The notes beneath the pieces were generated by a model. The model searched no databases. It was not told the origin of the DNA and saw only the letters and a list, made by a program, of their open reading frames with translations. The translations under genes and the position numbers were made by a program. Of a DNA stretch of 64,000 bases, positions 1-64,000 are shown one piece after another (position 1 is the stretch's first letter; every line of letters begins with the position of its first letter). This DNA is from Bacillota bacterium (GTDB taxonomy: Bacteria; Bacillota; Clostridia; Christensenellales; SZUA-584): positions 135,487 through 199,486 of the forward strand of contig JAEWRI010000022.1 in NCBI GenBank assembly GCA_023460085.1, written 5' to 3'.

Positions 1-671
1 CGCTTGGTAATTTTATTGGCAAAAGCCTTGCCAATATGAACCGCCGCGTGCTGTTCACCACCACAACAAAAATCTTTATGCCGGCGAATACGCCTGTGTA
101 TCTCGGCGCAGCGGAAGCCATCCGTCCTCTGGGTGCTTTTATGACTGCCTCCAAAGAGGTGCTGAGCAGCGGAAAACTGACAGGTTACTGTCCTGATGAA
201 ATCGACGCTATCGCAAGTACCGGATTGTTCGAAGATATCATCGTCGAAGCGGATGGAGCAGCGCGCAAGCCGGTGAAAGCCCCGAATGAGACGGAGCCCG
301 TTTATCCTGCGGCTGATTTAATCATCGGCGTCATCGGGCTGGATTGCATTGGACTGCCTGTAAACGATCAGAATGTGCATCGCGCCGCGCTTTTTGCGGG
401 CGTCACGCAGGCCTCTTTTGACGAGCCGGTTACCGCGCAGCATATTCTCAGGCTGATCAGCCATTCGGAAGGATTATTCCGGCATGCCCCCGCTTCCATT
501 CCAAGGGTTGTCTTTTTGAATAAGTGCGATACAATAGATGAAAAGATACAGCTTCAGGTGGACGAAATCGTATGCCGCTCCCCTTACCCCGTTATGATAA
601 CGGGATATGCTGTAAACTGGTTTGAGGCTTTTGCTTTACGATTTTTACAAGGAGACAGCCATGCTCATTGA
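1..671 (+). CDS. yqeC: YqeC-like selenium-dependent hydroxylase accessory protein (5' end outside window)
   Basis: The frame of ORF 36..671 stays open to the window edge (LGNFIGKSLANMNRRVLFTTTTKIF). RVLFTTTTK and IVEADGAARKPVKAP motifs fit the YqeC family. An XdhC-family gene follows immediately. Confidence 0.6.
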   Translation, partial: LGNFIGKSLANMNRRVLFTTTTKIFMPANTPVYLGAAEAIRPLGAFMTASKEVLSSGKLTGYCPDEIDAIASTGLFEDIIVEADGAARKPVKAPNETEPVYPAADLIIGVIGLDCIGLPVNDQNVHRAALFAGVTQASFDEPVTAQHILRLISHSEGLFRHAPASIPRVVFLNKCDTIDEKIQLQVDEIVCRSPYPVMITGYAVNWFEAFALRFLQGDSHAH

Positions 672-1449
672 ACGCATTCCGGAATTGATAGCCCAGAATA
701 GATCGGTGGCGCTGGTTACGGTTACCTCTGCCAGCGGTTCCACGCCCGCGGAGGTGGGAAAAGAAATGCTGGTGGATGCCTCCGGCAACATCGGCGGCAC
801 GGTCGGCGGCGGCAATTTGGAGTTTATATCGATCAAAAAAGCACAGGAATGCATTGAGCGAAACCAAAGTGTCACTGTCCACTTTGATTTGAAGAAAGAC
901 CTTGGAATGGAATGCGGCGGTGAAGCGGACATATTCATCAAGGTTTACAGCCCCGCGATACAACTTGTATTGGTGGGCGCCGGCCATATCGGACAAGCCC
1001 TGTATAAGATTGCGGAAACGCTGGGATATGACGTTGCAGTCATTGACGATCGGGAAGAGGTGGCAACTCGCGAGCATTATCCGAACGCACGGAGCATCCG
1101 GATAGGAGACATTGGCAAGGAGTGCGAAAAGCTTTCAATATCACCCGCCACCACCTACGTCGTTATCGCAACCCGCGGGCACAAATGTGACGAGGTCGCC
1201 CTCTATCACATGGTCCAGAAAGATCCCAGGTATATTGGCGTGATCGGAAGCCGCAACAAGGTAGCCGTAATGATGTCCAGCCTCAGAGAGAAGGGCATTC
1301 CGCAGGAGAAGCTGGACACCGTTTATACCCCGATCGGGATTGCGCTGGGCGGAGGTCAGCCCGCAGAGATTGCGGTTTCCATTATCAGCGAAATACTCCT
1401 TGTTAAGAACGGCGGACGCCTTGCGCACATGAAAACACCGCCGATTTAA
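661..1449 (+). CDS. XdhC/CoxI-family molybdenum-hydroxylase maturation/accessory protein
   Basis: ATG 661 follows a GGAGA SD (caaggagacagccATG). N-terminal XdhC-like segment (VALVTVTSASGSTPAEVGKEML) plus a Rossmann GxGxxG (LVLVGAGHIGQAL). Confidence 0.75.
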   Translation: MLIERIPELIAQNRSVALVTVTSASGSTPAEVGKEMLVDASGNIGGTVGGGNLEFISIKKAQECIERNQSVTVHFDLKKDLGMECGGEADIFIKVYSPAIQLVLVGAGHIGQALYKIAETLGYDVAVIDDREEVATREHYPNARSIRIGDIGKECEKLSISPATTYVVIATRGHKCDEVALYHMVQKDPRYIGVIGSRNKVAVMMSSLREKGIPQEKLDTVYTPIGIALGGGQPAEIAVSIISEILLVKNGGRLAHMKTPPI

Positions 1450-1520
1450 ATAACTGCCTTTATCACAGCGCAAACCGGTTTCGGATCAGCGTTTATCGCA
1501 CTCCTTTCTTTCCTGCAGGC

Positions 1521-1560
1521 AAAAAGACAAGCGCCGCAGCAGCGGCGCCCAAAGTTTTTC
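1521..1560. terminator. Bidirectional intrinsic terminator between convergent genes
   Basis: Perfect 7-bp GC stem gcgccgc(1531-1537)/gcggcgc(1542-1548) with an A-run upstream and a T-run downstream. It sits between the stop at 1449 (+) and the stop at 1605 (-). Confidence 0.5.
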
Positions 1561-1604
1561 CATTCGCGTTTTTGACATCCTCCGCATGAATAAGCACCGG
1601 TACC

Positions 1605-3140
1605 CTAATCCGATATTTCGGTTGTGCCGCTATGTATTGCAGAAGGTGCATTGCCCTCCACGTTCCAGAGTTTATCAGCTTTTTCCCCGGTCAGAAGTTC
1701 AAAATCTTTACACTCCTCTTCAGAGAAGTCCTTTATACACTGTCCTTCTTTCAGGCGATGCACCCCGTTCACCACACAACTGAACCGTCTGCCGTCCAGC
1801 TTGTATCGAAGCGCAAACAGAAATGCCACACCCAGGAATACCACCGGTATGATTACAAACATCCATTTTATCGTACCTCCCACGCTGGATGTCGCCCATT
1901 CCTGCGGGTTGAATGTTGAAATATTGCTGCGCGCCAGATTGTACGCGTTTTGGTCAAAGCCCGCAAACTTGAGCCCAAAGCCGAGCATCAGTACCGCGAT
2001 TCCACTGGAAAACTTCCGTGCAAATGTGGTAAAACCGCTGTAAATTCCCTCCCTGCGTTTCCCTGTTATCAACTCGTCTACATCGCAGGTATCTGACAGC
2101 ATGGACCATGTAGCAAGGTTGCCTGCTGCCGCTCCCATTGCCACCATTACCGCCAGCACGCAGATTACCCATACAGGCGTCACGCTGGTTACAAATATGA
2201 ACCCGACGGAAGCAGCCACCCACACCGGTATTCCGATATACAGCGGATAGACCTTCCCTTTTTTCTGCGCAATCGCGTTATGGAGGAACATAAACGCCAG
2301 CTGAAATACCAGCAGCACGCCCATTATCAATTCATAACTGGCAAATCGCAGCACCACGATATCAATGTAGAACACGAATAATGCCAGCAGCAGGTCTATG
2401 GCAACCTGAACGAAAATGAATACTCCGAGGTAGATGCGATATGTTCTATTGCGAAACACGGTAAACCATTGCCTGATGGAGAATGGCTCCGGTGCCGGAA
2501 GATCCTTCTTCTCCTTCGTTCCAAGGAAAGTAAACAGCCAGCAGAGCGCAAACAGCAACCCGAACACCACCGCCATCATCAGGTATCCTTGTTTTTGCGC
2601 CGGTCCGTTGGTTTCACCGCCAAACCCTTTGATAAGCATCATCGGCACCACCGCTGCCAGTATCGCGGTGCCGGCAGAAAACGCCATACGTGCGGTGGTA
2701 AAGCTCGTGCGCTCGTTATACTCGCTGGTGATGTCCGGCAATATCGCGTTATATGGCACCATCACGATGGTAAAGGCGGTGCCGAAAAACATATACGCGA
2801 ACATATAATAGAAGAACTTGCCCATCTCGCTTTGGATACCGAATGAGTACCACATCATGATAAACGAAGCAAGCACAGGCACGATGCCAATAAGAAAGTA
2901 GATGCGCCGCCTGCCGTAACGGGATCGCGTTTTATCAGACAGATTTCCTACAATTGGGTCTGTAATGGCGTCCCACAGCTTACCCACAAAAATGATGGTG
3001 GTGGCCAGCACAACAGACATGCCTTCCACGATGACGAGGAAGTTCATAAAGAGCATGCTGAATATCAGGAAAGCACCCCCGCCGTAGATGTCGCCGCAAG
3101 CGTATCCCAGCTTTTTTTTCAAACCGTACACCCCTTTCAC
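1605..3140 (-). CDS. GPH-family (MelB/YicJ-like) glycoside-pentoside-hexuronide:cation symporter
   Basis: A multi-TM protein. DAITDPIVGNLSDKTRSRYGRRR is the GPH signature loop. The ORF-track start at 3140 is GTG. TTG at 3122 (LKKKLGYACGD) has a better GGGGTG SD and may be the true start. Confidence 0.8.
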   Translation of the reverse strand: MKGVYGLKKKLGYACGDIYGGGAFLIFSMLFMNFLVIVEGMSVVLATTIIFVGKLWDAITDPIVGNLSDKTRSRYGRRRIYFLIGIVPVLASFIMMWYSFGIQSEMGKFFYYMFAYMFFGTAFTIVMVPYNAILPDITSEYNERTSFTTARMAFSAGTAILAAVVPMMLIKGFGGETNGPAQKQGYLMMAVVFGLLFALCWLFTFLGTKEKKDLPAPEPFSIRQWFTVFRNRTYRIYLGVFIFVQVAIDLLLALFVFYIDIVVLRFASYELIMGVLLVFQLAFMFLHNAIAQKKGKVYPLYIGIPVWVAASVGFIFVTSVTPVWVICVLAVMVAMGAAAGNLATWSMLSDTCDVDELITGKRREGIYSGFTTFARKFSSGIAVLMLGFGLKFAGFDQNAYNLARSNISTFNPQEWATSSVGGTIKWMFVIIPVVFLGVAFLFALRYKLDGRRFSCVVNGVHRLKEGQCIKDFSEEECKDFELLTGEKADKLWNVEGNAPSAIHSGTTEISD

Positions 3141-3147
3141 CTGTTAT

Positions 3148-3918
3148 TTATTGCTCCGGCAGCTGCTCTCTGAAATATCCCAGCTGCTCGGACAGCTTTC
3201 GGGCGGTTTTCGCCACTTCCTTCACGAGCGACGCTACCTTCACGTCTCCCTTGACGCGGCTTTTGGGGCATGATATGCCAACGCTGTACGGCACATTCCC
3301 CGCATTATTGAACACAGGGGCTGCGATGCACATGATATCCTCGCTGACCTCACCGTCGTCAATGGCGAATCCCTGTGAGGCTACCTCTTGCAGCTCGCTG
3401 CGCAGCGCGGCAGCGTCGGTGATGGTTTTCTTTGTAAAAGCTTTAAAGTCCAGCCTTGAAAGTATGCTCTCACGCTTATCTTCCTCGCAGAAAGCCAGCA
3501 GGCATTTGCCTACGGAGGAGCAATGTACAGGCTCTGCGTTGCCTATCTTCGCATGGACCGCGAGGCGCGAATCAGTCATCGCCTGTTCGATGACGACGGC
3601 GCTGTCATTGCTGAGCATGCAAAGGTGTGCCGACTCTCCCGTCGCTTCTACGAGCTTCGCCATAAACGGCTTCGCAACGGACATGACATTCAGGTTCCTG
3701 ACGAGCCTGTCGGACAGGCGCAGTATCCCCGGCCCCAGCTTATACTTCGCCGTCTCTTTGTCCTGCTCCACCATGTTGGTTTCAATCAGGGTTTCGAGTA
3801 TGCGGTATGCCGTACTTTTGTTGACTCCCAGTTCCTCCGCGACCTCGGTGACGCCTGCGGTTCTTCGCTTTGACAGAAACACCAACGCCGCAATACCACG
3901 CTCCAGCGACTGTATCAT
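3148..3918 (-). CDS. IclR-family transcriptional regulator
   Basis: N-terminal wHTH (VTEVAEELGVNKSTAYRILETL) and a C-terminal IclR effector domain. 4-nt overlap with the upstream gene. Confidence 0.85.
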   Translation of the reverse strand: MIQSLERGIAALVFLSKRRTAGVTEVAEELGVNKSTAYRILETLIETNMVEQDKETAKYKLGPGILRLSDRLVRNLNVMSVAKPFMAKLVEATGESAHLCMLSNDSAVVIEQAMTDSRLAVHAKIGNAEPVHCSSVGKCLLAFCEEDKRESILSRLDFKAFTKKTITDAAALRSELQEVASQGFAIDDGEVSEDIMCIAAPVFNNAGNVPYSVGISCPKSRVKGDVKVASLVKEVAKTARKLSEQLGYFREQLPEQ

Positions 3919-4535
3919 TTCCCGGCCTCCATATAGTCCTCAAAGTACAGAAAGCCATGCTGCGACATTGCCTCCCGGAAGGGTGCGTGCGAGAGCACCG
4001 TATTCACGATATCCCGATCAAGCGAACGCACGATATCCCCAAACGGTCTGTGTGTAATCTGGGATATGCGGCGAAGCCGTTCGCGGCTCTGCGCCTGGCT
4101 CTCGCTTCGGTGCGGCGGATACCCGCCGCCCGGCGGACTGAGAAACAGCTTCTCGAATATATACGTCAAGTTGAGATCTCCCGCCCAGCCGTAGCCCTTG
4201 TTGAGCGCCAGCGAGATGCAGTTTCCCGCATTGATTTGAGAGAAAAGAAAAGCGTCCAGCGGGCTCAGCACCAGCCCGCAGAATACCCCCGGATATTGCA
4301 TCACCGAGCATAGGAAACCCTGTCCGGTGCCGCAGCCGCCTATCGCCATGTCCGCCGCGCCCGTATTCAGCATCGCAGCCGCTATCAGCCCGGTATGAAT
4401 ATAGGTCAGCTCAACTCCGCCTTCCGCGGCTGTCATTCCTACGTTCAGTACTGTCTGTTCACACGCCTGCAGCGCACTTACTATATCCTTGTTTTTATCG
4501 CGCGCCGATACCTCATTAACCACCGCGATACGCAT
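3915..4535 (-). CDS. RpiB/LacA/LacB-family sugar-phosphate isomerase-like protein (long form)
   Basis: GGCGTGQGFLCSVMQYPGVFCGLV aligns with the RpiB ICGTGVGISIAANKFAGIRAV core. The start overlaps the transketolase stop (TAATG). Confidence 0.6.
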   Translation of the reverse strand: MRIAVVNEVSARDKNKDIVSALQACEQTVLNVGMTAAEGGVELTYIHTGLIAAAMLNTGAADMAIGGCGTGQGFLCSVMQYPGVFCGLVLSPLDAFLFSQINAGNCISLALNKGYGWAGDLNLTYIFEKLFLSPPGGGYPPHRSESQAQSRERLRRISQITHRPFGDIVRSLDRDIVNTVLSHAPFREAMSQHGFLYFEDYMEAGK

Positions 4536-5497
4536 TATCCTCTCCTCCTTGAGACAGCCCTTTTTACCGCTGCACAGATGTCTGCTGCGGTAAGGCCGAA
4601 TTTCTTCATCAGGTATTCCTGCGAACCCACCTCGCCGAACCTGTCTCTGACTCCAATGCGTTCCAGCGGCGCGGGACAGTATTCCCCCAGCACCTCCGCC
4701 ACCGCGCTGCCCAACCCGCCGATGATGTTATGATTCTCCGCAGTGACAACTGCGCCGCACCGCTGCGCAGCTTCCGCCACAGCCTCACGATCGATGGGTT
4801 TCACGGTATACATATCGAATACGTCGATATCAATGCCTTCCGAAGACAGCGTTTCCGCCGCGCACAGCGCTTCGTATACCATGATACCGCACGCAAATAC
4901 CGCAGCGTCATTTCCTTCCCGAAGCCGCCTGGCTTTCCCAATCTCTAGCGATTCGTCTGCTGCGTAAATTTTTCTCATCTGTTTACGCCCAAATCGCATA
5001 TAGCAGTTCCCATATTTCTTTGCCATACTGTCTACCAGCGAACGCAGTGAAACGCCGTCCGCCGGTTCCAGCACCGTCATGCCGGGAATGTTGCGCATGA
5101 TACCCATATCCTCCAGCGGCATATGCGTGCCGCCGTTAATCGCCGCGGTTACACCCGCGTCCGCCCCTACCAGCTTCACGTTGAGATCCTGATACGCGCA
5201 TGACAGAAAGACCTGATCATAGGCACGCCGGGAAGCAAATACGCCAAACGCCTGCAGAAACGGCACGAAGCCCGTCGCGGAAAGACCTGCCGCCATGCCC
5301 ACAGCGTGCGCCTCCATAATTCCGCAATCGACGGCGCGTCCGGGAAACCGCTTGTAAAACGGCACAGTACCCATTGATACGCTGGTATCCACATCGAGTA
5401 CCATCACGCGCGCGTCTGCTTCCGCCGCCGCTATCAGCGCGTTGCAGTAATGCGCCCGCATTTCGACATCATCCAAAGCGTATGCCGACTCCCTCAT
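4535..5497 (-). CDS. Transketolase, C-terminal (pyrimidine-binding) subunit
   Basis: 320 aa with a typical split-transketolase C-terminal section (GIMEAHAVGMAAGLSATGFVPF). ATGA overlap with the N-terminal subunit gene. Confidence 0.9.
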   Translation of the reverse strand: MRESAYALDDVEMRAHYCNALIAAAEADARVMVLDVDTSVSMGTVPFYKRFPGRAVDCGIMEAHAVGMAAGLSATGFVPFLQAFGVFASRRAYDQVFLSCAYQDLNVKLVGADAGVTAAINGGTHMPLEDMGIMRNIPGMTVLEPADGVSLRSLVDSMAKKYGNCYMRFGRKQMRKIYAADESLEIGKARRLREGNDAAVFACGIMVYEALCAAETLSSEGIDIDVFDMYTVKPIDREAVAEAAQRCGAVVTAENHNIIGGLGSAVAEVLGEYCPAPLERIGVRDRFGEVGSQEYLMKKFGLTAADICAAVKRAVSRRRG

Positions 5498-6324
5498 CGT
5501 CTATCCTCCGCCAGCCGCCTGTCCACTTCGGCGCAGGCTTCATCTGCCATGTCCTCCGTGATGACCATGTAGTGGTTGAACGCGGCTTTCTCCGAAAAAC
5601 TGCATCCCTGCCCTTTTTCTGTATCCAATATGACGGCCGCGGGCTTCCCGCTCCCTTTTGCTTTAACCAGTGCGTCATATATCGCACCGCAGTCCTTGCC
5701 ATCGGCGCATATGGCCTCCCAGCCAAACGCGGCAAAACGCCCCGCTATTTCGGACCCGCCGCAAATGTCCCGCACATAACCGTCCAGCTGACGCTTATTG
5801 GCATCCACAATCAATACGACGTTGTCCATGCGTCGGTGGGCAGCAAACTGCACCCCCTCCCAAACCTGTCCTTCCTGAATTTCGCCGTCTCCGGTGATAA
5901 TAAATACTGTGCTGGCAATGCCCTTCATGCGGTTGCCCAGCGCCGCGCCGATTCCCAGTGAAACGCCCTGCCCCAGCGATCCGGTGCTGAGATCGATGCC
6001 GGGCGTCTTCAGCCTGTCGCAGTGGCTGGGCAGAGATGTACCGCCCTCGTTCAGCGTGTTCAGCAGCGCCTTATCAAAATAGCCTTTGTACGCAAGCGCT
6101 GCGTACAGCGCCGGGCCGCAGTGTCCCTTGCTTAATACCACCCAGTCGCGTTCTTCCCAATCAGGCCTTGACGGATCCACGCGCAGCACGCCCTCGTACA
6201 GAACACCAAGCAGTTCGCAGATGGACATGCTGCCGCCGATGTGCCCGTAGCCCGCTGTTGCCATCGCGCGGATCGTGAGCTTACGAATCTCCGCCGCGGC
6301 GTTTTTCATGCGATCGATATTCAT
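5494..6324 (-). CDS. Transketolase, N-terminal (TPP-binding) subunit
   Basis: GHIGGSMSICELL, LSKGHCGPALYA and GDGEIQEGQVWE motifs. ATG 6324 lies 1 nt after the upstream stop (6326). The ORF-track start at 6393 would overlap the upstream gene by 68 nt. Confidence 0.85.
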   Translation of the reverse strand: MNIDRMKNAAAEIRKLTIRAMATAGYGHIGGSMSICELLGVLYEGVLRVDPSRPDWEERDWVVLSKGHCGPALYAALAYKGYFDKALLNTLNEGGTSLPSHCDRLKTPGIDLSTGSLGQGVSLGIGAALGNRMKGIASTVFIITGDGEIQEGQVWEGVQFAAHRRMDNVVLIVDANKRQLDGYVRDICGGSEIAGRFAAFGWEAICADGKDCGAIYDALVKAKGSGKPAAVILDTEKGQGCSFSEKAAFNHYMVITEDMADEACAEVDRRLAEDRR

Positions 6325-6325
6325 C

Positions 6326-7528
6326 TCAGCTTCGCTTTCCGAATATGCCGAGTATGCTGCGCCGCTTTCGCGGTGCTTTGTCTTCGTAGTCATCGAGATA
6401 GATTTCCTTTTTCAGCTGTGACGAGTCGATGGCTGCCAGCGAGAACTTGAGTACCTCGCGTCCGCGATTCCCATCCAACATCGGCTCCCGATCATTCTTG
6501 ATCGCTTCGATGAAGTCCAGCGTAGAATTTTTGAATGAATCGCCCCAGTCACACGCCATGTCGCAGTACTCGTGCAGCCTGCCGTCGCGATACATGACCA
6601 CCGGCGCTACCATCGGCAGCATGGACGCCGTGCATCGCGTCACCCAGAGGACGCCTCGTGTTCCGGTCAGCTCCATACGTTCATCACATGTGTAATATTT
6701 GCTCTGCACGTACATCTCGGGCGAGTCCACGATATCCATCACGCCATACCGTTTCCCGCCTTTGTGCTTCCACATCACCATTGCCGGGCAGTCCTGATAG
6801 ACGCCGGGAAGCACCGGCGAGCTGTCTATCCACGCCGAAACTTTCTCCACGTCCCCCATCATGTGCATGATGATGGAAAACTTATGGTACCCGTCATCGA
6901 AAACGAGCGGGCCGCCTCCCGCCAAAGTATCGTTCAATCTCCAAAGCCACGACGCGGGGTCCACCTCCCAACCGGTCTGCGTTAAGGCCTCTCCGGTCTG
7001 TTTTACCGCCTGCTTCGTACGCGCCTCCGCGCCCGGGCGATTCGCAGAGCATAACCCTCCGTTGTTCATCTTGTACCGGATGGATACGGGCTCGCCTATC
7101 TCCCCGGAATCCAACATCTTTTTGGCAAGCTGGTAGGGCGGATAGAACACGAAGTTCTCAAAGACCTTAAGTTTCACACCGTTGATGCGCGCCGCTTCTA
7201 TCATCGCGTCGCACTCGGCGATATTCAGTGCCATGGGCTTTTGCACGGAAACGTGTTTTTTTGCATTGCATGCCGCAATAGTCATCTCGCAGTGCAGATG
7301 ATGCGGCACCAGCAGCTCCACGGCATCCACCTCCGAATCCGCAAGCACCTCCTCGTAGCGGGAATAGACCTTTGCGATACCGTGCTCTCGCGCAAATTCT
7401 TCCGCCCGTTTCACATTTTTATCGCAGATGCCATAAAGCCCGGCGTCCGGATGATCCTTGTAGCCCGGCACGTGCAGCGTCGCGATACGGCCACAGCCAA
7501 CAATAACGAATTTCAGCTTCCCCGCCAT
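6326..7528 (-). CDS. Gfo/Idh/MocA-family NAD(P)-dependent oxidoreductase
   Basis: N-terminal Rossmann segment KFVIVGCGRIATLHVPGY and the family EKP-like motif region (VSVQKPMA). 400 aa. Confidence 0.85.
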   Translation of the reverse strand: MAGKLKFVIVGCGRIATLHVPGYKDHPDAGLYGICDKNVKRAEEFAREHGIAKVYSRYEEVLADSEVDAVELLVPHHLHCEMTIAACNAKKHVSVQKPMALNIAECDAMIEAARINGVKLKVFENFVFYPPYQLAKKMLDSGEIGEPVSIRYKMNNGGLCSANRPGAEARTKQAVKQTGEALTQTGWEVDPASWLWRLNDTLAGGGPLVFDDGYHKFSIIMHMMGDVEKVSAWIDSSPVLPGVYQDCPAMVMWKHKGGKRYGVMDIVDSPEMYVQSKYYTCDERMELTGTRGVLWVTRCTASMLPMVAPVVMYRDGRLHEYCDMACDWGDSFKNSTLDFIEAIKNDREPMLDGNRGREVLKFSLAAIDSSQLKKEIYLDDYEDKAPRKRRSILGIFGKRS

Positions 7529-7540
7529 GGCTGAACCTCC

Positions 7541-9328
7541 TTATATCGTCTCTTCGGCGCGCGCCGACTCGTAAGCGGCACGCCGCTTTGTGTCATACTC
7601 TGGTATCGGCACATCCCACCAGCCAAACGCACTGCCGCCGCTATAAGGGTAATCACGGCAAACATCCGCATGGATAAGATATGGCTTTCCGGATGACAGC
7701 GCCCGCTGCAGCGCAGCTGCGCACTCCTCTCGCTTCGATATGCGTTCCGCCGCGATACCGAACGCCTGCGCTGCTTTCACAAAATCGGGGGAGTACGGCG
7801 CTTCACCGCGTACAAAATCGTTGCCGAACACACCTTCCTTACCCAGCACATCCATCTGAAGATCCTTGATGGCCATCCATCCCGAATTGTCCGCCAGCAC
7901 CACCACAACCGGAATATTGTATTGTGCCATAGTGGAAAGCTCCTGTATCACCATCAGGAAATCCCCGTCTCCCAGCAGCGCCACCACCGGCCGATCCGGG
8001 CAGGCCAGCTTTGCACCCAGCGCCGCCGGAAATGCCCAGCCCATTGTAGAGAAGCCGCCTGTTGTAAGGTTACAGCCGCGCTGTGCATAACAGTATTCCT
8101 GAAAGAGCTGCGCCTGCGTATTGCCTGACGAGGTGACGATTATCGTATCCTCCGGCAGATGCGTGTTGAGCTCGCCTATCAACTGCGATATGGTGACCTT
8201 TTCGGTTGCTGCAGCGCGAACATCCGCCAGCCTTTCCGCCCAATCAGCACGGCGCTGTGCAATTTCCGCAAGGTATTCCCGGCGCTCCGATGCTTTTCCG
8301 TATGCCTCGTGCAGTCTCTCCAGCGTGTCGGTCAAATCCGCGGCAATACCTACATCCGCGGCATAATTCTTTCCGATTTCTGCAGCGTCAATATCGATAT
8401 GGATCAGTTTTGTATCCGGGAAATTGAAGCTGACACCTTTGCGGTAAGAACAGGTGGTTTCATCCGCAAAGCGCGTGCCCACTGCGAGGATGACATCTGC
8501 ACAGCGGCACAGCTCAAGGCCTATCGGCGTTCCCTTGGATCCGGTATGAAAACCGTATTGCGGGTGGGTCTCCCTCACCGTACCTTTTGCAGCCAGCGTG
8601 GTGATCACCGCCGCGCCCCACCGTTCGGCAAGCTTCTCAATTTGTTCGCCTGCCCGGGATCGCAGTGCGCCGCCCCCCGCAAGAATGACCGGACGCTTTG
8701 CCTGTTTCATCAAAGCGACTGCCTGCTCTATGGCATGCGAATCGGCACATGGGCGCGCTTCTGCCTGAGCCCCCTGCTGATACGGCTTTTCTTCGATTGC
8801 CGCACATTGCACATCCATCGGCAGCATTACAGCGCAGGGCCCGCTTCTTCCATTCTGCATCTGCCCGAACGCACGACGCAGTATGCGCGGCAGCTGCTCT
8901 GCCGATTCGGCGCGCCACGTCCGCTTCGCAAGCGGCTCCAGTGCCTGGATGATGTTGCCATCCTGATAGCGCTCCACCTCCTGCAGCACGCCCACGCCTT
9001 TCATATGCACGTGTGTATCGCCGCAGAGCAGCAGAAAAGCCGATGAGTCCACGTAGGCCGTCGCCAGACCGATGCATGTGTTGAGCGTTCCCGGTCCAAT
9101 AGACGAAAAACACGCCAGCGGTTCGCCGCGCATTCGAAAATACCCGTCCGCGATGGCGGCAGCCGCCTGTTCGTGTTTCACCTGAATATATCCTATATTA
9201 CCCTTTTGCTTTCGTATGGCATCAAACAGCCCCATCACACCATGTCCCGGTATGCCAAGGATGTAAGGTACACGCTGGGAAATCAAATAATCGACGACGA
9301 TCTCTCCGCCGGTGCGCTTCATATACAC
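7541..9328 (-). CDS. Thiamine-pyrophosphate enzyme of the acetolactate-synthase/IolD-like family
   Basis: 595 aa. N-terminal TPP_enzyme_N (GIPGHGVMGLFDA, SSIGPGTLN) and C-terminal GDGDF..ADNSGW TPP-binding motif. Confidence 0.8.
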   Translation of the reverse strand: MYMKRTGGEIVVDYLISQRVPYILGIPGHGVMGLFDAIRKQKGNIGYIQVKHEQAAAAIADGYFRMRGEPLACFSSIGPGTLNTCIGLATAYVDSSAFLLLCGDTHVHMKGVGVLQEVERYQDGNIIQALEPLAKRTWRAESAEQLPRILRRAFGQMQNGRSGPCAVMLPMDVQCAAIEEKPYQQGAQAEARPCADSHAIEQAVALMKQAKRPVILAGGGALRSRAGEQIEKLAERWGAAVITTLAAKGTVRETHPQYGFHTGSKGTPIGLELCRCADVILAVGTRFADETTCSYRKGVSFNFPDTKLIHIDIDAAEIGKNYAADVGIAADLTDTLERLHEAYGKASERREYLAEIAQRRADWAERLADVRAAATEKVTISQLIGELNTHLPEDTIIVTSSGNTQAQLFQEYCYAQRGCNLTTGGFSTMGWAFPAALGAKLACPDRPVVALLGDGDFLMVIQELSTMAQYNIPVVVVLADNSGWMAIKDLQMDVLGKEGVFGNDFVRGEAPYSPDFVKAAQAFGIAAERISKREECAAALQRALSSGKPYLIHADVCRDYPYSGGSAFGWWDVPIPEYDTKRRAAYESARAEETI

Positions 9329-9458
9329 ACCTCCGTATTTGTTTTTTTAAACTGATTGAATCCCATCGATGATGATAAAATCATCATGATGCTTTTCCAT
9401 CTGAAAGTCAATCGATATCAGAAACTTGGTTTCCTCCTCCGCAACCCCTTTTAATGCA

Positions 9459-9486
9459 CAAAAAAAGCGCCGCACAAGCGACGCTT
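9459..9486 (-). terminator. Intrinsic terminator ending the ten-gene dynamin/HerA operon
   Basis: Minus strand reads aagcgtcgc-ttgt-gcggcgctt followed by TTTTTTTG, starting 12 nt after the stop at 9498. Confidence 0.6.
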
Positions 9487-9497
9487 CCGATTCGATT

Positions 9498-10010
9498 TTA
9501 CGCAGTCTGAGCCTTCATCCACCGGAAGAAATCCGGCGAAAGCGCCTCATAATAGGGCATGAGCCCTGCCGGCACCGTTTGCGCCATCAGCAGGCTGAAC
9601 TCACGGAGTTGCTTCATCTGCGCTTCGTCCAGCGTTTCCGCGAAAGCAAAGGCGCGAACCGCTTCGCAGGCTTCCTCCATGCGCTTTAAAAGCTCGCCCT
9701 GCTCCCTCGCAGATTTCGCGGAGGGCACGCTGTAATCCACCATCTGTTCGAGCGGATACTGCTTCGTGTCCATAAAGTCCCGAACGGCGCAATATTGAAA
9801 CGAAAATACCCTGCCGTGCTCGGAGGAAATGCTGGCCCACGCGTAAGGACGCACTCTCTTCGTGTTGAACGTATTGGGATAAAAGAATACGCGCTCCGTA
9901 CGCAATCCATTCTCCATGCACGGCACCGGCTGCGATACGGAATATCCGCCGCCTTCCAATGCGCGCACGCCCTTTGTCACTGCCGATTTGATATCCTGTA
10001 AACTTTTCAT
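9498..10010 (-). CDS. Hypothetical 171-aa protein, paralog of 15059..15499 (candidate partner/immunity-like protein of the upstream papain-like protein)
   Basis: ATG 10010 follows a GGGAGAA SD, 18 nt after the upstream stop. By-eye homology to the 147-aa ORF: VRPYAWASISSEHGRVFSF vs YRPCGMVGVPFGGTRILAY, and TVPAGLMPYYEALSPD vs MLPPGTRQFYQSIIPE. Confidence 0.6.
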   Translation of the reverse strand: MKSLQDIKSAVTKGVRALEGGGYSVSQPVPCMENGLRTERVFFYPNTFNTKRVRPYAWASISSEHGRVFSFQYCAVRDFMDTKQYPLEQMVDYSVPSAKSAREQGELLKRMEEACEAVRAFAFAETLDEAQMKQLREFSLLMAQTVPAGLMPYYEALSPDFFRWMKAQTA

Positions 10011-10027
10011 CTCATTCTCCCTTCCCG

Positions 10028-10759
10028 TCAAGCCGCGCGCGTGGCTTCGTCGGTTACGACCACGGAAGCCCCTGATATACTTGCATAGCATGCGTCCATC
10101 TCTTCCACGCTGACATAGCGGCAATTATCGCCATCCGCCCAGCGCCCGCTGTCGCAGATGTAGAACCCCGTTATCTCCCCTGTCTCGGCATCCCGAGCCG
10201 CGCTGGTAACCACAATCTGATGGTTTGCGCTGCCGTCATTGATATAATTTGCGTCGTTCCACAAGTAACCGGCGTTAACGCCCATCGTCACGCATTGACC
10301 ATTCTCCAGCGCCGCGGCGATATCCTCATATGTGCCGCCCGCCTCACCCGGATAATACGCCTGCGCGTCAATCCCGTAATGATCCAGCAGCGCGATAAGG
10401 TACTCGTCGTTGACTCCGCCCCTGGCTTCCGGCGGCAGCATGGGATCGTTATTGCACCAGCCATTGTCGATGGCCGTCTGCACAACATCGTCTTCCGTCG
10501 CGTCGATTCCCGAAAGCTGCAGAATATTGGACACGCTGACCAGCCCGCAGTCGCTCTGATACCCGTATGCGTTGTCACCCTGCTGGTAATCGAGCAGCGG
10601 CGCCACCGAGAACGGATCGCTCGTGGCGACCGATTCCCCGTTTTCATCGATAACCGGCTCGTACTGTTCCAGATCATTGGCCAGCTGCTCCGGGTGCTGT
10701 TCTCCAAACGCTTCTTCGATTCCGTCTCTCACAAGTTCAACCAGGCCCGGGATCTCCAT
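10028..10759 (-). CDS. Papain-fold (C39-like) cysteine peptidase-like protein, no signal peptide
   Basis: YQSDCGLVSVSNILQLSG (Cys71, codon 10547-10549), GSANHQIVV (His180) and FYICDSG (Asp203) give the Q..C / H / D order of C39-like peptidases. Acidic 60-aa N-terminus. AAGGAG SD. Confidence 0.6.
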   Translation of the reverse strand: MEIPGLVELVRDGIEEAFGEQHPEQLANDLEQYEPVIDENGESVATSDPFSVAPLLDYQQGDNAYGYQSDCGLVSVSNILQLSGIDATEDDVVQTAIDNGWCNNDPMLPPEARGGVNDEYLIALLDHYGIDAQAYYPGEAGGTYEDIAAALENGQCVTMGVNAGYLWNDANYINDGSANHQIVVTSAARDAETGEITGFYICDSGRWADGDNCRYVSVEEMDACYASISGASVVVTDEATRAA

Positions 10760-10815
10760 ACCGCTTCACTCCTTATGTTTGATATCGCCATTATAGCGCG
10801 TACTGCCGTCCCATT

Positions 10816-13800
10816 TTAAGACTTCTCCTTTTTTGCCGCCAAAGCCGCATTTTTAGCGGTGTATGCGTACCACCGATAATAGAACGCACGGATTTGTTTA
10901 TTGCCCGCTGCATAATACATCAATACCAGGCTTTCCATCGCGCGCACCGCAGCGGCATCCGCCGCGGCATATGCCGCGATGGCGGCATCCGCCGTTTCAT
11001 TCCAGGCGGCGATATTATCCATCGGAGTTTTGATAATCTCTGCGCCTTTGATCACCAGGTTAACGAGCCTGCACTGCGTACCGAAATCGTTCCACTCCTC
11101 AAGCACCGCGCTTTCACCGTATCGTTTGAGTACTGAAGCCAGCGCCGCGTCCTCCGGACTTCCGCTGGCAGAAAGAATATCCTGGCTGGCTTCCCGTATT
11201 TCCGTTGGAATTATCTCCGCCTTGGTGCGGTTGCAGAGCAGCACCTCCAGCGCTGTACCGCGCGCCCGCCGCAGGGTCTCACCGCTCGCCGCAGGCCGGT
11301 CATATACAAAAGGCGCGTATTTTTCCGGGGGATAATACTCTGCCATACAAAGCACCGGCGAAAGCCAATTTCCCTGATGAAACACCGCGACGCCGGTATC
11401 CAAGCGCGCAATCTCCCCAATCTGCTCCACACTCAAGCCCATCGCCTTGCCTACAGCGCGCCGGTCGTCCTCATCCGGCAGCTTGAACACCACTTTCGTA
11501 TTGGTATTGCGGATTACGGAGCGATCCATAACCGACGGAGACTGATCCGCTATGATAAAACTCTCGCCGTAGGTGCGCATCTCCGCGATGGCGTTGGTAA
11601 GTATCTCCACGGACATACCCTGAAGGTTTGCGCTTTCCATGGACTGCGCGCCGCTCACAGCTTTCAGCAGATGGTGCGCTTCCTCCAGAAGCGTAACATG
11701 GCGCAGACGGCTGTTGATCTCCTCGCAGCGTGTCACGCGATGCTCCTGCAGACGGATGATGAGCATGCCCATGATAAGCGACTTGGTCTCGGATGAGCCC
11801 AGACGGCTGATATCGATGATGGCGTTGCTGTCGAACAGCGCTTCATCCGACACCTCAGTGCGGCAGAACAGCTGTCCGCAGATACCGTTCGCCATCGACT
11901 TCACGCGCGTCACCAAAGCGCCGATATAGTTACCCTGAACCTCCGCCGAAAACTCCGTCTGTTTGAGAACACGTGGCAGCGTATCGGCCAGCGTCGCAAA
12001 CGTCGGGAAGCGCTCCGTCGGGTACCGGCAGATGCTCTCGTCCAGATCCCACCCGCATTCGCGGTACGAAAGCTCTATGGCCTCCTTCAGAAATTCCGGC
12101 ATCGCCGCGTACATCGGCCAGCTCGCGTTGAATACGCCCAGCAGCCGGTCGATATGCTCCAGCACGTGAATGCCCTTCGGGAAGGCAAACGGGTTGATGC
12201 CGAGCAGCGGAGATACCGCCTTGTTTGTGCCATACACGCGCACGTCTTCCCGTCCGCCGAATACGCGCGCATATTCGCCCTTAGCCGGTTCAATTACGAG
12301 AAACTTAATCCCGTTTTCCAGCAGGCGATTGAGCAGTACGTAGCACATATTGGATTTGCCTGATCCGGTGGTGCCCGTGATAAACATGTGTTTGCTGAGT
12401 TCATCGAGCGAAAGCTCCACCTCGAAGTCTTCTGTGTTGCCCATGTGCACGATACGGCCCACTTTGACGCCTGTCTGCACTGCGTCGTTCTTCTTGATGA
12501 TGTCCCTCGCAAACTCTGCGTGGGTATCCACCATCATGCCGGGCAGCGCCTTGCGGGGCCATGCCACGTGCACCGACATCTCCTGCGCGGTGGACAACGT
12601 GGCGGGCGTCACCTGCGGCAGCTCAAACCCGCCGCCGGAGAACGAAAACGCGGGATGCAGCATACGCTTTAAATATTCGGTCAGCGTGGAAACCGTCTGC
12701 GGTTCGTTCCATACGTTGATATATGATATGTTGGCGTCCGGTGAATACCCGGTGAGCAGCGATCGGTATATGCTTGCGCACATGCGGGCTGTGGCATTGT
12801 CCGCCGCGAGGATATACGCCGCACATTGGTACGCGCCGCCGCCCTCGCAGAGCTTGATTCTATCCAGCTGTACATCGATGGCCTTGAGGATATTGCCGAT
12901 AGCCTTGTTTTCGTAATGATACTGCACCGTAGAGCCTTTGGTCTGTGCGCTGCCTTCCGTGGTGCTGTTGGAACGTGCCGTGCTGTCGCTGGTGCCTCTG
13001 GAATCGCTCATTCCCTCCGATTCGCTCGTATCGTCGTGCGATGACGTGGTGCGGGATACGTTCGATTTTCCGCCCGCGAGCGTCTGATACGTTTTGGAAA
13101 CATTGTTGCCAAACGTGCTGACCACCAGCGGCCCAAAATTACCGATGCCCGGCAGAAACGCCGAACCCACCATGCCTGCCAGCGTTGCCGCTGTAATGAG
13201 TACTTCCGCCTTTTTGTTCTTGTCGGTATGCTCCTCTTTGGAGGTGGAATCGCTCGAAGAGGTACCGGTGCTGCGGGAACGGTTTGTGGTGGTGCCCGTA
13301 GTCAGCGACACCGACTGGGTTACCGTATCCCCCAGCGTTTTGGAGAAATTCAGCGTATCCGTCTCCGACAGCGACTGCTGAGATTTGTAGAACGGGGTGA
13401 GCTGGGTGTATAGTGTTTCATAGCCGCTCCGCATGCGCGCCAGCGTCTCATGCGCCACGGAGGACGCCAGCACCACCAATGCGAACGGCTGTCCGCGCAT
13501 GCCGTCCACCAGCTTTTCGATGCCCTGCAGATACACACCCCCCGCGTTATCCGCGCGCACGGAGGCCATACTGGAAACTGAAGCTACTGCCACCTCTCCG
13601 CTGTCAAACAGCGTATCCAGCAGCTTCTCGTTGTGCCTTGTAAATAGCTGCTCCGATTTACAGCCCGGAAAATGACCATCCACCGCGTGGCGCATCGTCT
13701 CAAACGCGTTGGTAAGCACCTGTGTATCCGTGCAGGCTGTGCCCATATACACGTCCGTCTTCACGCCATCGTGATGTACAATGAACACAGCGCTGCAGTC

Positions 13801-14097
13801 CACCGCGGAAACCGCACTGAAAACGCCGGACAGCTTGCTCAGCACATCCTCCCGGGAATCATAATTCAACGTAGAGAAATGAAGCAGGCGCACCCGGTCA
13901 CGAGGCTCCGCTGCAGCCAGCTCCTGCCGGGGCAGCGGTACTATCTGCGCATTCTCCAGTTGAGAAAGATACTGCATACGCACAAAGATATCCGCCATCC
14001 CGAGTGATTCCATCATACGCTGCTGAGATGGCGCAATGCGATTGTTGTTCTCCGTCACAGCCCTGCTCTTATACACATCGATTTCGTTGTCTTGCAT
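10816..14097 (-). CDS. HerA/FtsK-superfamily (DUF87-like) P-loop ATPase with a large novel N-terminal region and a hydrophobic segment
   Basis: Walker A GTTGSGKSN (12349-12375, verified on DNA). It is preceded by a HAS-barrel-like VKVGRIVHMGNTEDFEVELSLDEL and followed by LVIEPAKGEY. Walker B-like VTLLEEAHHLL. Hydrophobic AEVLITAATLAGMVGSAFLPGIGNFGPLVVSTFG (~13108-13209) is flanked by Ser/Thr-rich tracts. ATG 14097 follows a GGGAGGG SD (the ORF-track start 14148 overlaps the upstream gene). Confidence 0.75.
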   Translation of the reverse strand: MQDNEIDVYKSRAVTENNNRIAPSQQRMMESLGMADIFVRMQYLSQLENAQIVPLPRQELAAAEPRDRVRLLHFSTLNYDSREDVLSKLSGVFSAVSAVDCSAVFIVHHDGVKTDVYMGTACTDTQVLTNAFETMRHAVDGHFPGCKSEQLFTRHNEKLLDTLFDSGEVAVASVSSMASVRADNAGGVYLQGIEKLVDGMRGQPFALVVLASSVAHETLARMRSGYETLYTQLTPFYKSQQSLSETDTLNFSKTLGDTVTQSVSLTTGTTTNRSRSTGTSSSDSTSKEEHTDKNKKAEVLITAATLAGMVGSAFLPGIGNFGPLVVSTFGNNVSKTYQTLAGGKSNVSRTTSSHDDTSESEGMSDSRGTSDSTARSNSTTEGSAQTKGSTVQYHYENKAIGNILKAIDVQLDRIKLCEGGGAYQCAAYILAADNATARMCASIYRSLLTGYSPDANISYINVWNEPQTVSTLTEYLKRMLHPAFSFSGGGFELPQVTPATLSTAQEMSVHVAWPRKALPGMMVDTHAEFARDIIKKNDAVQTGVKVGRIVHMGNTEDFEVELSLDELSKHMFITGTTGSGKSNMCYVLLNRLLENGIKFLVIEPAKGEYARVFGGREDVRVYGTNKAVSPLLGINPFAFPKGIHVLEHIDRLLGVFNASWPMYAAMPEFLKEAIELSYRECGWDLDESICRYPTERFPTFATLADTLPRVLKQTEFSAEVQGNYIGALVTRVKSMANGICGQLFCRTEVSDEALFDSNAIIDISRLGSSETKSLIMGMLIIRLQEHRVTRCEEINSRLRHVTLLEEAHHLLKAVSGAQSMESANLQGMSVEILTNAIAEMRTYGESFIIADQSPSVMDRSVIRNTNTKVVFKLPDEDDRRAVGKAMGLSVEQIGEIARLDTGVAVFHQGNWLSPVLCMAEYYPPEKYAPFVYDRPAASGETLRRARGTALEVLLCNRTKAEIIPTEIREASQDILSASGSPEDAALASVLKRYGESAVLEEWNDFGTQCRLVNLVIKGAEIIKTPMDNIAAWNETADAAIAAYAAADAAAVRAMESLVLMYYAAGNKQIRAFYYRWYAYTAKNAALAAKKEKS

Positions 14098-14108
14098 GTT
14101 GCCCTCCC

Positions 14109-15062
14109 TTAAAGCAGGCTTTCCTGCAAATCCCAGATTTGATCGCATATCTGAAAGATATACGAGTCTTCATACCGGCTCTTGAGCTGGCCTGCGGCTT
14201 TCGCCATCTCTTCTACAACCCCGACTGCCTGTGACGGAAGATATACTTCGCTGACGTAACGGTCAAACGCCTGCAAAATGCCTTCGGCATCTGCCGCTAT
14301 CGCACAATCGGCGCAGAGCCTGAGCGGAATATCCAGCTGTTCCATGAGCGCCGAACACTTTGTCCGGTTCGCGTCCGTCCCGTCACCCACCAGGCACAAT
14401 AATATGAATAAATCCCCCGCGTCCCGCTCCGTTTCCATGGCCGACTGCAAATCGTCCTGCAAATCGCGTGGCAGCCTGGATGCATCCAATACAACAACGG
14501 ATATTCCCCGCCGATTCAAGGCTGCGCCTCGTTCCTTCAGAGATACGTCAAGGTCCTCAGGCATTCCAGCCATATCATGCAACGCTGTTGGGAATACGCT
14601 CATCCTGTCGCGGAGTTTTTTCAGTCCCTCGTACCCGTCGCCATCCAGGCGCTGTACAACCGTATCGATAAAATCATCCAGCACAGCACGGATATTCTTC
14701 ACCATTCCCCTGGGAGATTCCGGCAGGACATGACTTACCTGTGCGGAGGTCTCCATGCCGCGGCGCGCCAGCGATTCCTGCTGCGCCGCCATCACCTCGC
14801 GCAGCGTCTGAAAATCCCTTTCCCGCCCATGAAATGTAATGACAAAGGTATCGTCGTTCAGTTCGCGCACAAGCTCCGGAAGTATCCCCTGCCATTTCTG
14901 AAAACCCCGGCTGTAAGGATAAAGCCACTCATAGAAGTTTTTTCTGACAACGAAAGCGGTTAATCGGTTTTCGTTGCTCTCTACATTCATGCCGTCGATG
15001 ACGAGGCGCGTCAGCTGTCCTTCTCTCCGGAAGGGGCTTACGGTGATCTCTATCCGCTTCAT
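14109..15062 (-). CDS. Hypothetical 317-aa protein (no recognisable family)
   Basis: A long ORF in the operon frame with host-like codon usage. The start shares ATGA with the upstream stop. No motif recognised. Confidence 0.6.
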   Translation of the reverse strand: MKRIEITVSPFRREGQLTRLVIDGMNVESNENRLTAFVVRKNFYEWLYPYSRGFQKWQGILPELVRELNDDTFVITFHGRERDFQTLREVMAAQQESLARRGMETSAQVSHVLPESPRGMVKNIRAVLDDFIDTVVQRLDGDGYEGLKKLRDRMSVFPTALHDMAGMPEDLDVSLKERGAALNRRGISVVVLDASRLPRDLQDDLQSAMETERDAGDLFILLCLVGDGTDANRTKCSALMEQLDIPLRLCADCAIAADAEGILQAFDRYVSEVYLPSQAVGVVEEMAKAAGQLKSRYEDSYIFQICDQIWDLQESLL

Positions 15063-15499
15063 TTCAGTCCCGCCTTTTCAGGGATTATACTCTGGTAGAA
15101 TTGCCGGGTTCCCGGGGGCAGCATGTCCAGCAGCTGCAGCTGCAGCAATTCGCATTGCGCCGCATCCGCCGAATCCCAGGCCGCCAGACGGGAATAATAG
15201 TTGTCCATTCGCTGCGCATCTCCGGAATACAGCGGCGTATCGCTCCCTGTTTCGCTCTGCAGCCACTGGGCAGCGCTGTATGCCAGAATCCGTGTGCCGC
15301 CAAACGGTACGCCGACCATGCCGCAGGGACGATATCCGCCGTCCGGCAGCGGTTCGAAGAAAGGCAGCAGCAGCGCACGGTCTCCGCTCTTTATTACAGG
15401 GATAGGATATCCCATCACGGCAGCGGAAGGAAGCAGCAGGCATATCATGCGGGAATACCGGAGATCGTGAAGCCAGTTAAAAAACTCTTCGGTTTTCAC
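15059..15499 (-). CDS. Hypothetical 147-aa protein, paralog of 9498..10010
   Basis: GTG 15499 overlaps the upstream stop (GTGA) and follows a GGAGGT SD at 6-nt spacing. Homology to the 171-aa ORF is described there. Confidence 0.55.
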   Translation of the reverse strand: MKTEEFFNWLHDLRYSRMICLLLPSAAVMGYPIPVIKSGDRALLLPFFEPLPDGGYRPCGMVGVPFGGTRILAYSAAQWLQSETGSDTPLYSGDAQRMDNYYSRLAAWDSADAAQCELLQLQLLDMLPPGTRQFYQSIIPEKAGLK

Positions 15500-16116
15500 T
15501 TGTACACCTCCAGTATCCATCCGTTCTGCGAGATCATCGCAACCGCGTCCTTATTGAGCGATATCCATTGCCCGCCCTCCATGGAATGATCCGATACCAC
15601 AACCCCTTCTCTGTCGGCGGCAACCACTTGGACCGTGTGCAGCCCGGGGACCTCATAACCGGAATCATCCGGCTGCGCCGTCACCTGCCGCCAGAGCTGG
15701 TCGGGTACATAAGCCATCACCGATCCGTCGGCTCGCAGGCAGGCGGCGATGTTGGCCTCCGAAAAACGGGAAACCTGCACGTAGCATTCCTTTTCCAGCA
15801 GCTCCACAGCGTCCAGCATACCCGGCGCGGTATTCAAGCCTTCTGCCCACGCAAAGCCCGTCTGCTCAGTCATCACATCGCGCAGTGTCATGGATGCTGC
15901 CTCCGCCTGGCTTTCGGTAAACCGCCATGCCTCCGGCTGAATATCTGCCACGTCCTTCGGATCAAACCCTTCCATGGTCACGCGCAACACTTCCGGTTCT
16001 CCGGTTTCATTAACTCTCAGCACCTCAGAAGCAAACCGCGCTTTTTCTGAAACCTCATTTTGAATTCCGTCACGCGGCTCGAAACCCTTGCCCGGAATTT
16101 CATCAAACGGCGGCAC
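15496..16116 (-). CDS. Papain/C39-like paralog lacking the aligned nucleophile Cys (putative pseudo-peptidase)
   Basis: By eye it aligns with 10028..10759: ANIAACLRADGSVMAYVPDQLW vs EDIAAALENGQCVTMGVNAGYLW, and GLHTVQVV/VVVSDHS vs ANHQIVV/FYICDSG. Phe sits at the position aligned to Cys71, and there is no Cys in the first 112 residues. GTG 16116 follows a GGAGG SD at 8-nt spacing (ORF-track start 16125). Confidence 0.5.
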   Translation of the reverse strand: MPPFDEIPGKGFEPRDGIQNEVSEKARFASEVLRVNETGEPEVLRVTMEGFDPKDVADIQPEAWRFTESQAEAASMTLRDVMTEQTGFAWAEGLNTAPGMLDAVELLEKECYVQVSRFSEANIAACLRADGSVMAYVPDQLWRQVTAQPDDSGYEVPGLHTVQVVAADREGVVVSDHSMEGGQWISLNKDAVAMISQNGWILEVYK

Positions 16117-16825
16117 GGTCGTCACCTCCCGTCAGCATTCGCAACAGCACGGGATAGCCCGCCTTGCTTGCGAAAAGCGTTTTTCCGGATTTCAGTGTGA
16201 TCGCTTTGGTGCTTTTATCCACATGGGCGATATGCGACAGATTGACCAGATAGCTCTTATGGCAGCGGCAGAACACGCCCGATGGCAAGGTATGCTGCAC
16301 GTCGTCCAGCTTTGCGGTAAACGTCTGCGTCTGATTGTCGTTCATATGCACATGCACGATCCGGTAGTCGCTCTCAAAGTAGTCGATGTCCGCATAAGGC
16401 AGACGCAGTATCTCCGCCTTGGATTCATAGCTGAAGCAGGATTGCCCGCCTTCCATCCAAGATAAGGCTTTTCTCAGCGCATCGATGAAATTCTCGGCGC
16501 CGGCATCCCGCAGCACATAAGCAATGGGCAGCGTATAGAATGCCTGCAGCACCGTATCGTCCGATCCGTCGATATACACTATCGTGCAGTCCCGGTTATT
16601 CTCCCTCACCTTTTCTCCGATTGATAGCCCCTCGCCGTCCGCCGGGAGCACGAGCAGGTCGAGATTGTATTCCTCCTGCTCCAGCGCTTCCTCCAGTAGC
16701 CCTCTGCGCAGATAAGCCGTTATGATCGCGCGGTGATCCTGCTGAAACACCGTATCCGCGATGAGCCGCTGCAGGCTCTTGGCGGCTTCCAGCTCACGCA
16801 GGTATATGCAGATCCGTATCCTCAT
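16103..16825 (-). CDS. LytTR-family DNA-binding regulator with degenerate receiver-like N-terminal domain
   Basis: C-terminal LytTR motif (FCRCHKSYLVNLSHIAHVD). The N-terminal ~120 aa is receiver-like, but the expected phospho-acceptor region reads LDLLVLPADGEGLS with no Asp in the LLVLP stretch. No histidine kinase gene is nearby. Confidence 0.8.
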   Translation of the reverse strand: MRIRICIYLRELEAAKSLQRLIADTVFQQDHRAIITAYLRRGLLEEALEQEEYNLDLLVLPADGEGLSIGEKVRENNRDCTIVYIDGSDDTVLQAFYTLPIAYVLRDAGAENFIDALRKALSWMEGGQSCFSYESKAEILRLPYADIDYFESDYRIVHVHMNDNQTQTFTAKLDDVQHTLPSGVFCRCHKSYLVNLSHIAHVDKSTKAITLKSGKTLFASKAGYPVLLRMLTGGDDRAAV

Positions 16826-16859
16826 AATCCCTGTTTCACTTTCCTTTTGCTCTGACGAT

Positions 16860-18878
16860 TTACGCGCGCGCCCCGGACAGTATAATTTGTACCTGCTGCG
16901 GAACGTCTGATATGTTCGCTGCAGCCTTCTCCAGGCTGGCTTTCCTGCGCGTTACTTCCTCTTCACCCTTGCGTTTTTCCTCCAGAATGCTCTGGATATC
17001 CGTCTCAATCTGTTTGATATCGGCAAACGCGCACTCACCCACGGTGTCCCTGAGGTCCTTTATCTTGCCGTTGATCTGGTTGAAGATTTTATCGTTGAGC
17101 TCCATGGTGCGCGCTGAATCGTTCAGCATCGTACGGTATTCCTTCGTCACCTTGTTGGTAATCGAATTCTGCAATTTGGAGAGCGTCCATCCGATTCCCA
17201 CCACAGTGGACAGCAGCGTACCCACCACAATGGCGCCAAGGCCGATGGGTGTAAAGCATGCCGCGATGCCCAGCGCGATTCCCGTTGCCAGCTGAAGCCC
17301 CAATGTGCGGAACATTGCTTCCTTGCCCAGCACACCGCCCACCAGCGCGGTCAGTATATCCCCCGTGAAAAGCGCGTAAACCACAGAGGCAACCTTTGTG
17401 GCATCGGAGGACAGTTTCTCCGTTTCCGCGCTGTGCCGGAAATTCAGGTCCACCTTGATATCCGTGATCACGCTGGAGAGCTCCGCCGCACGCGATTCCA
17501 GTTTTTTCGCCACGCCCTGTATCCCTTCGTTCAATTTTGGCAGCAGCGTTTCCTTCGTCCACTGTATCGAGAAGGTATTGAATTTATTCTGCAGATAGCT
17601 GCTGTATTCATCAGAAATCGCTTTCGCCGTGCGCTTCAAATGCATCAGTTCCGTCGTCACAGAGCATACGTACTCGCTTTGCCACTGATTCAGATTCTTG
17701 GCGGCTTCCGTGGTCAGCGTGCTGATGACAGGCTTAACGCCCTCCAGCGACTTGTCCAGCTCAATGTTAAATTCGCTGGCGAACAGCTCCGCCTTCTTTT
17801 TGGCCAGCTCCATCTTTTCGCTGACGCTGCTGATGCGCGCCTCAAACTCGGCCAGCGGGAGATCCACCGTATTCAAGTGCTCGCGTATGGTCTGCGCGCC
17901 TTCCCTGCTGATAATCTCCATCTGCGCGGCAATGGCGCTCAGTTTCTCATCGCCCTTGCACTTTACCAGAAATTCTTCCAGGTATTTCTCCATCTTCAGG
18001 TATCCGGACTCCAGCAGGAGTTCCTTGTTTTTGTCGCGCTTCGCCTTGATTGCCTGCAGCGAGGATACGAAGAATACGCCGTTTCCGCCCAGCTTCTCCG
18101 TATATTCAGGCTGCATCAGCCGAGTGCTCTTCTTCAGGTTGCGGTTGATGGTATCGATGGCTTCTTCCACATCCGCCGCCGAAGGCGATTCATCCTTGAT
18201 GTTATCGAAGCGGGTAACGACAAATATCGGCGTATTGTACCCACGCAGGTTGATATCGGCGATAGTATCCACATCCAGCTTCGTGTAGGGCTGCACTCCG
18301 TTCAGGCAATATATGATGGCATCCGCGGAGGGCAGGTATTCCAGCGTGATGGTATCGTGGCTGTTGGGGTCGTTGAGTCCCGGGGAATCCACTACCTCTA
18401 CGCCGTCCTTCAGCATTTCCAGCGGCCAGTATACCTCCATCTTTCTGAAAGGGGACTCAATGACGTTGCCTTCCTTGTAGTTCGCCGCGCCCTGCTTGTG
18501 ATCGATGAGGCAATAGTCGCGTATCCTGTCGATGGGCACGTCAAAAGGTTCGTCGCCACCTTCCCACTTGCCCGGCACGGGGTACACCACCACACGCTTG
18601 TCCTGCGCGTATTTGATCTCCGTGATCAGCGCGGTGGCAGGCATCACCTTGGTGGGGAGTATGGGTTCGCCTAAAAACGCATTAATCATAGAGGATTTTC
18701 CGGAGCTGAACTGCCCCATGATCAGTATGCGGAAAGTCTTGTCGGCGATCTTTTCCTTGCTGGTCATGATCATCTGGATCAGATCATCCCGTGTGCCCAC
18801 CGTATCGATAATTTGTTTTTGCATATCCAGCTGCCGGTCGATGGCTTCCGCAGCATTCTGGTAAGACTTGATATTCAT
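16860..18878 (-). CDS. Bacterial dynamin-like protein (DLP-3)
   Basis: G1 GQFSSGKSS (18693-18716), G3 DSPG and G4 TRFD. Long helical stalk. Gly/Ala-rich hydrophobic hairpin near the C-terminus (LGLQLATGIALGIAACFTPIGLGAIVVGTLLSTVVGIGW). Confidence 0.85.
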   Translation of the reverse strand: MNIKSYQNAAEAIDRQLDMQKQIIDTVGTRDDLIQMIMTSKEKIADKTFRILIMGQFSSGKSSMINAFLGEPILPTKVMPATALITEIKYAQDKRVVVYPVPGKWEGGDEPFDVPIDRIRDYCLIDHKQGAANYKEGNVIESPFRKMEVYWPLEMLKDGVEVVDSPGLNDPNSHDTITLEYLPSADAIIYCLNGVQPYTKLDVDTIADINLRGYNTPIFVVTRFDNIKDESPSAADVEEAIDTINRNLKKSTRLMQPEYTEKLGGNGVFFVSSLQAIKAKRDKNKELLLESGYLKMEKYLEEFLVKCKGDEKLSAIAAQMEIISREGAQTIREHLNTVDLPLAEFEARISSVSEKMELAKKKAELFASEFNIELDKSLEGVKPVISTLTTEAAKNLNQWQSEYVCSVTTELMHLKRTAKAISDEYSSYLQNKFNTFSIQWTKETLLPKLNEGIQGVAKKLESRAAELSSVITDIKVDLNFRHSAETEKLSSDATKVASVVYALFTGDILTALVGGVLGKEAMFRTLGLQLATGIALGIAACFTPIGLGAIVVGTLLSTVVGIGWTLSKLQNSITNKVTKEYRTMLNDSARTMELNDKIFNQINGKIKDLRDTVGECAFADIKQIETDIQSILEEKRKGEEEVTRRKASLEKAAANISDVPQQVQIILSGARA

Positions 18879-18918
18879 CTTTTGCTCCTCACCGTATATT
18901 TAAATTTCGATTAAACCC

Positions 18919-20478
18919 TTATTCCTCCGCCATGAACTCGTTCAGTATCGCGTCGCACTCCATTGCCAGCACGGAATAGCGTTTAAATGCTTCTCCCATT
19001 TTTCTTTCCTCTTCGCCCTCACCGCTGCCCTTCTGGACGCTTGCGGCCAGCTGCGCATCCTTAACTGCCAGCAGCAGCGAAGCATAGATATAGTCCACAT
19101 TCTTTGAGAACGCTTCGAAGTTACTGCCCACGCATTTGACAACATACCGGCGGACTTCCGCTTCCAGCTCCTTCATTCTGTCCTTGTTGTTGCCATGCTC
19201 GACAATGGACCAAAAACCGGTGGCGACGGTAGCGCCTCCCGCCAGCATAGTTGCCGAGAAAATCGCGATGCCGTTGATGATGAAAACCGGCGCGAAAAGT
19301 ATGCTGGCTGCCAGCGCGGCAGAGGAGAACACCAACCCGGTGAACGCCATACGCTTCATCTTCTCGGGGTCGCTGCTCTTTGGCTCCGGCGCTCCGGGGC
19401 TGCCGAACGCGGATGCTTCGTAACCCGGCAATGTGTTCAGTTTCACACCAAATGCCTGCTCGACGTCCGATATCAGCGTTTTACGGTCTTCAACGATCCG
19501 TTCGCTGAGGGCACGGTTGACGCTGCCTGAAATCTTCTGCAGCTCCACCGCCATGTCGTGTTCCAGCTGCCGGTTCCACCAGTCCTTTTTCGAAGACGCC
19601 AGCGACATCTTCATTACCAGACTGTCACCTATCTCCGCTACGGCCTTCTCCCGGATCCGGTTGATCTCAGCCAGCGCTTCGTTATTTTTTTTCTTGACGC
19701 GCAGCTCGATTTCCTGCCATTGCGTTTCATTGATTTGCGCGCGCACCTTTCCGCTCTCACGGGTTTTAGCACAATCATTCAGCGCCTGCTTTGCCTGCTG
19801 CTGCAAGGCGGAAATACGGTTCTTTACCGCCGAGGCGAACCCCATGCAAAGCAGCATCTCTTTAACATCTTCCACGCTTTCGTGCGCACAGAGCATGCTG
19901 AGCAGTGCCTTGCCCATGCCCTTGTCGTCCTTGCGAATCAGCGCCAGTTCGTCGGTACCGAAGAGCGCGCTCAGCTGCGTCTTTACGTAATCCTCTGCTT
20001 CCGCCTTATCTTCGTCATTCAGCAGCTCCATTTTATTGAGGGCAATGGTGCAAGGGATACCATAGGTAATGCAAGTGCGTATAGCGGCGACATCTCTCGC
20101 GGAAAGCGGAGCGGCGGCGGACAGCAGGAACAATGCCGCGTCTACCCCCCAAAGCACACAGTCGGCGTCTCCCGGCTGTATGTTTTCATACTCCTCAATG
20201 GCGATCTCCGCGCAGGTAATCTCTGTGCCGGGAACTTCCGCTGAAAGCTTGGAATCATGCGTGGACGATACCATTGATACCGGCATTGTCGCGCTGCCCA
20301 AAATCATATTTGCCACTGTGCTTTTTCCGGAGTTGGTATCGCCCAGCACCGCAAATACTTTGCCATGCTTGCACCGGACTTCGTCGCGTTTTCCGTTGTA
20401 TCGACTCGCAATATCCCCGCTGCCAATCTCCGCGGCAAGCGACGTCAGTTTGCTGAACATATCCTCAGGTATTAACAT
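18919..20478 (-). CDS. Dynamin-like GTPase with divergent G3 motif (DLP-2)
   Basis: G1 GDTNSGKST (20320-20343) and an NKME G4-like motif. The expected DxxG position reads VDAAL. C-terminal hydrophobic hairpin (LVFSSAALAASILFAPVFIINGIAIFSATMLAGGATVATGFW). The start overlaps the DLP-1 stop (ATGTTAA). Confidence 0.7.
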   Translation of the reverse strand: MLIPEDMFSKLTSLAAEIGSGDIASRYNGKRDEVRCKHGKVFAVLGDTNSGKSTVANMILGSATMPVSMVSSTHDSKLSAEVPGTEITCAEIAIEEYENIQPGDADCVLWGVDAALFLLSAAAPLSARDVAAIRTCITYGIPCTIALNKMELLNDEDKAEAEDYVKTQLSALFGTDELALIRKDDKGMGKALLSMLCAHESVEDVKEMLLCMGFASAVKNRISALQQQAKQALNDCAKTRESGKVRAQINETQWQEIELRVKKKNNEALAEINRIREKAVAEIGDSLVMKMSLASSKKDWWNRQLEHDMAVELQKISGSVNRALSERIVEDRKTLISDVEQAFGVKLNTLPGYEASAFGSPGAPEPKSSDPEKMKRMAFTGLVFSSAALAASILFAPVFIINGIAIFSATMLAGGATVATGFWSIVEHGNNKDRMKELEAEVRRYVVKCVGSNFEAFSKNVDYIYASLLLAVKDAQLAASVQKGSGEGEEERKMGEAFKRYSVLAMECDAILNEFMAEE

Positions 20479-22343
20479 GCCAATTCTCTCCTTACTGAAA
20501 ACAGTTTTAAATTCTGTATCTGCTCTTCTATTTCCTTCGTATAACGGCCGTTATCCGCTATTTCGCGGTTCAGCCGCATCTTCTTTTCTTCATACATCTT
20601 CAGCGCGTCATTGTACAGCTGCGAATAGATAGCCATATAGTGTCTTGACATCTCTTCCAGTCGCGTGATGCTCTTATCAATGCATTGCACCGTCATAGGT
20701 ATACACTCGCCGGATATTCTATCCGAGATCGTGGGCAGCTGCAAACGTACTTGCTGTACAAAATCTGCCCGCGCCTTTTTCATAAACAGTTTGTCCTTGC
20801 CGAGGTACCCGACGATTCCCCCCACAACCGCGCCTATCGGCCCTCCCAATATCAGGCCGATGGCCGCTGCGCCCCCGCTTGTCAGCACGGTATTCTGCGT
20901 TTCTACTTTTGCGTAGCTTTCACGCACCTGCGCCAGCGAGCTCCCAATCTTCTCTTGGAGGGGTTGAGTCATCGCCGAGGACGCCGCATTCTGAAGCAGC
21001 GCCGCGTTGCCAATGCGTCCATAGCAGGTTTCCAGTTCCCGCTGCATATGATCCCCTGTCCAGTTTACCAGACCTTGCGCAGAGTCTGCCACCTGCTGGC
21101 TGTATCGATAGTACGCGGGCGTCTGATTGGCAATATCGCCTGCAAGACCGTCCGTCCGCGAGGCGTATACTTTAAAATCGGCATGGCTGCTGAACGCGGA
21201 GACACGGTATTCCACCGCCTGCAGCATATAGCTCTCCATCTCTCTCCGTGTCACTCGTTCATTTTCCTTATATACGCCGCGCATTTCCCACAGCCGGTTG
21301 CTCTCCTGTACCTTAATGTCGGCCAGCTTTTTGGCCAGCTGCGGCGGCGCGTTTTCTTCCAGCACCTTAAGGCTGGACTGAAGCGCCTGCGTCTGCTGCG
21401 CAACGCCATCCTTCATCACACCCAGCATCTGTCTCAGCAGCTCTGCCATACGGCAGCTCAGTATGAACTCCCGCTGCTCCCGCAGATGCGTAAAAAGTGC
21501 CTCCCGCAGTGCGTTCAACCTGCGCGCCCACACTTCGTCCTTGCCCGCAAGATACGCCGAGCAGGAAACCAGCAGCGGATCCCGAATTCCCAGCTTTTCC
21601 TGTATATTTTCTCGAACGTACTGCTCCAGTTCTTCCCGCTCGTCCTCCTCCACCCTGTCCATCATAGTGAGCACAAACACCGCATGGTTCATAAACCTTT
21701 CGGCGTTTTCCTTCAGAAACAGTTCAAAGCTGTATGTATAAGCCTGCGTAGCGGGAAAAAGGATGATTACAGAGTCCGCCGCATGTTCAAGCACCTGCTT
21801 GGTGCGCGTTACATGCAGCTCGGAATTCTCCTGACCGGGATTGACTCCGGGGGTATCGATAATGCACAGATTGCCCAGCGCGCCGCTGTCCGGCAGGAGC
21901 ACATCCACCCGCGCGGTGCGGTGCGCTACGGATTCACGAGTAGTTACTGTATTGAGGTTTTCCTTAAAATCACTGCCAAGTGTGATATTGCACACTTCGC
22001 AAAAGGACTGCGCCTCCTGCGCATCATTCAAGTGATACCGCTTTCCGTCGTTGAGTTCAATATGCAGTTCGGCGGTTTCATAAGGCCCGCCTTGAATGTA
22101 CGTGGGAATTGCCGTGGTTGCCATGATTCCGGTTTTCAGACAGTCATATCCGCAGAGCGCGTTGATCAGCGTGCTTTTTCCCGAGCTGAAGTCGCCAATA
22201 ACCGCCAGCTTCAGCGTGGTATCCGCATGCTTTTCCGCGATATCATTTCTTTGCTTTTTCAGTTCTGCCAGCGTGTCTGCCCGCCATGGAAACTCTGTAA
22301 AAAGGCGGCCGGCATACTGTATACTGCGCTCGATTTGATTCAT
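20472..22343 (-). CDS. Bacterial dynamin-like protein (DLP-1)
   Basis: G1 GDFSSGKST (22173-22196, verified on DNA), G3 DTPG and a G4-like TMMD. Helical stalk. Gly-rich hydrophobic segment GGAAAIGLILGGPIGAVVGGIVGYLG. Confidence 0.85.
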   Translation of the reverse strand: MNQIERSIQYAGRLFTEFPWRADTLAELKKQRNDIAEKHADTTLKLAVIGDFSSGKSTLINALCGYDCLKTGIMATTAIPTYIQGGPYETAELHIELNDGKRYHLNDAQEAQSFCEVCNITLGSDFKENLNTVTTRESVAHRTARVDVLLPDSGALGNLCIIDTPGVNPGQENSELHVTRTKQVLEHAADSVIILFPATQAYTYSFELFLKENAERFMNHAVFVLTMMDRVEEDEREELEQYVRENIQEKLGIRDPLLVSCSAYLAGKDEVWARRLNALREALFTHLREQREFILSCRMAELLRQMLGVMKDGVAQQTQALQSSLKVLEENAPPQLAKKLADIKVQESNRLWEMRGVYKENERVTRREMESYMLQAVEYRVSAFSSHADFKVYASRTDGLAGDIANQTPAYYRYSQQVADSAQGLVNWTGDHMQRELETCYGRIGNAALLQNAASSAMTQPLQEKIGSSLAQVRESYAKVETQNTVLTSGGAAAIGLILGGPIGAVVGGIVGYLGKDKLFMKKARADFVQQVRLQLPTISDRISGECIPMTVQCIDKSITRLEEMSRHYMAIYSQLYNDALKMYEEKKMRLNREIADNGRYTKEIEEQIQNLKLFSVRRELAC

Positions 22344-22401
22344 ATGAGTCTGGTTGCAACCTCTTGGGCGTCTGTTTTCTGCTGCGCTGATAATCTACAT
22401 T

Positions 22402-22430
22402 ATCATATAAAAGTTCTTTAACAATGTAAA
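22402..22430 (-). promoter_or_regulatory. Candidate sigma-70-type promoter of the dynamin/HerA operon
   Basis: Minus strand reads TTTACA (22430-22425), 17 nt, TATGAT (22407-22402), about 60 nt upstream of ATG 22343, inside a 448-bp AT-rich non-coding region. Confidence 0.4.
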
Positions 22431-22730
22431 TATTAAACCCAGCATTTAATCAGAAAATTCCATGTAAACTGCAAACTCTTCCCTCTTGTTTTCTTATACC
22501 CTCAACCGTATCGCCCCCTTGTTTTGTGATGATTGTACCGTACTTTTGGCTCCATTCTAATTGCTTCGCATAATTGACTGTCAAAACCGCCTTTTTATCC
22601 GCCCATTTTACAGAAGGCCACGCTTAGGAAACCACATCTGATTTCCCTTTCGCGCCTGCAGTCGCATCTTTCCGTTCCGCGCATACAATAGTCTCAGTCA
22701 TGTTTTTTTTCAAATTGTGCTCTGGCCGTA

Positions 22731-22759
22731 TTGACAATTACATATGAGCGGTCTATCAT
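22731..22759 (+). promoter_or_regulatory. Sigma-70-type promoter of the ArsR/HMA/ATPase operon
   Basis: TTGACA (22731-22736), 17 nt, TATCAT (22754-22759). About 33 nt upstream of ATG 22792. Confidence 0.6.
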
Positions 22760-22779
22760 ATGATTATATCTTCATATGA
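22756..22779 (+). promoter_or_regulatory. Putative ArsR/SmtB operator (two palindromic TCATATGA boxes)
   Basis: TCATATGA at 22756-22763 and 22772-22779, overlapping the -10 element and the transcription start region. Confidence 0.5.
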
Positions 22780-22791
22780 AAGGACGTTCAT

Positions 22792-23136
22792 ATGTCTGGA
22801 GAAACAAGACATGATCATACCGCAATGGTGAAGGCGGTGTGCGCAGAAATGCCGCCCGAAGAGCTTCTGTGTGACCTGGGCGATCTGTTCAAGGTTTTTG
22901 GGGACACAACGCGGGTGCGTATACTGTATTCATTGTTCGAATCGGAGATGTGCGTCTGCGCCATTGCCGAGGTGTTGGGAATGACGCAGTCCGCCATCTC
23001 CCACCAGCTGAAGGTGCTGAAGGATGCCCGCCTCGTCGATAACCGCCGCGAAGGCAAGACCATCATGTATTTTCTGGCCGACGACCACGTGCGCTCCATC
23101 ATCGGTCAGGGCTACGAGCATTTAAGGGAGGTTTGA
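22792..23136 (+). CDS. ArsR/SmtB-family metal-responsive repressor
   Basis: LFKVFGDTTRVRILYSL...CVCAIAEVLGMTQSAISHQLKVLKDARLV (HTH_5 with a CVC metal site). Confidence 0.9.
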   Translation: MSGETRHDHTAMVKAVCAEMPPEELLCDLGDLFKVFGDTTRVRILYSLFESEMCVCAIAEVLGMTQSAISHQLKVLKDARLVDNRREGKTIMYFLADDHVRSIIGQGYEHLREV

Positions 23137-23140
23137 CAAC

Positions 23141-23374
23141 ATGAAAAAGGTGCTGAGAATTGAGAATCTGGACTGCGCACAGTGCGCGGCAAAAATGGAA
23201 ACCGCTATCGCCAAGCTGGAAGGCGTCTCGTCTGCCAGCGTCAGTTTCATGACCCAGCGTATTACCATTGAAGCGGAGCCGGCCGACTGGGATGCGATGG
23301 CTGCCAAAATTGCCGCGATATGCAAGAAAACAGAACCGGACTGCCGCGTAATCTGGAACGGGAAAGCGTTATGA
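23141..23374 (+). CDS. Stand-alone heavy-metal-associated (HMA)-like domain protein
   Basis: 77 aa. IENLDCAQCAAKMETAIAKLEGV resembles the CadA N-terminal metal-binding domain. The stop overlaps the ATPase start (ATGA). Confidence 0.75.
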   Translation: MKKVLRIENLDCAQCAAKMETAIAKLEGVSSASVSFMTQRITIEAEPADWDAMAAKIAAICKKTEPDCRVIWNGKAL

Positions 23375-25221
23375 GCAGGGCGCAAAAAAAGATGCTGCTG
23401 CGCATCATCCTTTCCGCGGCGCTGCTTGCTTTGGTGTGGGTTCTCCCGTTGGAGGGCATTCCGCGGTTTCTCGCTTTCCTGGTCCCCTATGCGCTGATAG
23501 GATACGACATACTCTTCTCCGCGATACGCGGCATACTGCGCGGACAGGTATTTGACGAGAACTTCCTGATGGCACTGGCGACAGTGGGTGCGCTGGTCAT
23601 CGGCGAATACCCGGAAGCCGTTGCGGTAATGCTGTTCTACCAAATCGGCGAACTGTTTCAGCATATTGCGGTGGGCAGAAGCCGCCGTTCCATATCGGCG
23701 CTCATGGACATCCGTCCCGATAGCGCCACGGTGCTGCGCGACGGTGCAGAGCAGGTAGTACCCCCCGAAGAAGTCGCCGCAGGAGAGGTCGTCGTCATTC
23801 GCCCCGGAGAGCGCATACCACTGGACGGCGTAATACTGGAGGGTACGACCGCCGTCAATACCGCCGCGCTTACAGGGGAATCCCTGCCCGCCGACAAGGG
23901 CATCAGCGACAGCGTCGTGAGCGGTTCCGTCAATATCAGCGGTCTCATCAAGGTGCGCGTTTCCACCGAATACGCGAACAGCACGGCGGCACGCATACTG
24001 GAGCTGGTGGAGAACTCCGCCGCGAAAAAAGCGCGCGCCGAACGATTCATCACACGCTTTGCGCGCTACTACACGCCCTGCGTCGTGATCAGCGCGTTGC
24101 TGCTCGCCGTTCTGCCCCCGCTGATACTCTCGCAGGATTTCAGTGTATGGATCAACCGGGCGCTCATCTTCCTCGTCGTGTCCTGCCCCTGCGCGCTCGT
24201 GATCTCCGTCCCACTGACATTCTTCAGCGGCATCGGCGGGGCGTCCCGCGCGGGCATACTCGTAAAGGGCGCGAACGATATTGAAACACTCTCCGCCGTG
24301 CGCGTCGTCGTATTCGACAAAACCGGTACGCTGACAAAGGGTACGCTAAGCGTCGTCGCCGTTCATCCGCAGCAGGTATCGGAGGCGGAGCTTCTGGATA
24401 TCACCGCCGCCGCGGAAAGCCATTCCAACCACCCCATCGCCGATTCCATCATCCGCGCGCACGGAGGACATATCGACAAATCACGCATCGGTGAGGTAAC
24501 GGAGCTTCCGGGTCTTGGAATACAGGCCGTGATCGATGGCAATACCGTGCACGCGGGAAACGGAAAGCTGATGGCCCGGGTGGGAGCGGACTGGCATGAG
24601 TGCACCACCGCGACGGGTTCGGTGGTACATATCTCGGTAAACAACGTGTACATGGGCCACATCGTTGTGTCGGATGAGATAAAACCCGACGCGGCGCAGG
24701 CCATCGCTTCGCTGAAGCGGCTGGGCGTAGACAAAACGGTCATGCTGAGCGGCGATAACCGTAAGACAGCGGAAGCCGTAGGACAGGAACTGGGCATTGA
24801 TGAAATCCACAGCGAGCTGCTGCCGGATCAGAAGGTATCCGAAGTGGAAGCACTGCTCTCGGAGAAGCCCCCGCGCGCGCGCCTCGCATTCGTAGGCGAC
24901 GGCGTAAACGACGCACCGGTGCTTACGCGCGCCGACGTGGGCATCGCGATGGGTGCGCTGGGCAGCGACGCGGCGCTCGAAGCCGCGGACGTGGTACTGA
25001 TGGACGACAAGCTTTCCAAGCTGGCCGCGGCCATCGGACTCTCCCGCCGTACGATGCGCATCGCCCATCAGAATATCGTTTTCGCGCTGGGCGTTAAGGG
25101 CGTGGTACTTATACTGGGCGCGCTGGGTTTCGCAAACATCTGGCTGGCGGTATTCGCGGACGTAGGCGTCATGGTGCTCGCAATCGCCAATTCGTTTCGC
25201 GCATTGCGCCGCGTCGTATAG
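23371..25221 (+). CDS. cadA: Heavy-metal (Cd/Zn/Co-type) translocating P1B-type ATPase
   Basis: CPC motif (VVSCPCALVISVP), DKTGTLT phosphorylation site and GDGVNDAP hinge. ATG 23371 was chosen, because the ORF-track start 23320 lies inside the HMA gene. Confidence 0.9.
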   Translation: MSRAQKKMLLRIILSAALLALVWVLPLEGIPRFLAFLVPYALIGYDILFSAIRGILRGQVFDENFLMALATVGALVIGEYPEAVAVMLFYQIGELFQHIAVGRSRRSISALMDIRPDSATVLRDGAEQVVPPEEVAAGEVVVIRPGERIPLDGVILEGTTAVNTAALTGESLPADKGISDSVVSGSVNISGLIKVRVSTEYANSTAARILELVENSAAKKARAERFITRFARYYTPCVVISALLLAVLPPLILSQDFSVWINRALIFLVVSCPCALVISVPLTFFSGIGGASRAGILVKGANDIETLSAVRVVVFDKTGTLTKGTLSVVAVHPQQVSEAELLDITAAAESHSNHPIADSIIRAHGGHIDKSRIGEVTELPGLGIQAVIDGNTVHAGNGKLMARVGADWHECTTATGSVVHISVNNVYMGHIVVSDEIKPDAAQAIASLKRLGVDKTVMLSGDNRKTAEAVGQELGIDEIHSELLPDQKVSEVEALLSEKPPRARLAFVGDGVNDAPVLTRADVGIAMGALGSDAALEAADVVLMDDKLSKLAAAIGLSRRTMRIAHQNIVFALGVKGVVLILGALGFANIWLAVFADVGVMVLAIANSFRALRRVV

Positions 25222-25231
25222 AAACCGCCGA

Positions 25232-26077
25232 TTATCCCTCATCAAATTCTTGGAAGCCCTCGGAGCCGTCCATTGGCACGAGGGCTTCGCTGCGCTTTTC
25301 CGTTTGCATAAACTCCGTCATACAGCGCCAATAGCGCTTCGGCATGTGCGTCATGCGGCAGCGCGGATTATAGCGTTCCTTGATGCCGATGGTATCGTAA
25401 AAAAGCCGCCACAGCGCGCGAAACTCCAGTTCCTCCGCACCCGGCACAGGAGGCTCATATCCGTCAGCGCCGCAGATACGCAGCATATCGCCCTGATGCA
25501 GCAGCACCATCCGGTTCGTTCGGTCGTAAATCAGAAACCGCTCGCGCGGATACCGTGCCGCGAAGTGGCGCGCAATCATGGGCAGTATGAGGTTTTTAGG
25601 TTCTATCTGCGCTGTCAGCACGCCGCCCGAATCGGAGAAGCGCACAAACCCGGCGTAATGATCCGTTTCGCGGTTCAGCTGTGTGACCGCCACGGAAAGC
25701 GTATGAACGGTTTCGTCTGTCAGCCTGTCCATTACCGACGGCCCGTACCGGAAACCCATCCGCAGAAACTTCAGTATCAGCAGGCCCTTGTTCGGCAAGC
25801 ATGTCAGAAACGCGCGCCGCACGAAGCGCAGCGTTCTCACTCCCATACTGTCCGGAATGGCGCGCAGCACCCTGCGCGCGCGCTCCTCGTCGCTTTCAAT
25901 CGTTTTAACGCGCAGCAGCAGCGGCAGCGCGCCGTCGTCAGGCAGCACATCCGATGGCATCTCGCGCCGCTCATAGCTTTCATACACACAGCACAACAGC
26001 CCGTCGAAGCTGCCGTCATAGGCGTAGACGACAGGACCGCTTTCAATTGACGGCGCTACATCTCTCCGCTCAGGCAT
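25232..26077 (-). CDS. Probable DNA metabolism protein (TIGR03915-like partner of the DNA-repair radical SAM enzyme)
   Basis: VYAYDGSFDGLLCCVYESY N-terminus and constant pairing with the upstream radical SAM gene. ATG 26077 overlaps the upstream gene by 22 nt. Confidence 0.65.
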   Translation of the reverse strand: MPERRDVAPSIESGPVVYAYDGSFDGLLCCVYESYERREMPSDVLPDDGALPLLLRVKTIESDEERARRVLRAIPDSMGVRTLRFVRRAFLTCLPNKGLLILKFLRMGFRYGPSVMDRLTDETVHTLSVAVTQLNRETDHYAGFVRFSDSGGVLTAQIEPKNLILPMIARHFAARYPRERFLIYDRTNRMVLLHQGDMLRICGADGYEPPVPGAEELEFRALWRLFYDTIGIKERYNPRCRMTHMPKRYWRCMTEFMQTEKRSEALVPMDGSEGFQEFDEG

Positions 26078-27423
26078 TTGGCAAACTCCTCCCTCGCCAA
26101 CGCAGGCTGCTCGAACATCGATATCTGACGCGGCCTGCCCGCGTCCATGCACGACAGTGCGGGTTCCATCCTGCCCCGTGCCTGTTCGGAAACCAGCGCT
26201 GCCAGCAGCGCGTCCTGCGCGGTGTCAAAATAATCCGCGCGCTTGCCGGAGCAAGTTAAAAAGTACTGCGCGCGCTTCAGCACCACGCCCAGCTTTTTCA
26301 GCCCGGCATAGTCGAGGCTGCCAGTACGCCGGGCCGCAACGATGCGCTGTGCACTGCGGACACCCACGCCCGGTATGCGCAGCAGCGTCTCGTAGGGCGC
26401 GCGGTTGACATCCACCGGAAAAAGCTCCGGATGGCGCAACGCCCAGTTGCACTTCGGGTCCAGATACGGGTTGAAGTTGGGATTCTTTTCGTCCAGCAGC
26501 TCTGACGCGGAAAAGCCGTAAAAGCGCAGCAGCCAGTCCGCCTGGTACAGCCGATGCTCCCGAAGCAGGGGCGGCTTGGTATCCAGCGAAGGCAGCAGCG
26601 AGCTCTCCACCGTGGGAACATACGCGGAAAAGAAAACACGTTTAAGCCGATAATTCTGGTACAGCCCCTCCGTCAGGCCCAATATCTTCATATCGCTTTC
26701 ACCCGACGCGCCGACGATCATCTGCGTGCTCTGCCCCGCCGGAGCAAAGCGCGGCGCTTTGCGGCACAGCGCGCGCTCTTGTTTGCTCTGCGAAATACCA
26801 TCGCGAATCTGCCCCATCGGCCCGAGTATGGTCTTGCGCGTTTTCTCCGGTGCAAGCAGCTGCAGGCTGGCTGAGGAGGGCAGCTCAATATTGACGCTGA
26901 GCCGATCGGCCAACAGCCCTAACTGCGCCAGCAGTACCTTGTCCGCGCCGGGAATGGCCTTTGCGTGAATATAGCCGCCAAAACGGTATTCCTCCCGCAG
27001 CAGCCGCAGCGTGGCTATCATGCGCTCCACGGTAAAGTCCGGGCTGACGATGACGGAGGAACTCAGAAACAATCCTTCAATGTAGTTGCGCCGGTAGAAG
27101 GCGATGGTCAGCTCCGCAAGCTCGCGCGGCTCGAATACGGCGCGGGGCATATCGCTCGTTCTCCGGTTCACGCAATAAGCGCAATCGAAAACGCAGACGT
27201 TGGTCATCAGCACCTTCAGCAGCGAAATGCACCGACCGTCGGCGGCAAAGCTGTGACAGATGCCGCAAGCCGCCGCGCTGCCGATACCGCCCGGATCCGA
27301 CTTTCGCCGCACTCCGCTGGACGTGCACGCCACATCGTACTTGGCCGCGTCGGAGAGAATTTTCAGCTTTTCAAACAGATCCAATCCGCTCACACTCCCT
27401 GACTCCATCATACAATAGAACAC
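26056..27423 (-). CDS. Putative DNA modification/repair radical SAM protein
   Basis: LSDAAKYDVACTSSG N-terminus, CxxxCxxC (CVFDCAYCVNR) and a C-terminal HhH-like LLRIPGVGVRSAQRIV. Confidence 0.8.
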   Translation of the reverse strand: MFYCMMESGSVSGLDLFEKLKILSDAAKYDVACTSSGVRRKSDPGGIGSAAACGICHSFAADGRCISLLKVLMTNVCVFDCAYCVNRRTSDMPRAVFEPRELAELTIAFYRRNYIEGLFLSSSVIVSPDFTVERMIATLRLLREEYRFGGYIHAKAIPGADKVLLAQLGLLADRLSVNIELPSSASLQLLAPEKTRKTILGPMGQIRDGISQSKQERALCRKAPRFAPAGQSTQMIVGASGESDMKILGLTEGLYQNYRLKRVFFSAYVPTVESSLLPSLDTKPPLLREHRLYQADWLLRFYGFSASELLDEKNPNFNPYLDPKCNWALRHPELFPVDVNRAPYETLLRIPGVGVRSAQRIVAARRTGSLDYAGLKKLGVVLKRAQYFLTCSGKRADYFDTAQDALLAALVSEQARGRMEPALSCMDAGRPRQISMFEQPALAREEFAKCLSGEM

Positions 27424-27536
27424 GTGTTCTGTAAATAGTATGTTCGGATATCTCCAGTATTATATTCCGCCCGTATAACGAAAAAACGGACAGCAGATTT
27501 CTCCGCCGCCCGTTACCCAAGGCCAGATGCAGCGTG

Positions 27537-28352
27537 CTATCCCTTAATCCAGCGAATCAGCTCCGTATTAAATTTCTCCCGTTCGTCAATAAACAGGAAA
27601 TGGCCGCTGTCCTCGAACGGCACCAGCCGGGCGTTGGGTATACTATCCCGCTGGGCAATGGCAAGCGGGAAAAGGCACACCCGGTCGTGCCTTCCGTGCA
27701 GTATCAGCGTAGGCACCGTAATTTTGCGAAGGTCGCCGAAAAGCCCTTCCTCATCCAGCCACGTGTTGGCAACCGCCGCCGTAGACCATCCCGCAGCCTG
27801 CAAACCCAGCCAGAATATCCAGTCCGACAGCGGTTCCGACACCGGCTTGTAAAATATCATATCTCCGAAACCACGAAGCATCGTCGGGCGGTCTTCGAGC
27901 GTACCCTGAATGATGTCGGTGACCGCCTTGCGCGGGAGGCCATGCGGAAAATACGGGCGCTGAATCAGGCTGGGCGCCGCCGCCGCAAACAACCCCAGCC
28001 TGGTGACGCCGTACCCCGCATGCCTCGCCATGTACCGCACGCAGATTGCGCCGCCCGTGGAATGCCCTCCCAACGCCACGTCGTGAAGCTTCATCACATC
28101 GATCACGGCCCGTAAATCATCTGCCAGCCGGTTGTAATCGTATCCGCTCCAGGGCTTGTCGGATTGCCCGAAGCCGCGATAGTCAATGGCGACGCACCGT
28201 ATCCCCTGCTTTGGCAGCACATCCAGCTGATACTCAAAAAGGTTATGGTTGCCCGGCCAGCCATGCACCAGCAAAACCGTAGGGCTTCCCTCGGGATTCA
28301 GATCCTCCACGTATATTTTGACCTTCGGTTCCACGAACACATAAACACCCAT
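27537..28352 (-). CDS. Alpha/beta-fold hydrolase (non-haem haloperoxidase/esterase-like)
   Basis: LLVHGWPGNH oxyanion region and nucleophile elbow GGHSTGG. ATG 28352 follows an AAGGAGGA SD. Confidence 0.8.
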   Translation of the reverse strand: MGVYVFVEPKVKIYVEDLNPEGSPTVLLVHGWPGNHNLFEYQLDVLPKQGIRCVAIDYRGFGQSDKPWSGYDYNRLADDLRAVIDVMKLHDVALGGHSTGGAICVRYMARHAGYGVTRLGLFAAAAPSLIQRPYFPHGLPRKAVTDIIQGTLEDRPTMLRGFGDMIFYKPVSEPLSDWIFWLGLQAAGWSTAAVANTWLDEEGLFGDLRKITVPTLILHGRHDRVCLFPLAIAQRDSIPNARLVPFEDSGHFLFIDEREKFNTELIRWIKG

Positions 28353-28823
28353 CGGACATCCTCCTTTACCTCTCTGTTTCCAGCGTATTCTGGAATAATG
28401 TCCGCTATGATTTTTTCTGACATTCATACCCCGTTTCGTATGGTTATTTTCAGTACCCATTTTAATCACACTTCGATATAATGCTGCAGCAATGCTGTGC
28501 CTGCCATGTAATCCGCTCTCATCAATTTCCCGAGTTTATATTCATTATCAGCAAAGTATGAATAAGGTTATTGGATTCTACACGAAATTACGGTATACTG
28601 TTGTTGCTGCTTCAAGCGGGCAGCGCGGCATCTGTGGATGCCGTAAAAAAACGTGTGCGTCTACTCCACAACATAGGCGTACATTGTATAAAGAAGGAGG
28701 TTGTGATTTTCCGCTATTGCTTGCGGTGTCGCAGTGTGGAGACCTGCGATGAATGCTTCCGGCATCTTTTTCAGCCGGAAGTGAGAATCGGGAGAGGAGT
28801 CGAACGATTCAAAGCAAAGAGGT

Positions 28824-29948
28824 ATGGCAAAGATTTTGCTCAAAAACATCAGGAAGGTCTACGCGAAGGATGTGGTCGCGGTCGACGATTTCAATCTGGA
28901 AATCGAAGACAAAGAGTTTGTGGTGCTCGTCGGCCCGTCGGGCTGCGGCAAGTCCACCACGCTGCGCATGGTAGCGGGGTTGGAGGAGATTACCGAGGGT
29001 GAGCTCTACATCGGCGACAGACTGGTCAACGAGGTGCCGCCCAAGGATCGCGACATCGCGATGGTATTCCAGAACTACGCCCTGTACCCCCACATGTCGG
29101 TGTTCGACAACATGGCGTTCTCCCTGCAGCTTCGCAAAGTCAAAAAAGAAATCATCAAGCAAAAGGTACATGAGGCTGCGGAGATACTCAGCATTACGGA
29201 TTTGCTGGAGAGAAAGCCCAAGGCCTTGTCCGGCGGCCAGCGCCAGCGCGTCGCCATCGGCCGCGCCATCGTGCGCGAACCGAAGGTATTTCTGATGGAC
29301 GAACCGCTTTCCAACCTCGACGCCAAACTGAGAAACCAGATGCGCGCGGAGATCATCAAGCTTCGTCAGCGCATCGATACCACCTTCATCTATGTCACCC
29401 ACGACCAGACCGAAGCCATGACGCTGGGCGACCGCATTGTCATTATGAAGGATGGATATATTCAGCAGATAGGCACGCCCGAGCAGGTTTTCAACCATCC
29501 CAGCAACCTGTTTGTGGCAGGCTTCATCGGCACCCCGCAGATGAACTTCTTCCCTGCGGAGCTCATTAAAGATGCGGGCAGCTATCATGTCCGTGTTTCC
29601 GGCACGAATGTAGAGCTTCCGGAGGAAATGCAGCAGCAGCTCAAAGCCTCGGGCAAAGACGGCGGAGAAATCACGCTGGGCATCAGGCCGGAGCATATCA
29701 CCGTGGTAAACACCGGCACGCCGAATTCCATCAGTGTCAAGGTAGACGTTTCCGAAATGATGGGCAGCGAGGTTTACATCCACGTGAGCGATCAGGGCAA
29801 CGACGTTATCATCCGGATCCCCACCTCTTCCCTTCCGGAGGAGACGGGTGGCCACATCCGTAATGGCCTGGATTTGTCCATTATGATGCCCGGCAAGCTG
29901 GTTCACCTGTTCGACAAGGAAAGCGGACTCAATCTGCTGAACGATTGA
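28824..29948 (+). CDS. Sugar ABC transporter ATP-binding protein (MsmK/UgpC/MalK-like)
   Basis: Walker A GPSGCGKST, signature LSGGQRQR, Walker B FLMDEP and a C-terminal TOBE-like regulatory domain. Confidence 0.9.
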   Translation: MAKILLKNIRKVYAKDVVAVDDFNLEIEDKEFVVLVGPSGCGKSTTLRMVAGLEEITEGELYIGDRLVNEVPPKDRDIAMVFQNYALYPHMSVFDNMAFSLQLRKVKKEIIKQKVHEAAEILSITDLLERKPKALSGGQRQRVAIGRAIVREPKVFLMDEPLSNLDAKLRNQMRAEIIKLRQRIDTTFIYVTHDQTEAMTLGDRIVIMKDGYIQQIGTPEQVFNHPSNLFVAGFIGTPQMNFFPAELIKDAGSYHVRVSGTNVELPEEMQQQLKASGKDGGEITLGIRPEHITVVNTGTPNSISVKVDVSEMMGSEVYIHVSDQGNDVIIRIPTSSLPEETGGHIRNGLDLSIMMPGKLVHLFDKESGLNLLND

Positions 29949-30112
29949 ACCCCCGTATCCTGAAGCAATTTGCATTGACTTGCCCGCTGCGTGTTGTATG
30001 CGGGCAAGTCTTATGTTACAAGGCCGCCGGAACGCATTCTATTTCGCCGAATCACTGCCGTGTTCCGGAAAGCAGCGGCATCGTTTACAGCGGACAATTA
30101 CGGAGGAACTTC

Positions 30113-31426
30113 ATGAAACATCCCATATTGCAGATGATAGAGACTCGAAAGAACGGCCATCCCGTCGGAATCTATTCCGCATGCACCGCTTCAGAGCAGG
30201 TGCTGGCCGCAGTGATGGCTGCGAGCAAAAACTACGGCATCCCCGCGTTGGTGGAGGCCACGGCGAATCAGTGTAATCAGTTTGGCGGCTACACCGGCAT
30301 GACGCCCGCCGACTATGTTCGTTTCATCCACGGCATCTCGGAAAAGGCGGGATGCGATCCTTCTCTGCTCATCCTTGGCGGCGATCACCTGGGCCCGCTG
30401 ACATGGACAGGCGACGCGGAAGGCGTCGCGATGGACAAGGCCTGCGAGCTGGTACGACAGTACGTTGCGGCAGGCTTTACGAAAATCCACTTGGATACCA
30501 GCATGCGCCTCGCGGACGACGATAAAACCAAGCGTCTTCCGGACAAGGTCATCGCCGCCCGCGCCGCAAAACTGGCGCTGGTTTGCGAGCGCGAAGCTGA
30601 AAAGAACCACAATTATCCTGTCTATGTCATCGGCAGCGAGGTGCCGATTCCTGGCGGCGCACAGGAAGAGGAAGACGGCGTAGCCGTCACCACCCCGGCC
30701 GATTTTGAGGCGACCTTCGACGCGTTCCGTGCGGCCTTCCACACTGCCGGCCTGGATGACGCATTCTCCCGCGTTACGGGCGTCGTCGTGCAGCCCGGCG
30801 TTGAGTTCGGCGACGACGTGGTGCTGGAATATGATCGCCCGGCGGCAAAGGCGCTTACCGGCACGCTGTCCAAACCCCGGTACTCCGGGATCGTCTTCGA
30901 GGGACACTCGACCGACTATCAGCCCCCGCAAAAGCTTCGGGAGATGGTGGAAGACGGTATTGCGATACTCAAGGTCGGCCCGGCGCTGACGTTCTATTTT
31001 CGCGAGGCCGTATTCGCGCTGGCGGATATCGAACAGGAGCTGAACCTCCCGGATTCGTCAAACTTTAAATCGGTGCTTGAAAATCTGATGCTGGCGGAGC
31101 CGAAGGACTGGGCAAAGTACTACCGCGGAAAAGAAGCCGAGCTGAAATTCAAACGGCAGTACAGCCTGTCTGACAGAAGCCGGTATTACTTCCCCCATCC
31201 GGATATAAAGGCGGCGCTCGCAAAGCTGTACCGCAACATCGATTCGGCGCGCGTACCGGTGTCATTGCTTTCGCAGTATCTCCCGTCCGCATACGCCCGT
31301 CTCCGAAACAACGGGCTGAAAGCGCCTTACAGCGCCTCGGACCTCGCCTGCGCCCGCATTACGGACTGCATAGACGACTATCTGTACGCAACCGGATACA
31401 AGGCTCACGCCGAATATACTCTGTAG
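30113..31426 (+). CDS. GatZ/KbaZ-family protein (tagatose-bisphosphate aldolase non-catalytic subunit / sugar-phosphate epimerase-like)
   Basis: MKHPILQMIETRKNGHPVGIYSACTASEQVLAAVM...ALVEATANQCNQFGGYTGMTPADY is typical of the family. ATG 30113 follows a GGAGGA SD. Confidence 0.8.
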   Translation: MKHPILQMIETRKNGHPVGIYSACTASEQVLAAVMAASKNYGIPALVEATANQCNQFGGYTGMTPADYVRFIHGISEKAGCDPSLLILGGDHLGPLTWTGDAEGVAMDKACELVRQYVAAGFTKIHLDTSMRLADDDKTKRLPDKVIAARAAKLALVCEREAEKNHNYPVYVIGSEVPIPGGAQEEEDGVAVTTPADFEATFDAFRAAFHTAGLDDAFSRVTGVVVQPGVEFGDDVVLEYDRPAAKALTGTLSKPRYSGIVFEGHSTDYQPPQKLREMVEDGIAILKVGPALTFYFREAVFALADIEQELNLPDSSNFKSVLENLMLAEPKDWAKYYRGKEAELKFKRQYSLSDRSRYYFPHPDIKAALAKLYRNIDSARVPVSLLSQYLPSAYARLRNNGLKAPYSASDLACARITDCIDDYLYATGYKAHAEYTL

Positions 31427-31720
31427 CTTCATCTGTCTTGCCGGGCCGGGTTTGCCATTGCGCAACACCTGGCCTTTTATTATAGGCCGCAGCTTCCGTC
31501 GGCATTATGTTGAGCTGGTTAATTGAGCTCATATATCATTGATGGCTGCTATTCGGCGTAAGATCATACCGGGCGTAAATTTATGCTTCTCACTCGTTAT
31601 TCATGCTTTGTTCATGTTATCTGTATAGAAAAATCAACACTTTTGTGTATGAATATCGGAAAATGAAGATTGAGCGGGCACCACTTCGGGTATATGCTAA
31701 CGGTAAAAGGAGGTATGACC

Positions 31721-33040
31721 ATGAAGAAAAAATTGTTGGCTATTGTGCTCGCGGGTATTCTTTTGTTGTCGTTCCCAATGATGTTCTCTGCTTGCGGCAG
31801 CAAGGAAGACGCCCAAAGCAGCGGCAGTTCTTCGGTTGAAAAGACCGGAGAGAAGATCACTGTCATTCTGCCCAAGCATGAGATGGATACCGTAGGTTTT
31901 CATGAGGAGATGACACGCAAGTTCGAACAGGAAACCGGCATTGAGGTGGAGCTCATCAACGAGAGCTGGGAAAACGTTGCCGACAGCATCATGACCGACC
32001 TGACATCGGGCGGCGGAACCTATGATGTGATTGAGTTTGACAACGCGTGGGTTCAGAAGTTCTATGAGAACGACTGGCTGGAACCGCTCAACAGCTACGC
32101 CTCGGACGAAATCATGAACGGCATGCTGCCCGGTCTCATCGACAAGTTCTCTGTGGACGGCAACCTTTACGGTATCGCCTGGAACAATGATACGCGTTTC
32201 TTCATGTACAACGCGCAGATGCTTACGGATGCCGGTTACGACGCTCCCCCGGAAACCTGGACCGAACTCGTGGAGATGTCCAAGACGATGCAGGCGAATG
32301 GCTTACCGTATGGCTTCATCGACTCGTACATGAACCAGCAGACCGGAAGCAACGAGATCACATACCTGGTTTACTCCTTCGGCGGACAGCTCTTTGACGA
32401 AGAGGGCAACCCGGTGATGGCAAGCGATCCCAAAACGAAGGCGGCCTTCGAATTCCTCGTGAACGCGATGAATACCGACAAAGTGGCGGATCCGGCTTCT
32501 CTGACAGCGGACTACGAGACGGTTGCCAACGTATTCTGCACCGGCGGTTCGGCATTCATACTTCAGGCCTGGCCGGGCGTTTACTCGCTGGCGAACGACC
32601 CCGAATCCTCCTCCATCGTGGATCAGATTGCGGTCGCAAATTCGGCTATCCACGCGGACGGTGAGGATCAGGTGGTTCTGACGCTGCCCGAAGCTATGGC
32701 AATACCGAAAACCTCTCAGCACAAGGATGCTGCATGGCAGTACATCCAGTACATGTCCAGCAAGGAATTTGACAAGCAGAGAGCCATGACCATCGGCGCG
32801 CTGCCCATCTGGACGGACTTGTTCTCCGATGAGGAACTGCTTGCGAAGTATCCTTACTGGGCTAATTTCGCGGGCCAGATCGCATCCTCTACCGGTCTGC
32901 CGAACCTGACCTGGTACGACGAGTACTCCAACGTATTGATGACAGAGACGCAGAAGATGCTTCTGGGACAAATCTCCGTGGATGAAGGACTCCAGAATAT
33001 TCAGAATCAATGCCTTGAACTGAAGGAAGAGAATTCCTAA
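31721..33040 (+). CDS. Sugar ABC transporter substrate-binding lipoprotein (SBP family 1)
   Basis: Signal peptide with lipobox MKKKLLAIVLAGILLLSFPMMFSAC. ATG 31721 follows an AAAGGAGG SD. Confidence 0.85.
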   Translation: MKKKLLAIVLAGILLLSFPMMFSACGSKEDAQSSGSSSVEKTGEKITVILPKHEMDTVGFHEEMTRKFEQETGIEVELINESWENVADSIMTDLTSGGGTYDVIEFDNAWVQKFYENDWLEPLNSYASDEIMNGMLPGLIDKFSVDGNLYGIAWNNDTRFFMYNAQMLTDAGYDAPPETWTELVEMSKTMQANGLPYGFIDSYMNQQTGSNEITYLVYSFGGQLFDEEGNPVMASDPKTKAAFEFLVNAMNTDKVADPASLTADYETVANVFCTGGSAFILQAWPGVYSLANDPESSSIVDQIAVANSAIHADGEDQVVLTLPEAMAIPKTSQHKDAAWQYIQYMSSKEFDKQRAMTIGALPIWTDLFSDEELLAKYPYWANFAGQIASSTGLPNLTWYDEYSNVLMTETQKMLLGQISVDEGLQNIQNQCLELKEENS

Positions 33041-33056
33041 AAATCATCTTTGCAGA

Positions 33057-33089
33057 ACACAGGCGGGCGGCAATACTGCCCGCCTGTGT
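33057..33089 (+). promoter_or_regulatory. Intercistronic 12-bp perfect stem-loop after the SBP gene
   Basis: acacaggcgggc(33057-33068)/gcccgcctgtgt(33078-33089) with a 9-nt loop and no strong T-run. This is a typical SBP-mRNA stabiliser/partial terminator position. Confidence 0.5.
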
Positions 33090-33112
33090 ATTATCCTCAG
33101 GGGGAGTACACA

Positions 33113-34111
33113 ATGGCAGACAGAAAACGAAGAACGCCTTCAAGGCCCAAGGACATCAAGATTGGCGGGAGCTGGCTGGATCACCACTTTCCGCAGGCGC
33201 TGTCAGCGCCCAGCCTCATCGTCATACTGGGCGTAATGGCCGTCCCGATAATCTATTCTCTGATACTCAGTTTTTCCAAACTCAATCTTTCCGACCAAAG
33301 CATGACCTTTGTCGGTATCGACAACTATGCTGATCTCTTTACAGACAGCCGATTCCTTTCCTCTATGGGGATCACGCTGGCGTTCACCGTCATTACGGTA
33401 TTTCTTGAAATCGCGCTCGGCATCGCCATTGCGCTTGTATTAAACAAGGAATTTAAAGGGCGCGGATTTGTGCGCGGCCTTATGATACTGCCCTGGGCCC
33501 TGCCCGGTGTCGTCAACGCCATCATGTGGAAGTGGATATTCAACGCCAATTACGGACCTCTCAACGCATTCCTGACACAGACCGGCATTACGGACAATTA
33601 CCAGCTCTGGCTGGGGCAGCCGGTATCCGCGTTCTTCTGCGTGGTATTCGCGGATCTCTGGAAGGAGACGCCTTACGTTGTTCTGCTGACGATAGCGGCG
33701 CTAGCGACCATCTCAAAGGATCTGTACGAAGCCTCCTCCATTGACGGCGCGGGCGGCTGGAGATCCTTCTGGAAAATAACGCTTCCTCAAATCAAATCTG
33801 TCGTGATTGTGCTGGTCATTACCAAGGTGATTTGGGCGTTGCAGACCTATGACCTTATCTATATCATGACAGCGGGCGGGCCCGTCAACGCGACGGAATT
33901 CATCACGCTGCTCATCCAGCGAACGGCCATCAAATATAATGATTTCGGTTCCGCGTCATCGATGAGTTATATACTCTCTGTCGTATGCTTTATTCTCACG
34001 TACATCTACATCAAATTCTTTATGGGAGATGATCAAGCCGCCATCGACAGGACGCGCAAGAAAAGAAAACCGTCATTATCCGAGCGCAGAAAGAGGAGGG
34101 CCGTCATATGA
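33113..34111 (+). CDS. Sugar ABC transporter permease (MalF/UgpA-like)
   Basis: Six-TM BPD_transp_1 protein with EAA-like loop (ASSIDGAGGWRSFWKITLPQ). Confidence 0.85.
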   Translation: MADRKRRTPSRPKDIKIGGSWLDHHFPQALSAPSLIVILGVMAVPIIYSLILSFSKLNLSDQSMTFVGIDNYADLFTDSRFLSSMGITLAFTVITVFLEIALGIAIALVLNKEFKGRGFVRGLMILPWALPGVVNAIMWKWIFNANYGPLNAFLTQTGITDNYQLWLGQPVSAFFCVVFADLWKETPYVVLLTIAALATISKDLYEASSIDGAGGWRSFWKITLPQIKSVVIVLVITKVIWALQTYDLIYIMTAGGPVNATEFITLLIQRTAIKYNDFGSASSMSYILSVVCFILTYIYIKFFMGDDQAAIDRTRKKRKPSLSERRKRRAVI

Positions 34112-34974
34112 AAATCCGGACGAAGAAAAAAATCGGAAGGACCATACTGTACGCGCTTGTACTCATTATTGTGGTTTGGACTATAGCGCCATTTGCGTGG
34201 CTGATCATTGCGAGCATTTCCAACAAAAAAGATCTGATTACACGGCCGCTGAAGTGGTTTCCGGATCAGCCAACGCTGGAAAACTACAAAGCGATGCTTT
34301 TCGGGACGTCCGGCAATACCACGGACGCCGCGTCCCAATTTATGCACGCCATGCTGAACAGTCTGATTGTAGCGGCAATCGTCACCGCAGTTTCCCTGAT
34401 TGTCGGTTTGCTGGCCGCATATGCCTATTCGCGTTTCCGTTTCCGCGGGAAAAATACGCTGATGAACCTCACGATGTTTACGAGGATGATCCCCGCGGTT
34501 GCGCTCATCATCCCCATTTACATCATACTCATACGAACTGATTTGATTGATACGCTGACCGGGCTCATCATCGCATACCTCTCCTTTGTTATGCCTTACA
34601 TCGTATGGATTATGAAGGGATATATCGACGGCATACCGGTGGAACTGGAGGAATCGGCGATGATAGACGGCTGCAGCAGACTCAAAGCGTTCGTACGCAT
34701 CATCCTTCCCGTAGCAGCCACGGGACTTGCGGCGACCGTCATCTTCGCGTTCATACTTTCCTGGAACGAATTCTTCTACGCGGTAAACTTTACACAAACG
34801 TTGGATTCCAAAACGCTTCCGGTGCTTCTGACGGAGTTCTCCAGCAAGTTCGGGCCGAACTTTGTGCTGACCAGCACAGCAGGCGTCATCGCCAGCCTGC
34901 CTCCCGTACTGGTTGCGCTCATCTTCCAGAAATACATCATTTCGGGTCTGTCTTCCGGCGCGGTGAAGGGATAG
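34108..34974 (+). CDS. Sugar ABC transporter permease (MalG/UgpE-like)
   Basis: EAA loop ESAMIDGCSRLKAFVRIILP. ATGA overlap with the upstream permease. Confidence 0.9.
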   Translation: MKIRTKKKIGRTILYALVLIIVVWTIAPFAWLIIASISNKKDLITRPLKWFPDQPTLENYKAMLFGTSGNTTDAASQFMHAMLNSLIVAAIVTAVSLIVGLLAAYAYSRFRFRGKNTLMNLTMFTRMIPAVALIIPIYIILIRTDLIDTLTGLIIAYLSFVMPYIVWIMKGYIDGIPVELEESAMIDGCSRLKAFVRIILPVAATGLAATVIFAFILSWNEFFYAVNFTQTLDSKTLPVLLTEFSSKFGPNFVLTSTAGVIASLPPVLVALIFQKYIISGLSSGAVKG

Positions 34975-35070
34975 CCCGAATTAACCACCGCCCCACATCA
35001 TCTTGCCGGCATGGAATCCTTCTGCCGGCAAGACTGCTTGGGTGTAGTCGCCACTGAAAGGAGAACAAGA

Positions 35071-35376
35071 ATGGCTTACAAACTGAAATTTACCCAGATT
35101 TTCAACAAAGCAGATCAGGAAGCCTTTCTGGCAATTGAGAAAAAATTCATTGAACTGGAGCATACCGATCCAACCCTGGTAAAGGGCAAGCGATATGTAC
35201 CGGTATTTGGCAGAGAAGCGACCAATACGCTGATATGGGAAGCCGACTTCCCTGCTCTGGAAGACGCGGTAGCGATGCTGAAAAAGCTTGAACAAAGCGC
35301 TGGACACGACGCGCTGCTGGAGGAACAGATTGGATACATGAAGGATTACTACATGGAAATCCTGAAAGAACTTTGA
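35071..35376 (+). CDS. Hypothetical 101-aa protein immediately upstream of the GRE activase
   Basis: ATG 35071 follows a GAAAGGAGAA SD. No family recognised. Confidence 0.5.
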   Translation: MAYKLKFTQIFNKADQEAFLAIEKKFIELEHTDPTLVKGKRYVPVFGREATNTLIWEADFPALEDAVAMLKKLEQSAGHDALLEEQIGYMKDYYMEILKEL

Positions 35377-35401
35377 GCCGCGCATACCCGCGGATTGGGA
35401 C

Positions 35402-36256
35402 ATGGAAGTTATGGCATCAGGCGTCATATTCGATATCAAGGAGTTTTCGGTCAACGATGGCCCCGGTGTCCGGCAGACCGTTTTTTTCAAGGGCTGTCCG
35501 CTTCGGTGTGCCTGGTGCCACAACCCGGAAGGACTGGAGCAGGCCCCGCAATTGCTGGTTCGATACACCGAGTGCGTGCACTGCGGCATGTGCAAAAGCG
35601 TATGCACGCACGACCCATGCATCGCCTGCGGAGACTGCGTGTCCGTTTGCCCGTTGAGACTGCGCTCCGTTTGCGGCGAGACACTCTCCTCCCTCGAACT
35701 GGCGGCCCGGCTTGCCAAAGACGCTGAAATTTACGCCGGAATGCAGGGCGGTGTCACCTTCTCCGGCGGAGAGCCTTTGATGCAGCCTTTGTTTCTGTTG
35801 GAAACCCTGAAGCTGCTGCGGGGATATCACCGCGCGGTTGAAACGTGCGGTTACGCATCGGAAGAAATTTTTTCTGAAATCATGGAAGAAGCCGATCTCA
35901 TCATGCTGGACATCAAGCTGGCGGATCCGCTGCTTCACAAGCGGTATACCGGCGTCAGCAACCAAATGATACTGAACAATCTGGAACTGCTGAAAGCCGG
36001 CACAAAGGCATTTATCGTCCGCATCCCGCTTATCCCGGGTGTCAATGATGACCCCGGAAATCTGCGGGCTTGCGCGGCGCTGCTGAAAGGCGCTAAGTCG
36101 CTTCAGCGCGCAGAGCTTCTCCCCTACAACCGGCTTGCGGGTGCCAAATATGCCTTGCTGGGCCGGAAATATGCGCCGGCTTTTAATACGGAGCAATCAG
36201 TCAACGCCGACATCAACATATTCCATAAAAACGGTATAGAAATTATTTTATATTGA
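35402..36256 (+). CDS. Glycyl-radical enzyme activating protein (radical SAM)
   Basis: DGPGVRQTVFFKGCPLRCAWCHNPE (CxxxCxxC) plus a ferredoxin-like Cys cluster CVHCGMCKSVC...CIACGDCVSVCP. Confidence 0.85.
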   Translation: MEVMASGVIFDIKEFSVNDGPGVRQTVFFKGCPLRCAWCHNPEGLEQAPQLLVRYTECVHCGMCKSVCTHDPCIACGDCVSVCPLRLRSVCGETLSSLELAARLAKDAEIYAGMQGGVTFSGGEPLMQPLFLLETLKLLRGYHRAVETCGYASEEIFSEIMEEADLIMLDIKLADPLLHKRYTGVSNQMILNNLELLKAGTKAFIVRIPLIPGVNDDPGNLRACAALLKGAKSLQRAELLPYNRLAGAKYALLGRKYAPAFNTEQSVNADINIFHKNGIEIILY

Positions 36257-36352
36257 CAGTAAAATAATGATATGCCATGCTCGACAGCGTCAGTCATATT
36301 GGTATTCGGTTGGTGAAACGTTTTTTTTGCGTTTCCCGGAAAGCAGGCAGCA

Positions 36353-38422
36353 ATGAATGACAGAATTTCCGCAATGCGCGATTTCTTTATTGTGAATAAA
36401 GAGCACCATTCTTACAGACAGGAACGTACAGATCCCTTTTTTCTCGCCGAACAGGCGCAAATGGACAATCTCAGCGATTTGGAAAGAGCCGTTCTCCGTG
36501 TTCAGTATATGCTCCGCAAGGAAAAGCCCGTCGTATTTCCTTTTGAGAAAATTGCCCTGATGCGCACCGTACCCGAAACGCAGCATCTCTTTACGGACCA
36601 AGAAGAACAAACACTGCGTGCCCGGCACTGGCTTCACGAGTCGGGAGATTTAAACAACATCACGCCCGACTATATGCTGTTGATCGGTCTGGGATTCGAA
36701 GGGGCAAAGGCGGAAATCGAAAAATCGCGTCTGCGGTTTTCCGAAGATGCCCAAAAACAGCGGTTTCTCTCGGCGATGGAAGAAATGCTGAGCCTCATGC
36801 AGGAACTGGCAGATAAATATCAGGCGAAGGCGCAGGAAGTTGGAAACATAACCGTCGCAAACACGTTCTCGCGGATTCCCGCCCGCCCTGCGGAAACCCT
36901 GCTGGAAGCCATGCAGTTCTTCCGGCTGCTGCATTACGGCATGTGGTGCGCCAACAACTATCAGGTAACGATAGGCCGTGCAGATCAATACCTCTATCCG
37001 TATTACGTCAGCGATATGGCCAGCGGCAGGTACACAAGAGAAGAAATGCTTGAATTGGTTGAAGAGTTCTTTCTCTCCTTTAACCGCGACAGCGACCTGT
37101 ATGACGGTGTGCAGCAGGGCGATAACGGCCAGACGCTGGTTCTCGGCGGTTTAAATGAAGATGGCTCGGACAGCTTCAACGATCTCTCCGAGCTCATGCT
37201 TACAGCCAGTCTGGAACTGCGGCTGATAGACCCGAAGGTCAACCTGCGCGTCAGTTCCAAAACGCCGCTCAGCCGATTCATAGAAGCCACCAAAATGACA
37301 CGCCAGGGTCTTGGTTTTCCGCAATACATGAACGACGATATCAACATCCCTGCGTTGATTCGCTGGGGGTACGACCGGGCCGACGCCTGTAATTATTCCG
37401 TCGCAGCCTGCTGGGAACTCATCATCCCCGGGAAGGGCGCGGATATTCCGAACGCGGACGCGCTTTCCTTTGCGAAGGTGGTGCGCTCCGCGGCGCTGGA
37501 AAAGTTGGAATCGTGCGACACCTACGAAGAATTCGAAGCCGCCGTTCAAGCGGAACTGCGCGCCGAGACGGAGGATATGATTGAGAAAGCGTCGAAATTA
37601 TATATGATCCCCTCCCCTATGCTTTCGCTTACGATGACAGGCTGTATACAGAGCGCGACAGACGCGGTATACGCATGCCAATACAGAAATATCGGCTTTC
37701 ACGGCCCCGGTCTTTCCACTGCGGCCGACTCCATGGCAGCCATAAAACACTTCGTTTACGATACCCGTACCGTTTCCCCACATACGCTTGTACAAGCGCT
37801 TCTGCGCAATTATGAAGGGGATAAGGCACTAATGATCCGGTTGAGGTATGACGCCCCTAAAATGGGCAGCGACGACAGCAGCGTCGATTCCATCAGTGTC
37901 ATGCTTCTGGATACCTTCGCTGCCGCGTTGCAGGGAAAAACGAACGAGCGCGGCGGCATTTACCGGGCGGGGACGGCATCCGCAATGTATTACATGTGGT
38001 ACGGCAACAAACTGGGCGCCACGCCTGACGGAAGGCGAGAGGGCGAACCGCTCCCGTGCAACTATTCGCCCAGCCTTTTTGCCAAAACTCCCGGCCCTGT
38101 CTCCGTCATCAAATCGTTTACAAAGCAGCACCTGTTACAAGCCGCAAACGGCGGACCCCTCACCCTGGAGCTGCATGATACCGTTTTTCGCGCACCTGAC
38201 AGCCTTGAGAAGGTGGCAATGCTCGTAAAGCTGTTTATCGATCGCGGAGGCCATCAGCTGCAAATCAATGCTGTTAACCGCGAAGCGATGCTGGACGCGC
38301 AGAACAGCCCGGAAAGATATCGGAATATGATCGTGCGCGTGTGGGGCTGGAGCGGCTATTTTGTGGAGCTGGACAAAGAATATCAGGATCAGATCATTCA
38401 GCGAACGGAATACGCGATTTAA
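36353..38422 (+). CDS. Short glycyl radical enzyme (PFL2/glycerol-dehydratase-like eliminase class), substrate unknown
   Basis: C-terminal glycyl radical motif RVWGWSGYF (Gly codon 38345-38347). Cys loop AACWE (Cys353 codon 37409-37411, with Glu at +2). Only 689 aa. Confidence 0.8.
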   Translation: MNDRISAMRDFFIVNKEHHSYRQERTDPFFLAEQAQMDNLSDLERAVLRVQYMLRKEKPVVFPFEKIALMRTVPETQHLFTDQEEQTLRARHWLHESGDLNNITPDYMLLIGLGFEGAKAEIEKSRLRFSEDAQKQRFLSAMEEMLSLMQELADKYQAKAQEVGNITVANTFSRIPARPAETLLEAMQFFRLLHYGMWCANNYQVTIGRADQYLYPYYVSDMASGRYTREEMLELVEEFFLSFNRDSDLYDGVQQGDNGQTLVLGGLNEDGSDSFNDLSELMLTASLELRLIDPKVNLRVSSKTPLSRFIEATKMTRQGLGFPQYMNDDINIPALIRWGYDRADACNYSVAACWELIIPGKGADIPNADALSFAKVVRSAALEKLESCDTYEEFEAAVQAELRAETEDMIEKASKLYMIPSPMLSLTMTGCIQSATDAVYACQYRNIGFHGPGLSTAADSMAAIKHFVYDTRTVSPHTLVQALLRNYEGDKALMIRLRYDAPKMGSDDSSVDSISVMLLDTFAAALQGKTNERGGIYRAGTASAMYYMWYGNKLGATPDGRREGEPLPCNYSPSLFAKTPGPVSVIKSFTKQHLLQAANGGPLTLELHDTVFRAPDSLEKVAMLVKLFIDRGGHQLQINAVNREAMLDAQNSPERYRNMIVRVWGWSGYFVELDKEYQDQIIQRTEYAI

Positions 38423-38459
38423 CTAACGTACAGCTGCTTAACCGGACTGAACGGAGCAA

Positions 38460-40793
38460 ATGATGAATAAACTGTTGAGCCATGGAAAAAGCGTCATTCT
38501 GGCATGGATTTTATCCTATATGCTGATCATTGTACTTGCCGTTTTGGGCAACCTTTTTACCACAAACCGTTTCGCCAACTCTTTCAAGGAACAGATATTT
38601 AAGGATACTGCCGAGGCATTATATCATGCCAGCGCAAACGCGGACGACCGCATGCGCGATATTAAGAAAACCGCCCACCTGATTGGGGCCAACTCAAATC
38701 TGAATCGATTGCTGAGCGACAATAACGGAAGTACTACTGCCATCGATTACAACAGCTTTATAACCGAGTTACGCAGCTATCAGGTGGCCAACAGTTTTAT
38801 CAAGTATATATACGTATTTCCCGACAACACAGATAATGTTATATCTACTACTTTCGTTCGGGATTCCGCTTATCGTGAACAACTGCTTTCGCAATATTCC
38901 CTTGCGGACGGTGAGGATATTTCTGACGTCATTCGCGCGCCCCATTACGGTGATTTTCTGTCCATGATTGAATATGAACGGCCCTCCTCCTCCTCTTCTG
39001 TTGTAACCTATCTGCAGTCTCTGCCCGCGAACACGACCAAGCGCGTAGATGGTACGCTGATGCTGGTGATGGACAGCTCCTCCCTGCTTGCGTCCCTCAG
39101 TGCTGACATCTGGTACGATGGCAGCCATATCATAGTGATGGATAGCGGCAACAACATTATAGCCGCCAATTCCGCAGTCGACCTTGACGGAGTAGTAAGC
39201 TACGATATGCTGGAAGGCAGCCCGGACAGATTCGATATTAAGTTGAATGGGGAAGAACACACTGTGCTTCAAGCGACATCAGAAGTGAACACATGGAAAT
39301 ATATTGTCATTCTCCCTACCGAAGTAATGATACAAGATGTCAGGAACGTTCAGCGGTTTTTCCTTGAAAGCCTCATTATTACACTTGCGCTTGGATTCGT
39401 CGCCTCCATTTTCCTTGCGCGCAGAAATTATCTGCCGCTGAAAATACTGATGAAATCCGTGGAGAGCGACGCGGGTATTGCGTTTGGCGGCGGTGTAAAC
39501 GAGTTTCAATATTTGCAAACCGCCGTTACCTCCGCCCTCGCGGAAAAGGAAGCGCAAAAAAGCGCATATAAAAATCAGCTCATACGGCTGCGCTCCGGAT
39601 ACTTTGCAGGCATTATGAAGAATGAATTGGATGCCGAGCTTACAATGGACGATATGCTGAAAGCTTGCGACATCAATTTCCGTTTTGAAAAATTCGCCCT
39701 GCTGCTTATTAGTATTAAAGGGGTATATGGGAAACCTCCGGGAAGCCGCAGAGATCCCAGAGAGAAGGAGAGCAAATCCATTGTCGCCAGTGTTTTCGAG
39801 GAGTTCATCAACAAGAACCATGATGGGTTTGTAATAAACGTTGATGAAATGCAGGTGGCCGTATGGAACTTTCCCAATAACGCGACTAACCGCGAAATAC
39901 GGGATGATATACTGCATGTCACAGAGGAATGCCTTGAATTCCTGCAGAACACCTGTGATACCACAGTGACGGTAACCGCCAGTTCCCCCTTCCTGTCGCT
40001 CACGGATTTGAGCGGCGCGTACAAGGAAGTCTTCACTGGTATGGAGTACTGTGTGATTATGGGCTTAATCGGTCTGCATTTCAGCGAGGATATCCGCTAC
40101 GGACAGCTTAATACCGAGACCTACCATTACTACTATCCTCTGCAGCTTGAGATACAGATGACGAACTTGATTAAGTGCGGAGATTACGCGGGAGCGAAGC
40201 ACATACTGGACGAATTCTTCCGTGTTAATTTTGAAGAGCTCTCATTGCCGCAGCCCATTATGAAGTGCTTCATGTTCAATTTGACAAGCACGATGTTGAA
40301 GACCGTCTATGAGCTTGATATCATGGAAGAAGAATCGGAAATCTCGAATTCCATCGATCTGATGCTTTCCTGCCATTCTGTAACGGAAATATATGAAGAA
40401 GCGAAGCATGTGATGGCAGCGCTCTGCAATCATAAGGGACAGGGCTGCTCCTCGCACAGCTTCCTTTCGGAGACTCAGATATTTGTACAGAAGCATTATT
40501 CAGACGTCAATCTGAGCATTACAATGATCGCCGGGCATTTTAATCTGACGCCTTCTTACCTGTCCAAGAAATTCAAGAGTCTGACGGGTGGCGGTCTGCC
40601 GGAATATATCAATCAGGTGCGCCTGGATAAAGCCAAGTCCATGCTCATCCATACAAAATGCGGGGTTGGCGCTATCGCCACGGCATGCGGTTTTATCAAC
40701 AGCAATACCTTTATCCGTGTTTTCAAAAAATTCGAGGGGATTACGCCGCGCACCTACCGCGATACCGGAACTGCTGAACATCTGCATGACTGA
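38460..40793 (+). CDS. Membrane-anchored AraC-family regulator (YesS-like architecture)
   Basis: N-terminal TM (VILAWILSYMLIIVLAVLGNLF), a large extracytoplasmic region, a second TM, and a C-terminal AraC HTH (LSITMIAGHFNLTPSYLSKKFK...FINSNTFIRVFKKFEGITP). Confidence 0.8.
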   Translation: MMNKLLSHGKSVILAWILSYMLIIVLAVLGNLFTTNRFANSFKEQIFKDTAEALYHASANADDRMRDIKKTAHLIGANSNLNRLLSDNNGSTTAIDYNSFITELRSYQVANSFIKYIYVFPDNTDNVISTTFVRDSAYREQLLSQYSLADGEDISDVIRAPHYGDFLSMIEYERPSSSSSVVTYLQSLPANTTKRVDGTLMLVMDSSSLLASLSADIWYDGSHIIVMDSGNNIIAANSAVDLDGVVSYDMLEGSPDRFDIKLNGEEHTVLQATSEVNTWKYIVILPTEVMIQDVRNVQRFFLESLIITLALGFVASIFLARRNYLPLKILMKSVESDAGIAFGGGVNEFQYLQTAVTSALAEKEAQKSAYKNQLIRLRSGYFAGIMKNELDAELTMDDMLKACDINFRFEKFALLLISIKGVYGKPPGSRRDPREKESKSIVASVFEEFINKNHDGFVINVDEMQVAVWNFPNNATNREIRDDILHVTEECLEFLQNTCDTTVTVTASSPFLSLTDLSGAYKEVFTGMEYCVIMGLIGLHFSEDIRYGQLNTETYHYYYPLQLEIQMTNLIKCGDYAGAKHILDEFFRVNFEELSLPQPIMKCFMFNLTSTMLKTVYELDIMEEESEISNSIDLMLSCHSVTEIYEEAKHVMAALCNHKGQGCSSHSFLSETQIFVQKHYSDVNLSITMIAGHFNLTPSYLSKKFKSLTGGGLPEYINQVRLDKAKSMLIHTKCGVGAIATACGFINSNTFIRVFKKFEGITPRTYRDTGTAEHLHD

Positions 40794-40866
40794 GACAATG
40801 GCATCTTGAATTGCCGATGATGCCAGCGCAACAGGGATAAATGTATATCCCCCTAAATGTTTGGAG

Positions 40867-40895
40867 TTGGCATTTAAGGTTTTGTGGGGTATAAT
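40867..40895 (+). promoter_or_regulatory. Candidate sigma-70 promoter upstream of the ABC-F gene
   Basis: TTGGCA (40867-40872), 17 nt, TATAAT (40890-40895). Confidence 0.5.
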
Positions 40896-40918
40896 AATAA
40901 AAGTTTTTTATCGTTATG

Positions 40919-40954
40919 AAGGGCTTGAAGATCACTTCAAAAGCCTTTTATTTT
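40919..40954 (+). terminator. Hairpin + T-run in the ABC-F leader (candidate attenuator, or the terminator of the AraC gene)
   Basis: aagggcttgaag / cttcaaaagcctt stem with a 2-nt bulge, followed by ttttatttt. It lies between the candidate promoter and ATG 40976. Confidence 0.4.
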
Positions 40955-40975
40955 GTCAAATTATGCGGAGGATTT

Positions 40976-42529
40976 ATGAGTATATTAAACGTCGAACATG
41001 TAACCCATGGCTTTGGAGCCAGGTGCATTTTAGAAGATGCATCTTTCCGCCTTTTAAAGGGCGAACATGTTGGACTGGTCGGCGCCAATGGCGAAGGAAA
41101 ATCCACATTTTTAAATATCATTACCGGCAGGCTTATGCCAGACCAAGGCACGGTTGAGTGGTGTAATCGTGTGACGACTGGTTACCTTGATCAGTACACG
41201 ACCCTGACCAAGGGAAAGACAATCCGTGAGGTCCTGCGTGAAGCCTTTCAATATATGGTCGACCTTGAAACCGAAATGAATGCGATGTACGACCGTATGG
41301 CATCCTGCAGCGAAGATGAGATGACCTTGCTCTTAGAAGAAGCCGGTGACATACAACACAACCTTGAGCATAATGGTTACTACACCATTGACTTTAAAAT
41401 CGAGGAGATTGCGAACGGGCTTGGTCTTTGTGATATCGGGTTAGATCGCGATGTTACAGACCTTAGCGGAGGTCAACGTGTAAAAGTATTACTTACCAAG
41501 CTGCTGCTTCAAAACCCGATGATACTCATTTTGGACGAGCCGACGAATTTTTTAGATGAAAACCACATTGTATGGTTGAAAAACTATTTGCAGGAGTACG
41601 AAAATGCCTTCATAGTGGTATCGCATGATGTATCTTTTTTAAATGATGTCGTAAATGTTATATATCACGTCGAAAACGCCCAGTTTACACGATATACAGG
41701 AAATTATGAGCAGTTTCAAGAAATGTACAACCTGAAAAAGCTTCAGTTGGAAAAAGCGTATGAACGCCAGCAAAAAGAGATTGGCCAATTGGAAGATTTC
41801 ATAGCACGCAACAAGGCGCGCGTGGCTACTTCCAATATGGCCAAAAGCCGTCAGAAGAAGCTGGACAAGATGGAAATCATCGAGCGCGTAAAAGAAAAAA
41901 TAAAGCCAACCTTCAAGTTTTCCGAAGCGAGAACACCGGGAAAAATGATAGTGAGCGCGCAGGATTTGGTTTTGGGTTATGGTGAGCCTTTGACAAAACC
42001 CATCAACATCATGCTGGAGAGGAGCCAGAAGGTGGCTATCAAAGGCGTTAACGGGCTCGGCAAATCCACATTGTTAAAAACGTTACTGGGCATGATACCT
42101 CCGGTTTCGGGCGAATGTGAGCTTGACCCATATGTACATCCAGGTTATTTCGAACAAGAAGAGGTGTTAAGCGATAGGACTGCGCTCGATGAAATATGGG
42201 CTGAATTCCCGAGTTTGACAAACGCAGAGGTTCGGGCCGCGCTTGCCAGGTGCGGGCTGACCACAAATCATATCACCAGTCAGATGAAAGTACTGTCGGG
42301 GGGAGAAAATGCAAAGGTCCGCATTTGCAAGTTGATGCTTAAGGATGTGAACTTCTTGGTGCTGGACGAACCTACAAATCATCTTGATACTGACGCAAAG
42401 GAAGCGCTTCAAAAAGCCATTATCGAATTTAAAGGAACTGTTTTGCTGGTTTGTCATGAACCAGAGTTTTATGAAAGCTGGGTAACCCATGTCTGGAATG
42501 TGGAGAATTGGACAAATAAGATAGTATAA
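40976..42529 (+). CDS. ABC-F family ATPase (ribosome-associated; translation factor or ARE-type not distinguishable here)
   Basis: Two ABC cassettes (GANGEGKST / LSGGQRVK; GVNGLGKST / LSGGENAK) joined by a basic linker (FIARNKARVATSNMAKSRQKKLDKME). No TM domains. ATG 40976 follows a GGAGGA SD. Lower GC than its neighbours (25/60 in 40981-41040). Confidence 0.85.
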   Translation: MSILNVEHVTHGFGARCILEDASFRLLKGEHVGLVGANGEGKSTFLNIITGRLMPDQGTVEWCNRVTTGYLDQYTTLTKGKTIREVLREAFQYMVDLETEMNAMYDRMASCSEDEMTLLLEEAGDIQHNLEHNGYYTIDFKIEEIANGLGLCDIGLDRDVTDLSGGQRVKVLLTKLLLQNPMILILDEPTNFLDENHIVWLKNYLQEYENAFIVVSHDVSFLNDVVNVIYHVENAQFTRYTGNYEQFQEMYNLKKLQLEKAYERQQKEIGQLEDFIARNKARVATSNMAKSRQKKLDKMEIIERVKEKIKPTFKFSEARTPGKMIVSAQDLVLGYGEPLTKPINIMLERSQKVAIKGVNGLGKSTLLKTLLGMIPPVSGECELDPYVHPGYFEQEEVLSDRTALDEIWAEFPSLTNAEVRAALARCGLTTNHITSQMKVLSGGENAKVRICKLMLKDVNFLVLDEPTNHLDTDAKEALQKAIIEFKGTVLLVCHEPEFYESWVTHVWNVENWTNKIV

Positions 42530-42759
42530 GCTTCAGATGTATGCGCACCATACTTCCTGATATAGAAACCCAGACTTCGCCTGCTTACCTCCGAACATCA
42601 TCCCGATGTGTGAATCTACCGCGGCAATGGTACCCCATGGGCAGGTTTGCCCTGCGCAGTTTACCCAAAGCATGAAAGCCGCTTCGAGGACTATCTATCT
42701 GCAAGATCGAAGCTGAATCTCGAGGCCTATATGATAAATAGATTGGACTTCGTTTGTTA

Positions 42760-42800
42760 ATAAAGAAAAAAGCTTATCATTTCTCAACAATAAGCTTTGT
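42760..42800 (-). terminator. Intrinsic terminator downstream of the tRNA 3' fragment
   Basis: Minus strand reads aaagcttat-loop-ataagcttt (42790-42798 / 42769-42777) followed by TTTTTCTTTATT. Confidence 0.55.
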
Positions 42801-42804
42801 TATT

Positions 42805-42836
42805 TGGTACCTCCTAGGGGAATCGAACCACTAGTT
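42805..42836 (-). other. tRNA 3'-end fragment (T-arm + acceptor 3' strand + CCA); candidate prophage attachment-site core
   Basis: Minus strand reads GGTTCGATTCCCCTAGGAGGTACCA, ending at 42805. The 76 nt upstream contain no complementary 5' acceptor strand, so the gene is incomplete. It sits at the GC-rich/AT-rich junction next to the lysis end of the prophage. Confidence 0.55.
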
Positions 42837-42904
42837 ATGCCTTTAATATTCAACAATACTGGCTTTTTGGCATATTTCGTGGCATATTTTATTCTATTAA
42901 ATTA

Positions 42905-43198
42905 TTATTTATCTGTGTTCTTAGCTATCTGCCCTATTCCTAAAAATAATAGCCCAAACAAATAACTGAATAAACCTAACACCGCAATGCTAAATAATAG
43001 TGCACTAATTGGTAGGTTGTCAATTATATTTTCTGCAAAAGTGCCATCACCCCAACTGCTTGAACTAATAGCAACACTAATTATATCAAGTACAAAAACG
43101 ATAATTGCAATTAGCATTACTCTTAATCCTAACTTGTTAAAAAAGCCGCCTTTCCTTAATAATAAGTCACTATTCTTTTCTGCCGCTTTAGTACCCAT
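42905..43198 (-). CDS. Small membrane protein at prophage end (2 predicted TM)
   Basis: 97 aa. Hydrophobic stretches VMLIAIIVFVLDIISVAI and LLFSIAVLGLFSYLFGLLFLGIG. Prophage-like base composition. Confidence 0.55.
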   Translation of the reverse strand: MGTKAAEKNSDLLLRKGGFFNKLGLRVMLIAIIVFVLDIISVAISSSSWGDGTFAENIIDNLPISALLFSIAVLGLFSYLFGLLFLGIGQIAKNTDK

Positions 43199-43315
43199 TC
43201 TTCTTTCTCCTTTTGAATATAATTAATAGTTACAGACCACTATAAATATTAATATATTTTAGCTTCTACTGTCAATATAGAATAGAAATATTAATAGATA
43301 TTAGGAGTAACTACA

Positions 43316-43495
43316 ATGGACAGTAAAATAAAAATTACGAAAAAAGGCGAAGATGGATATAAAATAGTTTCCCTTCGCATTAAAGAAGATTTACTTAATC
43401 AGGTTGATGTAATAGCCACTGAAACTAAGCGTTCCCGCAATGAAGTTATGAATATCATTATTGAAAAGGCTATCCGCAATATAGAAATTGAGTAA
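43316..43495 (+). CDS. Ribbon-helix-helix (CopG/Arc-like) DNA-binding protein, 59 aa (below ORF-track cutoff)
   Basis: ATG 43316 follows an AGGAG SD. Translated by hand: MDSKIKITKKGEDGYKIVSLRIKEDLLNQVDVIATETKRSRNEVMNIIIEKAIRNIEIE, a beta-strand + 2-helix RHH pattern. About half the residues are identical to 61827..62027. Confidence 0.65.
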   Translation: MDSKIKITKKGEDGYKIVSLRIKEDLLNQVDVIATETKRSRNEVMNIIIEKAIRNIEIE

Positions 43496-43530
43496 TAAAA
43501 AAAAGGAAGGCTTGCGGCCTTCCTTTTAAA
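43496..43530. terminator. Bidirectional intrinsic terminator
   Basis: aaggaaggc-ttgcg-gccttcctt stem flanked by an A-run and a T-run, between convergent genes (43495 + / 43532 -). Confidence 0.6.
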
Positions 43531-43531
43531 T

Positions 43532-43810
43532 TTATGCTTTAATCTTACTAATTACTTCTGATACAGCAGAACTACCAGACATTAATACAAAGCCTGTAGT
43601 AGCCATTCCAAGCGGCGTTACAGCTTGATATAGGCCAATCGCTGATACTAAATCTAATCCAAAGCCAAAAGCCAGCACAAAGGCGAATACAGCCGCTAAA
43701 CCAATAGTGATATACTTACCAAAGCTTAAATCCACCCAAAGCGGCTTAAATCTATCAATAACATACCACATAACCATTGATAACCCAATGATTAAAGTTA
43801 ACATTTCCAT
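43532..43810 (-). CDS. Putative holin
   Basis: Small protein with 3 hydrophobic segments, immediately downstream of the endolysin. ATG 43810 follows a GGGAGGG SD (the ORF-track start 43828 lies within the SD). Confidence 0.7.
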   Translation of the reverse strand: MEMLTLIIGLSMVMWYVIDRFKPLWVDLSFGKYITIGLAAVFAFVLAFGFGLDLVSAIGLYQAVTPLGMATTGFVLMSGSSAVSEVISKIKA

Positions 43811-43815
43811 TCCTT

Positions 43816-44574
43816 TTAACCCTCCCATTTATAACCCATAGTGGTTATAGTTTGCTTTCCTGCTTTGCCATCAACCTTAATCTTCTTAGCTTTCTGAAAA
43901 GCTAAAACTCCTGCTTCTGTCTTACTGCCAAAAATACCATCTTCAGCACCGCAACTATACCCAAGCTTATTTAGGGTTTTTTGAAGCAATCTAATATCTT
44001 CACCTTCCATCTGTGGTGAAAGCTTCTTCAATACTCGATTAAAGATAACTGCGGCAGTAGCTTCAATTTCATCTTTAAAGTAAGTTGGTCTGCCGTAAGT
44101 GTTCCAGCCGCCTTGACTTAAAGGACGTTTTACAACACCATAGGCACTACCCCTAGCTTCAATTACATTTAAAGCATCGTCAACCACATAACCAATATGA
44201 TAGGCTTTACCCTTCTTAGTGCCGGTCTTATAGGTTTTAAATACCCAATCACCTTTCTTTAGTTCTGCCTTAGAAAGAATTGTGCATTTACCTTTAAGGC
44301 CGTTTGCGTTCATATCAACCTTGATAATACCTAGCTTCTGCAAGCTGTAGATACCCAAGCCGCTACAATCAAAGGCTTTTAACATCTCACCAAAACCAGC
44401 TTCAACTTGTTTCTTCCAATAAGCTACAGCACTGTTGCCGGTTGAAGTGGTCTTAGCACATTTCTTAATCCAAGCTTCTGTAATAGTTGGTTTTGTTTGG
44501 CCTTGTGCACCCCAAACATAGATAGAATGGTTTTTTACTTCCAGTTCTAATAGTTCAATAAATTCTTTTAACAT
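43816..44574 (-). CDS. Endolysin: NlpC/P60-type cysteine peptidase + PG_binding_1 domain
   Basis: AFDCSGLGIYSL catalytic Cys motif and a His in GKAYHIGYVV. C-terminal LQKTLNKLGYSCGAEDGIFGSKTEAGVLAFQKA peptidoglycan-binding repeat. Confidence 0.85.
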   Translation of the reverse strand: MLKEFIELLELEVKNHSIYVWGAQGQTKPTITEAWIKKCAKTTSTGNSAVAYWKKQVEAGFGEMLKAFDCSGLGIYSLQKLGIIKVDMNANGLKGKCTILSKAELKKGDWVFKTYKTGTKKGKAYHIGYVVDDALNVIEARGSAYGVVKRPLSQGGWNTYGRPTYFKDEIEATAAVIFNRVLKKLSPQMEGEDIRLLQKTLNKLGYSCGAEDGIFGSKTEAGVLAFQKAKKIKVDGKAGKQTITTMGYKWEG

Positions 44575-44585
44575 CTCCTTCCCTC

Positions 44586-44903
44586 CTATTGTTGTCGCAA
44601 TACTGCGGCACGTTCATCATAAAGCTTCTGTAATTCCTCACATTGCTTTCTATACTCTGTAAAGGCCTGTTTCAACTCTCCATTCATTTGTTCACCATTA
44701 ACCTTGCGGCAAAGTAAATCATCATAAATCAATTCGTATCGTTCGCATGAAGCTTTTTGAACATATATATCTGCATCAATTTTCTTTATTTGTGCATTAT
44801 TCTTTTCTGCCTTGCTTAATCTGCTTTTTAGATAGATAGTTACAATTCCGGTAGAACCAAACAAAGCACCTACAAAAGCTATAATTATTGCTGTCCAATC
44901 CAT
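44586..44903 (-). CDS. N-terminally membrane-anchored coiled-coil protein of the lysis cassette (XhlA-like position)
   Basis: TM segment AIIIAFVGALFGSTGIVTIYL followed by a charged helical region. It lies directly upstream of the endolysin. Confidence 0.5.
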   Translation of the reverse strand: MDWTAIIIAFVGALFGSTGIVTIYLKSRLSKAEKNNAQIKKIDADIYVQKASCERYELIYDDLLCRKVNGEQMNGELKQAFTEYRKQCEELQKLYDERAAVLRQQ

Positions 44904-45021
44904 TTGCTGTACCTCATAGTAAATGGGATAATGCGTTTACATTATCCCATTTATTGCATATAGTAATTTTGTTAGAAAGTTAGTAATTAACTTATCAATC
45001 TTCTTCATCCTTTTACCTCCG

Positions 45022-45708
45022 CTATATTCCTTGCTTCCAAACTCCACCTACATTAGCAAAGGCGGTTGCCTGTTTCCAAACTCCACCCACATTTACATAA
45101 GGCGTTGCTTGCTTCCAAACTCCACCAACATTAAGGTAAAGTGAACTTCTGCTTTCCCATTGGATAGTTAAAACAATATCTGTTGCACTGCCGCACACTA
45201 AACCCATGTAGTTAGTTATATCTGCTGGAACAGTGCTACTTGTTGGCTTTGTCGCATAGCCGATTGTCATATAGTAACCAGCGGCTAAAGCATTAATTAT
45301 TCCTTCAATATTGGATAGAGAATAATTAACCGCACCAGAAGCTACAGGTTGAATAGATAAGCTATTCATATATGATGTATTTACATCACCATCACCATCA
45401 ATAACGCTGGTATTGGTAACGCTAAGAAAGCCTGTTCTTACTGAACCCCAAGAACCATTACCATCTTGTCTGGTTAATGTAATTGTGATTGAAGCAGGAT
45501 AGTAGTTAGTGTTGATTGTGCCGATACTTCCATAAGTGGCATCTGCATCAAACTTCCAATAACTCGTATAATAGCTTGAAGTATATGAACTATAGGCTAA
45601 TTGCTTGAAGGTATCAGAAACATCAGTTTTAATTCCTTTGTTACTTCCATTATACCAATAGTTATATGCTCTACTTGCTAAGTTAAGTTGATGTGTAGTT
45701 GTTATCAT
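45022..45708 (-). CDS. Tail fibre/receptor-binding accessory protein with C-terminal NVGGVWKQ repeats
   Basis: 228 aa, Ser/Thr/Tyr/Asn-rich and beta-rich. It lies between the tail fibre gene and the lysis cassette. Three C-terminal 13-aa repeats. Confidence 0.55.
   Translation of the reverse strand: MITTTHQLNLASRAYNYWYNGSNKGIKTDVSDTFKQLAYSSYTSSYYTSYWKFDADATYGSIGTINTNYYPASITITLTRQDGNGSWGSVRTGFLSVTNTSVIDGDGDVNTSYMNSLSIQPVASGAVNYSLSNIEGIINALAAGYYMTIGYATKPTSSTVPADITNYMGLVCGSATDIVLTIQWESRSSLYLNVGGVWKQATPYVNVGGVWKQATAFANVGGVWKQGI
45025..45141 (-). repeat. 3 x 39-bp in-frame tandem repeat (NVGGVWKQAT-xxx)
   Basis: ttccaaactccacc recurs at 45035, 45074 and 45113 (period 39 bp). Confidence 0.8.
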
Positions 45709-45719
45709 ATCAACTCACC

Positions 45720-46637
45720 TCAACTATACTTCAAATAAATATCACCCGAACTACCGCCTGAAGGTGAAGCTGTACCAGAAGTAATTTGTTTTTGTTTTGC
45801 GTCAAGTGTAGCTTGTAAGTTCGTAACCTCTGAAATAGCGTGTGTGTGGCTAAGTGCCGCATAAATACTATGTGTATGGCTGGTTGCGGCCTTGCCATCC
45901 AATGTAGTTTGTAGGCTGGTTACATTAGCTATACTGTGAGTATGTGAAGCTGCGGCCTTACCATCTAAAGCTGTCTGAAGGCCTGTTACATCACTGATTG
46001 AATGAGTGTGTGAAGAACTTGCTTTGCCATCCAAAGCCGCCTGTAAATCGGTTATATTGGCTATAACGTGAGTGTGAGTAGTCAAAGAATACTGTGCGTG
46101 AGTATGTCCAATATCCGATTTATTAGCCAGTGTGCTAACAATAGTGTTTAGCTGGTTCTGTATCTCTGCGGCTGAATAAGTTAAAGTTCTTTCATCAGTT
46201 AAGGTTACTGTACTACCGTTTGTAATTAAAGCACGATATAGCGGCAGTTGATAAATTAAGTCGTTCTGTGTTAAGTCTGGTGCTGTTGCTGTGCTTGCGG
46301 CAGTACCCTTAACAGTAAGTAATTCCATCTTTCTATTTGCGGTATCAAGCTGAATTATTACTCTATCAATTCTTTGTAGTGAAGCTGTTTCTGCGTCTAA
46401 GGTAATAGTTGAACTATCTTCATTAAAACCGAATCTTCCATTAATAAAGCAGTTACCATTTCCCACTGTCAGTTCTAAGCCATTTGCAGTAATAGCAAAA
46501 CTATCACCAACATTTTGACTAACTCCATTACCGGCTAACCCCTTAACCAGTTCTGCAAATTCAGCACTAGAGTATTGGTATATATCTGAATCGCCTTCAG
46601 CAAAATCAAACATTCCATAAAAATCTAAGTTTGCCAT
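45720..46637 (-). CDS. Tail fibre protein with HxH-containing 22-aa repeats
   Basis: 305 aa. Repeats SHTHSI(S/A)xVTxLQTxLDGKAxx. The position and composition are typical of phage fibres. Confidence 0.7.
   Translation of the reverse strand: MANLDFYGMFDFAEGDSDIYQYSSAEFAELVKGLAGNGVSQNVGDSFAITANGLELTVGNGNCFINGRFGFNEDSSTITLDAETASLQRIDRVIIQLDTANRKMELLTVKGTAASTATAPDLTQNDLIYQLPLYRALITNGSTVTLTDERTLTYSAAEIQNQLNTIVSTLANKSDIGHTHAQYSLTTHTHVIANITDLQAALDGKASSSHTHSISDVTGLQTALDGKAAASHTHSIANVTSLQTTLDGKAATSHTHSIYAALSHTHAISEVTNLQATLDAKQKQITSGTASPSGGSSGDIYLKYS
45786..46109 (-). repeat. 66-bp (22-aa) in-frame tandem repeats, 3 full + partial copies
   Basis: THTHVIANITDLQAALDGKASS / SHTHSISDVTGLQTALDGKAAA / SHTHSIANVTSLQTTLDGKAAT / SHTHSIYAAL / SHTHAISEVTNLQATLDAKQKQ. 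Confidence 0.8.
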
Positions 46638-46652
46638 GTAGTTTACCTCCTA

Positions 46653-48536
46653 TCATGCTGTTCTTTTCCACATATACACTGTGATATATGGCTGTAAATT
46701 ATTGTGTGCTTGTCCTCCACCTGTGTTTTGGTTAGTTGCGGTTGTAGCGTTATTTGTTGCTGTTGTGCTTTGGTTAGTAGCTGTGGTTGAACTACATGAA
46801 GGTGTTGCACTTCCAGAAGAACCAGAATAGGCAGGAATATCAACAGTGTGTGTATGTGCACCATTTTCTTTAGCCATAAAAGATTGGTCATAGATTGTGT
46901 TGCTTGAATAACCTGTTGAATAACCAGATACAGCAGTACCACCACCATTAGAAGTTGATAGTGATACAAACTTACCATTTGATGGATACCAAAGCTGGTG
47001 AGTATGTGCACCATTACTTGCCGCTGTTGCGTCTGAATGGTCATGGTTTATAGTGTGAGAATGTTCACCTATTGAGTGTGAATGGCTATCCTGTGTATGT
47101 GTATGGCTGTTCTGTGAGTGATTGTGGCTATCTTGAATATGGGTATGGGAAGGCATTTCTTCAATACTTAATGTATGTGTTTTTTCACCGCCAGCCTGTT
47201 CAACCGCATCAAAATCTTCATCTTCTTCATCAACACCAATTAAGGTTCTTCCTTTAGCAAAGGTTTCCCAAGTGCCGCCAAATAACGTGGCTGGTGAAGC
47301 TGAATTTACTGAAGTGTAGATAGCACCAATTGGATATATCATTAGTAATATATCTGAAATTGTTTTACTTTCTAAAGTACTGGCATCAATGTTACCACTG
47401 CCACTACCAGTAACGCCTTCCACCTTTAATAGTGATTGCGTGCTACTACTACTGCGGCGTAAGGCATCACCTAAAGTTTGCTTATCATAGCCAAAGACAA
47501 CATCTATTCCATATCCATTACTATCACAAACTTCAGTTATTTCAGTAAGTCTAAAATCAATAGTGCTTTCAATTACACTATCTTCAATAGTTCCAATATC
47601 ACCTAAATCAAAATCTACTCTATATCTTTCAATTAATAGTTGATTAAAGGTAATTTGATAATTTGCGGTATCACCATATTCAGCTAGTGCTTCCTGTCCT
47701 CTTTGTGGTAGTAAGCTATCATCCTCAATATCTCTGGCATCAACGAATAATTCATTTCTTCCTAATCCGCTAGTAGCATCATTAATTTTTACAACACTTC
47801 TATCAACGCCTTCACCCTGTCCAGCAATAATAGCTGTTGTCGGCACACCTTTATTGTTTTCTAATACTGTGCTTGCAAGGCTGTCATTTTCATAAGAAAG
47901 AATAAGGCGGCTGTTGGTTGATTGGTTAATACTTCGGTCTAATCCATTGTAGATATGGAATACAATTTCAGCGTATTGTTCATTACCTTCAATAGGCTGT
48001 ATATCCGCATACCAGCCAATATTATTGGTTGTAGCTATGGTTGTAACATCATCGTAGGCATTGCCGAATCTGCCGCTATAATCAATTGTGCGGCCTTCTA
48101 TCACATAATAATCAGCAATTGTTATATGTGGTATTTGTCGTTGTGCCGCATCACAATTAATCAGTTGCTTATCAATAATATTAGCTATTACTGTTTCTGG
48201 TGCTGTTGATGAATACGATTGGTAAGCCGCATCTGTAGGCGGCATTACAATTCTTTGATTTAATATACCTTTTAGTTCTGTACCAGAATAGGTTATAGTA
48301 TTTTCATTACCAATACTTGTTACCACTTTTTTAACTATTCCGGCTACTCCATCACCATTAGAAATGAATTCAAAGCCGCTAATCAGCTTTGCATTATCAC
48401 TTAAAGCATTTAAAACTAATTGCCAATCACCAACATCACTATATTTTCTGGTAAAAGTAAAGCTGGTGTAGTCATCAACTACACCAACCAACTTTAAACC
48501 ATCTTCAGTTAATTTATAACATTTTACTTCTGCCAT
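46653..48536 (-). CDS. Tail-tip/baseplate receptor-binding protein (Gp37-like N-terminus, tail-collar-like C-terminal region, His-rich tract)
   Basis: 627 aa, downstream of Dit. YPIGAIYTS...FGGTWETFAKGRTLIG and GGEKTHTLSIEEMPSHTH resemble phage tail-collar/MdpB-type motifs. HxH cluster HTHIQDSHNHSQNSHTHTQDSHSHSIGEHSHTINHDHS. Confidence 0.7.
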   Translation of the reverse strand: MAEVKCYKLTEDGLKLVGVVDDYTSFTFTRKYSDVGDWQLVLNALSDNAKLISGFEFISNGDGVAGIVKKVVTSIGNENTITYSGTELKGILNQRIVMPPTDAAYQSYSSTAPETVIANIIDKQLINCDAAQRQIPHITIADYYVIEGRTIDYSGRFGNAYDDVTTIATTNNIGWYADIQPIEGNEQYAEIVFHIYNGLDRSINQSTNSRLILSYENDSLASTVLENNKGVPTTAIIAGQGEGVDRSVVKINDATSGLGRNELFVDARDIEDDSLLPQRGQEALAEYGDTANYQITFNQLLIERYRVDFDLGDIGTIEDSVIESTIDFRLTEITEVCDSNGYGIDVVFGYDKQTLGDALRRSSSSTQSLLKVEGVTGSGSGNIDASTLESKTISDILLMIYPIGAIYTSVNSASPATLFGGTWETFAKGRTLIGVDEEDEDFDAVEQAGGEKTHTLSIEEMPSHTHIQDSHNHSQNSHTHTQDSHSHSIGEHSHTINHDHSDATAASNGAHTHQLWYPSNGKFVSLSTSNGGGTAVSGYSTGYSSNTIYDQSFMAKENGAHTHTVDIPAYSGSSGSATPSCSSTTATNQSTTATNNATTATNQNTGGGQAHNNLQPYITVYMWKRTA

Positions 48537-48539
48537 CCG

Positions 48540-49394
48540 TTACACCCCAACATAGTAATTACGCCAGTAAATAAAAACTTCTGGTGTGCCAGCGTCACCG
48601 CTAAAACTCAATTGATTAGTTCCTTTAGGTAAAGAAAAGAAGGTTGAATTTAGTGAAATAAGGTGAAAAGCACTTTCTATACTGCCATCAAGATTTACTT
48701 TGTTTACTGTCTTTTTACCGTATTCAGTCTTAATGATAAGGCTTTCCCCATCATCAATACTGGTTTCTACTTTTATGAATTCCCCTGTATTAATTAGTTC
48801 TAAATTTGGATTTACAGAAGTGTTTTTGAATTCTGCACGAATTGGTGAAGGAACATCCCCAACTATTTCAATAGTTGCTACATCACCTTTCTGTGCAAAA
48901 TTCACGCCTTCTTCATCAAATTCAAGCGGATAAACTAAACCGCCTGTAAAGTCACCAAGCTTAACCGCACTTTCCGCATTGTCAAACCAAAGAGGATTAT
49001 TAGCAGTAAGTTCAACATTGTAATATTGAATCGTGCCACGTTTTGCGGCTGGTGTTGGTGCGGCAGTTACCACTACCTTAATTGACTTGCTTATAAAATC
49101 ATTAATATAGGTAAGAGTGCCTTCACCCAAAAGAGGATTAAATATACTGGCTAAATTACGTCTTGCAGTATACATATCTAATGCGTTTTCAGTAATGTAG
49201 CCAAAGGATATATTGATAATTCTTATACCCAAGTTTGAAGAAATGAAGGTTGAACCATTCTGCTTATAGCCACTAGTAGTTATTGGTATAATCTCACTAG
49301 CTGTTAAACCGTCATACTTACTTAGAATATAACTACCATCATAATCAATGGTAGTAGTGTTTCCTAAAGCATTTTTAAATATAAATCTCTCCAT
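48540..49394 (-). CDS. Distal tail protein (Dit)
   Basis: 284 aa immediately after the tape measure gene (1-nt overlap). N-terminus typical of the siphovirus tail-component family. Confidence 0.7.
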   Translation of the reverse strand: MERFIFKNALGNTTTIDYDGSYILSKYDGLTASEIIPITTSGYKQNGSTFISSNLGIRIINISFGYITENALDMYTARRNLASIFNPLLGEGTLTYINDFISKSIKVVVTAAPTPAAKRGTIQYYNVELTANNPLWFDNAESAVKLGDFTGGLVYPLEFDEEGVNFAQKGDVATIEIVGDVPSPIRAEFKNTSVNPNLELINTGEFIKVETSIDDGESLIIKTEYGKKTVNKVNLDGSIESAFHLISLNSTFFSLPKGTNQLSFSGDAGTPEVFIYWRNYYVGV

Positions 49395-51322
49395 TATGCG
49401 AAAGCCTCCGCTAACTCTTTACTTAAACGCCTTACTTGAATTTGTTGTTCATATGGTGTTAAGGCTTTTGCGGAAAGAGTGATATTTTGAGTTATTGAAT
49501 TGTTTTGGTTGCCAGAATAAGCAGGATTGCTACTTTGTGTCGCTTTCGCTAATTGAGAACTAGTAGAATTACTTGAACCATATAGTGAAGCATCAATACT
49601 AGGCATATCTAAGCTAGGATTAAAAGCGTTTTCTACTTCTCTAGCTATATCACCCATTGCATCAATAGCTAAATCTGCTGTGTCGGTTAGGCCATTGGCT
49701 AATCCTTGTGTCATGTTTTCGCCAAAAGAAGCAAACACTGTTGAAGGTGAGTGAATTCCAAAGAATTCTTTAATCTTATCAACTAAGTTATTGCACCAGC
49801 CTTTAACCTTGTTCCATAACCAAGTTGCGGCATCACTAATACCCTGCCAGATACCTTTAATTAAGTTCAAGCCTGTTTCAGCCATCTTAGAAAAGAATGA
49901 ACCGAAAGCATTAACAATACCTGTTATAATTTGCGGTATTGCTTTTACTATCTCAATTATGATTGTTGGAAGGTTTTCTACTAAAGCAATAAATAGCTGA
50001 ATACCTGCATCAATCAACATTGGAATTAAAGTATCAATCTTATCAAGAATTGAAGTAATTATTTTTGGTATGGCCTTAACTATTGATGATATAATTGCCG
50101 GCAAATTTTCAACCAATGCGGTTATTAACTGAATTCCAGCATCAATAATTAATGGAATAGCATCAATCAATGTTGTTATAATTGAATCAATGATTTCTGG
50201 TATTGCATCAATAATACTAGGAATTGCTTCCAATAACCCTTTTACCAAAGCTAATATAATCTGAATAGCCGCATCAATAATTAAAGGTAAATTATCAATG
50301 ATTATTTGCACCATTGTTAAAAGAACATTAACTATTGTTGGTATTAGTTCTGGTAAGGCTTCAGCTATACCATTAATGATTGCTAGAAGAATTTGAATAC
50401 CAGCTTCTAATATGGTTGGTAACATATTGATAATTTCATTTACCAACTGCAATATAATGGTTATCGCTGTTTTAATTAAAGTGGGTAAGTTATCAACAAT
50501 CCCTTTAATTAAAGTAGGAATAATTGTTTGTGCTACTTGAAGTATCTTAGGTATTGATTGTAAAAGCATATTTACAAAGTTATTAATACCTGTACTTAGC
50601 TTTTCCTCAGCACCATCAGCACCAGTTATAATGCCTGTTAACCCTTCTAAAATATTACCCATTGAAGGTAATAAGGCACTCATTACTTCATTCTGAAAGC
50701 CAGTAAAAGAAGCTTTCAGCTTTTCTAAGCTATCACCAAAGGATTCAGCACCGGCAACAGCATCATTTGACATAACAGCACCAATATCTACAGCTTCCTG
50801 TTTTAGTGCGTCTATGCCGGTTACACCCTCATTTAATAAAGGTGTTAAGTCATATGCGGCCTTGCCAAACAGTTCTTGTGCGGCGGCGGCACGTTCACTT
50901 TCATCAGTGATACCAGCTATTTGTGTTAAGGCTTGTTCTAAGTTTAAATCTGAACCGCTTTTCTGAAGGTTCTTAGCCGCTTGTTCTAGTGTTTCCATAT
51001 CAACACCAGATTGACTTGCCGCATAACCTAGTTCTTGAACTGATTCAGCACTAATGCCCATTCTTTGTGAAGCATCATATATTTCACCTGCGGCATCTGC
51101 TGTTTGAGTTGCCATTTTCCAAACACCGGCAACTACTGTTGTAGTAAAGCCAACAATGGCAGTAGTAGCTGTTGCTATACCTTTTCCAATACCTTTTACA
51201 GTATCACCAATACCACTTCCAGCCTTCTTAACCTGTTCTTCTGTTTCTCCTATTTGTTTATTTGCTTCTGTATTATCTACTCCAATTGCGATTTTCAAAG
51301 TGCCTAAATCAAGGCTTGCCAT
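49394..51322 (-). CDS. Tape measure protein
   Basis: 642 aa, helical, with internally repeated IPxIIDAGIQLxxALVENLPxII segments. It follows the G/GT chaperone genes. GAGGTG SD. Confidence 0.85.
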   Translation of the reverse strand: MASLDLGTLKIAIGVDNTEANKQIGETEEQVKKAGSGIGDTVKGIGKGIATATTAIVGFTTTVVAGVWKMATQTADAAGEIYDASQRMGISAESVQELGYAASQSGVDMETLEQAAKNLQKSGSDLNLEQALTQIAGITDESERAAAAQELFGKAAYDLTPLLNEGVTGIDALKQEAVDIGAVMSNDAVAGAESFGDSLEKLKASFTGFQNEVMSALLPSMGNILEGLTGIITGADGAEEKLSTGINNFVNMLLQSIPKILQVAQTIIPTLIKGIVDNLPTLIKTAITIILQLVNEIINMLPTILEAGIQILLAIINGIAEALPELIPTIVNVLLTMVQIIIDNLPLIIDAAIQIILALVKGLLEAIPSIIDAIPEIIDSIITTLIDAIPLIIDAGIQLITALVENLPAIISSIVKAIPKIITSILDKIDTLIPMLIDAGIQLFIALVENLPTIIIEIVKAIPQIITGIVNAFGSFFSKMAETGLNLIKGIWQGISDAATWLWNKVKGWCNNLVDKIKEFFGIHSPSTVFASFGENMTQGLANGLTDTADLAIDAMGDIAREVENAFNPSLDMPSIDASLYGSSNSTSSQLAKATQSSNPAYSGNQNNSITQNITLSAKALTPYEQQIQVRRLSKELAEAFA

Positions 51323-51366
51323 ATTAATTCACCTCGCAAATAAACAAGGAAAAATAAAAGGCGTTT

Positions 51367-51950
51367 CTATTTTGTTTTCTTGCGAAACGCCTTTCTATCT
51401 ATACTTGTTGTGTTAAGTCGTTTGCATTTTTCTAAATAATCACGCCCTTCTTGTGTTTCATTCAATTCTTCTATAATTGCGTTTTTATTCATTGATAGAA
51501 AAACATCATAATCAAGTTGTAAAACTTCGTGATAATTTAGGTTGGAATATGCCATTACTCGCCTTAAAGCTGGCATTATTTCTGCTTCACCTTCGCTATC
51601 ATCATCATCAAAGGCAGGTAGTGAAGGCGGTTTTAGTTTGGGTTGTTCTGAAGTTCATTAATGAATTCACCGTAAGATTTAACAATTGCTTGAAGCATAA
51701 ATAAATCCATTTTCTTAACCTGTTCTAATGTGAATTCTATAGTGTTTGTGTTATTGTTGAGAATTTTTAAAACTATAGAAGCTAATCCTTCCATAATCTC
51801 GATAGGATTACCCTTATCTAAATTTTCCATCAACATCATATCAATTACTAACTGTTGTGAAGGCTTTTTAATATTAATTTTTGTGCCATCCTCCATAGTA
51901 ATATCAAAAGTCTTTTTATTAAAAACTGATAAATCCAGTGCATTAGCCAT
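51367..51950 (-). CDS. Tail assembly chaperone frameshift product (gpGT-like, -1 PRF)
   Basis: A -1 slip at C_CCA_AAC joins ...LQNNP to KLKPPSLPAFDDDDSEGEAEIMPALRRVMAYSN..., which is the frame of ORF 51367..51576. Verified by hand translation. Confidence 0.65.
51633..51950 (-). CDS. Tail assembly chaperone (gpG-like)
   Basis: 105 aa between the major tail and tape measure genes. It ends 1 nt after a CCCAAAC slippery heptamer. Confidence 0.75.
   Translation of the reverse strand: MANALDLSVFNKKTFDITMEDGTKINIKKPSQQLVIDMMLMENLDKGNPIEIMEGLASIVLKILNNNTNTIEFTLEQVKKMDLFMLQAIVKSYGEFINELQNNPN
51636..51642 (-). promoter_or_regulatory. -1 programmed ribosomal frameshift slippery heptamer CCCAAAC
   Basis: X_XXY_YYZ in the correct phase (AAC CCA AAC TAA), directly before the gpG stop codon. 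Confidence 0.65.
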
Positions 51951-51964
51951 TATAAAATCCTCCT

Positions 51965-51998
51965 AAAAGTAAGAGGAAGGCTTGCCGCCTTCCTCTAT
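51965..51998 (-). terminator. Intrinsic (probably leaky) terminator after the major tail gene
   Basis: Minus strand reads gaggaaggc-ggcaa-gccttcctc followed by TTACTTTT. Confidence 0.5.
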
Positions 51999-52023
51999 TA
52001 GCTTATTTTTATTGTTGTGTTAA

Positions 52024-52566
52024 TTAAGCAACACTGTATTCTTCAGTAAGAATAACTTGTGTGCCATCTCCATCATGTGCAATAGCCTTGAATTCAGCAT
52101 CAATAACAGTTTCCTTGTCTGGTGCGAAAGCTAGACTAAATCCATTAGAAGCAGTTCCTACTAAGGTAACTCTGAACTTATTACCATCGGCTTCAGTATG
52201 CACAAAATGAATTACAAATTCACTCATTTCACGTGCACCCTTGCCGCCAATTGTAACAGTGCGTTTACCGTTTACAGTATCATCTTCATAAGAACAACTT
52301 GCAATTAGATTAGCAAGTGTTTCTAAGTTCCAAGTAAGTACACCGCTTTTAAAGTTGATTTCCTCACTTATTACAAAGCGTTTTAGCACTTCACCAGTAT
52401 CACTTGATACTTCATATTCATTAGGCTTATATTCTAGTGAAGCACCGCCTTGAATGTGTCCAACTTTATTAGCCGCTAGTTCAATAACATCATCGGCTGG
52501 TAAAGTTCCACTGAAAGCTACAATATATAAATCACCAGAACCTAAAATAACATTTTCTGTTGCCAT
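52024..52566 (-). CDS. Major tail protein
   Basis: 180 aa. MATENVILGSGDLYIV N-terminus typical of siphovirus major tail proteins. Its position is upstream of the chaperones. Confidence 0.8.
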   Translation of the reverse strand: MATENVILGSGDLYIVAFSGTLPADDVIELAANKVGHIQGGASLEYKPNEYEVSSDTGEVLKRFVISEEINFKSGVLTWNLETLANLIASCSYEDDTVNGKRTVTIGGKGAREMSEFVIHFVHTEADGNKFRVTLVGTASNGFSLAFAPDKETVIDAEFKAIAHDGDGTQVILTEEYSVA

Positions 52567-52569
52567 AGT

Positions 52570-52935
52570 TTATTCACTCCTTGATAGTATTTCAAAGTAT
52601 AGTAGTCTGTGGTGTTTCTTTCTTTCACTATCGTAAAGAGTGCCACCACCGTTTTGAACAACCTTTAATACATTGGTTGTTAGTGGAGTATCAGCCAAAG
52701 TTAGAATTAGCTGTTTTACTCGTTTTTCTATATCAATGGCTTTAGCCATCGTATTTGTTATAACGTGAATCTGAATTCTGTTTTTCTGTGTAATCTTATC
52801 ATCTGAAAGCGGCACTATCTCATATATCATGCACTCGCCGGTATAGCTGGTTTCCATAGGGTAAATGTTGGCGGCAGTGCCTATATAGCTGATTAGTTGG
52901 CTGTCATCCTTTAAAATGTTTAATACCTCAACCAT
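52570..52935 (-). CDS. Tail completion/terminator protein (DUF3168-like)
   Basis: 121 aa. Called by synteny between the gp10-like and major tail genes. Confidence 0.55.
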   Translation of the reverse strand: MVEVLNILKDDSQLISYIGTAANIYPMETSYTGECMIYEIVPLSDDKITQKNRIQIHVITNTMAKAIDIEKRVKQLILTLADTPLTTNVLKVVQNGGGTLYDSERKKHHRLLYFEILSRSE

Positions 52936-53368
52936 TACCCAACACCCCCTTAAACATAGCTAAAATAGCATCTCTGTTAGCATCAACCGCATCTTGAACG
53001 AATGGTGTTGGTTCTATGCCTTCTGTAGTATGCCATTCACCTTTAGCATCTTGATAAGACCAGGGAACTTCTTTTCTGCCGTTTCCCTCTATAGCGTAAA
53101 TACCAGTGCCTTGATGAACATAAGGTGCATATTCCAGATTAGAACCTACATAACCATTAACGCCAGTTTCATCAGCTTCAACCATATGGGTTATACTCAT
53201 TCGCAAAGTTCCCTTATCTCCGGCAGGACAGTTCTTTTTGCTGTCTGCTTCTACCTTCAGTGCGGCCTTCTCCATAGCTTCAGCTAAACCTTGCGGTAAT
53301 TGCTGTTCTATGAACTTCTTTAGGTTAGCTTGAACTTCACTGGTATCTACTGATAGAACCTTACTCAT
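52928..53368 (-). CDS. HK97 gp10-family tail-head joining protein
   Basis: TLRMSITHMV...GYVGSNLEYAPYVHQGTG matches the gp10-like signature. Confidence 0.7.
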   Translation of the reverse strand: MSKVLSVDTSEVQANLKKFIEQQLPQGLAEAMEKAALKVEADSKKNCPAGDKGTLRMSITHMVEADETGVNGYVGSNLEYAPYVHQGTGIYAIEGNGRKEVPWSYQDAKGEWHTTEGIEPTPFVQDAVDANRDAILAMFKGVLGNG

Positions 53369-53672
53369 TGGCAGTTACCTTTTTTAAGTAAACAAGAACC
53401 TTGCGGCCTTCACCATTAATGAAGTCAATGGTGTAAATATCACTGCCGTTTCTAAGTTCCTGTGCCTTTTCTAAGGCTTTATAATCTGTGATACCAATAT
53501 GAGTTGAATTAACAGTATTCACGTTATTAGAATTGATTGTGCTTCCTGTTAGAAGGCTTACCGCCATTTCAATAGTGGTTACAAAGGTTGAAGTTGTGGT
53601 TACTGCTTCATTGTATTCATTCAGTGCAGTTGGTAAACTATATACTTCATATAGCTTGATATGGTTCATCAT
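53361..53672 (-). CDS. Head closure / head-tail adaptor protein
   Basis: 103 aa. Called by synteny, with overlapping starts and stops against its neighbours. Confidence 0.6.
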   Translation of the reverse strand: MMNHIKLYEVYSLPTALNEYNEAVTTTSTFVTTIEMAVSLLTGSTINSNNVNTVNSTHIGITDYKALEKAQELRNGSDIYTIDFINGEGRKVLVYLKKVTANE

Positions 53673-53968
53673 AGGAATTGAGCCTTCCTATATCGGTTCA
53701 AAGCCTTAATTAAGTTAGATGGATAACCGTCTATAAAGCTATCACTAATGCCGCTAAAGCTTTGTGCCGCTAATCCTTCAGTACCCAATTTAGAATAGTT
53801 AACCAGCACCATATCATTGATTACACCAGCCGCATTATCCGGCACTTCATCACGATTACAATAATTCAGAAATTCAGATTGTGCTTGTTCGATAAGCACG
53901 TTAATTAAAGTATCTTTAGTATCACTATCTAACTGTAGCAATACCTTGATTGTTTCTAACTGTGTCAT
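53669..53968 (-). CDS. gp6-like head-tail connector protein
   Basis: IKVLLQLDSDTKDTLINVLIEQAQSEFLNYCNR is typical of the DNA-packaging/connector family. Confidence 0.7.
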   Translation of the reverse strand: MTQLETIKVLLQLDSDTKDTLINVLIEQAQSEFLNYCNRDEVPDNAAGVINDMVLVNYSKLGTEGLAAQSFSGISDSFIDGYPSNLIKALNRYRKAQFL

Positions 53969-53981
53969 TTTATCCCCCTAT

Positions 53982-54012
53982 AAAAGGGGAAGGAAGGTTT
54001 TATCCTTCCCCA
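53982..54012 (-). terminator. Intrinsic terminator after the major capsid gene
   Basis: Minus strand reads ggggaagg-loop-ccttcc(ttcccc) followed by TTTTATAGG. Confidence 0.45.
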
Positions 54013-54029
54013 AGTCGTTATTCAGTCAA

Positions 54030-54839
54030 TCAAGCTTCAGCAGCTTCACTAATCTTGCACGCCTTAGTAGCGTCTTTCAAAGCCACAACATAAACAGTGC
54101 GTAAGTATACTTTGTTTGTGCGTTTATTTGCATCACGTTCTTGTTCTACAGCTACATCTTTCTTCATGTAGCAATAAACCGCTTCCTTAGTTGCTAAGAT
54201 AGCATAGGTACTTAAAGCCTTAGTCACGATTACAGGAATACCGGCAATAGTACCAATCATGCCATTGTAGATTACTTCACCCATTTGTGCGGCCTTATAA
54301 TCTGCATCTTTACGAATATCAGCCTTCATAGAAGGTGAAATAAGCAAGAATAGCTGGCTTTCATCCTCAACATTCATTTCTGCAATAGCATCAACAATAG
54401 CTTCATAGCCAATAGTTGTACCATTTTCAAATTCTGAAGTCTTAATTAAAATACTTCCTGCGTTCTCTGTTGCCAAAGCCGCATAGAAATCAGTTGTAAG
54501 CTTGTTAGTCATAACCTGTGTTGCACCCTTCATGCTTACATCAACAATCTGTGGGTCTTTCATAGCATCTTCATCAGTGTAGCTGAATACTTGCTGAATA
54601 GTTCCAACTGTATAGTCAATACCAACACAAGCTGAAGAACCAGTAACAGTATTACCAGCACCTTCAGCTACTTCCTCTGCTGTGCCTGTATAGGTGTAAG
54701 TATTAACTGTTTTAGTCATTCCAGCACTTTGTTCTAAGCTGGTATCAACAGTCATTAAGCTACGTGCATTGACTGAAGTAGTAAGTAAATCAGTAGCTTT
54801 AGATTCTAAAACTACATTTTCATAAACTGTGTTTGCCAT
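54030..54839 (-). CDS. Major capsid protein
   Basis: 269 aa directly after the scaffold gene and followed by a terminator. Composition typical of a capsid protein. Confidence 0.8.
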   Translation of the reverse strand: MANTVYENVVLESKATDLLTTSVNARSLMTVDTSLEQSAGMTKTVNTYTYTGTAEEVAEGAGNTVTGSSACVGIDYTVGTIQQVFSYTDEDAMKDPQIVDVSMKGATQVMTNKLTTDFYAALATENAGSILIKTSEFENGTTIGYEAIVDAIAEMNVEDESQLFLLISPSMKADIRKDADYKAAQMGEVIYNGMIGTIAGIPVIVTKALSTYAILATKEAVYCYMKKDVAVEQERDANKRTNKVYLRTVYVVALKDATKACKISEAAEA

Positions 54840-54853
54840 TATTTATAATCTCC

Positions 54854-55414
54854 TTATCTTTGCGATAATTTTTTGTATAACTCTGGATTACTCTTAAATA
54901 GTTCACTTTGTTGTGCCAGAGTTAGTTTTTTGAATTGGTCTTTGGTTAGTTCCTCTGTAGAAGAACTACCTACTTTAGGTGCACCTGTGTTAAGCTTCTT
55001 CTTTACTTCATCTTGAACCGCTTGCTTAAATAGCTTATCTAGCGTTTCAATCTTGGCCTGTGCTTCTTCAACATCTTCACCAATGGCTATAACATCAGCA
55101 AAAGCAGGATTTAAGTTCCTTGCGGAAAGAACCTTAACAACTTCATTTTTTGTTTGAAGGATATTGAATTCTTTTAGCTGTTCCTGCAACTCTTGAATCT
55201 TCATATCCTTTTCAGCGGTTGTTCGCTGTACTTCATCTAAGCCACTCAAAGAAAGCTGTTTCTCATATTTCTTCTTCTGCTTATCCAAAGCCGCATTAAC
55301 TCTTTTATCAGCTTCAGTTTGAAGCAAGGCCATTACTTCATCTTGTGTATAGGTCTTAACTTCTTCCTGTCCATCAACGTTGATATTTTCTTGATTGGTA
55401 TTTTGATTGTCCAT
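54854..55414 (-). CDS. Scaffolding protein (DUF4355-like)
   Basis: 186 aa, highly charged coiled coil (QDEVMALLQTEADKRVNAALDKQKKKYEKQ). Confidence 0.8.
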   Translation of the reverse strand: MDNQNTNQENINVDGQEEVKTYTQDEVMALLQTEADKRVNAALDKQKKKYEKQLSLSGLDEVQRTTAEKDMKIQELQEQLKEFNILQTKNEVVKVLSARNLNPAFADVIAIGEDVEEAQAKIETLDKLFKQAVQDEVKKKLNTGAPKVGSSSTEELTKDQFKKLTLAQQSELFKSNPELYKKLSQR

Positions 55415-55542
55415 TATTGAACTCCTTAAAGATTATGGCTTGCCGCCATCCCCTTTTTGAAAGTATTTGATTGTTTCTTTTACGCCTAACCCCCATTACA
55501 AAAGGCAAGTTGTTTTACTAAGCTAAAACCCCTTGAAAAGCT

Positions 55543-56358
55543 TTATAGTTCTACCACTGGTGCATAGCAACAGCGGCAGTTAGGATGAACCGGCAGTTGT
55601 GGTTCAGTTCCAAGCAAATAAATACCGCCATTTGCGGCGGCGTTTGCTTCACATTCATCACATAAATCTTCATCATCTTCTGGAATGTATTCTACTTCTT
55701 TCACACCTGCTAGTTTGTAACTGGTTATGCTTGCTGTGTTGTAAGCATAACTGGCTTCAGTTCTTACCAGCCTATCAGCCACACTATAGCCAACGTTCAT
55801 ATCAGCCATTATCTGTGCCTTTATTTGGTCTGGCATCTTACCCAAAGTAATCATATCTTCAATGTGCTTGTTCAGTTGGCTTGCTAGATGGTTAGTGTTA
55901 TCCCACACTCTGTTACTATAATTTTTTCCACTCCAAGCACTATTGAGATATTGTGTAGTTTGGGTATTTCTTAGAAAAGTAAATATTCTATCATCTGGGT
56001 ATAGTTCTTTTAATGTTGTTTCTAGCGTGTTGTTAAATACTTTACTTATTACTTCATCCATTATGGTTAGTTGTCTGTTTCCAACACCAGTTAGTTCTTG
56101 CTGTATAATATCTCGCAGTTGCGTATATTTTGAATACTGCCATAACTGCGTTCTGGTTAAGGTTTCAGCACCGGCACTATTGATTTGTGCGAATAGAGAA
56201 TTAATTTGAGTGTCTATTTTTCGGTAGGTCTGCTGATATAGACGTTCCTGCTTCTTAGAATAGTTGGCGGCTAGGCGTTGTGCTTTTTCCTCACTCTGTC
56301 TAGTGCGTTCACTCCAATACTGGTTCTTCTGTTCCTTGTCCATCTTCTTCACCAGCAA
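55543..56358 (-). CDS. Head morphogenesis / minor capsid protein (SPP1 gp7 / Mu F-like)
   Basis: C-terminal VHPNCRCCYAPV motif. It follows the portal gene with an overlap. Confidence 0.8.
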   Translation of the reverse strand: MLVKKMDKEQKNQYWSERTRQSEEKAQRLAANYSKKQERLYQQTYRKIDTQINSLFAQINSAGAETLTRTQLWQYSKYTQLRDIIQQELTGVGNRQLTIMDEVISKVFNNTLETTLKELYPDDRIFTFLRNTQTTQYLNSAWSGKNYSNRVWDNTNHLASQLNKHIEDMITLGKMPDQIKAQIMADMNVGYSVADRLVRTEASYAYNTASITSYKLAGVKEVEYIPEDDEDLCDECEANAAANGGIYLLGTEPQLPVHPNCRCCYAPVVEL

Positions 56359-57643
56359 AATCTATTGAGTAACCAGCCGCTTCTTCTTCCTCTATTCGTT
56401 TCTTTTCTGCTTCATAATCAACATCAATAGGCAGTAGGCCAACCTGTGTTTCTTTGCTTAATAGGTGTCCAACCTTATTCACTACATCAGCCATTTCAAC
56501 TAAGTTAGCTGGTATGTTACGCTTGAATGTTAGGTTGATTGCACGATAGTCATATTCAGAACCCATAATAGAAAGCATATTGCAGATAAGTTCAATGCGG
56601 CGTTGTAGGCCTTTTTTAAAGCTACGTTCCTTTTTAGAAGTGGTGTTTTCTAACCCCATCAGCTTATACTTCATAGCAACACCAGAAGCATTTGCCGCAA
56701 AGTTTTCATCAGTCATTGGCGGCGTTTTGCTGAACTTGTGAATATCACTATCTATGCGGTTCTTTAGGTTCTCAACATAGGTATCATTAATGGTCTTTAT
56801 TAGCCACTGTGCGGCAGAACCTTCTGGAAGGGTAATTACTCTGTTTTCCTTCATGTTGGCTACATCATCTGCTTCTAAGCCATCAACACCAGTTAAGGCC
56901 AAATAAGCATCTGCAAAGTATTCCATATCATTAACGCTATCACTTTGTATTTTGTCGTAAGCGTCAATAAGGGGAATTACTGTTTCATAATCACCTAATT
57001 CTTCTTCATTATTGCAGTAAACAATAATAGGAACTGCGTTAAACTGGTGTTGCTGTTCATCAAGCAACAGCATACCGGCTATACTCTTTTCCCATTGCTG
57101 AATATAGGTTTTACTGTAGACTTCAACAAAGGTTTTAGTGTTGCCAGTCAGAATATCCTTTTCATCATAGTAGCGGATAAAGAAAAGTAAATCTTCTTCA
57201 ACCGTATTATCATAGACAGGAATACAGCCTTCAGCACTAACCTTCTTAAAGCGAATATCCGCATTATCATCTAAGTAAAGAAGTTCATAGGCTGTACCAT
57301 AGATAGAAGCATCTTTAGCCAGTTCTGAATTCTCTGCGGCTTCATCATTGTAGTTATAGATAGCAGTTAAGGAATTAAGCAACTCTATTTCTTCACTGTT
57401 GTAGCTTACAGGTTCACCCATGAAATAGCCAACCATAATGTCAGTTATGTAGTTGGCATAAGGGTTAACTACCTTGTTGTTTGGCTTAGTAGCGTCTACC
57501 ATAGTGCGGCTTAGAATAGCTTGATTTCCTATGTAGTAATCAGCTAACTTCTTTCTATTTGCGGCTTCACCAGCGTTATCTTCTATATACTTCAGAATTA
57601 GTTCTGGTGTAAGCACGCTATCTTTCTTTAATCTGTATTTCAT
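56309..57643 (-). CDS. Portal protein (SPP1 gp6-like)
   Basis: 444 aa, immediately after the large terminase. Conserved portal core and an acidic C-terminus. Confidence 0.9.
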   Translation of the reverse strand: MKYRLKKDSVLTPELILKYIEDNAGEAANRKKLADYYIGNQAILSRTMVDATKPNNKVVNPYANYITDIMVGYFMGEPVSYNSEEIELLNSLTAIYNYNDEAAENSELAKDASIYGTAYELLYLDDNADIRFKKVSAEGCIPVYDNTVEEDLLFFIRYYDEKDILTGNTKTFVEVYSKTYIQQWEKSIAGMLLLDEQQHQFNAVPIIVYCNNEEELGDYETVIPLIDAYDKIQSDSVNDMEYFADAYLALTGVDGLEADDVANMKENRVITLPEGSAAQWLIKTINDTYVENLKNRIDSDIHKFSKTPPMTDENFAANASGVAMKYKLMGLENTTSKKERSFKKGLQRRIELICNMLSIMGSEYDYRAINLTFKRNIPANLVEMADVVNKVGHLLSKETQVGLLPIDVDYEAEKKRIEEEEAAGYSIDFAGEEDGQGTEEPVLE

Positions 57644-57653
57644 TTAGTCACCT

Positions 57654-58886
57654 CTATAAACCAAGTGCCGCCTTATTCAGCGTGCCTACCTTTCTAATGT
57701 TTTCAACGCACTGTAACGAGTAACGCAAAGCATCAATGCAGTGGTTAAAATCATCGTTAGGTTCGTTAATGTATTCATTTGTGGCTTTGTCTTTTTTCCA
57801 AGAATAATTCTGGAATTCAGTTATAAGGTTCTGGCACTTTTGATTAACCAGTATTTCATATTGCTGTAGCTTCTGAATACCTTGAAGCACTGAACCTTTG
57901 CCTTTAGTTGCGGCCTTTATGCGTGTTACGCCTTGTCGCTTGATTTCTTCAATAGATTTCTGTTCAGCACTATCAGCAATGATTAGTTCTTTGCCATAGC
58001 CTTTATACTTGATAGTGTTGGCTATAGCGTCATTCAACATAGCGTGTTGATAGTGTTCATCAGTTATATATATCTTCTTATCTTCTTCATCCAGATAGGC
58101 GGCTATAAAGGCTGTAGCATCATTCACATAGCCAAAGTCAAGGCCGCACATTAACTTAGCGGTTGAAGGCGGCTGTATGTCTGAAATTGTCCAGTTGTAA
58201 AAAACCAGCTTATCTAAGCTGGCAAACTCACCTAAAGCATAAACCTTATAGTATGAAGGGTTAATCTTCTTCATATGTTCCAGATAGTCAATGAAGTTTT
58301 GTTTAAGGTGCGTTATATTATCCAAGTAAGTTGTTTTAATTATTATGGTGTTTATAGGCGGCGTGCCTGTGTTAAAGCCAAAATACTTGTAAACCCAATT
58401 TACTTTAGATATAGGGTTAAAAGAAACAATAACCTGTAAGTTCTGCTTCTTAACTCTTAAACGTAAGTTTAATTGCGTAAATTCTTCTTCATTTATTTCA
58501 GTAGCTTCTTCAACCCATATATCAGTAATATCAGTTATTGACTTTATCTTTTCGCTATCATCAAGGCCTTTAAAAAGAATGATACTGCCATTAGGCAATT
58601 CAATTGAAAATATAGATAGGTTAATCTTACAATCTTGTTTAATTTGAAAAAGAGAAAGCATATCTAAGAAAAGCTGAAACACACTATCTTTTATAGTGCG
58701 GCCTACCTTTCTAATAACCAATATCTTTCTCTTATCGTTTAATGCCTTGATAAGTAGCTTCTGTGCTATGAAGTATGACTTACCAGAACCGGCAGAACCA
58801 TAATAGACTTCTGTATTATGCGAATAGTCAAAAACATAAGGAAAGTAAGCATCATTAAAGAAGCGGCGTTTAATTCCAATTTTCAT
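57654..58886 (-). CDS. Terminase large subunit (PBSX/Terminase_3-like)
   Basis: Walker A YYGSAGSGKSY, a Walker B-like WVEEATE and a C-terminal RNaseH-like nuclease region. Confidence 0.9.
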   Translation of the reverse strand: MKIGIKRRFFNDAYFPYVFDYSHNTEVYYGSAGSGKSYFIAQKLLIKALNDKRKILVIRKVGRTIKDSVFQLFLDMLSLFQIKQDCKINLSIFSIELPNGSIILFKGLDDSEKIKSITDITDIWVEEATEINEEEFTQLNLRLRVKKQNLQVIVSFNPISKVNWVYKYFGFNTGTPPINTIIIKTTYLDNITHLKQNFIDYLEHMKKINPSYYKVYALGEFASLDKLVFYNWTISDIQPPSTAKLMCGLDFGYVNDATAFIAAYLDEEDKKIYITDEHYQHAMLNDAIANTIKYKGYGKELIIADSAEQKSIEEIKRQGVTRIKAATKGKGSVLQGIQKLQQYEILVNQKCQNLITEFQNYSWKKDKATNEYINEPNDDFNHCIDALRYSLQCVENIRKVGTLNKAALGL

Positions 58887-58900
58887 AGTATCACCGCTTA

Positions 58901-59251
58901 TTAATCTTCGATAATATCTACTACAATGGTTCTTTCACCTATTTGTTCAATCTTTTCAGTTGCCTTAAAGCCAGAGTAATCAAGAATGTACTTTGCCGCA
59001 TTTAAGGCGGCAGAAAGGCTATCATCATTATCTAATACATTTTCCATTCTGCTGATTGCTTTAGAAACTAAAGAACTAAACTTGTTTTCAATTTCTTCTT
59101 GAAATTTCTTAGCATATATTTCATCATGCTTCCATCGTGAAACTGTAGTTTCATGCACTCCAAGTATATCAGCTACTTCTTTTTGCTTCTTATTCTCATA
59201 GACTAAAAGGCGAATAGCTTCTTCTTGTTTTTCACTCAACATAGCCTTCAC
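58901..59251 (-). CDS. Terminase small subunit (HTH type)
   Basis: LSEKQEEAIRLLVYENKKQKEVADILGVHETTVSRWK HTH, immediately upstream of TerL. Confidence 0.75.
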   Translation of the reverse strand: MKAMLSEKQEEAIRLLVYENKKQKEVADILGVHETTVSRWKHDEIYAKKFQEEIENKFSSLVSKAISRMENVLDNDDSLSAALNAAKYILDYSGFKATEKIEQIGERTIVVDIIED

Positions 59252-59489
59252 CTCTCTTATCTCTAATTAGGCTTCTTATATCTCTGTAAGAAGCAAGAAA
59301 TTTGTGTAGTTCAACTACAGTATTGGTTTTTCTAAACTGCTTAATAGCGATTGATACACCATGACAAATAGGAAAAACCGCATAATACACTTGTCCATCT
59401 TCAGTATCTATAGTTGGCAGTAAATCGGTAGCCATGTAGATATAGGTGATAAGGTTAAGGCTGTAAATTCTCTTATCCATCACTATCAC
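59232..59489 (-). CDS. Hypothetical phage protein
   Basis: 85-aa ORF co-oriented and overlapping with its neighbours. No motif recognised. Confidence 0.45.
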   Translation of the reverse strand: MIVMDKRIYSLNLITYIYMATDLLPTIDTEDGQVYYAVFPICHGVSIAIKQFRKTNTVVELHKFLASYRDIRSLIRDKRGEGYVE

Positions 59490-59664
59490 CTTCAGCTATA
59501 ATTGCTTCATACAGTTCTTTAGCTTCGTTAAACTGCTTTTCAGCTATCAACATGCGGCTATACAGAATTCTTAGTTCAGTATCTTTATAGCCTGTTAGTG
59601 GGTATTTCTCTAAGTTCTCATAATAAGTAACTGTTTGCTTTTCCTCCATTTGCTGTTCCTCCAA
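59473..59664 (-). CDS. Hypothetical phage protein
   Basis: 63-aa ORF in tight packing with its neighbours. Confidence 0.45.
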   Translation of the reverse strand: MEEQQMEEKQTVTYYENLEKYPLTGYKDTELRILYSRMLIAEKQFNEAKELYEAIIAEGDSDG

Positions 59665-59913
59665 TTAAAGAATAAATATCGTTGCATATACAACATAAAT
59701 ATTGTCAGCAACTTGTTGTAAATCAGCTTCAATAATGCCTGTTTTATTCAATACTCCTTGTAGTTGAATGGCTTCTTCCTTATCGAAAGCACCCCATCTT
59801 ATTTGGCGTTGTGTTCCAAAGTCGTGAATAGTGCAATCACCTTTTTCTTTACAAACAAGAAATTTAGCACCGGCATTATTTATTTCATGCCACTTTTTTG
59901 TAGTAATAATCAT
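59665..59913 (-). CDS. Hypothetical phage protein
   Basis: 82-aa ORF abutting the downstream gene (its stop at 59665 is next to the start at 59664). Confidence 0.45.
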   Translation of the reverse strand: MIITTKKWHEINNAGAKFLVCKEKGDCTIHDFGTQRQIRWGAFDKEEAIQLQGVLNKTGIIEADLQQVADNIYVVYATIFIL

Positions 59914-59948
59914 AATCGTATTTCCTCCAATTGTTTGTATCAGTGCTG

Positions 59949-60440
59949 TTAAGCACTAATATTTTTGTAGTGCGGCAGTTTCTCAATTTTATTTAATGGG
60001 ATTAATGCAATTTCCCCAAGCTTTAGGTACTCGCCGCACTCAAATTGTTTTGTTTCTATATGCTTAAAAGAATTATTGTTATATAACTCTCTAAGTTCAT
60101 TTGTTCTTACGCAATGGATAACTTCTTGCTGAATATCAACAAAGAAGATAAATAATGCTTTAGTATAAAAAAACCAGCCTTTCTTCTTAGCTGATTTATT
60201 GGTTATTGTTTCAACGCATATGTTGCCAGTGTCGGCTATACGGCTATCTGCTTTGACTTCTATAGTTAAGGCCAATCTATCTTCCTGCTGTGCTATAAGG
60301 TCAATATCTTGTAGTTGGTATTGTTTGCTGTCTGAAACATCTTCTATAATGTAACCTTGCTGTTCTAAGAAGGTTGCGGCTAAAGCTTCGCCTTTTCTTC
60401 CTGCCGCAAGTGCCGCACTAAAATTATTGTAGTTTCCCAT
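59949..60440 (-). CDS. PD-(D/E)xK nuclease-fold protein (YraN/Hjc-like motif pattern)
   Basis: GRKGEALAATFLEQQGYII...QDIDLIAQQ...LTIEVKAD matches the G.GE..A...L...G / (E/D)IDLI / EVK pattern. Confidence 0.6.
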   Translation of the reverse strand: MGNYNNFSAALAAGRKGEALAATFLEQQGYIIEDVSDSKQYQLQDIDLIAQQEDRLALTIEVKADSRIADTGNICVETITNKSAKKKGWFFYTKALFIFFVDIQQEVIHCVRTNELRELYNNNSFKHIETKQFECGEYLKLGEIALIPLNKIEKLPHYKNISA

Positions 60441-60551
60441 AGTTTTTAGTTACTCCTATTAAGTGATAGGGTTTTTGTTTTCTCCCTTCACTGGGTTAGT
60501 GGCAACTATGGGTAGGTAATATAGATTTTTCTGCGGAATTTTTACTTTTTG

Positions 60552-60560
60552 TGTTATAAT
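60552..60560 (+). promoter_or_regulatory. Extended -10 promoter element (TGtTATAAT) for the plus-strand moron genes
   Basis: TG at 60552-60553 and TATAAT at 60555-60560, about 33 nt upstream of ATG 60594 (AAGGAG SD). Confidence 0.4.
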
Positions 60561-60593
60561 AATCTATATTAATATAAATATAAGGAGTTTCTT

Positions 60594-60863
60594 ATGTTTG
60601 GATTAACAGAAGTTCAGCGAATAAAAAATGGTGGTCAAGCTAAACTCTCAAAACGTCAAATAGTTTTTCTTATTATTAGTTTAAATGCCGCTAAAGCAAA
60701 CTTATCACCAAAACAATATTATCAACTTGAATGTCTTTTTGGTATGTATCGTAGAGATAAACAAAAGGTGGTTATGGACTGTGCAAAATACTTAGCGGTC
60801 TGTGATGAAATGATTGCAGACTTTGAAGAAATTGCACCCTTTGAATTAATTAATGGTCAGTAA
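60594..60863 (+). CDS. Hypothetical protein (moron, opposite orientation to the phage modules)
   Basis: 89-aa ORF with an AAGGAG SD. No motif recognised. Confidence 0.5.
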   Translation: MFGLTEVQRIKNGGQAKLSKRQIVFLIISLNAAKANLSPKQYYQLECLFGMYRRDKQKVVMDCAKYLAVCDEMIADFEEIAPFELINGQ

Positions 60864-60875
60864 GGAGTAATCATA

Positions 60876-61379
60876 ATGGAACTTGCAAACATTATTGTAT
60901 CTGGTATTCTTGGTTTAGCAGTAATAGCTTTAACGTTCATCAGTTTAAATCAAAATAAAAAGTCAATTGAGCATGAAAAGAAAATGCGTGCCTTAGAAAT
61001 AAAAGTTTCTACTTTTGAATTAATTCAAGAAGTATATTTTTTCTTTACTTGCGATTTAGCCAATCCGGATTTTTTTAATTTCGAAGAACTATTTATTAAT
61101 TTTAATAATAGTTTTACAAGATTAACTAAACTAGGATTTTTAATAGATTTCTTATTCGATAATGATTTAAAGTATAAACTTAAATGTAAAATTAGTTCTA
61201 TACAACAAGTTCTCCTAAATAAAGAGTTCCCAAGTTTCGATATAAATCAAATTGATGAAGGAATAAAGAATTTGCTTATTTCGCCAATAGAAAGTCATCA
61301 AAGACAAGCAGTTTTTCTTTATGAAATAAATAAAGATATCGTTGAATTATTTAATCCCTATAAACTAAATCTCAAATAA
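60876..61379 (+). CDS. Hypothetical N-terminally membrane-anchored protein (moron)
   Basis: 167 aa. TM segment IIVSGILGLAVIALTFISL. Extremely AT-rich. AAGGAG SD. Confidence 0.5.
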   Translation: MELANIIVSGILGLAVIALTFISLNQNKKSIEHEKKMRALEIKVSTFELIQEVYFFFTCDLANPDFFNFEELFINFNNSFTRLTKLGFLIDFLFDNDLKYKLKCKISSIQQVLLNKEFPSFDINQIDEGIKNLLISPIESHQRQAVFLYEINKDIVELFNPYKLNLK

Positions 61380-61552
61380 ATTTTCTAAAATCAGCGGCAA
61401 TTCAACCATAGGAATTTAGCCTTCAGTATAAATAATAGAGAAGGCTAAAAACTATACCTTATTTGCTTCTAAAAGGTAGGAAAATTAGTATAGATTATAT
61501 ACTAATAAAGAATTAAGCGGCAGCCTTTACGATTGCCGCCTTACCTTTACTT

Positions 61553-61705
61553 TCAAGGTATACTTTCTACTTGTCCACTATTACTATTATAATAGTGACT
61601 TTTGCCATAGTTTAAACTACTCAATCCACCGCTATTATCACCATTAGCCATAGCGATTAAAACAATGATTACAATGATTATTACCACAATCCAACCCTTT
61701 TTCAT
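61553..61705 (-). CDS. Small membrane peptide, 50 aa (below ORF-track cutoff)
   Basis: GGAGGGCGTGAA-ATG at 61705. Hand translation: MKKGWIVVIIIVIIVLIAMANGDNSGGLSSLNYGKSHYYNSNSGQVESIP. Confidence 0.4.
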   Translation of the reverse strand: MKKGWIVVIIIVIIVLIAMANGDNSGGLSSLNYGKSHYYNSNSGQVESIP

Positions 61706-61826
61706 TTCACGCCCTCCATTTAATTTGATATTATAATTAATATCATCTTTGCTATCACATTGTAATATATTTTACTATCTTGTGTCAAACTACAATAATA
61801 GTAATAGTGAAATGAGGTGTGATATT

Positions 61827-62027
61827 GTGAGTGAGTTAAAAGATAAAGACCAGCCGCTTATTATAAAGAAGCGTGGTGAAGATGGTAATAAGGTTATTAC
61901 CGTTCGTATTAAAGAAGGCATCTTAGAGAGTCTTGATAGAATAGCCAAAGAAAACAACTATTCACGCAATGAGATTATCAACATCATCTTAGAACATGGT
62001 ATTAAAACCATGGTTATTGAGAAGTGA
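61827..62027 (+). CDS. Ribbon-helix-helix (CopG/Arc-like) protein, paralog of 43316..43495
   Basis: GTG 61827 follows an AGGTG SD (ATG 61812 is the alternative). KRGEDGNKVITVRIKEGILESLDRIAKENNYSRNEIINIILEHGI. Confidence 0.6.
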   Translation: MSELKDKDQPLIIKKRGEDGNKVITVRIKEGILESLDRIAKENNYSRNEIINIILEHGIKTMVIEK

Positions 62028-62819
62028 TTATGCTTCAGCAATATCATCATATAATTCTGTTAAATCCATTAGCTGTTTCTTAGGTTTATTCTTATTAGGA
62101 TTGATAGTCACTGCCATTACTTTCTGATTTTGAATAGAAGCAAATTGTTGAGCAATTCTATCTTTATTGGCCTTTAGCTTGTTTAGGCTTTCAGTAATCT
62201 CTTTTTGGTAATCAGCATTAAAAAGTAGGCCATAACCATATCTATCCCAAGTTGTTTGCGGTTTGCCGTTAAGTGCGGCATCAATCCATTCTTCAGCAAA
62301 GCCTTTTGCCGCAAGCTGTTCTATTGCCTTCTGTTTTTCTCCCTTCTCATTTGAGGAAGGACTATCTATCTTATATGTTATTATATGTTTATCTATTTCT
62401 CTATCACTTTTGGGAACTACTTTGTTCACTTTTAGGAACCCTGTATATCCTTTTTGGGAACAACTTTGTTCGTTTTTGGGAACAAGGTCACTTTTATTTA
62501 GTTCGCTTTTGGGAACTGGATTAGTAAAAAAATTATAAATATTGCCTTGTTTTAATTGTAGATAGCCTTCATCAACTAATAGTGCTACAGCTTTATGGTA
62601 TGTAGTTTTTTTAATTCCTGTTGCATCTTCAAAAGCCTTTTGGCTAAGTGCTAAATCGAAGCCATCTGCATTACTCGATAAGTATAAATACAGAACAAAG
62701 GCTGAAGGCGTTAAAATTGCCTGAGCTTCTAACCACTCATTATTTTTAATTTGAAGAAAGTCTTTTACACACTTGCTTTTGCAAATATGTATAACTTTCT
62801 GGTTTGCTACTGTTGTCAT
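62028..62819 (-). CDS. Putative replisome organiser / replication initiator (wHTH N-terminus, iteron-containing gene)
   Basis: N-terminal wHTH-like LSQKAFEDATGIKKTTYHKAVALLVDEGYL. The central region is encoded by phased TTTTGGGAAC repeats. First gene after a strong promoter. Confidence 0.55.
   Translation of the reverse strand: MTTVANQKVIHICKSKCVKDFLQIKNNEWLEAQAILTPSAFVLYLYLSSNADGFDLALSQKAFEDATGIKKTTYHKAVALLVDEGYLQLKQGNIYNFFTNPVPKSELNKSDLVPKNEQSCSQKGYTGFLKVNKVVPKSDREIDKHIITYKIDSPSSNEKGEKQKAIEQLAAKGFAEEWIDAALNGKPQTTWDRYGYGLLFNADYQKEITESLNKLKANKDRIAQQFASIQNQKVMAVTINPNKNKPKKQLMDLTELYDDIAEA
62408..62516. repeat. Five TTTT(G/A)GGAAC iterons (candidate phage origin) inside the replication gene
   Basis: Copies start at 62408, 62430, 62452 and 62474 (exact 22-bp phasing) and at 62507 (+33 bp). 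Confidence 0.65.
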
Positions 62820-62860
62820 AATAATTACCACCCTAATATTATTTACCACCTAAATAAAAT

Positions 62861-62926
62861 AAGTAAGACTGCGGCTGGTGGTATAGCCGCATAAGATAGA
62901 GTAGCTACTCTCTATCCGTCTTACTT
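62861..62926 (-). promoter_or_regulatory. 66-nt nested inverted-repeat element (three-way-junction-like) in the early-gene leader, followed by a T-run
   Basis: Outer 9-bp stem aagtaagac(62861-69)/gtcttactt(62918-26) encloses hairpins gcggct/agccgc (62871-90) and gatagag/ctctatc (62895-916). On the minus strand ATTTTATTT follows. Confidence 0.4.
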
Positions 62927-62960
62927 TCCAGTAAACTTAATTATTTTTTACTTCTCTCTT

Positions 62961-62989
62961 ATTATACCACAAATTACCATCTTAGTCAA
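62961..62989 (-). promoter_or_regulatory. Strong sigma-70-type early promoter
   Basis: Minus strand reads TTGACT (62989-62984), 17 nt, TATAAT (62966-62961). Confidence 0.6.
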
Positions 62990-63331
62990 CTTGTCAGCCT
63001 ATAAGAAGAAGGAAGGAAAGGCTATGGCTACAAAAGCCTTTCCATTACCTATAAGGATTACTCCCTACATAGATATAGTGCTAAGAAGGGTTATTTCCTA
63101 TAGGTTTTTCAGCAGAAATTTTAAATACTTTTGAGTCGGACTTTAGTTAATCCAATCACCTTAAAACCCCTGTTTAAAGCCATTTTAGCTACTCTAAACA
63201 CTAGTTTTGGCATCTAAGAAGTGCTATTGAATCTATTATTTGGGTATGATAAACTAAGATTGTAGTTAAGAGTTGCAACAATTAACACCAATAAAAATTA
63301 ACAGCCGCAAGGCAGAAAGCGAGTAAATATA

Positions 63332-63691
63332 ATGACTAATAATAATAACAATGAAGGTGTAACTAATATGAGTGAACAGAAGGAAATGTTAATTCCCATT
63401 AAGTCATTAGCACCTACAAAGGTAGTAGCAATTAGCAGAAAGTTTGTTGAGGATTTCCATGCTACAGCCGGTAGAGAAGAACAGCTTTGGATTGAATCCC
63501 ACATTGAAGCGGCTTTGGAAAAAGCCATTAAGGAAAAAGGCGTTGTAAAAGGCAATAAAGAATACTTTGCGGCGTTCCGCACTGAATTCGTTAGAAAGTT
63601 CTTCCCTTCGCTGGTTTCCGAAAAGAAGTATAAGCCTAAAGAATCTTTGCTTGAAACACTGCGGAAGAACAGAGAAAAAGGCGGCAATTAA
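63332..63691 (+). CDS. Hypothetical phage protein (lysogeny-side orientation)
   Basis: 119-aa ORF. The alternative start ATG 63368 has a better GAAGGTG SD. Confidence 0.5.
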   Translation: MTNNNNNEGVTNMSEQKEMLIPIKSLAPTKVVAISRKFVEDFHATAGREEQLWIESHIEAALEKAIKEKGVVKGNKEYFAAFRTEFVRKFFPSLVSEKKYKPKESLLETLRKNREKGGN

Positions 63692-63734
63692 ACAGCGGCC
63701 TACTATGAAATTTAAGTAGAAAGGGGAAGGCGGT

Positions 63735-63953
63735 ATGCCTAACAAGGCTAAGTATGATAAATTGAATAAACTGATAGCCATTAACTTAATCAAGTGCGGC
63801 TACAGGAAAGAAGAATTAGCTAAGTTGTTAGGCATATCGCTTTCAACTCTCTATAAGAAGCTAAACAAGCCAAACACCTTTACTTATTCAGAAATTCAAA
63901 TACTGTTCTACAAGCTAAAGTTTACCCAAGAAGAAATACTGGCTGTAGTATAA
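63735..63953 (+). CDS. Small HTH DNA-binding protein
   Basis: 72 aa. RKEELAKLLGISLSTLYKKLN helix-turn-helix. GGGGAAGG SD. Confidence 0.6.
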   Translation: MPNKAKYDKLNKLIAINLIKCGYRKEELAKLLGISLSTLYKKLNKPNTFTYSEIQILFYKLKFTQEEILAVV

Positions 63954-63985
63954 AAAGAAGGCTTAAACGTCTTCTTTCTTTTTAC
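63954..63985 (+). terminator. Intrinsic terminator
   Basis: aaagaaggc-ttaaac-gtcttcttt stem followed by cttttt. Confidence 0.55.
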
Positions 63986-64000
63986 TTATTAAAGAATTCC

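Follow-up and report, generated by a model that had tools for sequence, protein, structure and literature searches.

The locus described here raises the question of what lies behind an abrupt fall in G+C content that coincides with the 3' part of a tRNA gene in an uncultured Clostridia genome. An earlier note on this DNA put the fall at about 30 points. The window, that is, the whole stretch of 64,000 nucleotides that was analysed, is free of Ns, and its G+C content is 54.3% over positions 1-40,975 and 35.9% over positions 42,830-64,000, a difference of 18.4 points. The 30-point figure is too large because it rests on two hand-picked 60-mers, the counts of which were themselves exact (40/60 G+C at 12001-12060 and 18/60 at 50401-50460). 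A 200-base G+C profile places the switch at 42.7-42.85 kb, near the tRNA 3' fragment as had been proposed. The difference in GC3 is larger: the 30 host ORFs have a mean of 0.65 and a minimum of 0.495, and the 16 phage ORFs a mean of 0.27 and a maximum of 0.356, with no overlap between the two sets.

Host DNA up to the junction

The following features make up the junction and the sequence on both of its sides:

40,976-42,529, plus strand: ABC-F type ATPase, last host gene before the junction (Pfam: two ABC_tran and ABC_tran_Xtn)
42,530-42,758, no strand: host intergenic stretch (alignment to the DNA downstream of ABC-F in a related genome, L007)
42,759-42,798, minus strand: host intrinsic terminator of the tRNA-Glu gene, with a stem of 13 bp and a U-run behind it (fold and alignment)
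42,804-42,829, minus strand: integrase-distal att core, 26 nt (GGTTCGATTCCCCTAGGAGGTACCAA), with an exact second copy at the far end
42,830-42,900, minus strand: phage arm of the att site, with two AATATGCCA copies (42,868-42,876 and 42,880-42,888)
42,804-64,000, minus strand: the part of the prophage inside the window (whole element 22,444 bp, ending at window-equivalent position 65,273)

The ABC-F protein, for which the public gene call of 517 aa starts 20 codons after the start of a 537-aa ORF, was found by a genome scan to be 91-93% identical in six species-level MAGs named 'Bacillota bacterium OH_*' (L004-L009) and about 75% identical in the next relatives, which are Ruminiclostridium and Acetivibrio-like genomes. 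Upstream of the gene are encoded an AraC-type regulator as well as a glycyl-radical enzyme and its activase. The G+C content declines gradually between 38 and 42.5 kb, and a chimeric join inside the ABC-F gene was considered here and rejected: the gene has 44.5% G+C and its orthologues are equally low (43-47%), so that this composition is native and not the sign of a join. Further downstream, G+C is about 51% over positions 42,530-42,720, and positions 42,530-42,730 align with the DNA that follows ABC-F in L007. As the terminator also aligns with a hairpin conserved downstream of ABC-F in L005, L006, L007 and L009, host DNA reaches the core itself. The host is a GC-richer uncultured Clostridia bacterium.

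On the minus strand, positions 42,805-42,829 read GGTTCGATTCCCCTAGGAGGTACCA, a 25-mer that corresponds to the 3' end of tRNA-Glu(CTC), and this is where the earlier note had recognised the T-arm, acceptor strand and CCA of a tRNA. The 26-nt core runs from T-stem position 52 of tRNA-Glu(CTC) through CCA plus one base, and the intact tRNA-Glu(CTC) copies in L008, L009 and L102, the last being a second assembly of this DNA, have the identical 3' end. The intact gene is itself identical at 75/75 positions among these three, L008 and L009 having ABC-F proteins 91-92% identical to the one described here. The 25-mer is rare, being present in 2 of 2.9 million IMG/VR contigs. ARAGORN found no complete tRNA in the 64-kb window, so the fragment indeed stands without its 5' half, and the DNA upstream of it (ACTAGT...) diverges from that of the tRNA (AACAGG...); having no full cloverleaf, the fragment does not qualify as a functional tRNA. 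An Rfam scan of the window returned only a malK-I RNA, far from the junction. The end of a tmRNA was also considered as the identity of the fragment and was ruled out by the 75/75 match to tRNA-Glu(CTC).

The terminator that had been ascribed to the fragment is likewise there. A simple terminator scan missed its hairpin because the stem contains too few G-C pairs, and folding revealed it directly 3' of the fragment (78-nt MFE -18.6 kcal/mol, z = -2.55). It is the host's own terminator, now stranded behind a displaced 3' end. On the other side of the core, the two AATATGCCA copies of the phage arm are matched by three more between the far core and the integrase, and the motif occurs 4 times in L102 where 0.27 copies are expected. 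It is also found beside the core in two IMG/VR phages (L084 and L085), where the core forms part of attP, and in an element remnant in L008, and from their sequence and arrangement these repeats could be arm-type binding sites of the integrase.

The far end of the element

The window ends inside the integrase gene:

63,982-64,000, minus strand: 3' end of the tyrosine integrase gene (continues to window-equivalent 65,007 in L102)

The remainder was read from L102 (ENA ERZ27269013 k141_27856; 201,036 bp), which probably derives from the same sample, is 100% identical to the window over 50,876-64,000 and extends to window-equivalent 65,536. The integrase has 341 aa, with matches to PF00589 and to phrog_1 (8.9e-57). 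An intact tRNA-Glu(CTC), which folds as a cloverleaf, was found by ARAGORN at window-equivalent 65,249-65,323 (14,374-14,448 of L102), spaced 240 bp from the integrase. The order past the integrase is three candidate arm-type sites, the phage terminator and the intact tRNA; this 15-bp terminator, which follows the tRNA in its direction of transcription, is supplied by the phage. The second 26-nt core lies at window-equivalent 65,248-65,273 and is exact, with a spacing of 22,444 bp between the copies and 35.8% G+C in the DNA between them. The 26-nt repeat recurs exactly once, at the end of the intact tRNA-Glu beside the integrase, and this pair is not due to chance.

The second att copy, the intact tRNA and the integrase had all been predicted to lie beyond 64 kb, and they were found between window-equivalent positions 63,982 and 65,323. 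The earlier note had also named a far end lacking a matching tRNA-derived repeat as the outcome that would count against its reading, and at this end the repeat is present without a mismatch. Since the integrase and the intact tRNA-Glu(CTC) are at the opposite end, the junction in the window is the integrase-distal one, as had been claimed, and the att pair identifies the fragment as the displaced tRNA 3' end of a phage attachment site. One detail has to be corrected: an A1-U72 pair had been deduced by assuming a Watson-Crick partner for U72, and the intact gene reads GCCTCCT...AGGAGGT-A-CCA, that is, it starts with G, has a G1·U72 wobble, and carries A as the discriminator base. The G1·U72 pair is kept in all three genomes, and the variant gene of a related host (that of prophage L122, below) has it as well, a small oddity.

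The DNA beyond the intact tRNA in L102 amounts to only 213 bp, which are intergenic and have 37.6% G+C, and a comparison of this flank with L008 gave no clear similarity. With so short a flank, the host identity on the integrase side rests on the tRNA itself. All assemblies end at most about 300 bp past the intact tRNA; one of them, ENA ERZ28599896 scaffold_28 (200,864 bp), in which exact protein matches place the window at positions 135,415-199,414, ends about 1.45 kb past the window, and a Logan contig ends, on the other side, inside the ABC-F gene.

Gene content of the prophage

Between the two cores lie the following genes, in order from the junction towards the integrase:

42,905-43,198, minus strand: small 97-aa protein beside att (translation; two hydrophobic stretches read as membrane-spanning)
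43,532-44,903, minus strand: lysis cassette (Pfam, translations, position)
43,532-43,828, minus strand: 98-aa hydrophobic holin-like protein (translation)
43,816-44,574, minus strand: endolysin, NlpC/P60 and PG_binding_1 (Pfam)
44,586-44,903, minus strand: 105-aa protein with a hydrophobic N-terminal stretch (translation)
45,720-51,322, minus strand: tail tip and tail length module (Pfam: SPP1_Dit, Sipho_tail, Sipho_Gp37, Gp10_C, PTR)
45,720-46,637, minus strand: PTR-repeat fibre (Pfam)
46,653-48,536, minus strand: Tal/Gp37-like protein (Pfam)
48,540-49,394, minus strand: Dit (Pfam)
49,394-51,322, minus strand: tape-measure candidate (position only)
54,030-59,251, minus strand: head and packaging module (Pfam: Terminase_3/3C, SPP1_portal, Phage_Mu_F, DUF4355)
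54,030-54,839, minus strand: major capsid candidate (position)
54,854-55,414, minus strand: scaffold protein (DUF4355)
55,543-56,358, minus strand: MuF-like protein (Phage_Mu_F, below Pfam's cut-off)
56,309-57,643, minus strand: SPP1-type portal (SPP1_portal)
57,654-58,886, minus strand: large terminase (Terminase_3/3C)
58,901-59,251, minus strand: small terminase candidate, HTH protein
62,028-62,819, minus strand: candidate replication initiator or DnaD-like loader, 263 aa (phrog_270, phrog_186; weak HTH_36)

The lysis genes that had been said to adjoin the junction are therefore in place, with the endolysin as their clearest member, and the cassette has a weak match to phrog_20258. Reading of the translations together with gene position suggests holin and membrane roles for its hydrophobic proteins. 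The 97-aa protein, which has no Pfam or PHROG match, may be the product of a moron or exclusion gene. The siphovirus set, which also includes head-tail connectors and lies entirely on the minus strand, is complete, its capsid, major tail and tape-measure genes being assigned by position only. Judged from its genes, the element has the composition of the siphovirus morphotype, with large terminase, portal, head-assembly, tape-measure, Dit and Tal genes and no sheath gene.

A megablast search of positions 42,500-64,000 against 50,697 phage records gave no match, and the prophage is a new, uncultured and compact siphovirus that has no DNA-level counterpart among isolated phages. A tblastx comparison of the phage with 80 host-relative loci returned nothing, and the host relatives carry different cargo at the tRNA-Glu site. 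In addition, a metagenome scan with the endolysin returned only relatives 47-51% identical, mostly on short contigs, and an IMG/VR scan with the integrase returned only relatives at most 31% identical; the pattern method used there missed L084 and L085. The closest isolates are the Clostridium phages phi8074-B1 and the CS series of Clostridium sporogenes, which share the SPP1-type portal and the siphovirus layout. They differ from the prophage in that portal identity is only 40-42%, their genomes measure 47-48 kb as compared with 22.4 kb here, their hosts are low in G+C and similarity at the DNA level is absent. The low-GC hosts of these phages fit a low-GC ancestry of the prophage.

Integration into the 3' end of tRNA-Glu(CTC)

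Taken together, these data indicate, with a probability that we put at about 0.88, that the junction marks one of the two ends of a temperate siphovirus of 22.4 kb, which a tyrosine integrase inserted at the 3' end of tRNA-Glu(CTC). One end of the element has a tyrosine recombinase gene, the core repeats correspond to the 3' end of tRNA-Glu(CTC), and the two junctions differ in that one has the intact tRNA and the other no more than a 3' fragment. In the mechanism that we propose, the phage attP would duplicate the final ~26 nt of the tRNA and add a terminator of its own behind them, and recombination within the shared core would join the 5' part of the host tRNA to the phage copy. The product would be the intact tRNA beside the integrase, 1.25 kb past the end of the window, and the original 3' end of the host gene, together with its native terminator, would be pushed to the lysis-side end of the element, giving the fragment at 42,804-42,829. 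The composition changes sharply because host DNA (54% G+C) meets phage DNA (36%) exactly at the core. From the state of its sequence, the prophage may still be able to excise. A search for a contig of this host strain with the empty site found none.

This mode of integration is well known from temperate phages with a tyrosine integrase, among them P22 (thrW), P4 (leuX), HP1 (tRNA-Leu), mycobacteriophage L5 (tRNA-Gly) and Lactobacillus phage mv4 (tRNA-Ser). As in these systems, the core is the 3' end of a tRNA, the intact tRNA is at one junction and the fragment at the other, the integrase is beside att, and repeated candidate arm-type motifs are present on both phage arms. What differs is the target, tRNA-Glu(CTC), and the uncultured Clostridia lineage in which it is used, the integrase here having a role predicted from its sequence. 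The mechanism is thus an ordinary one, tRNA 3'-end integration by a tyrosine integrase being textbook knowledge.

Age of the composition gap

The size of the gap in composition is less ordinary. G+C contents of phages and their hosts are correlated, with R = 0.90 and a slope of 0.88, and phages tend to be the lower of the two (PMC5989581). Against this published correlation, the prophage-host gap described here is an outlier in the usual direction. It could be accounted for by a single, very recent jump from a low-GC member of the Firmicutes that shares the 3' end of tRNA-Glu, the composition of the phage having had no time to drift towards that of the new host, and the earlier note had taken such an acquisition as one of its two default readings. 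In favour of it, the GC3 values given above (0.27 for the phage and 0.65 for the host, without overlap) carry no sign of amelioration, the nearest isolated phages infect low-GC Firmicutes (Clostridium, Streptococcus and Staphylococcus; portal identity at most 42%), and two IMG/VR phages share the core at 30-37% G+C. The latter (UViG_3300044606_000055, L084, and UViG_3300042276_000370, L085) carry the identical 25-nt core as attP and have related integrases, which are 71% (over the first 133 aa, those available) and 52% (full length) identical, respectively; their cores are likewise flanked by (A/T)ATGCCA repeats. They differ from the prophage in that phage DNA lies to either side of the core, which forms an attP site, in their other genes, a RuvC-like gene adjoining att, and, in L085, in the inverted orientation of the core with respect to the integrase.

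However, this tRNA is repeatedly occupied, in relatives of the host, by AT-rich elements whose integrases belong to this family. A sibling prophage, L122 (ENA ERZ27268878 k141_4656, a contig of 24.8 kb with 35.1% G+C), has an integrase 81% identical to the one described here and 78% nucleotide identity over 7.5 kb, yet, in a relative from the same host clade, it has kept a G+C content of 35%. It shares the gene order from the integrase to the head genes and the position beside tRNA-Glu(CTC), and differs in part of its early genes and in the 5' part of its host tRNA, a variant that points to a different strain or species as host. The promoter region of this tRNA-Glu(CTC) resembles those of L008 and L009. 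Furthermore, two IMG/VR relatives, L086 (92% nucleotide identity) and L092 (78%), have 38% G+C. In L008, a decayed core (GGTTCGATTCCCATATAAGGTACCC) and the AATATGCCA arm motif directly follow ABC-F, and after the core come patches of 27-29% G+C that extend to an intact tRNA-Glu at a distance of 6.3 kb. This element has no integrase and is an old remnant, and its degraded state indicates that AT-rich elements are long-standing users of the site.

Other elements extend this pattern. In L117, an integrase 71% identical to that of the prophage has tRNA-Glu(CTC) and, as in L009, the host gene DUF4153 as its neighbours, and the element that carries it encodes FtsK and Viral_Rep and has 29-45% G+C, as against about 50% for the host. 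In L119, a distant integrase is located at tRNA-Leu(GAG), the element having 32-37% G+C and the host 53-61%. Related integrases are carried by elements of 29-38% G+C in L117 and L119, in hosts of 50-60%, and still more distant ones are located at tRNA-Leu(CAG) (L121) and at tmRNA (L123 and L124). In L006, a tRNA-Glu 3' fragment right after ABC-F is followed by GC-rich DNA, which indicates that a different element was inserted there. The tRNA-Glu(CTC) downstream of ABC-F is an insertion hotspot in this clade. Lastly, the core of the phage matches the tRNA-Glu(CTC) of this clade exactly. Because related AT-rich elements recur across this divergence, the low G+C content appears to be a long-standing trait of the element group and not the trace of a fresh change of host, and we regard a one-off recent jump as unlikely.

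Integrity of the prophage and of the assembly

Integration of a temperate siphovirus also has to be weighed against the view that the element is a defective remnant or a phage-derived island that no longer excises or forms particles, 22.4 kb being small by the standards of temperate siphoviruses. The early region covers only about 5.5 kb, the Pfam and PHROG matches include no recognisable repressor, excisionase or replication helicase, and the closest isolates are, as mentioned, about twice as large. On the other hand, the ORFs follow one another closely, none of the genes from the integrase to the lysis cassette is visibly broken, and both att cores are perfect. The compact layout is shared by L122 on its 24.8-kb contig, and its conservation suggests a functional small genome. 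These observations make a defective element improbable.

The other default reading of the earlier note, an assembly or scaffolding chimera in which a low-GC phage or genome fragment was wrongly joined to a high-GC contig, draws on the facts that the low-GC part forms the last 22.7 kb of a 200-kb scaffold and that a separate Logan contig covers almost only this part, ending 410 bp left of the core, but it is so poorly compatible with the exact pairing of the att sites, with the presence of an integrase and an intact tRNA at the other end of the element, with host-homologous intergenic DNA and a host terminator that reach the core (in the Logan contig too), and with insertions at this very site in related MAGs of other assemblies that we consider it negligible. 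Additionally, scaffold_28, k141_27856 and Logan SRR13358366_5395 are identical base for base across the junction, a comparison that tests the assembler rather than the biology, as the three assemblies probably come from the same sample. The 26-nt repeat is shorter than the k-mers used (141 according to the contig name k141, and 31 for Logan), and k-mers containing both flanks should therefore exist in the reads. The edge at the drop in G+C is a true prophage boundary, and the gap, unusually large as it is, is a recurrent one.

Implications

The locus provides a clean and fully delimited prophage, integrated at tRNA-Glu(CTC), with a composition and codon use far from those of its host. Composition-based tools would mis-bin such a prophage or flag it as contamination, and host prediction based on composition would err. 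We further propose, tentatively and at slightly under even odds, that this integrase family marks a set of AT-rich mobile elements (27-38% G+C) living stably in uncultured Clostridia of 45-60% G+C. If so, the set would include this phage, its sibling L122, the decayed remnant and the element with FtsK and Rep genes, and the elements would have stayed about 18 points (G+C) and about 38 points (GC3) below their hosts across at least 22% nucleotide divergence. Such a stable difference in composition would rank among the larger ones between temperate phages and their hosts, and it would point to selection or mutation bias specific to the elements, and not to recent transfer.

The host flank of the prophage

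The G+C content of the ABC-F gene that precedes the prophage (43-47%) was about 10 points below that of its neighbours (48-55%), and this was found in every related genome analyzed (the MAGs L004-L009). The low G+C of this gene is a dip specific to the gene itself and does not mark a transfer boundary. Between its stop codon and the terminator lies a non-coding stretch conserved with one of these genomes, L007 (11,570-11,700), partially present in L009 and missing or far shorter in L005 and L006. No Rfam family matched this stretch at the gathering threshold; a small RNA is one possible reading, a relic another.

Features of the host flank
Window 40976-42529: ABC-F gene, with orthologues in L004-L009
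Window 42530-42730: non-coding stretch of ~200 nt, ~51% G+C

Elsewhere in the window, a malK-I RNA (Rfam RF03069) was found at 28646-28829 on the plus strand, upstream of sugar-transport genes, as a full-length match scoring 113.5 bits (gathering score, 60.3). Additionally, a glycyl-radical enzyme with PFL-like and Gly_radical domains (36,353-38,422), its radical-SAM activase (35,402-36,256) and a 776-aa AraC-type regulator form a cluster at 35402-40793 that adjoins sugar ABC-transporter genes.

Prophage size and contig ends

The entire temperate siphovirus, from window 42804 to window-equivalent 65273 (the same numbering extended along the longer ENA assembly of the locus, L102), occupies just 22.4 kb and has an early region of ~5.5 kb, whereas its closest isolated phages are 47-48 kb long. 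The sibling prophage L122, on a contig of 24.8 kb, has the same compact layout.

The Logan contig (SRR13358366_5395) has one end at window 42394, within the ABC-F gene and 410 bp left of the att core, and the other inside the intact tRNA at window-equivalent about 65296, and both ENA contigs (scaffold_28 and k141_27856) stop at most about 215 bp past this tRNA (window-equivalent about 65450 and 65536). A repeat, a tRNA common to related strains and strain variation are possible causes of these ends.

The target tRNA and related elements

The tRNA-Glu(CTC) of the host clade, identical at 75/75 positions among three of the four genes, has an acceptor stem topped by a G1·U72 wobble and A73 as discriminator. 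Negativicutes tRNA-Glu(TTC) genes from this data set carry G1-C72 instead.

tRNA-Glu(CTC) genes and elements at this tRNA
L102 14374-14448; L008 17915-17989; L009 16058-16132; L122 66-140: tRNA-Glu(CTC) genes
L008 11585-17990: region with a decayed att core and arm motif (candidate integrase arm-type site) directly after ABC-F
L117 9706-17853: element with an integrase beside tRNA-Glu(CTC)

In L008, the att core is followed by an ORC/CDC6-like ATPase gene (27-28% G+C), DUF188, a second, Uup-like ABC-F, a 230-aa ORF (29% G+C) and the intact tRNA-Glu. No integrase is present in this region, which seems to be what is left of a related element, intermixed with host genes. The L117 element is not a phage; it carries FtsK/SpoIIIE and Viral_Rep genes and is likely an integrative mobilisable element. 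Since its integrase is 71% identical to that of the window's phage, the two elements have their integration module in common.

Orientation and targets of the integrase family

The attP of the IMG/VR phage L085 (3140-3440) has its tRNA-like core facing away from the integrase gene, the reverse of the arrangement in both the window's phage and a second IMG/VR phage, L084. Once L085 is integrated, its integrase would therefore adjoin the displaced fragment and not the intact tRNA. Furthermore, four integrases 54-61% identical to that of the window's phage (L119, L121, L123 and L124) adjoin tRNA-Leu(GAG), tRNA-Leu(CAG) or tmRNA. The integrase family has switched targets among the 3' ends of structured RNAs.
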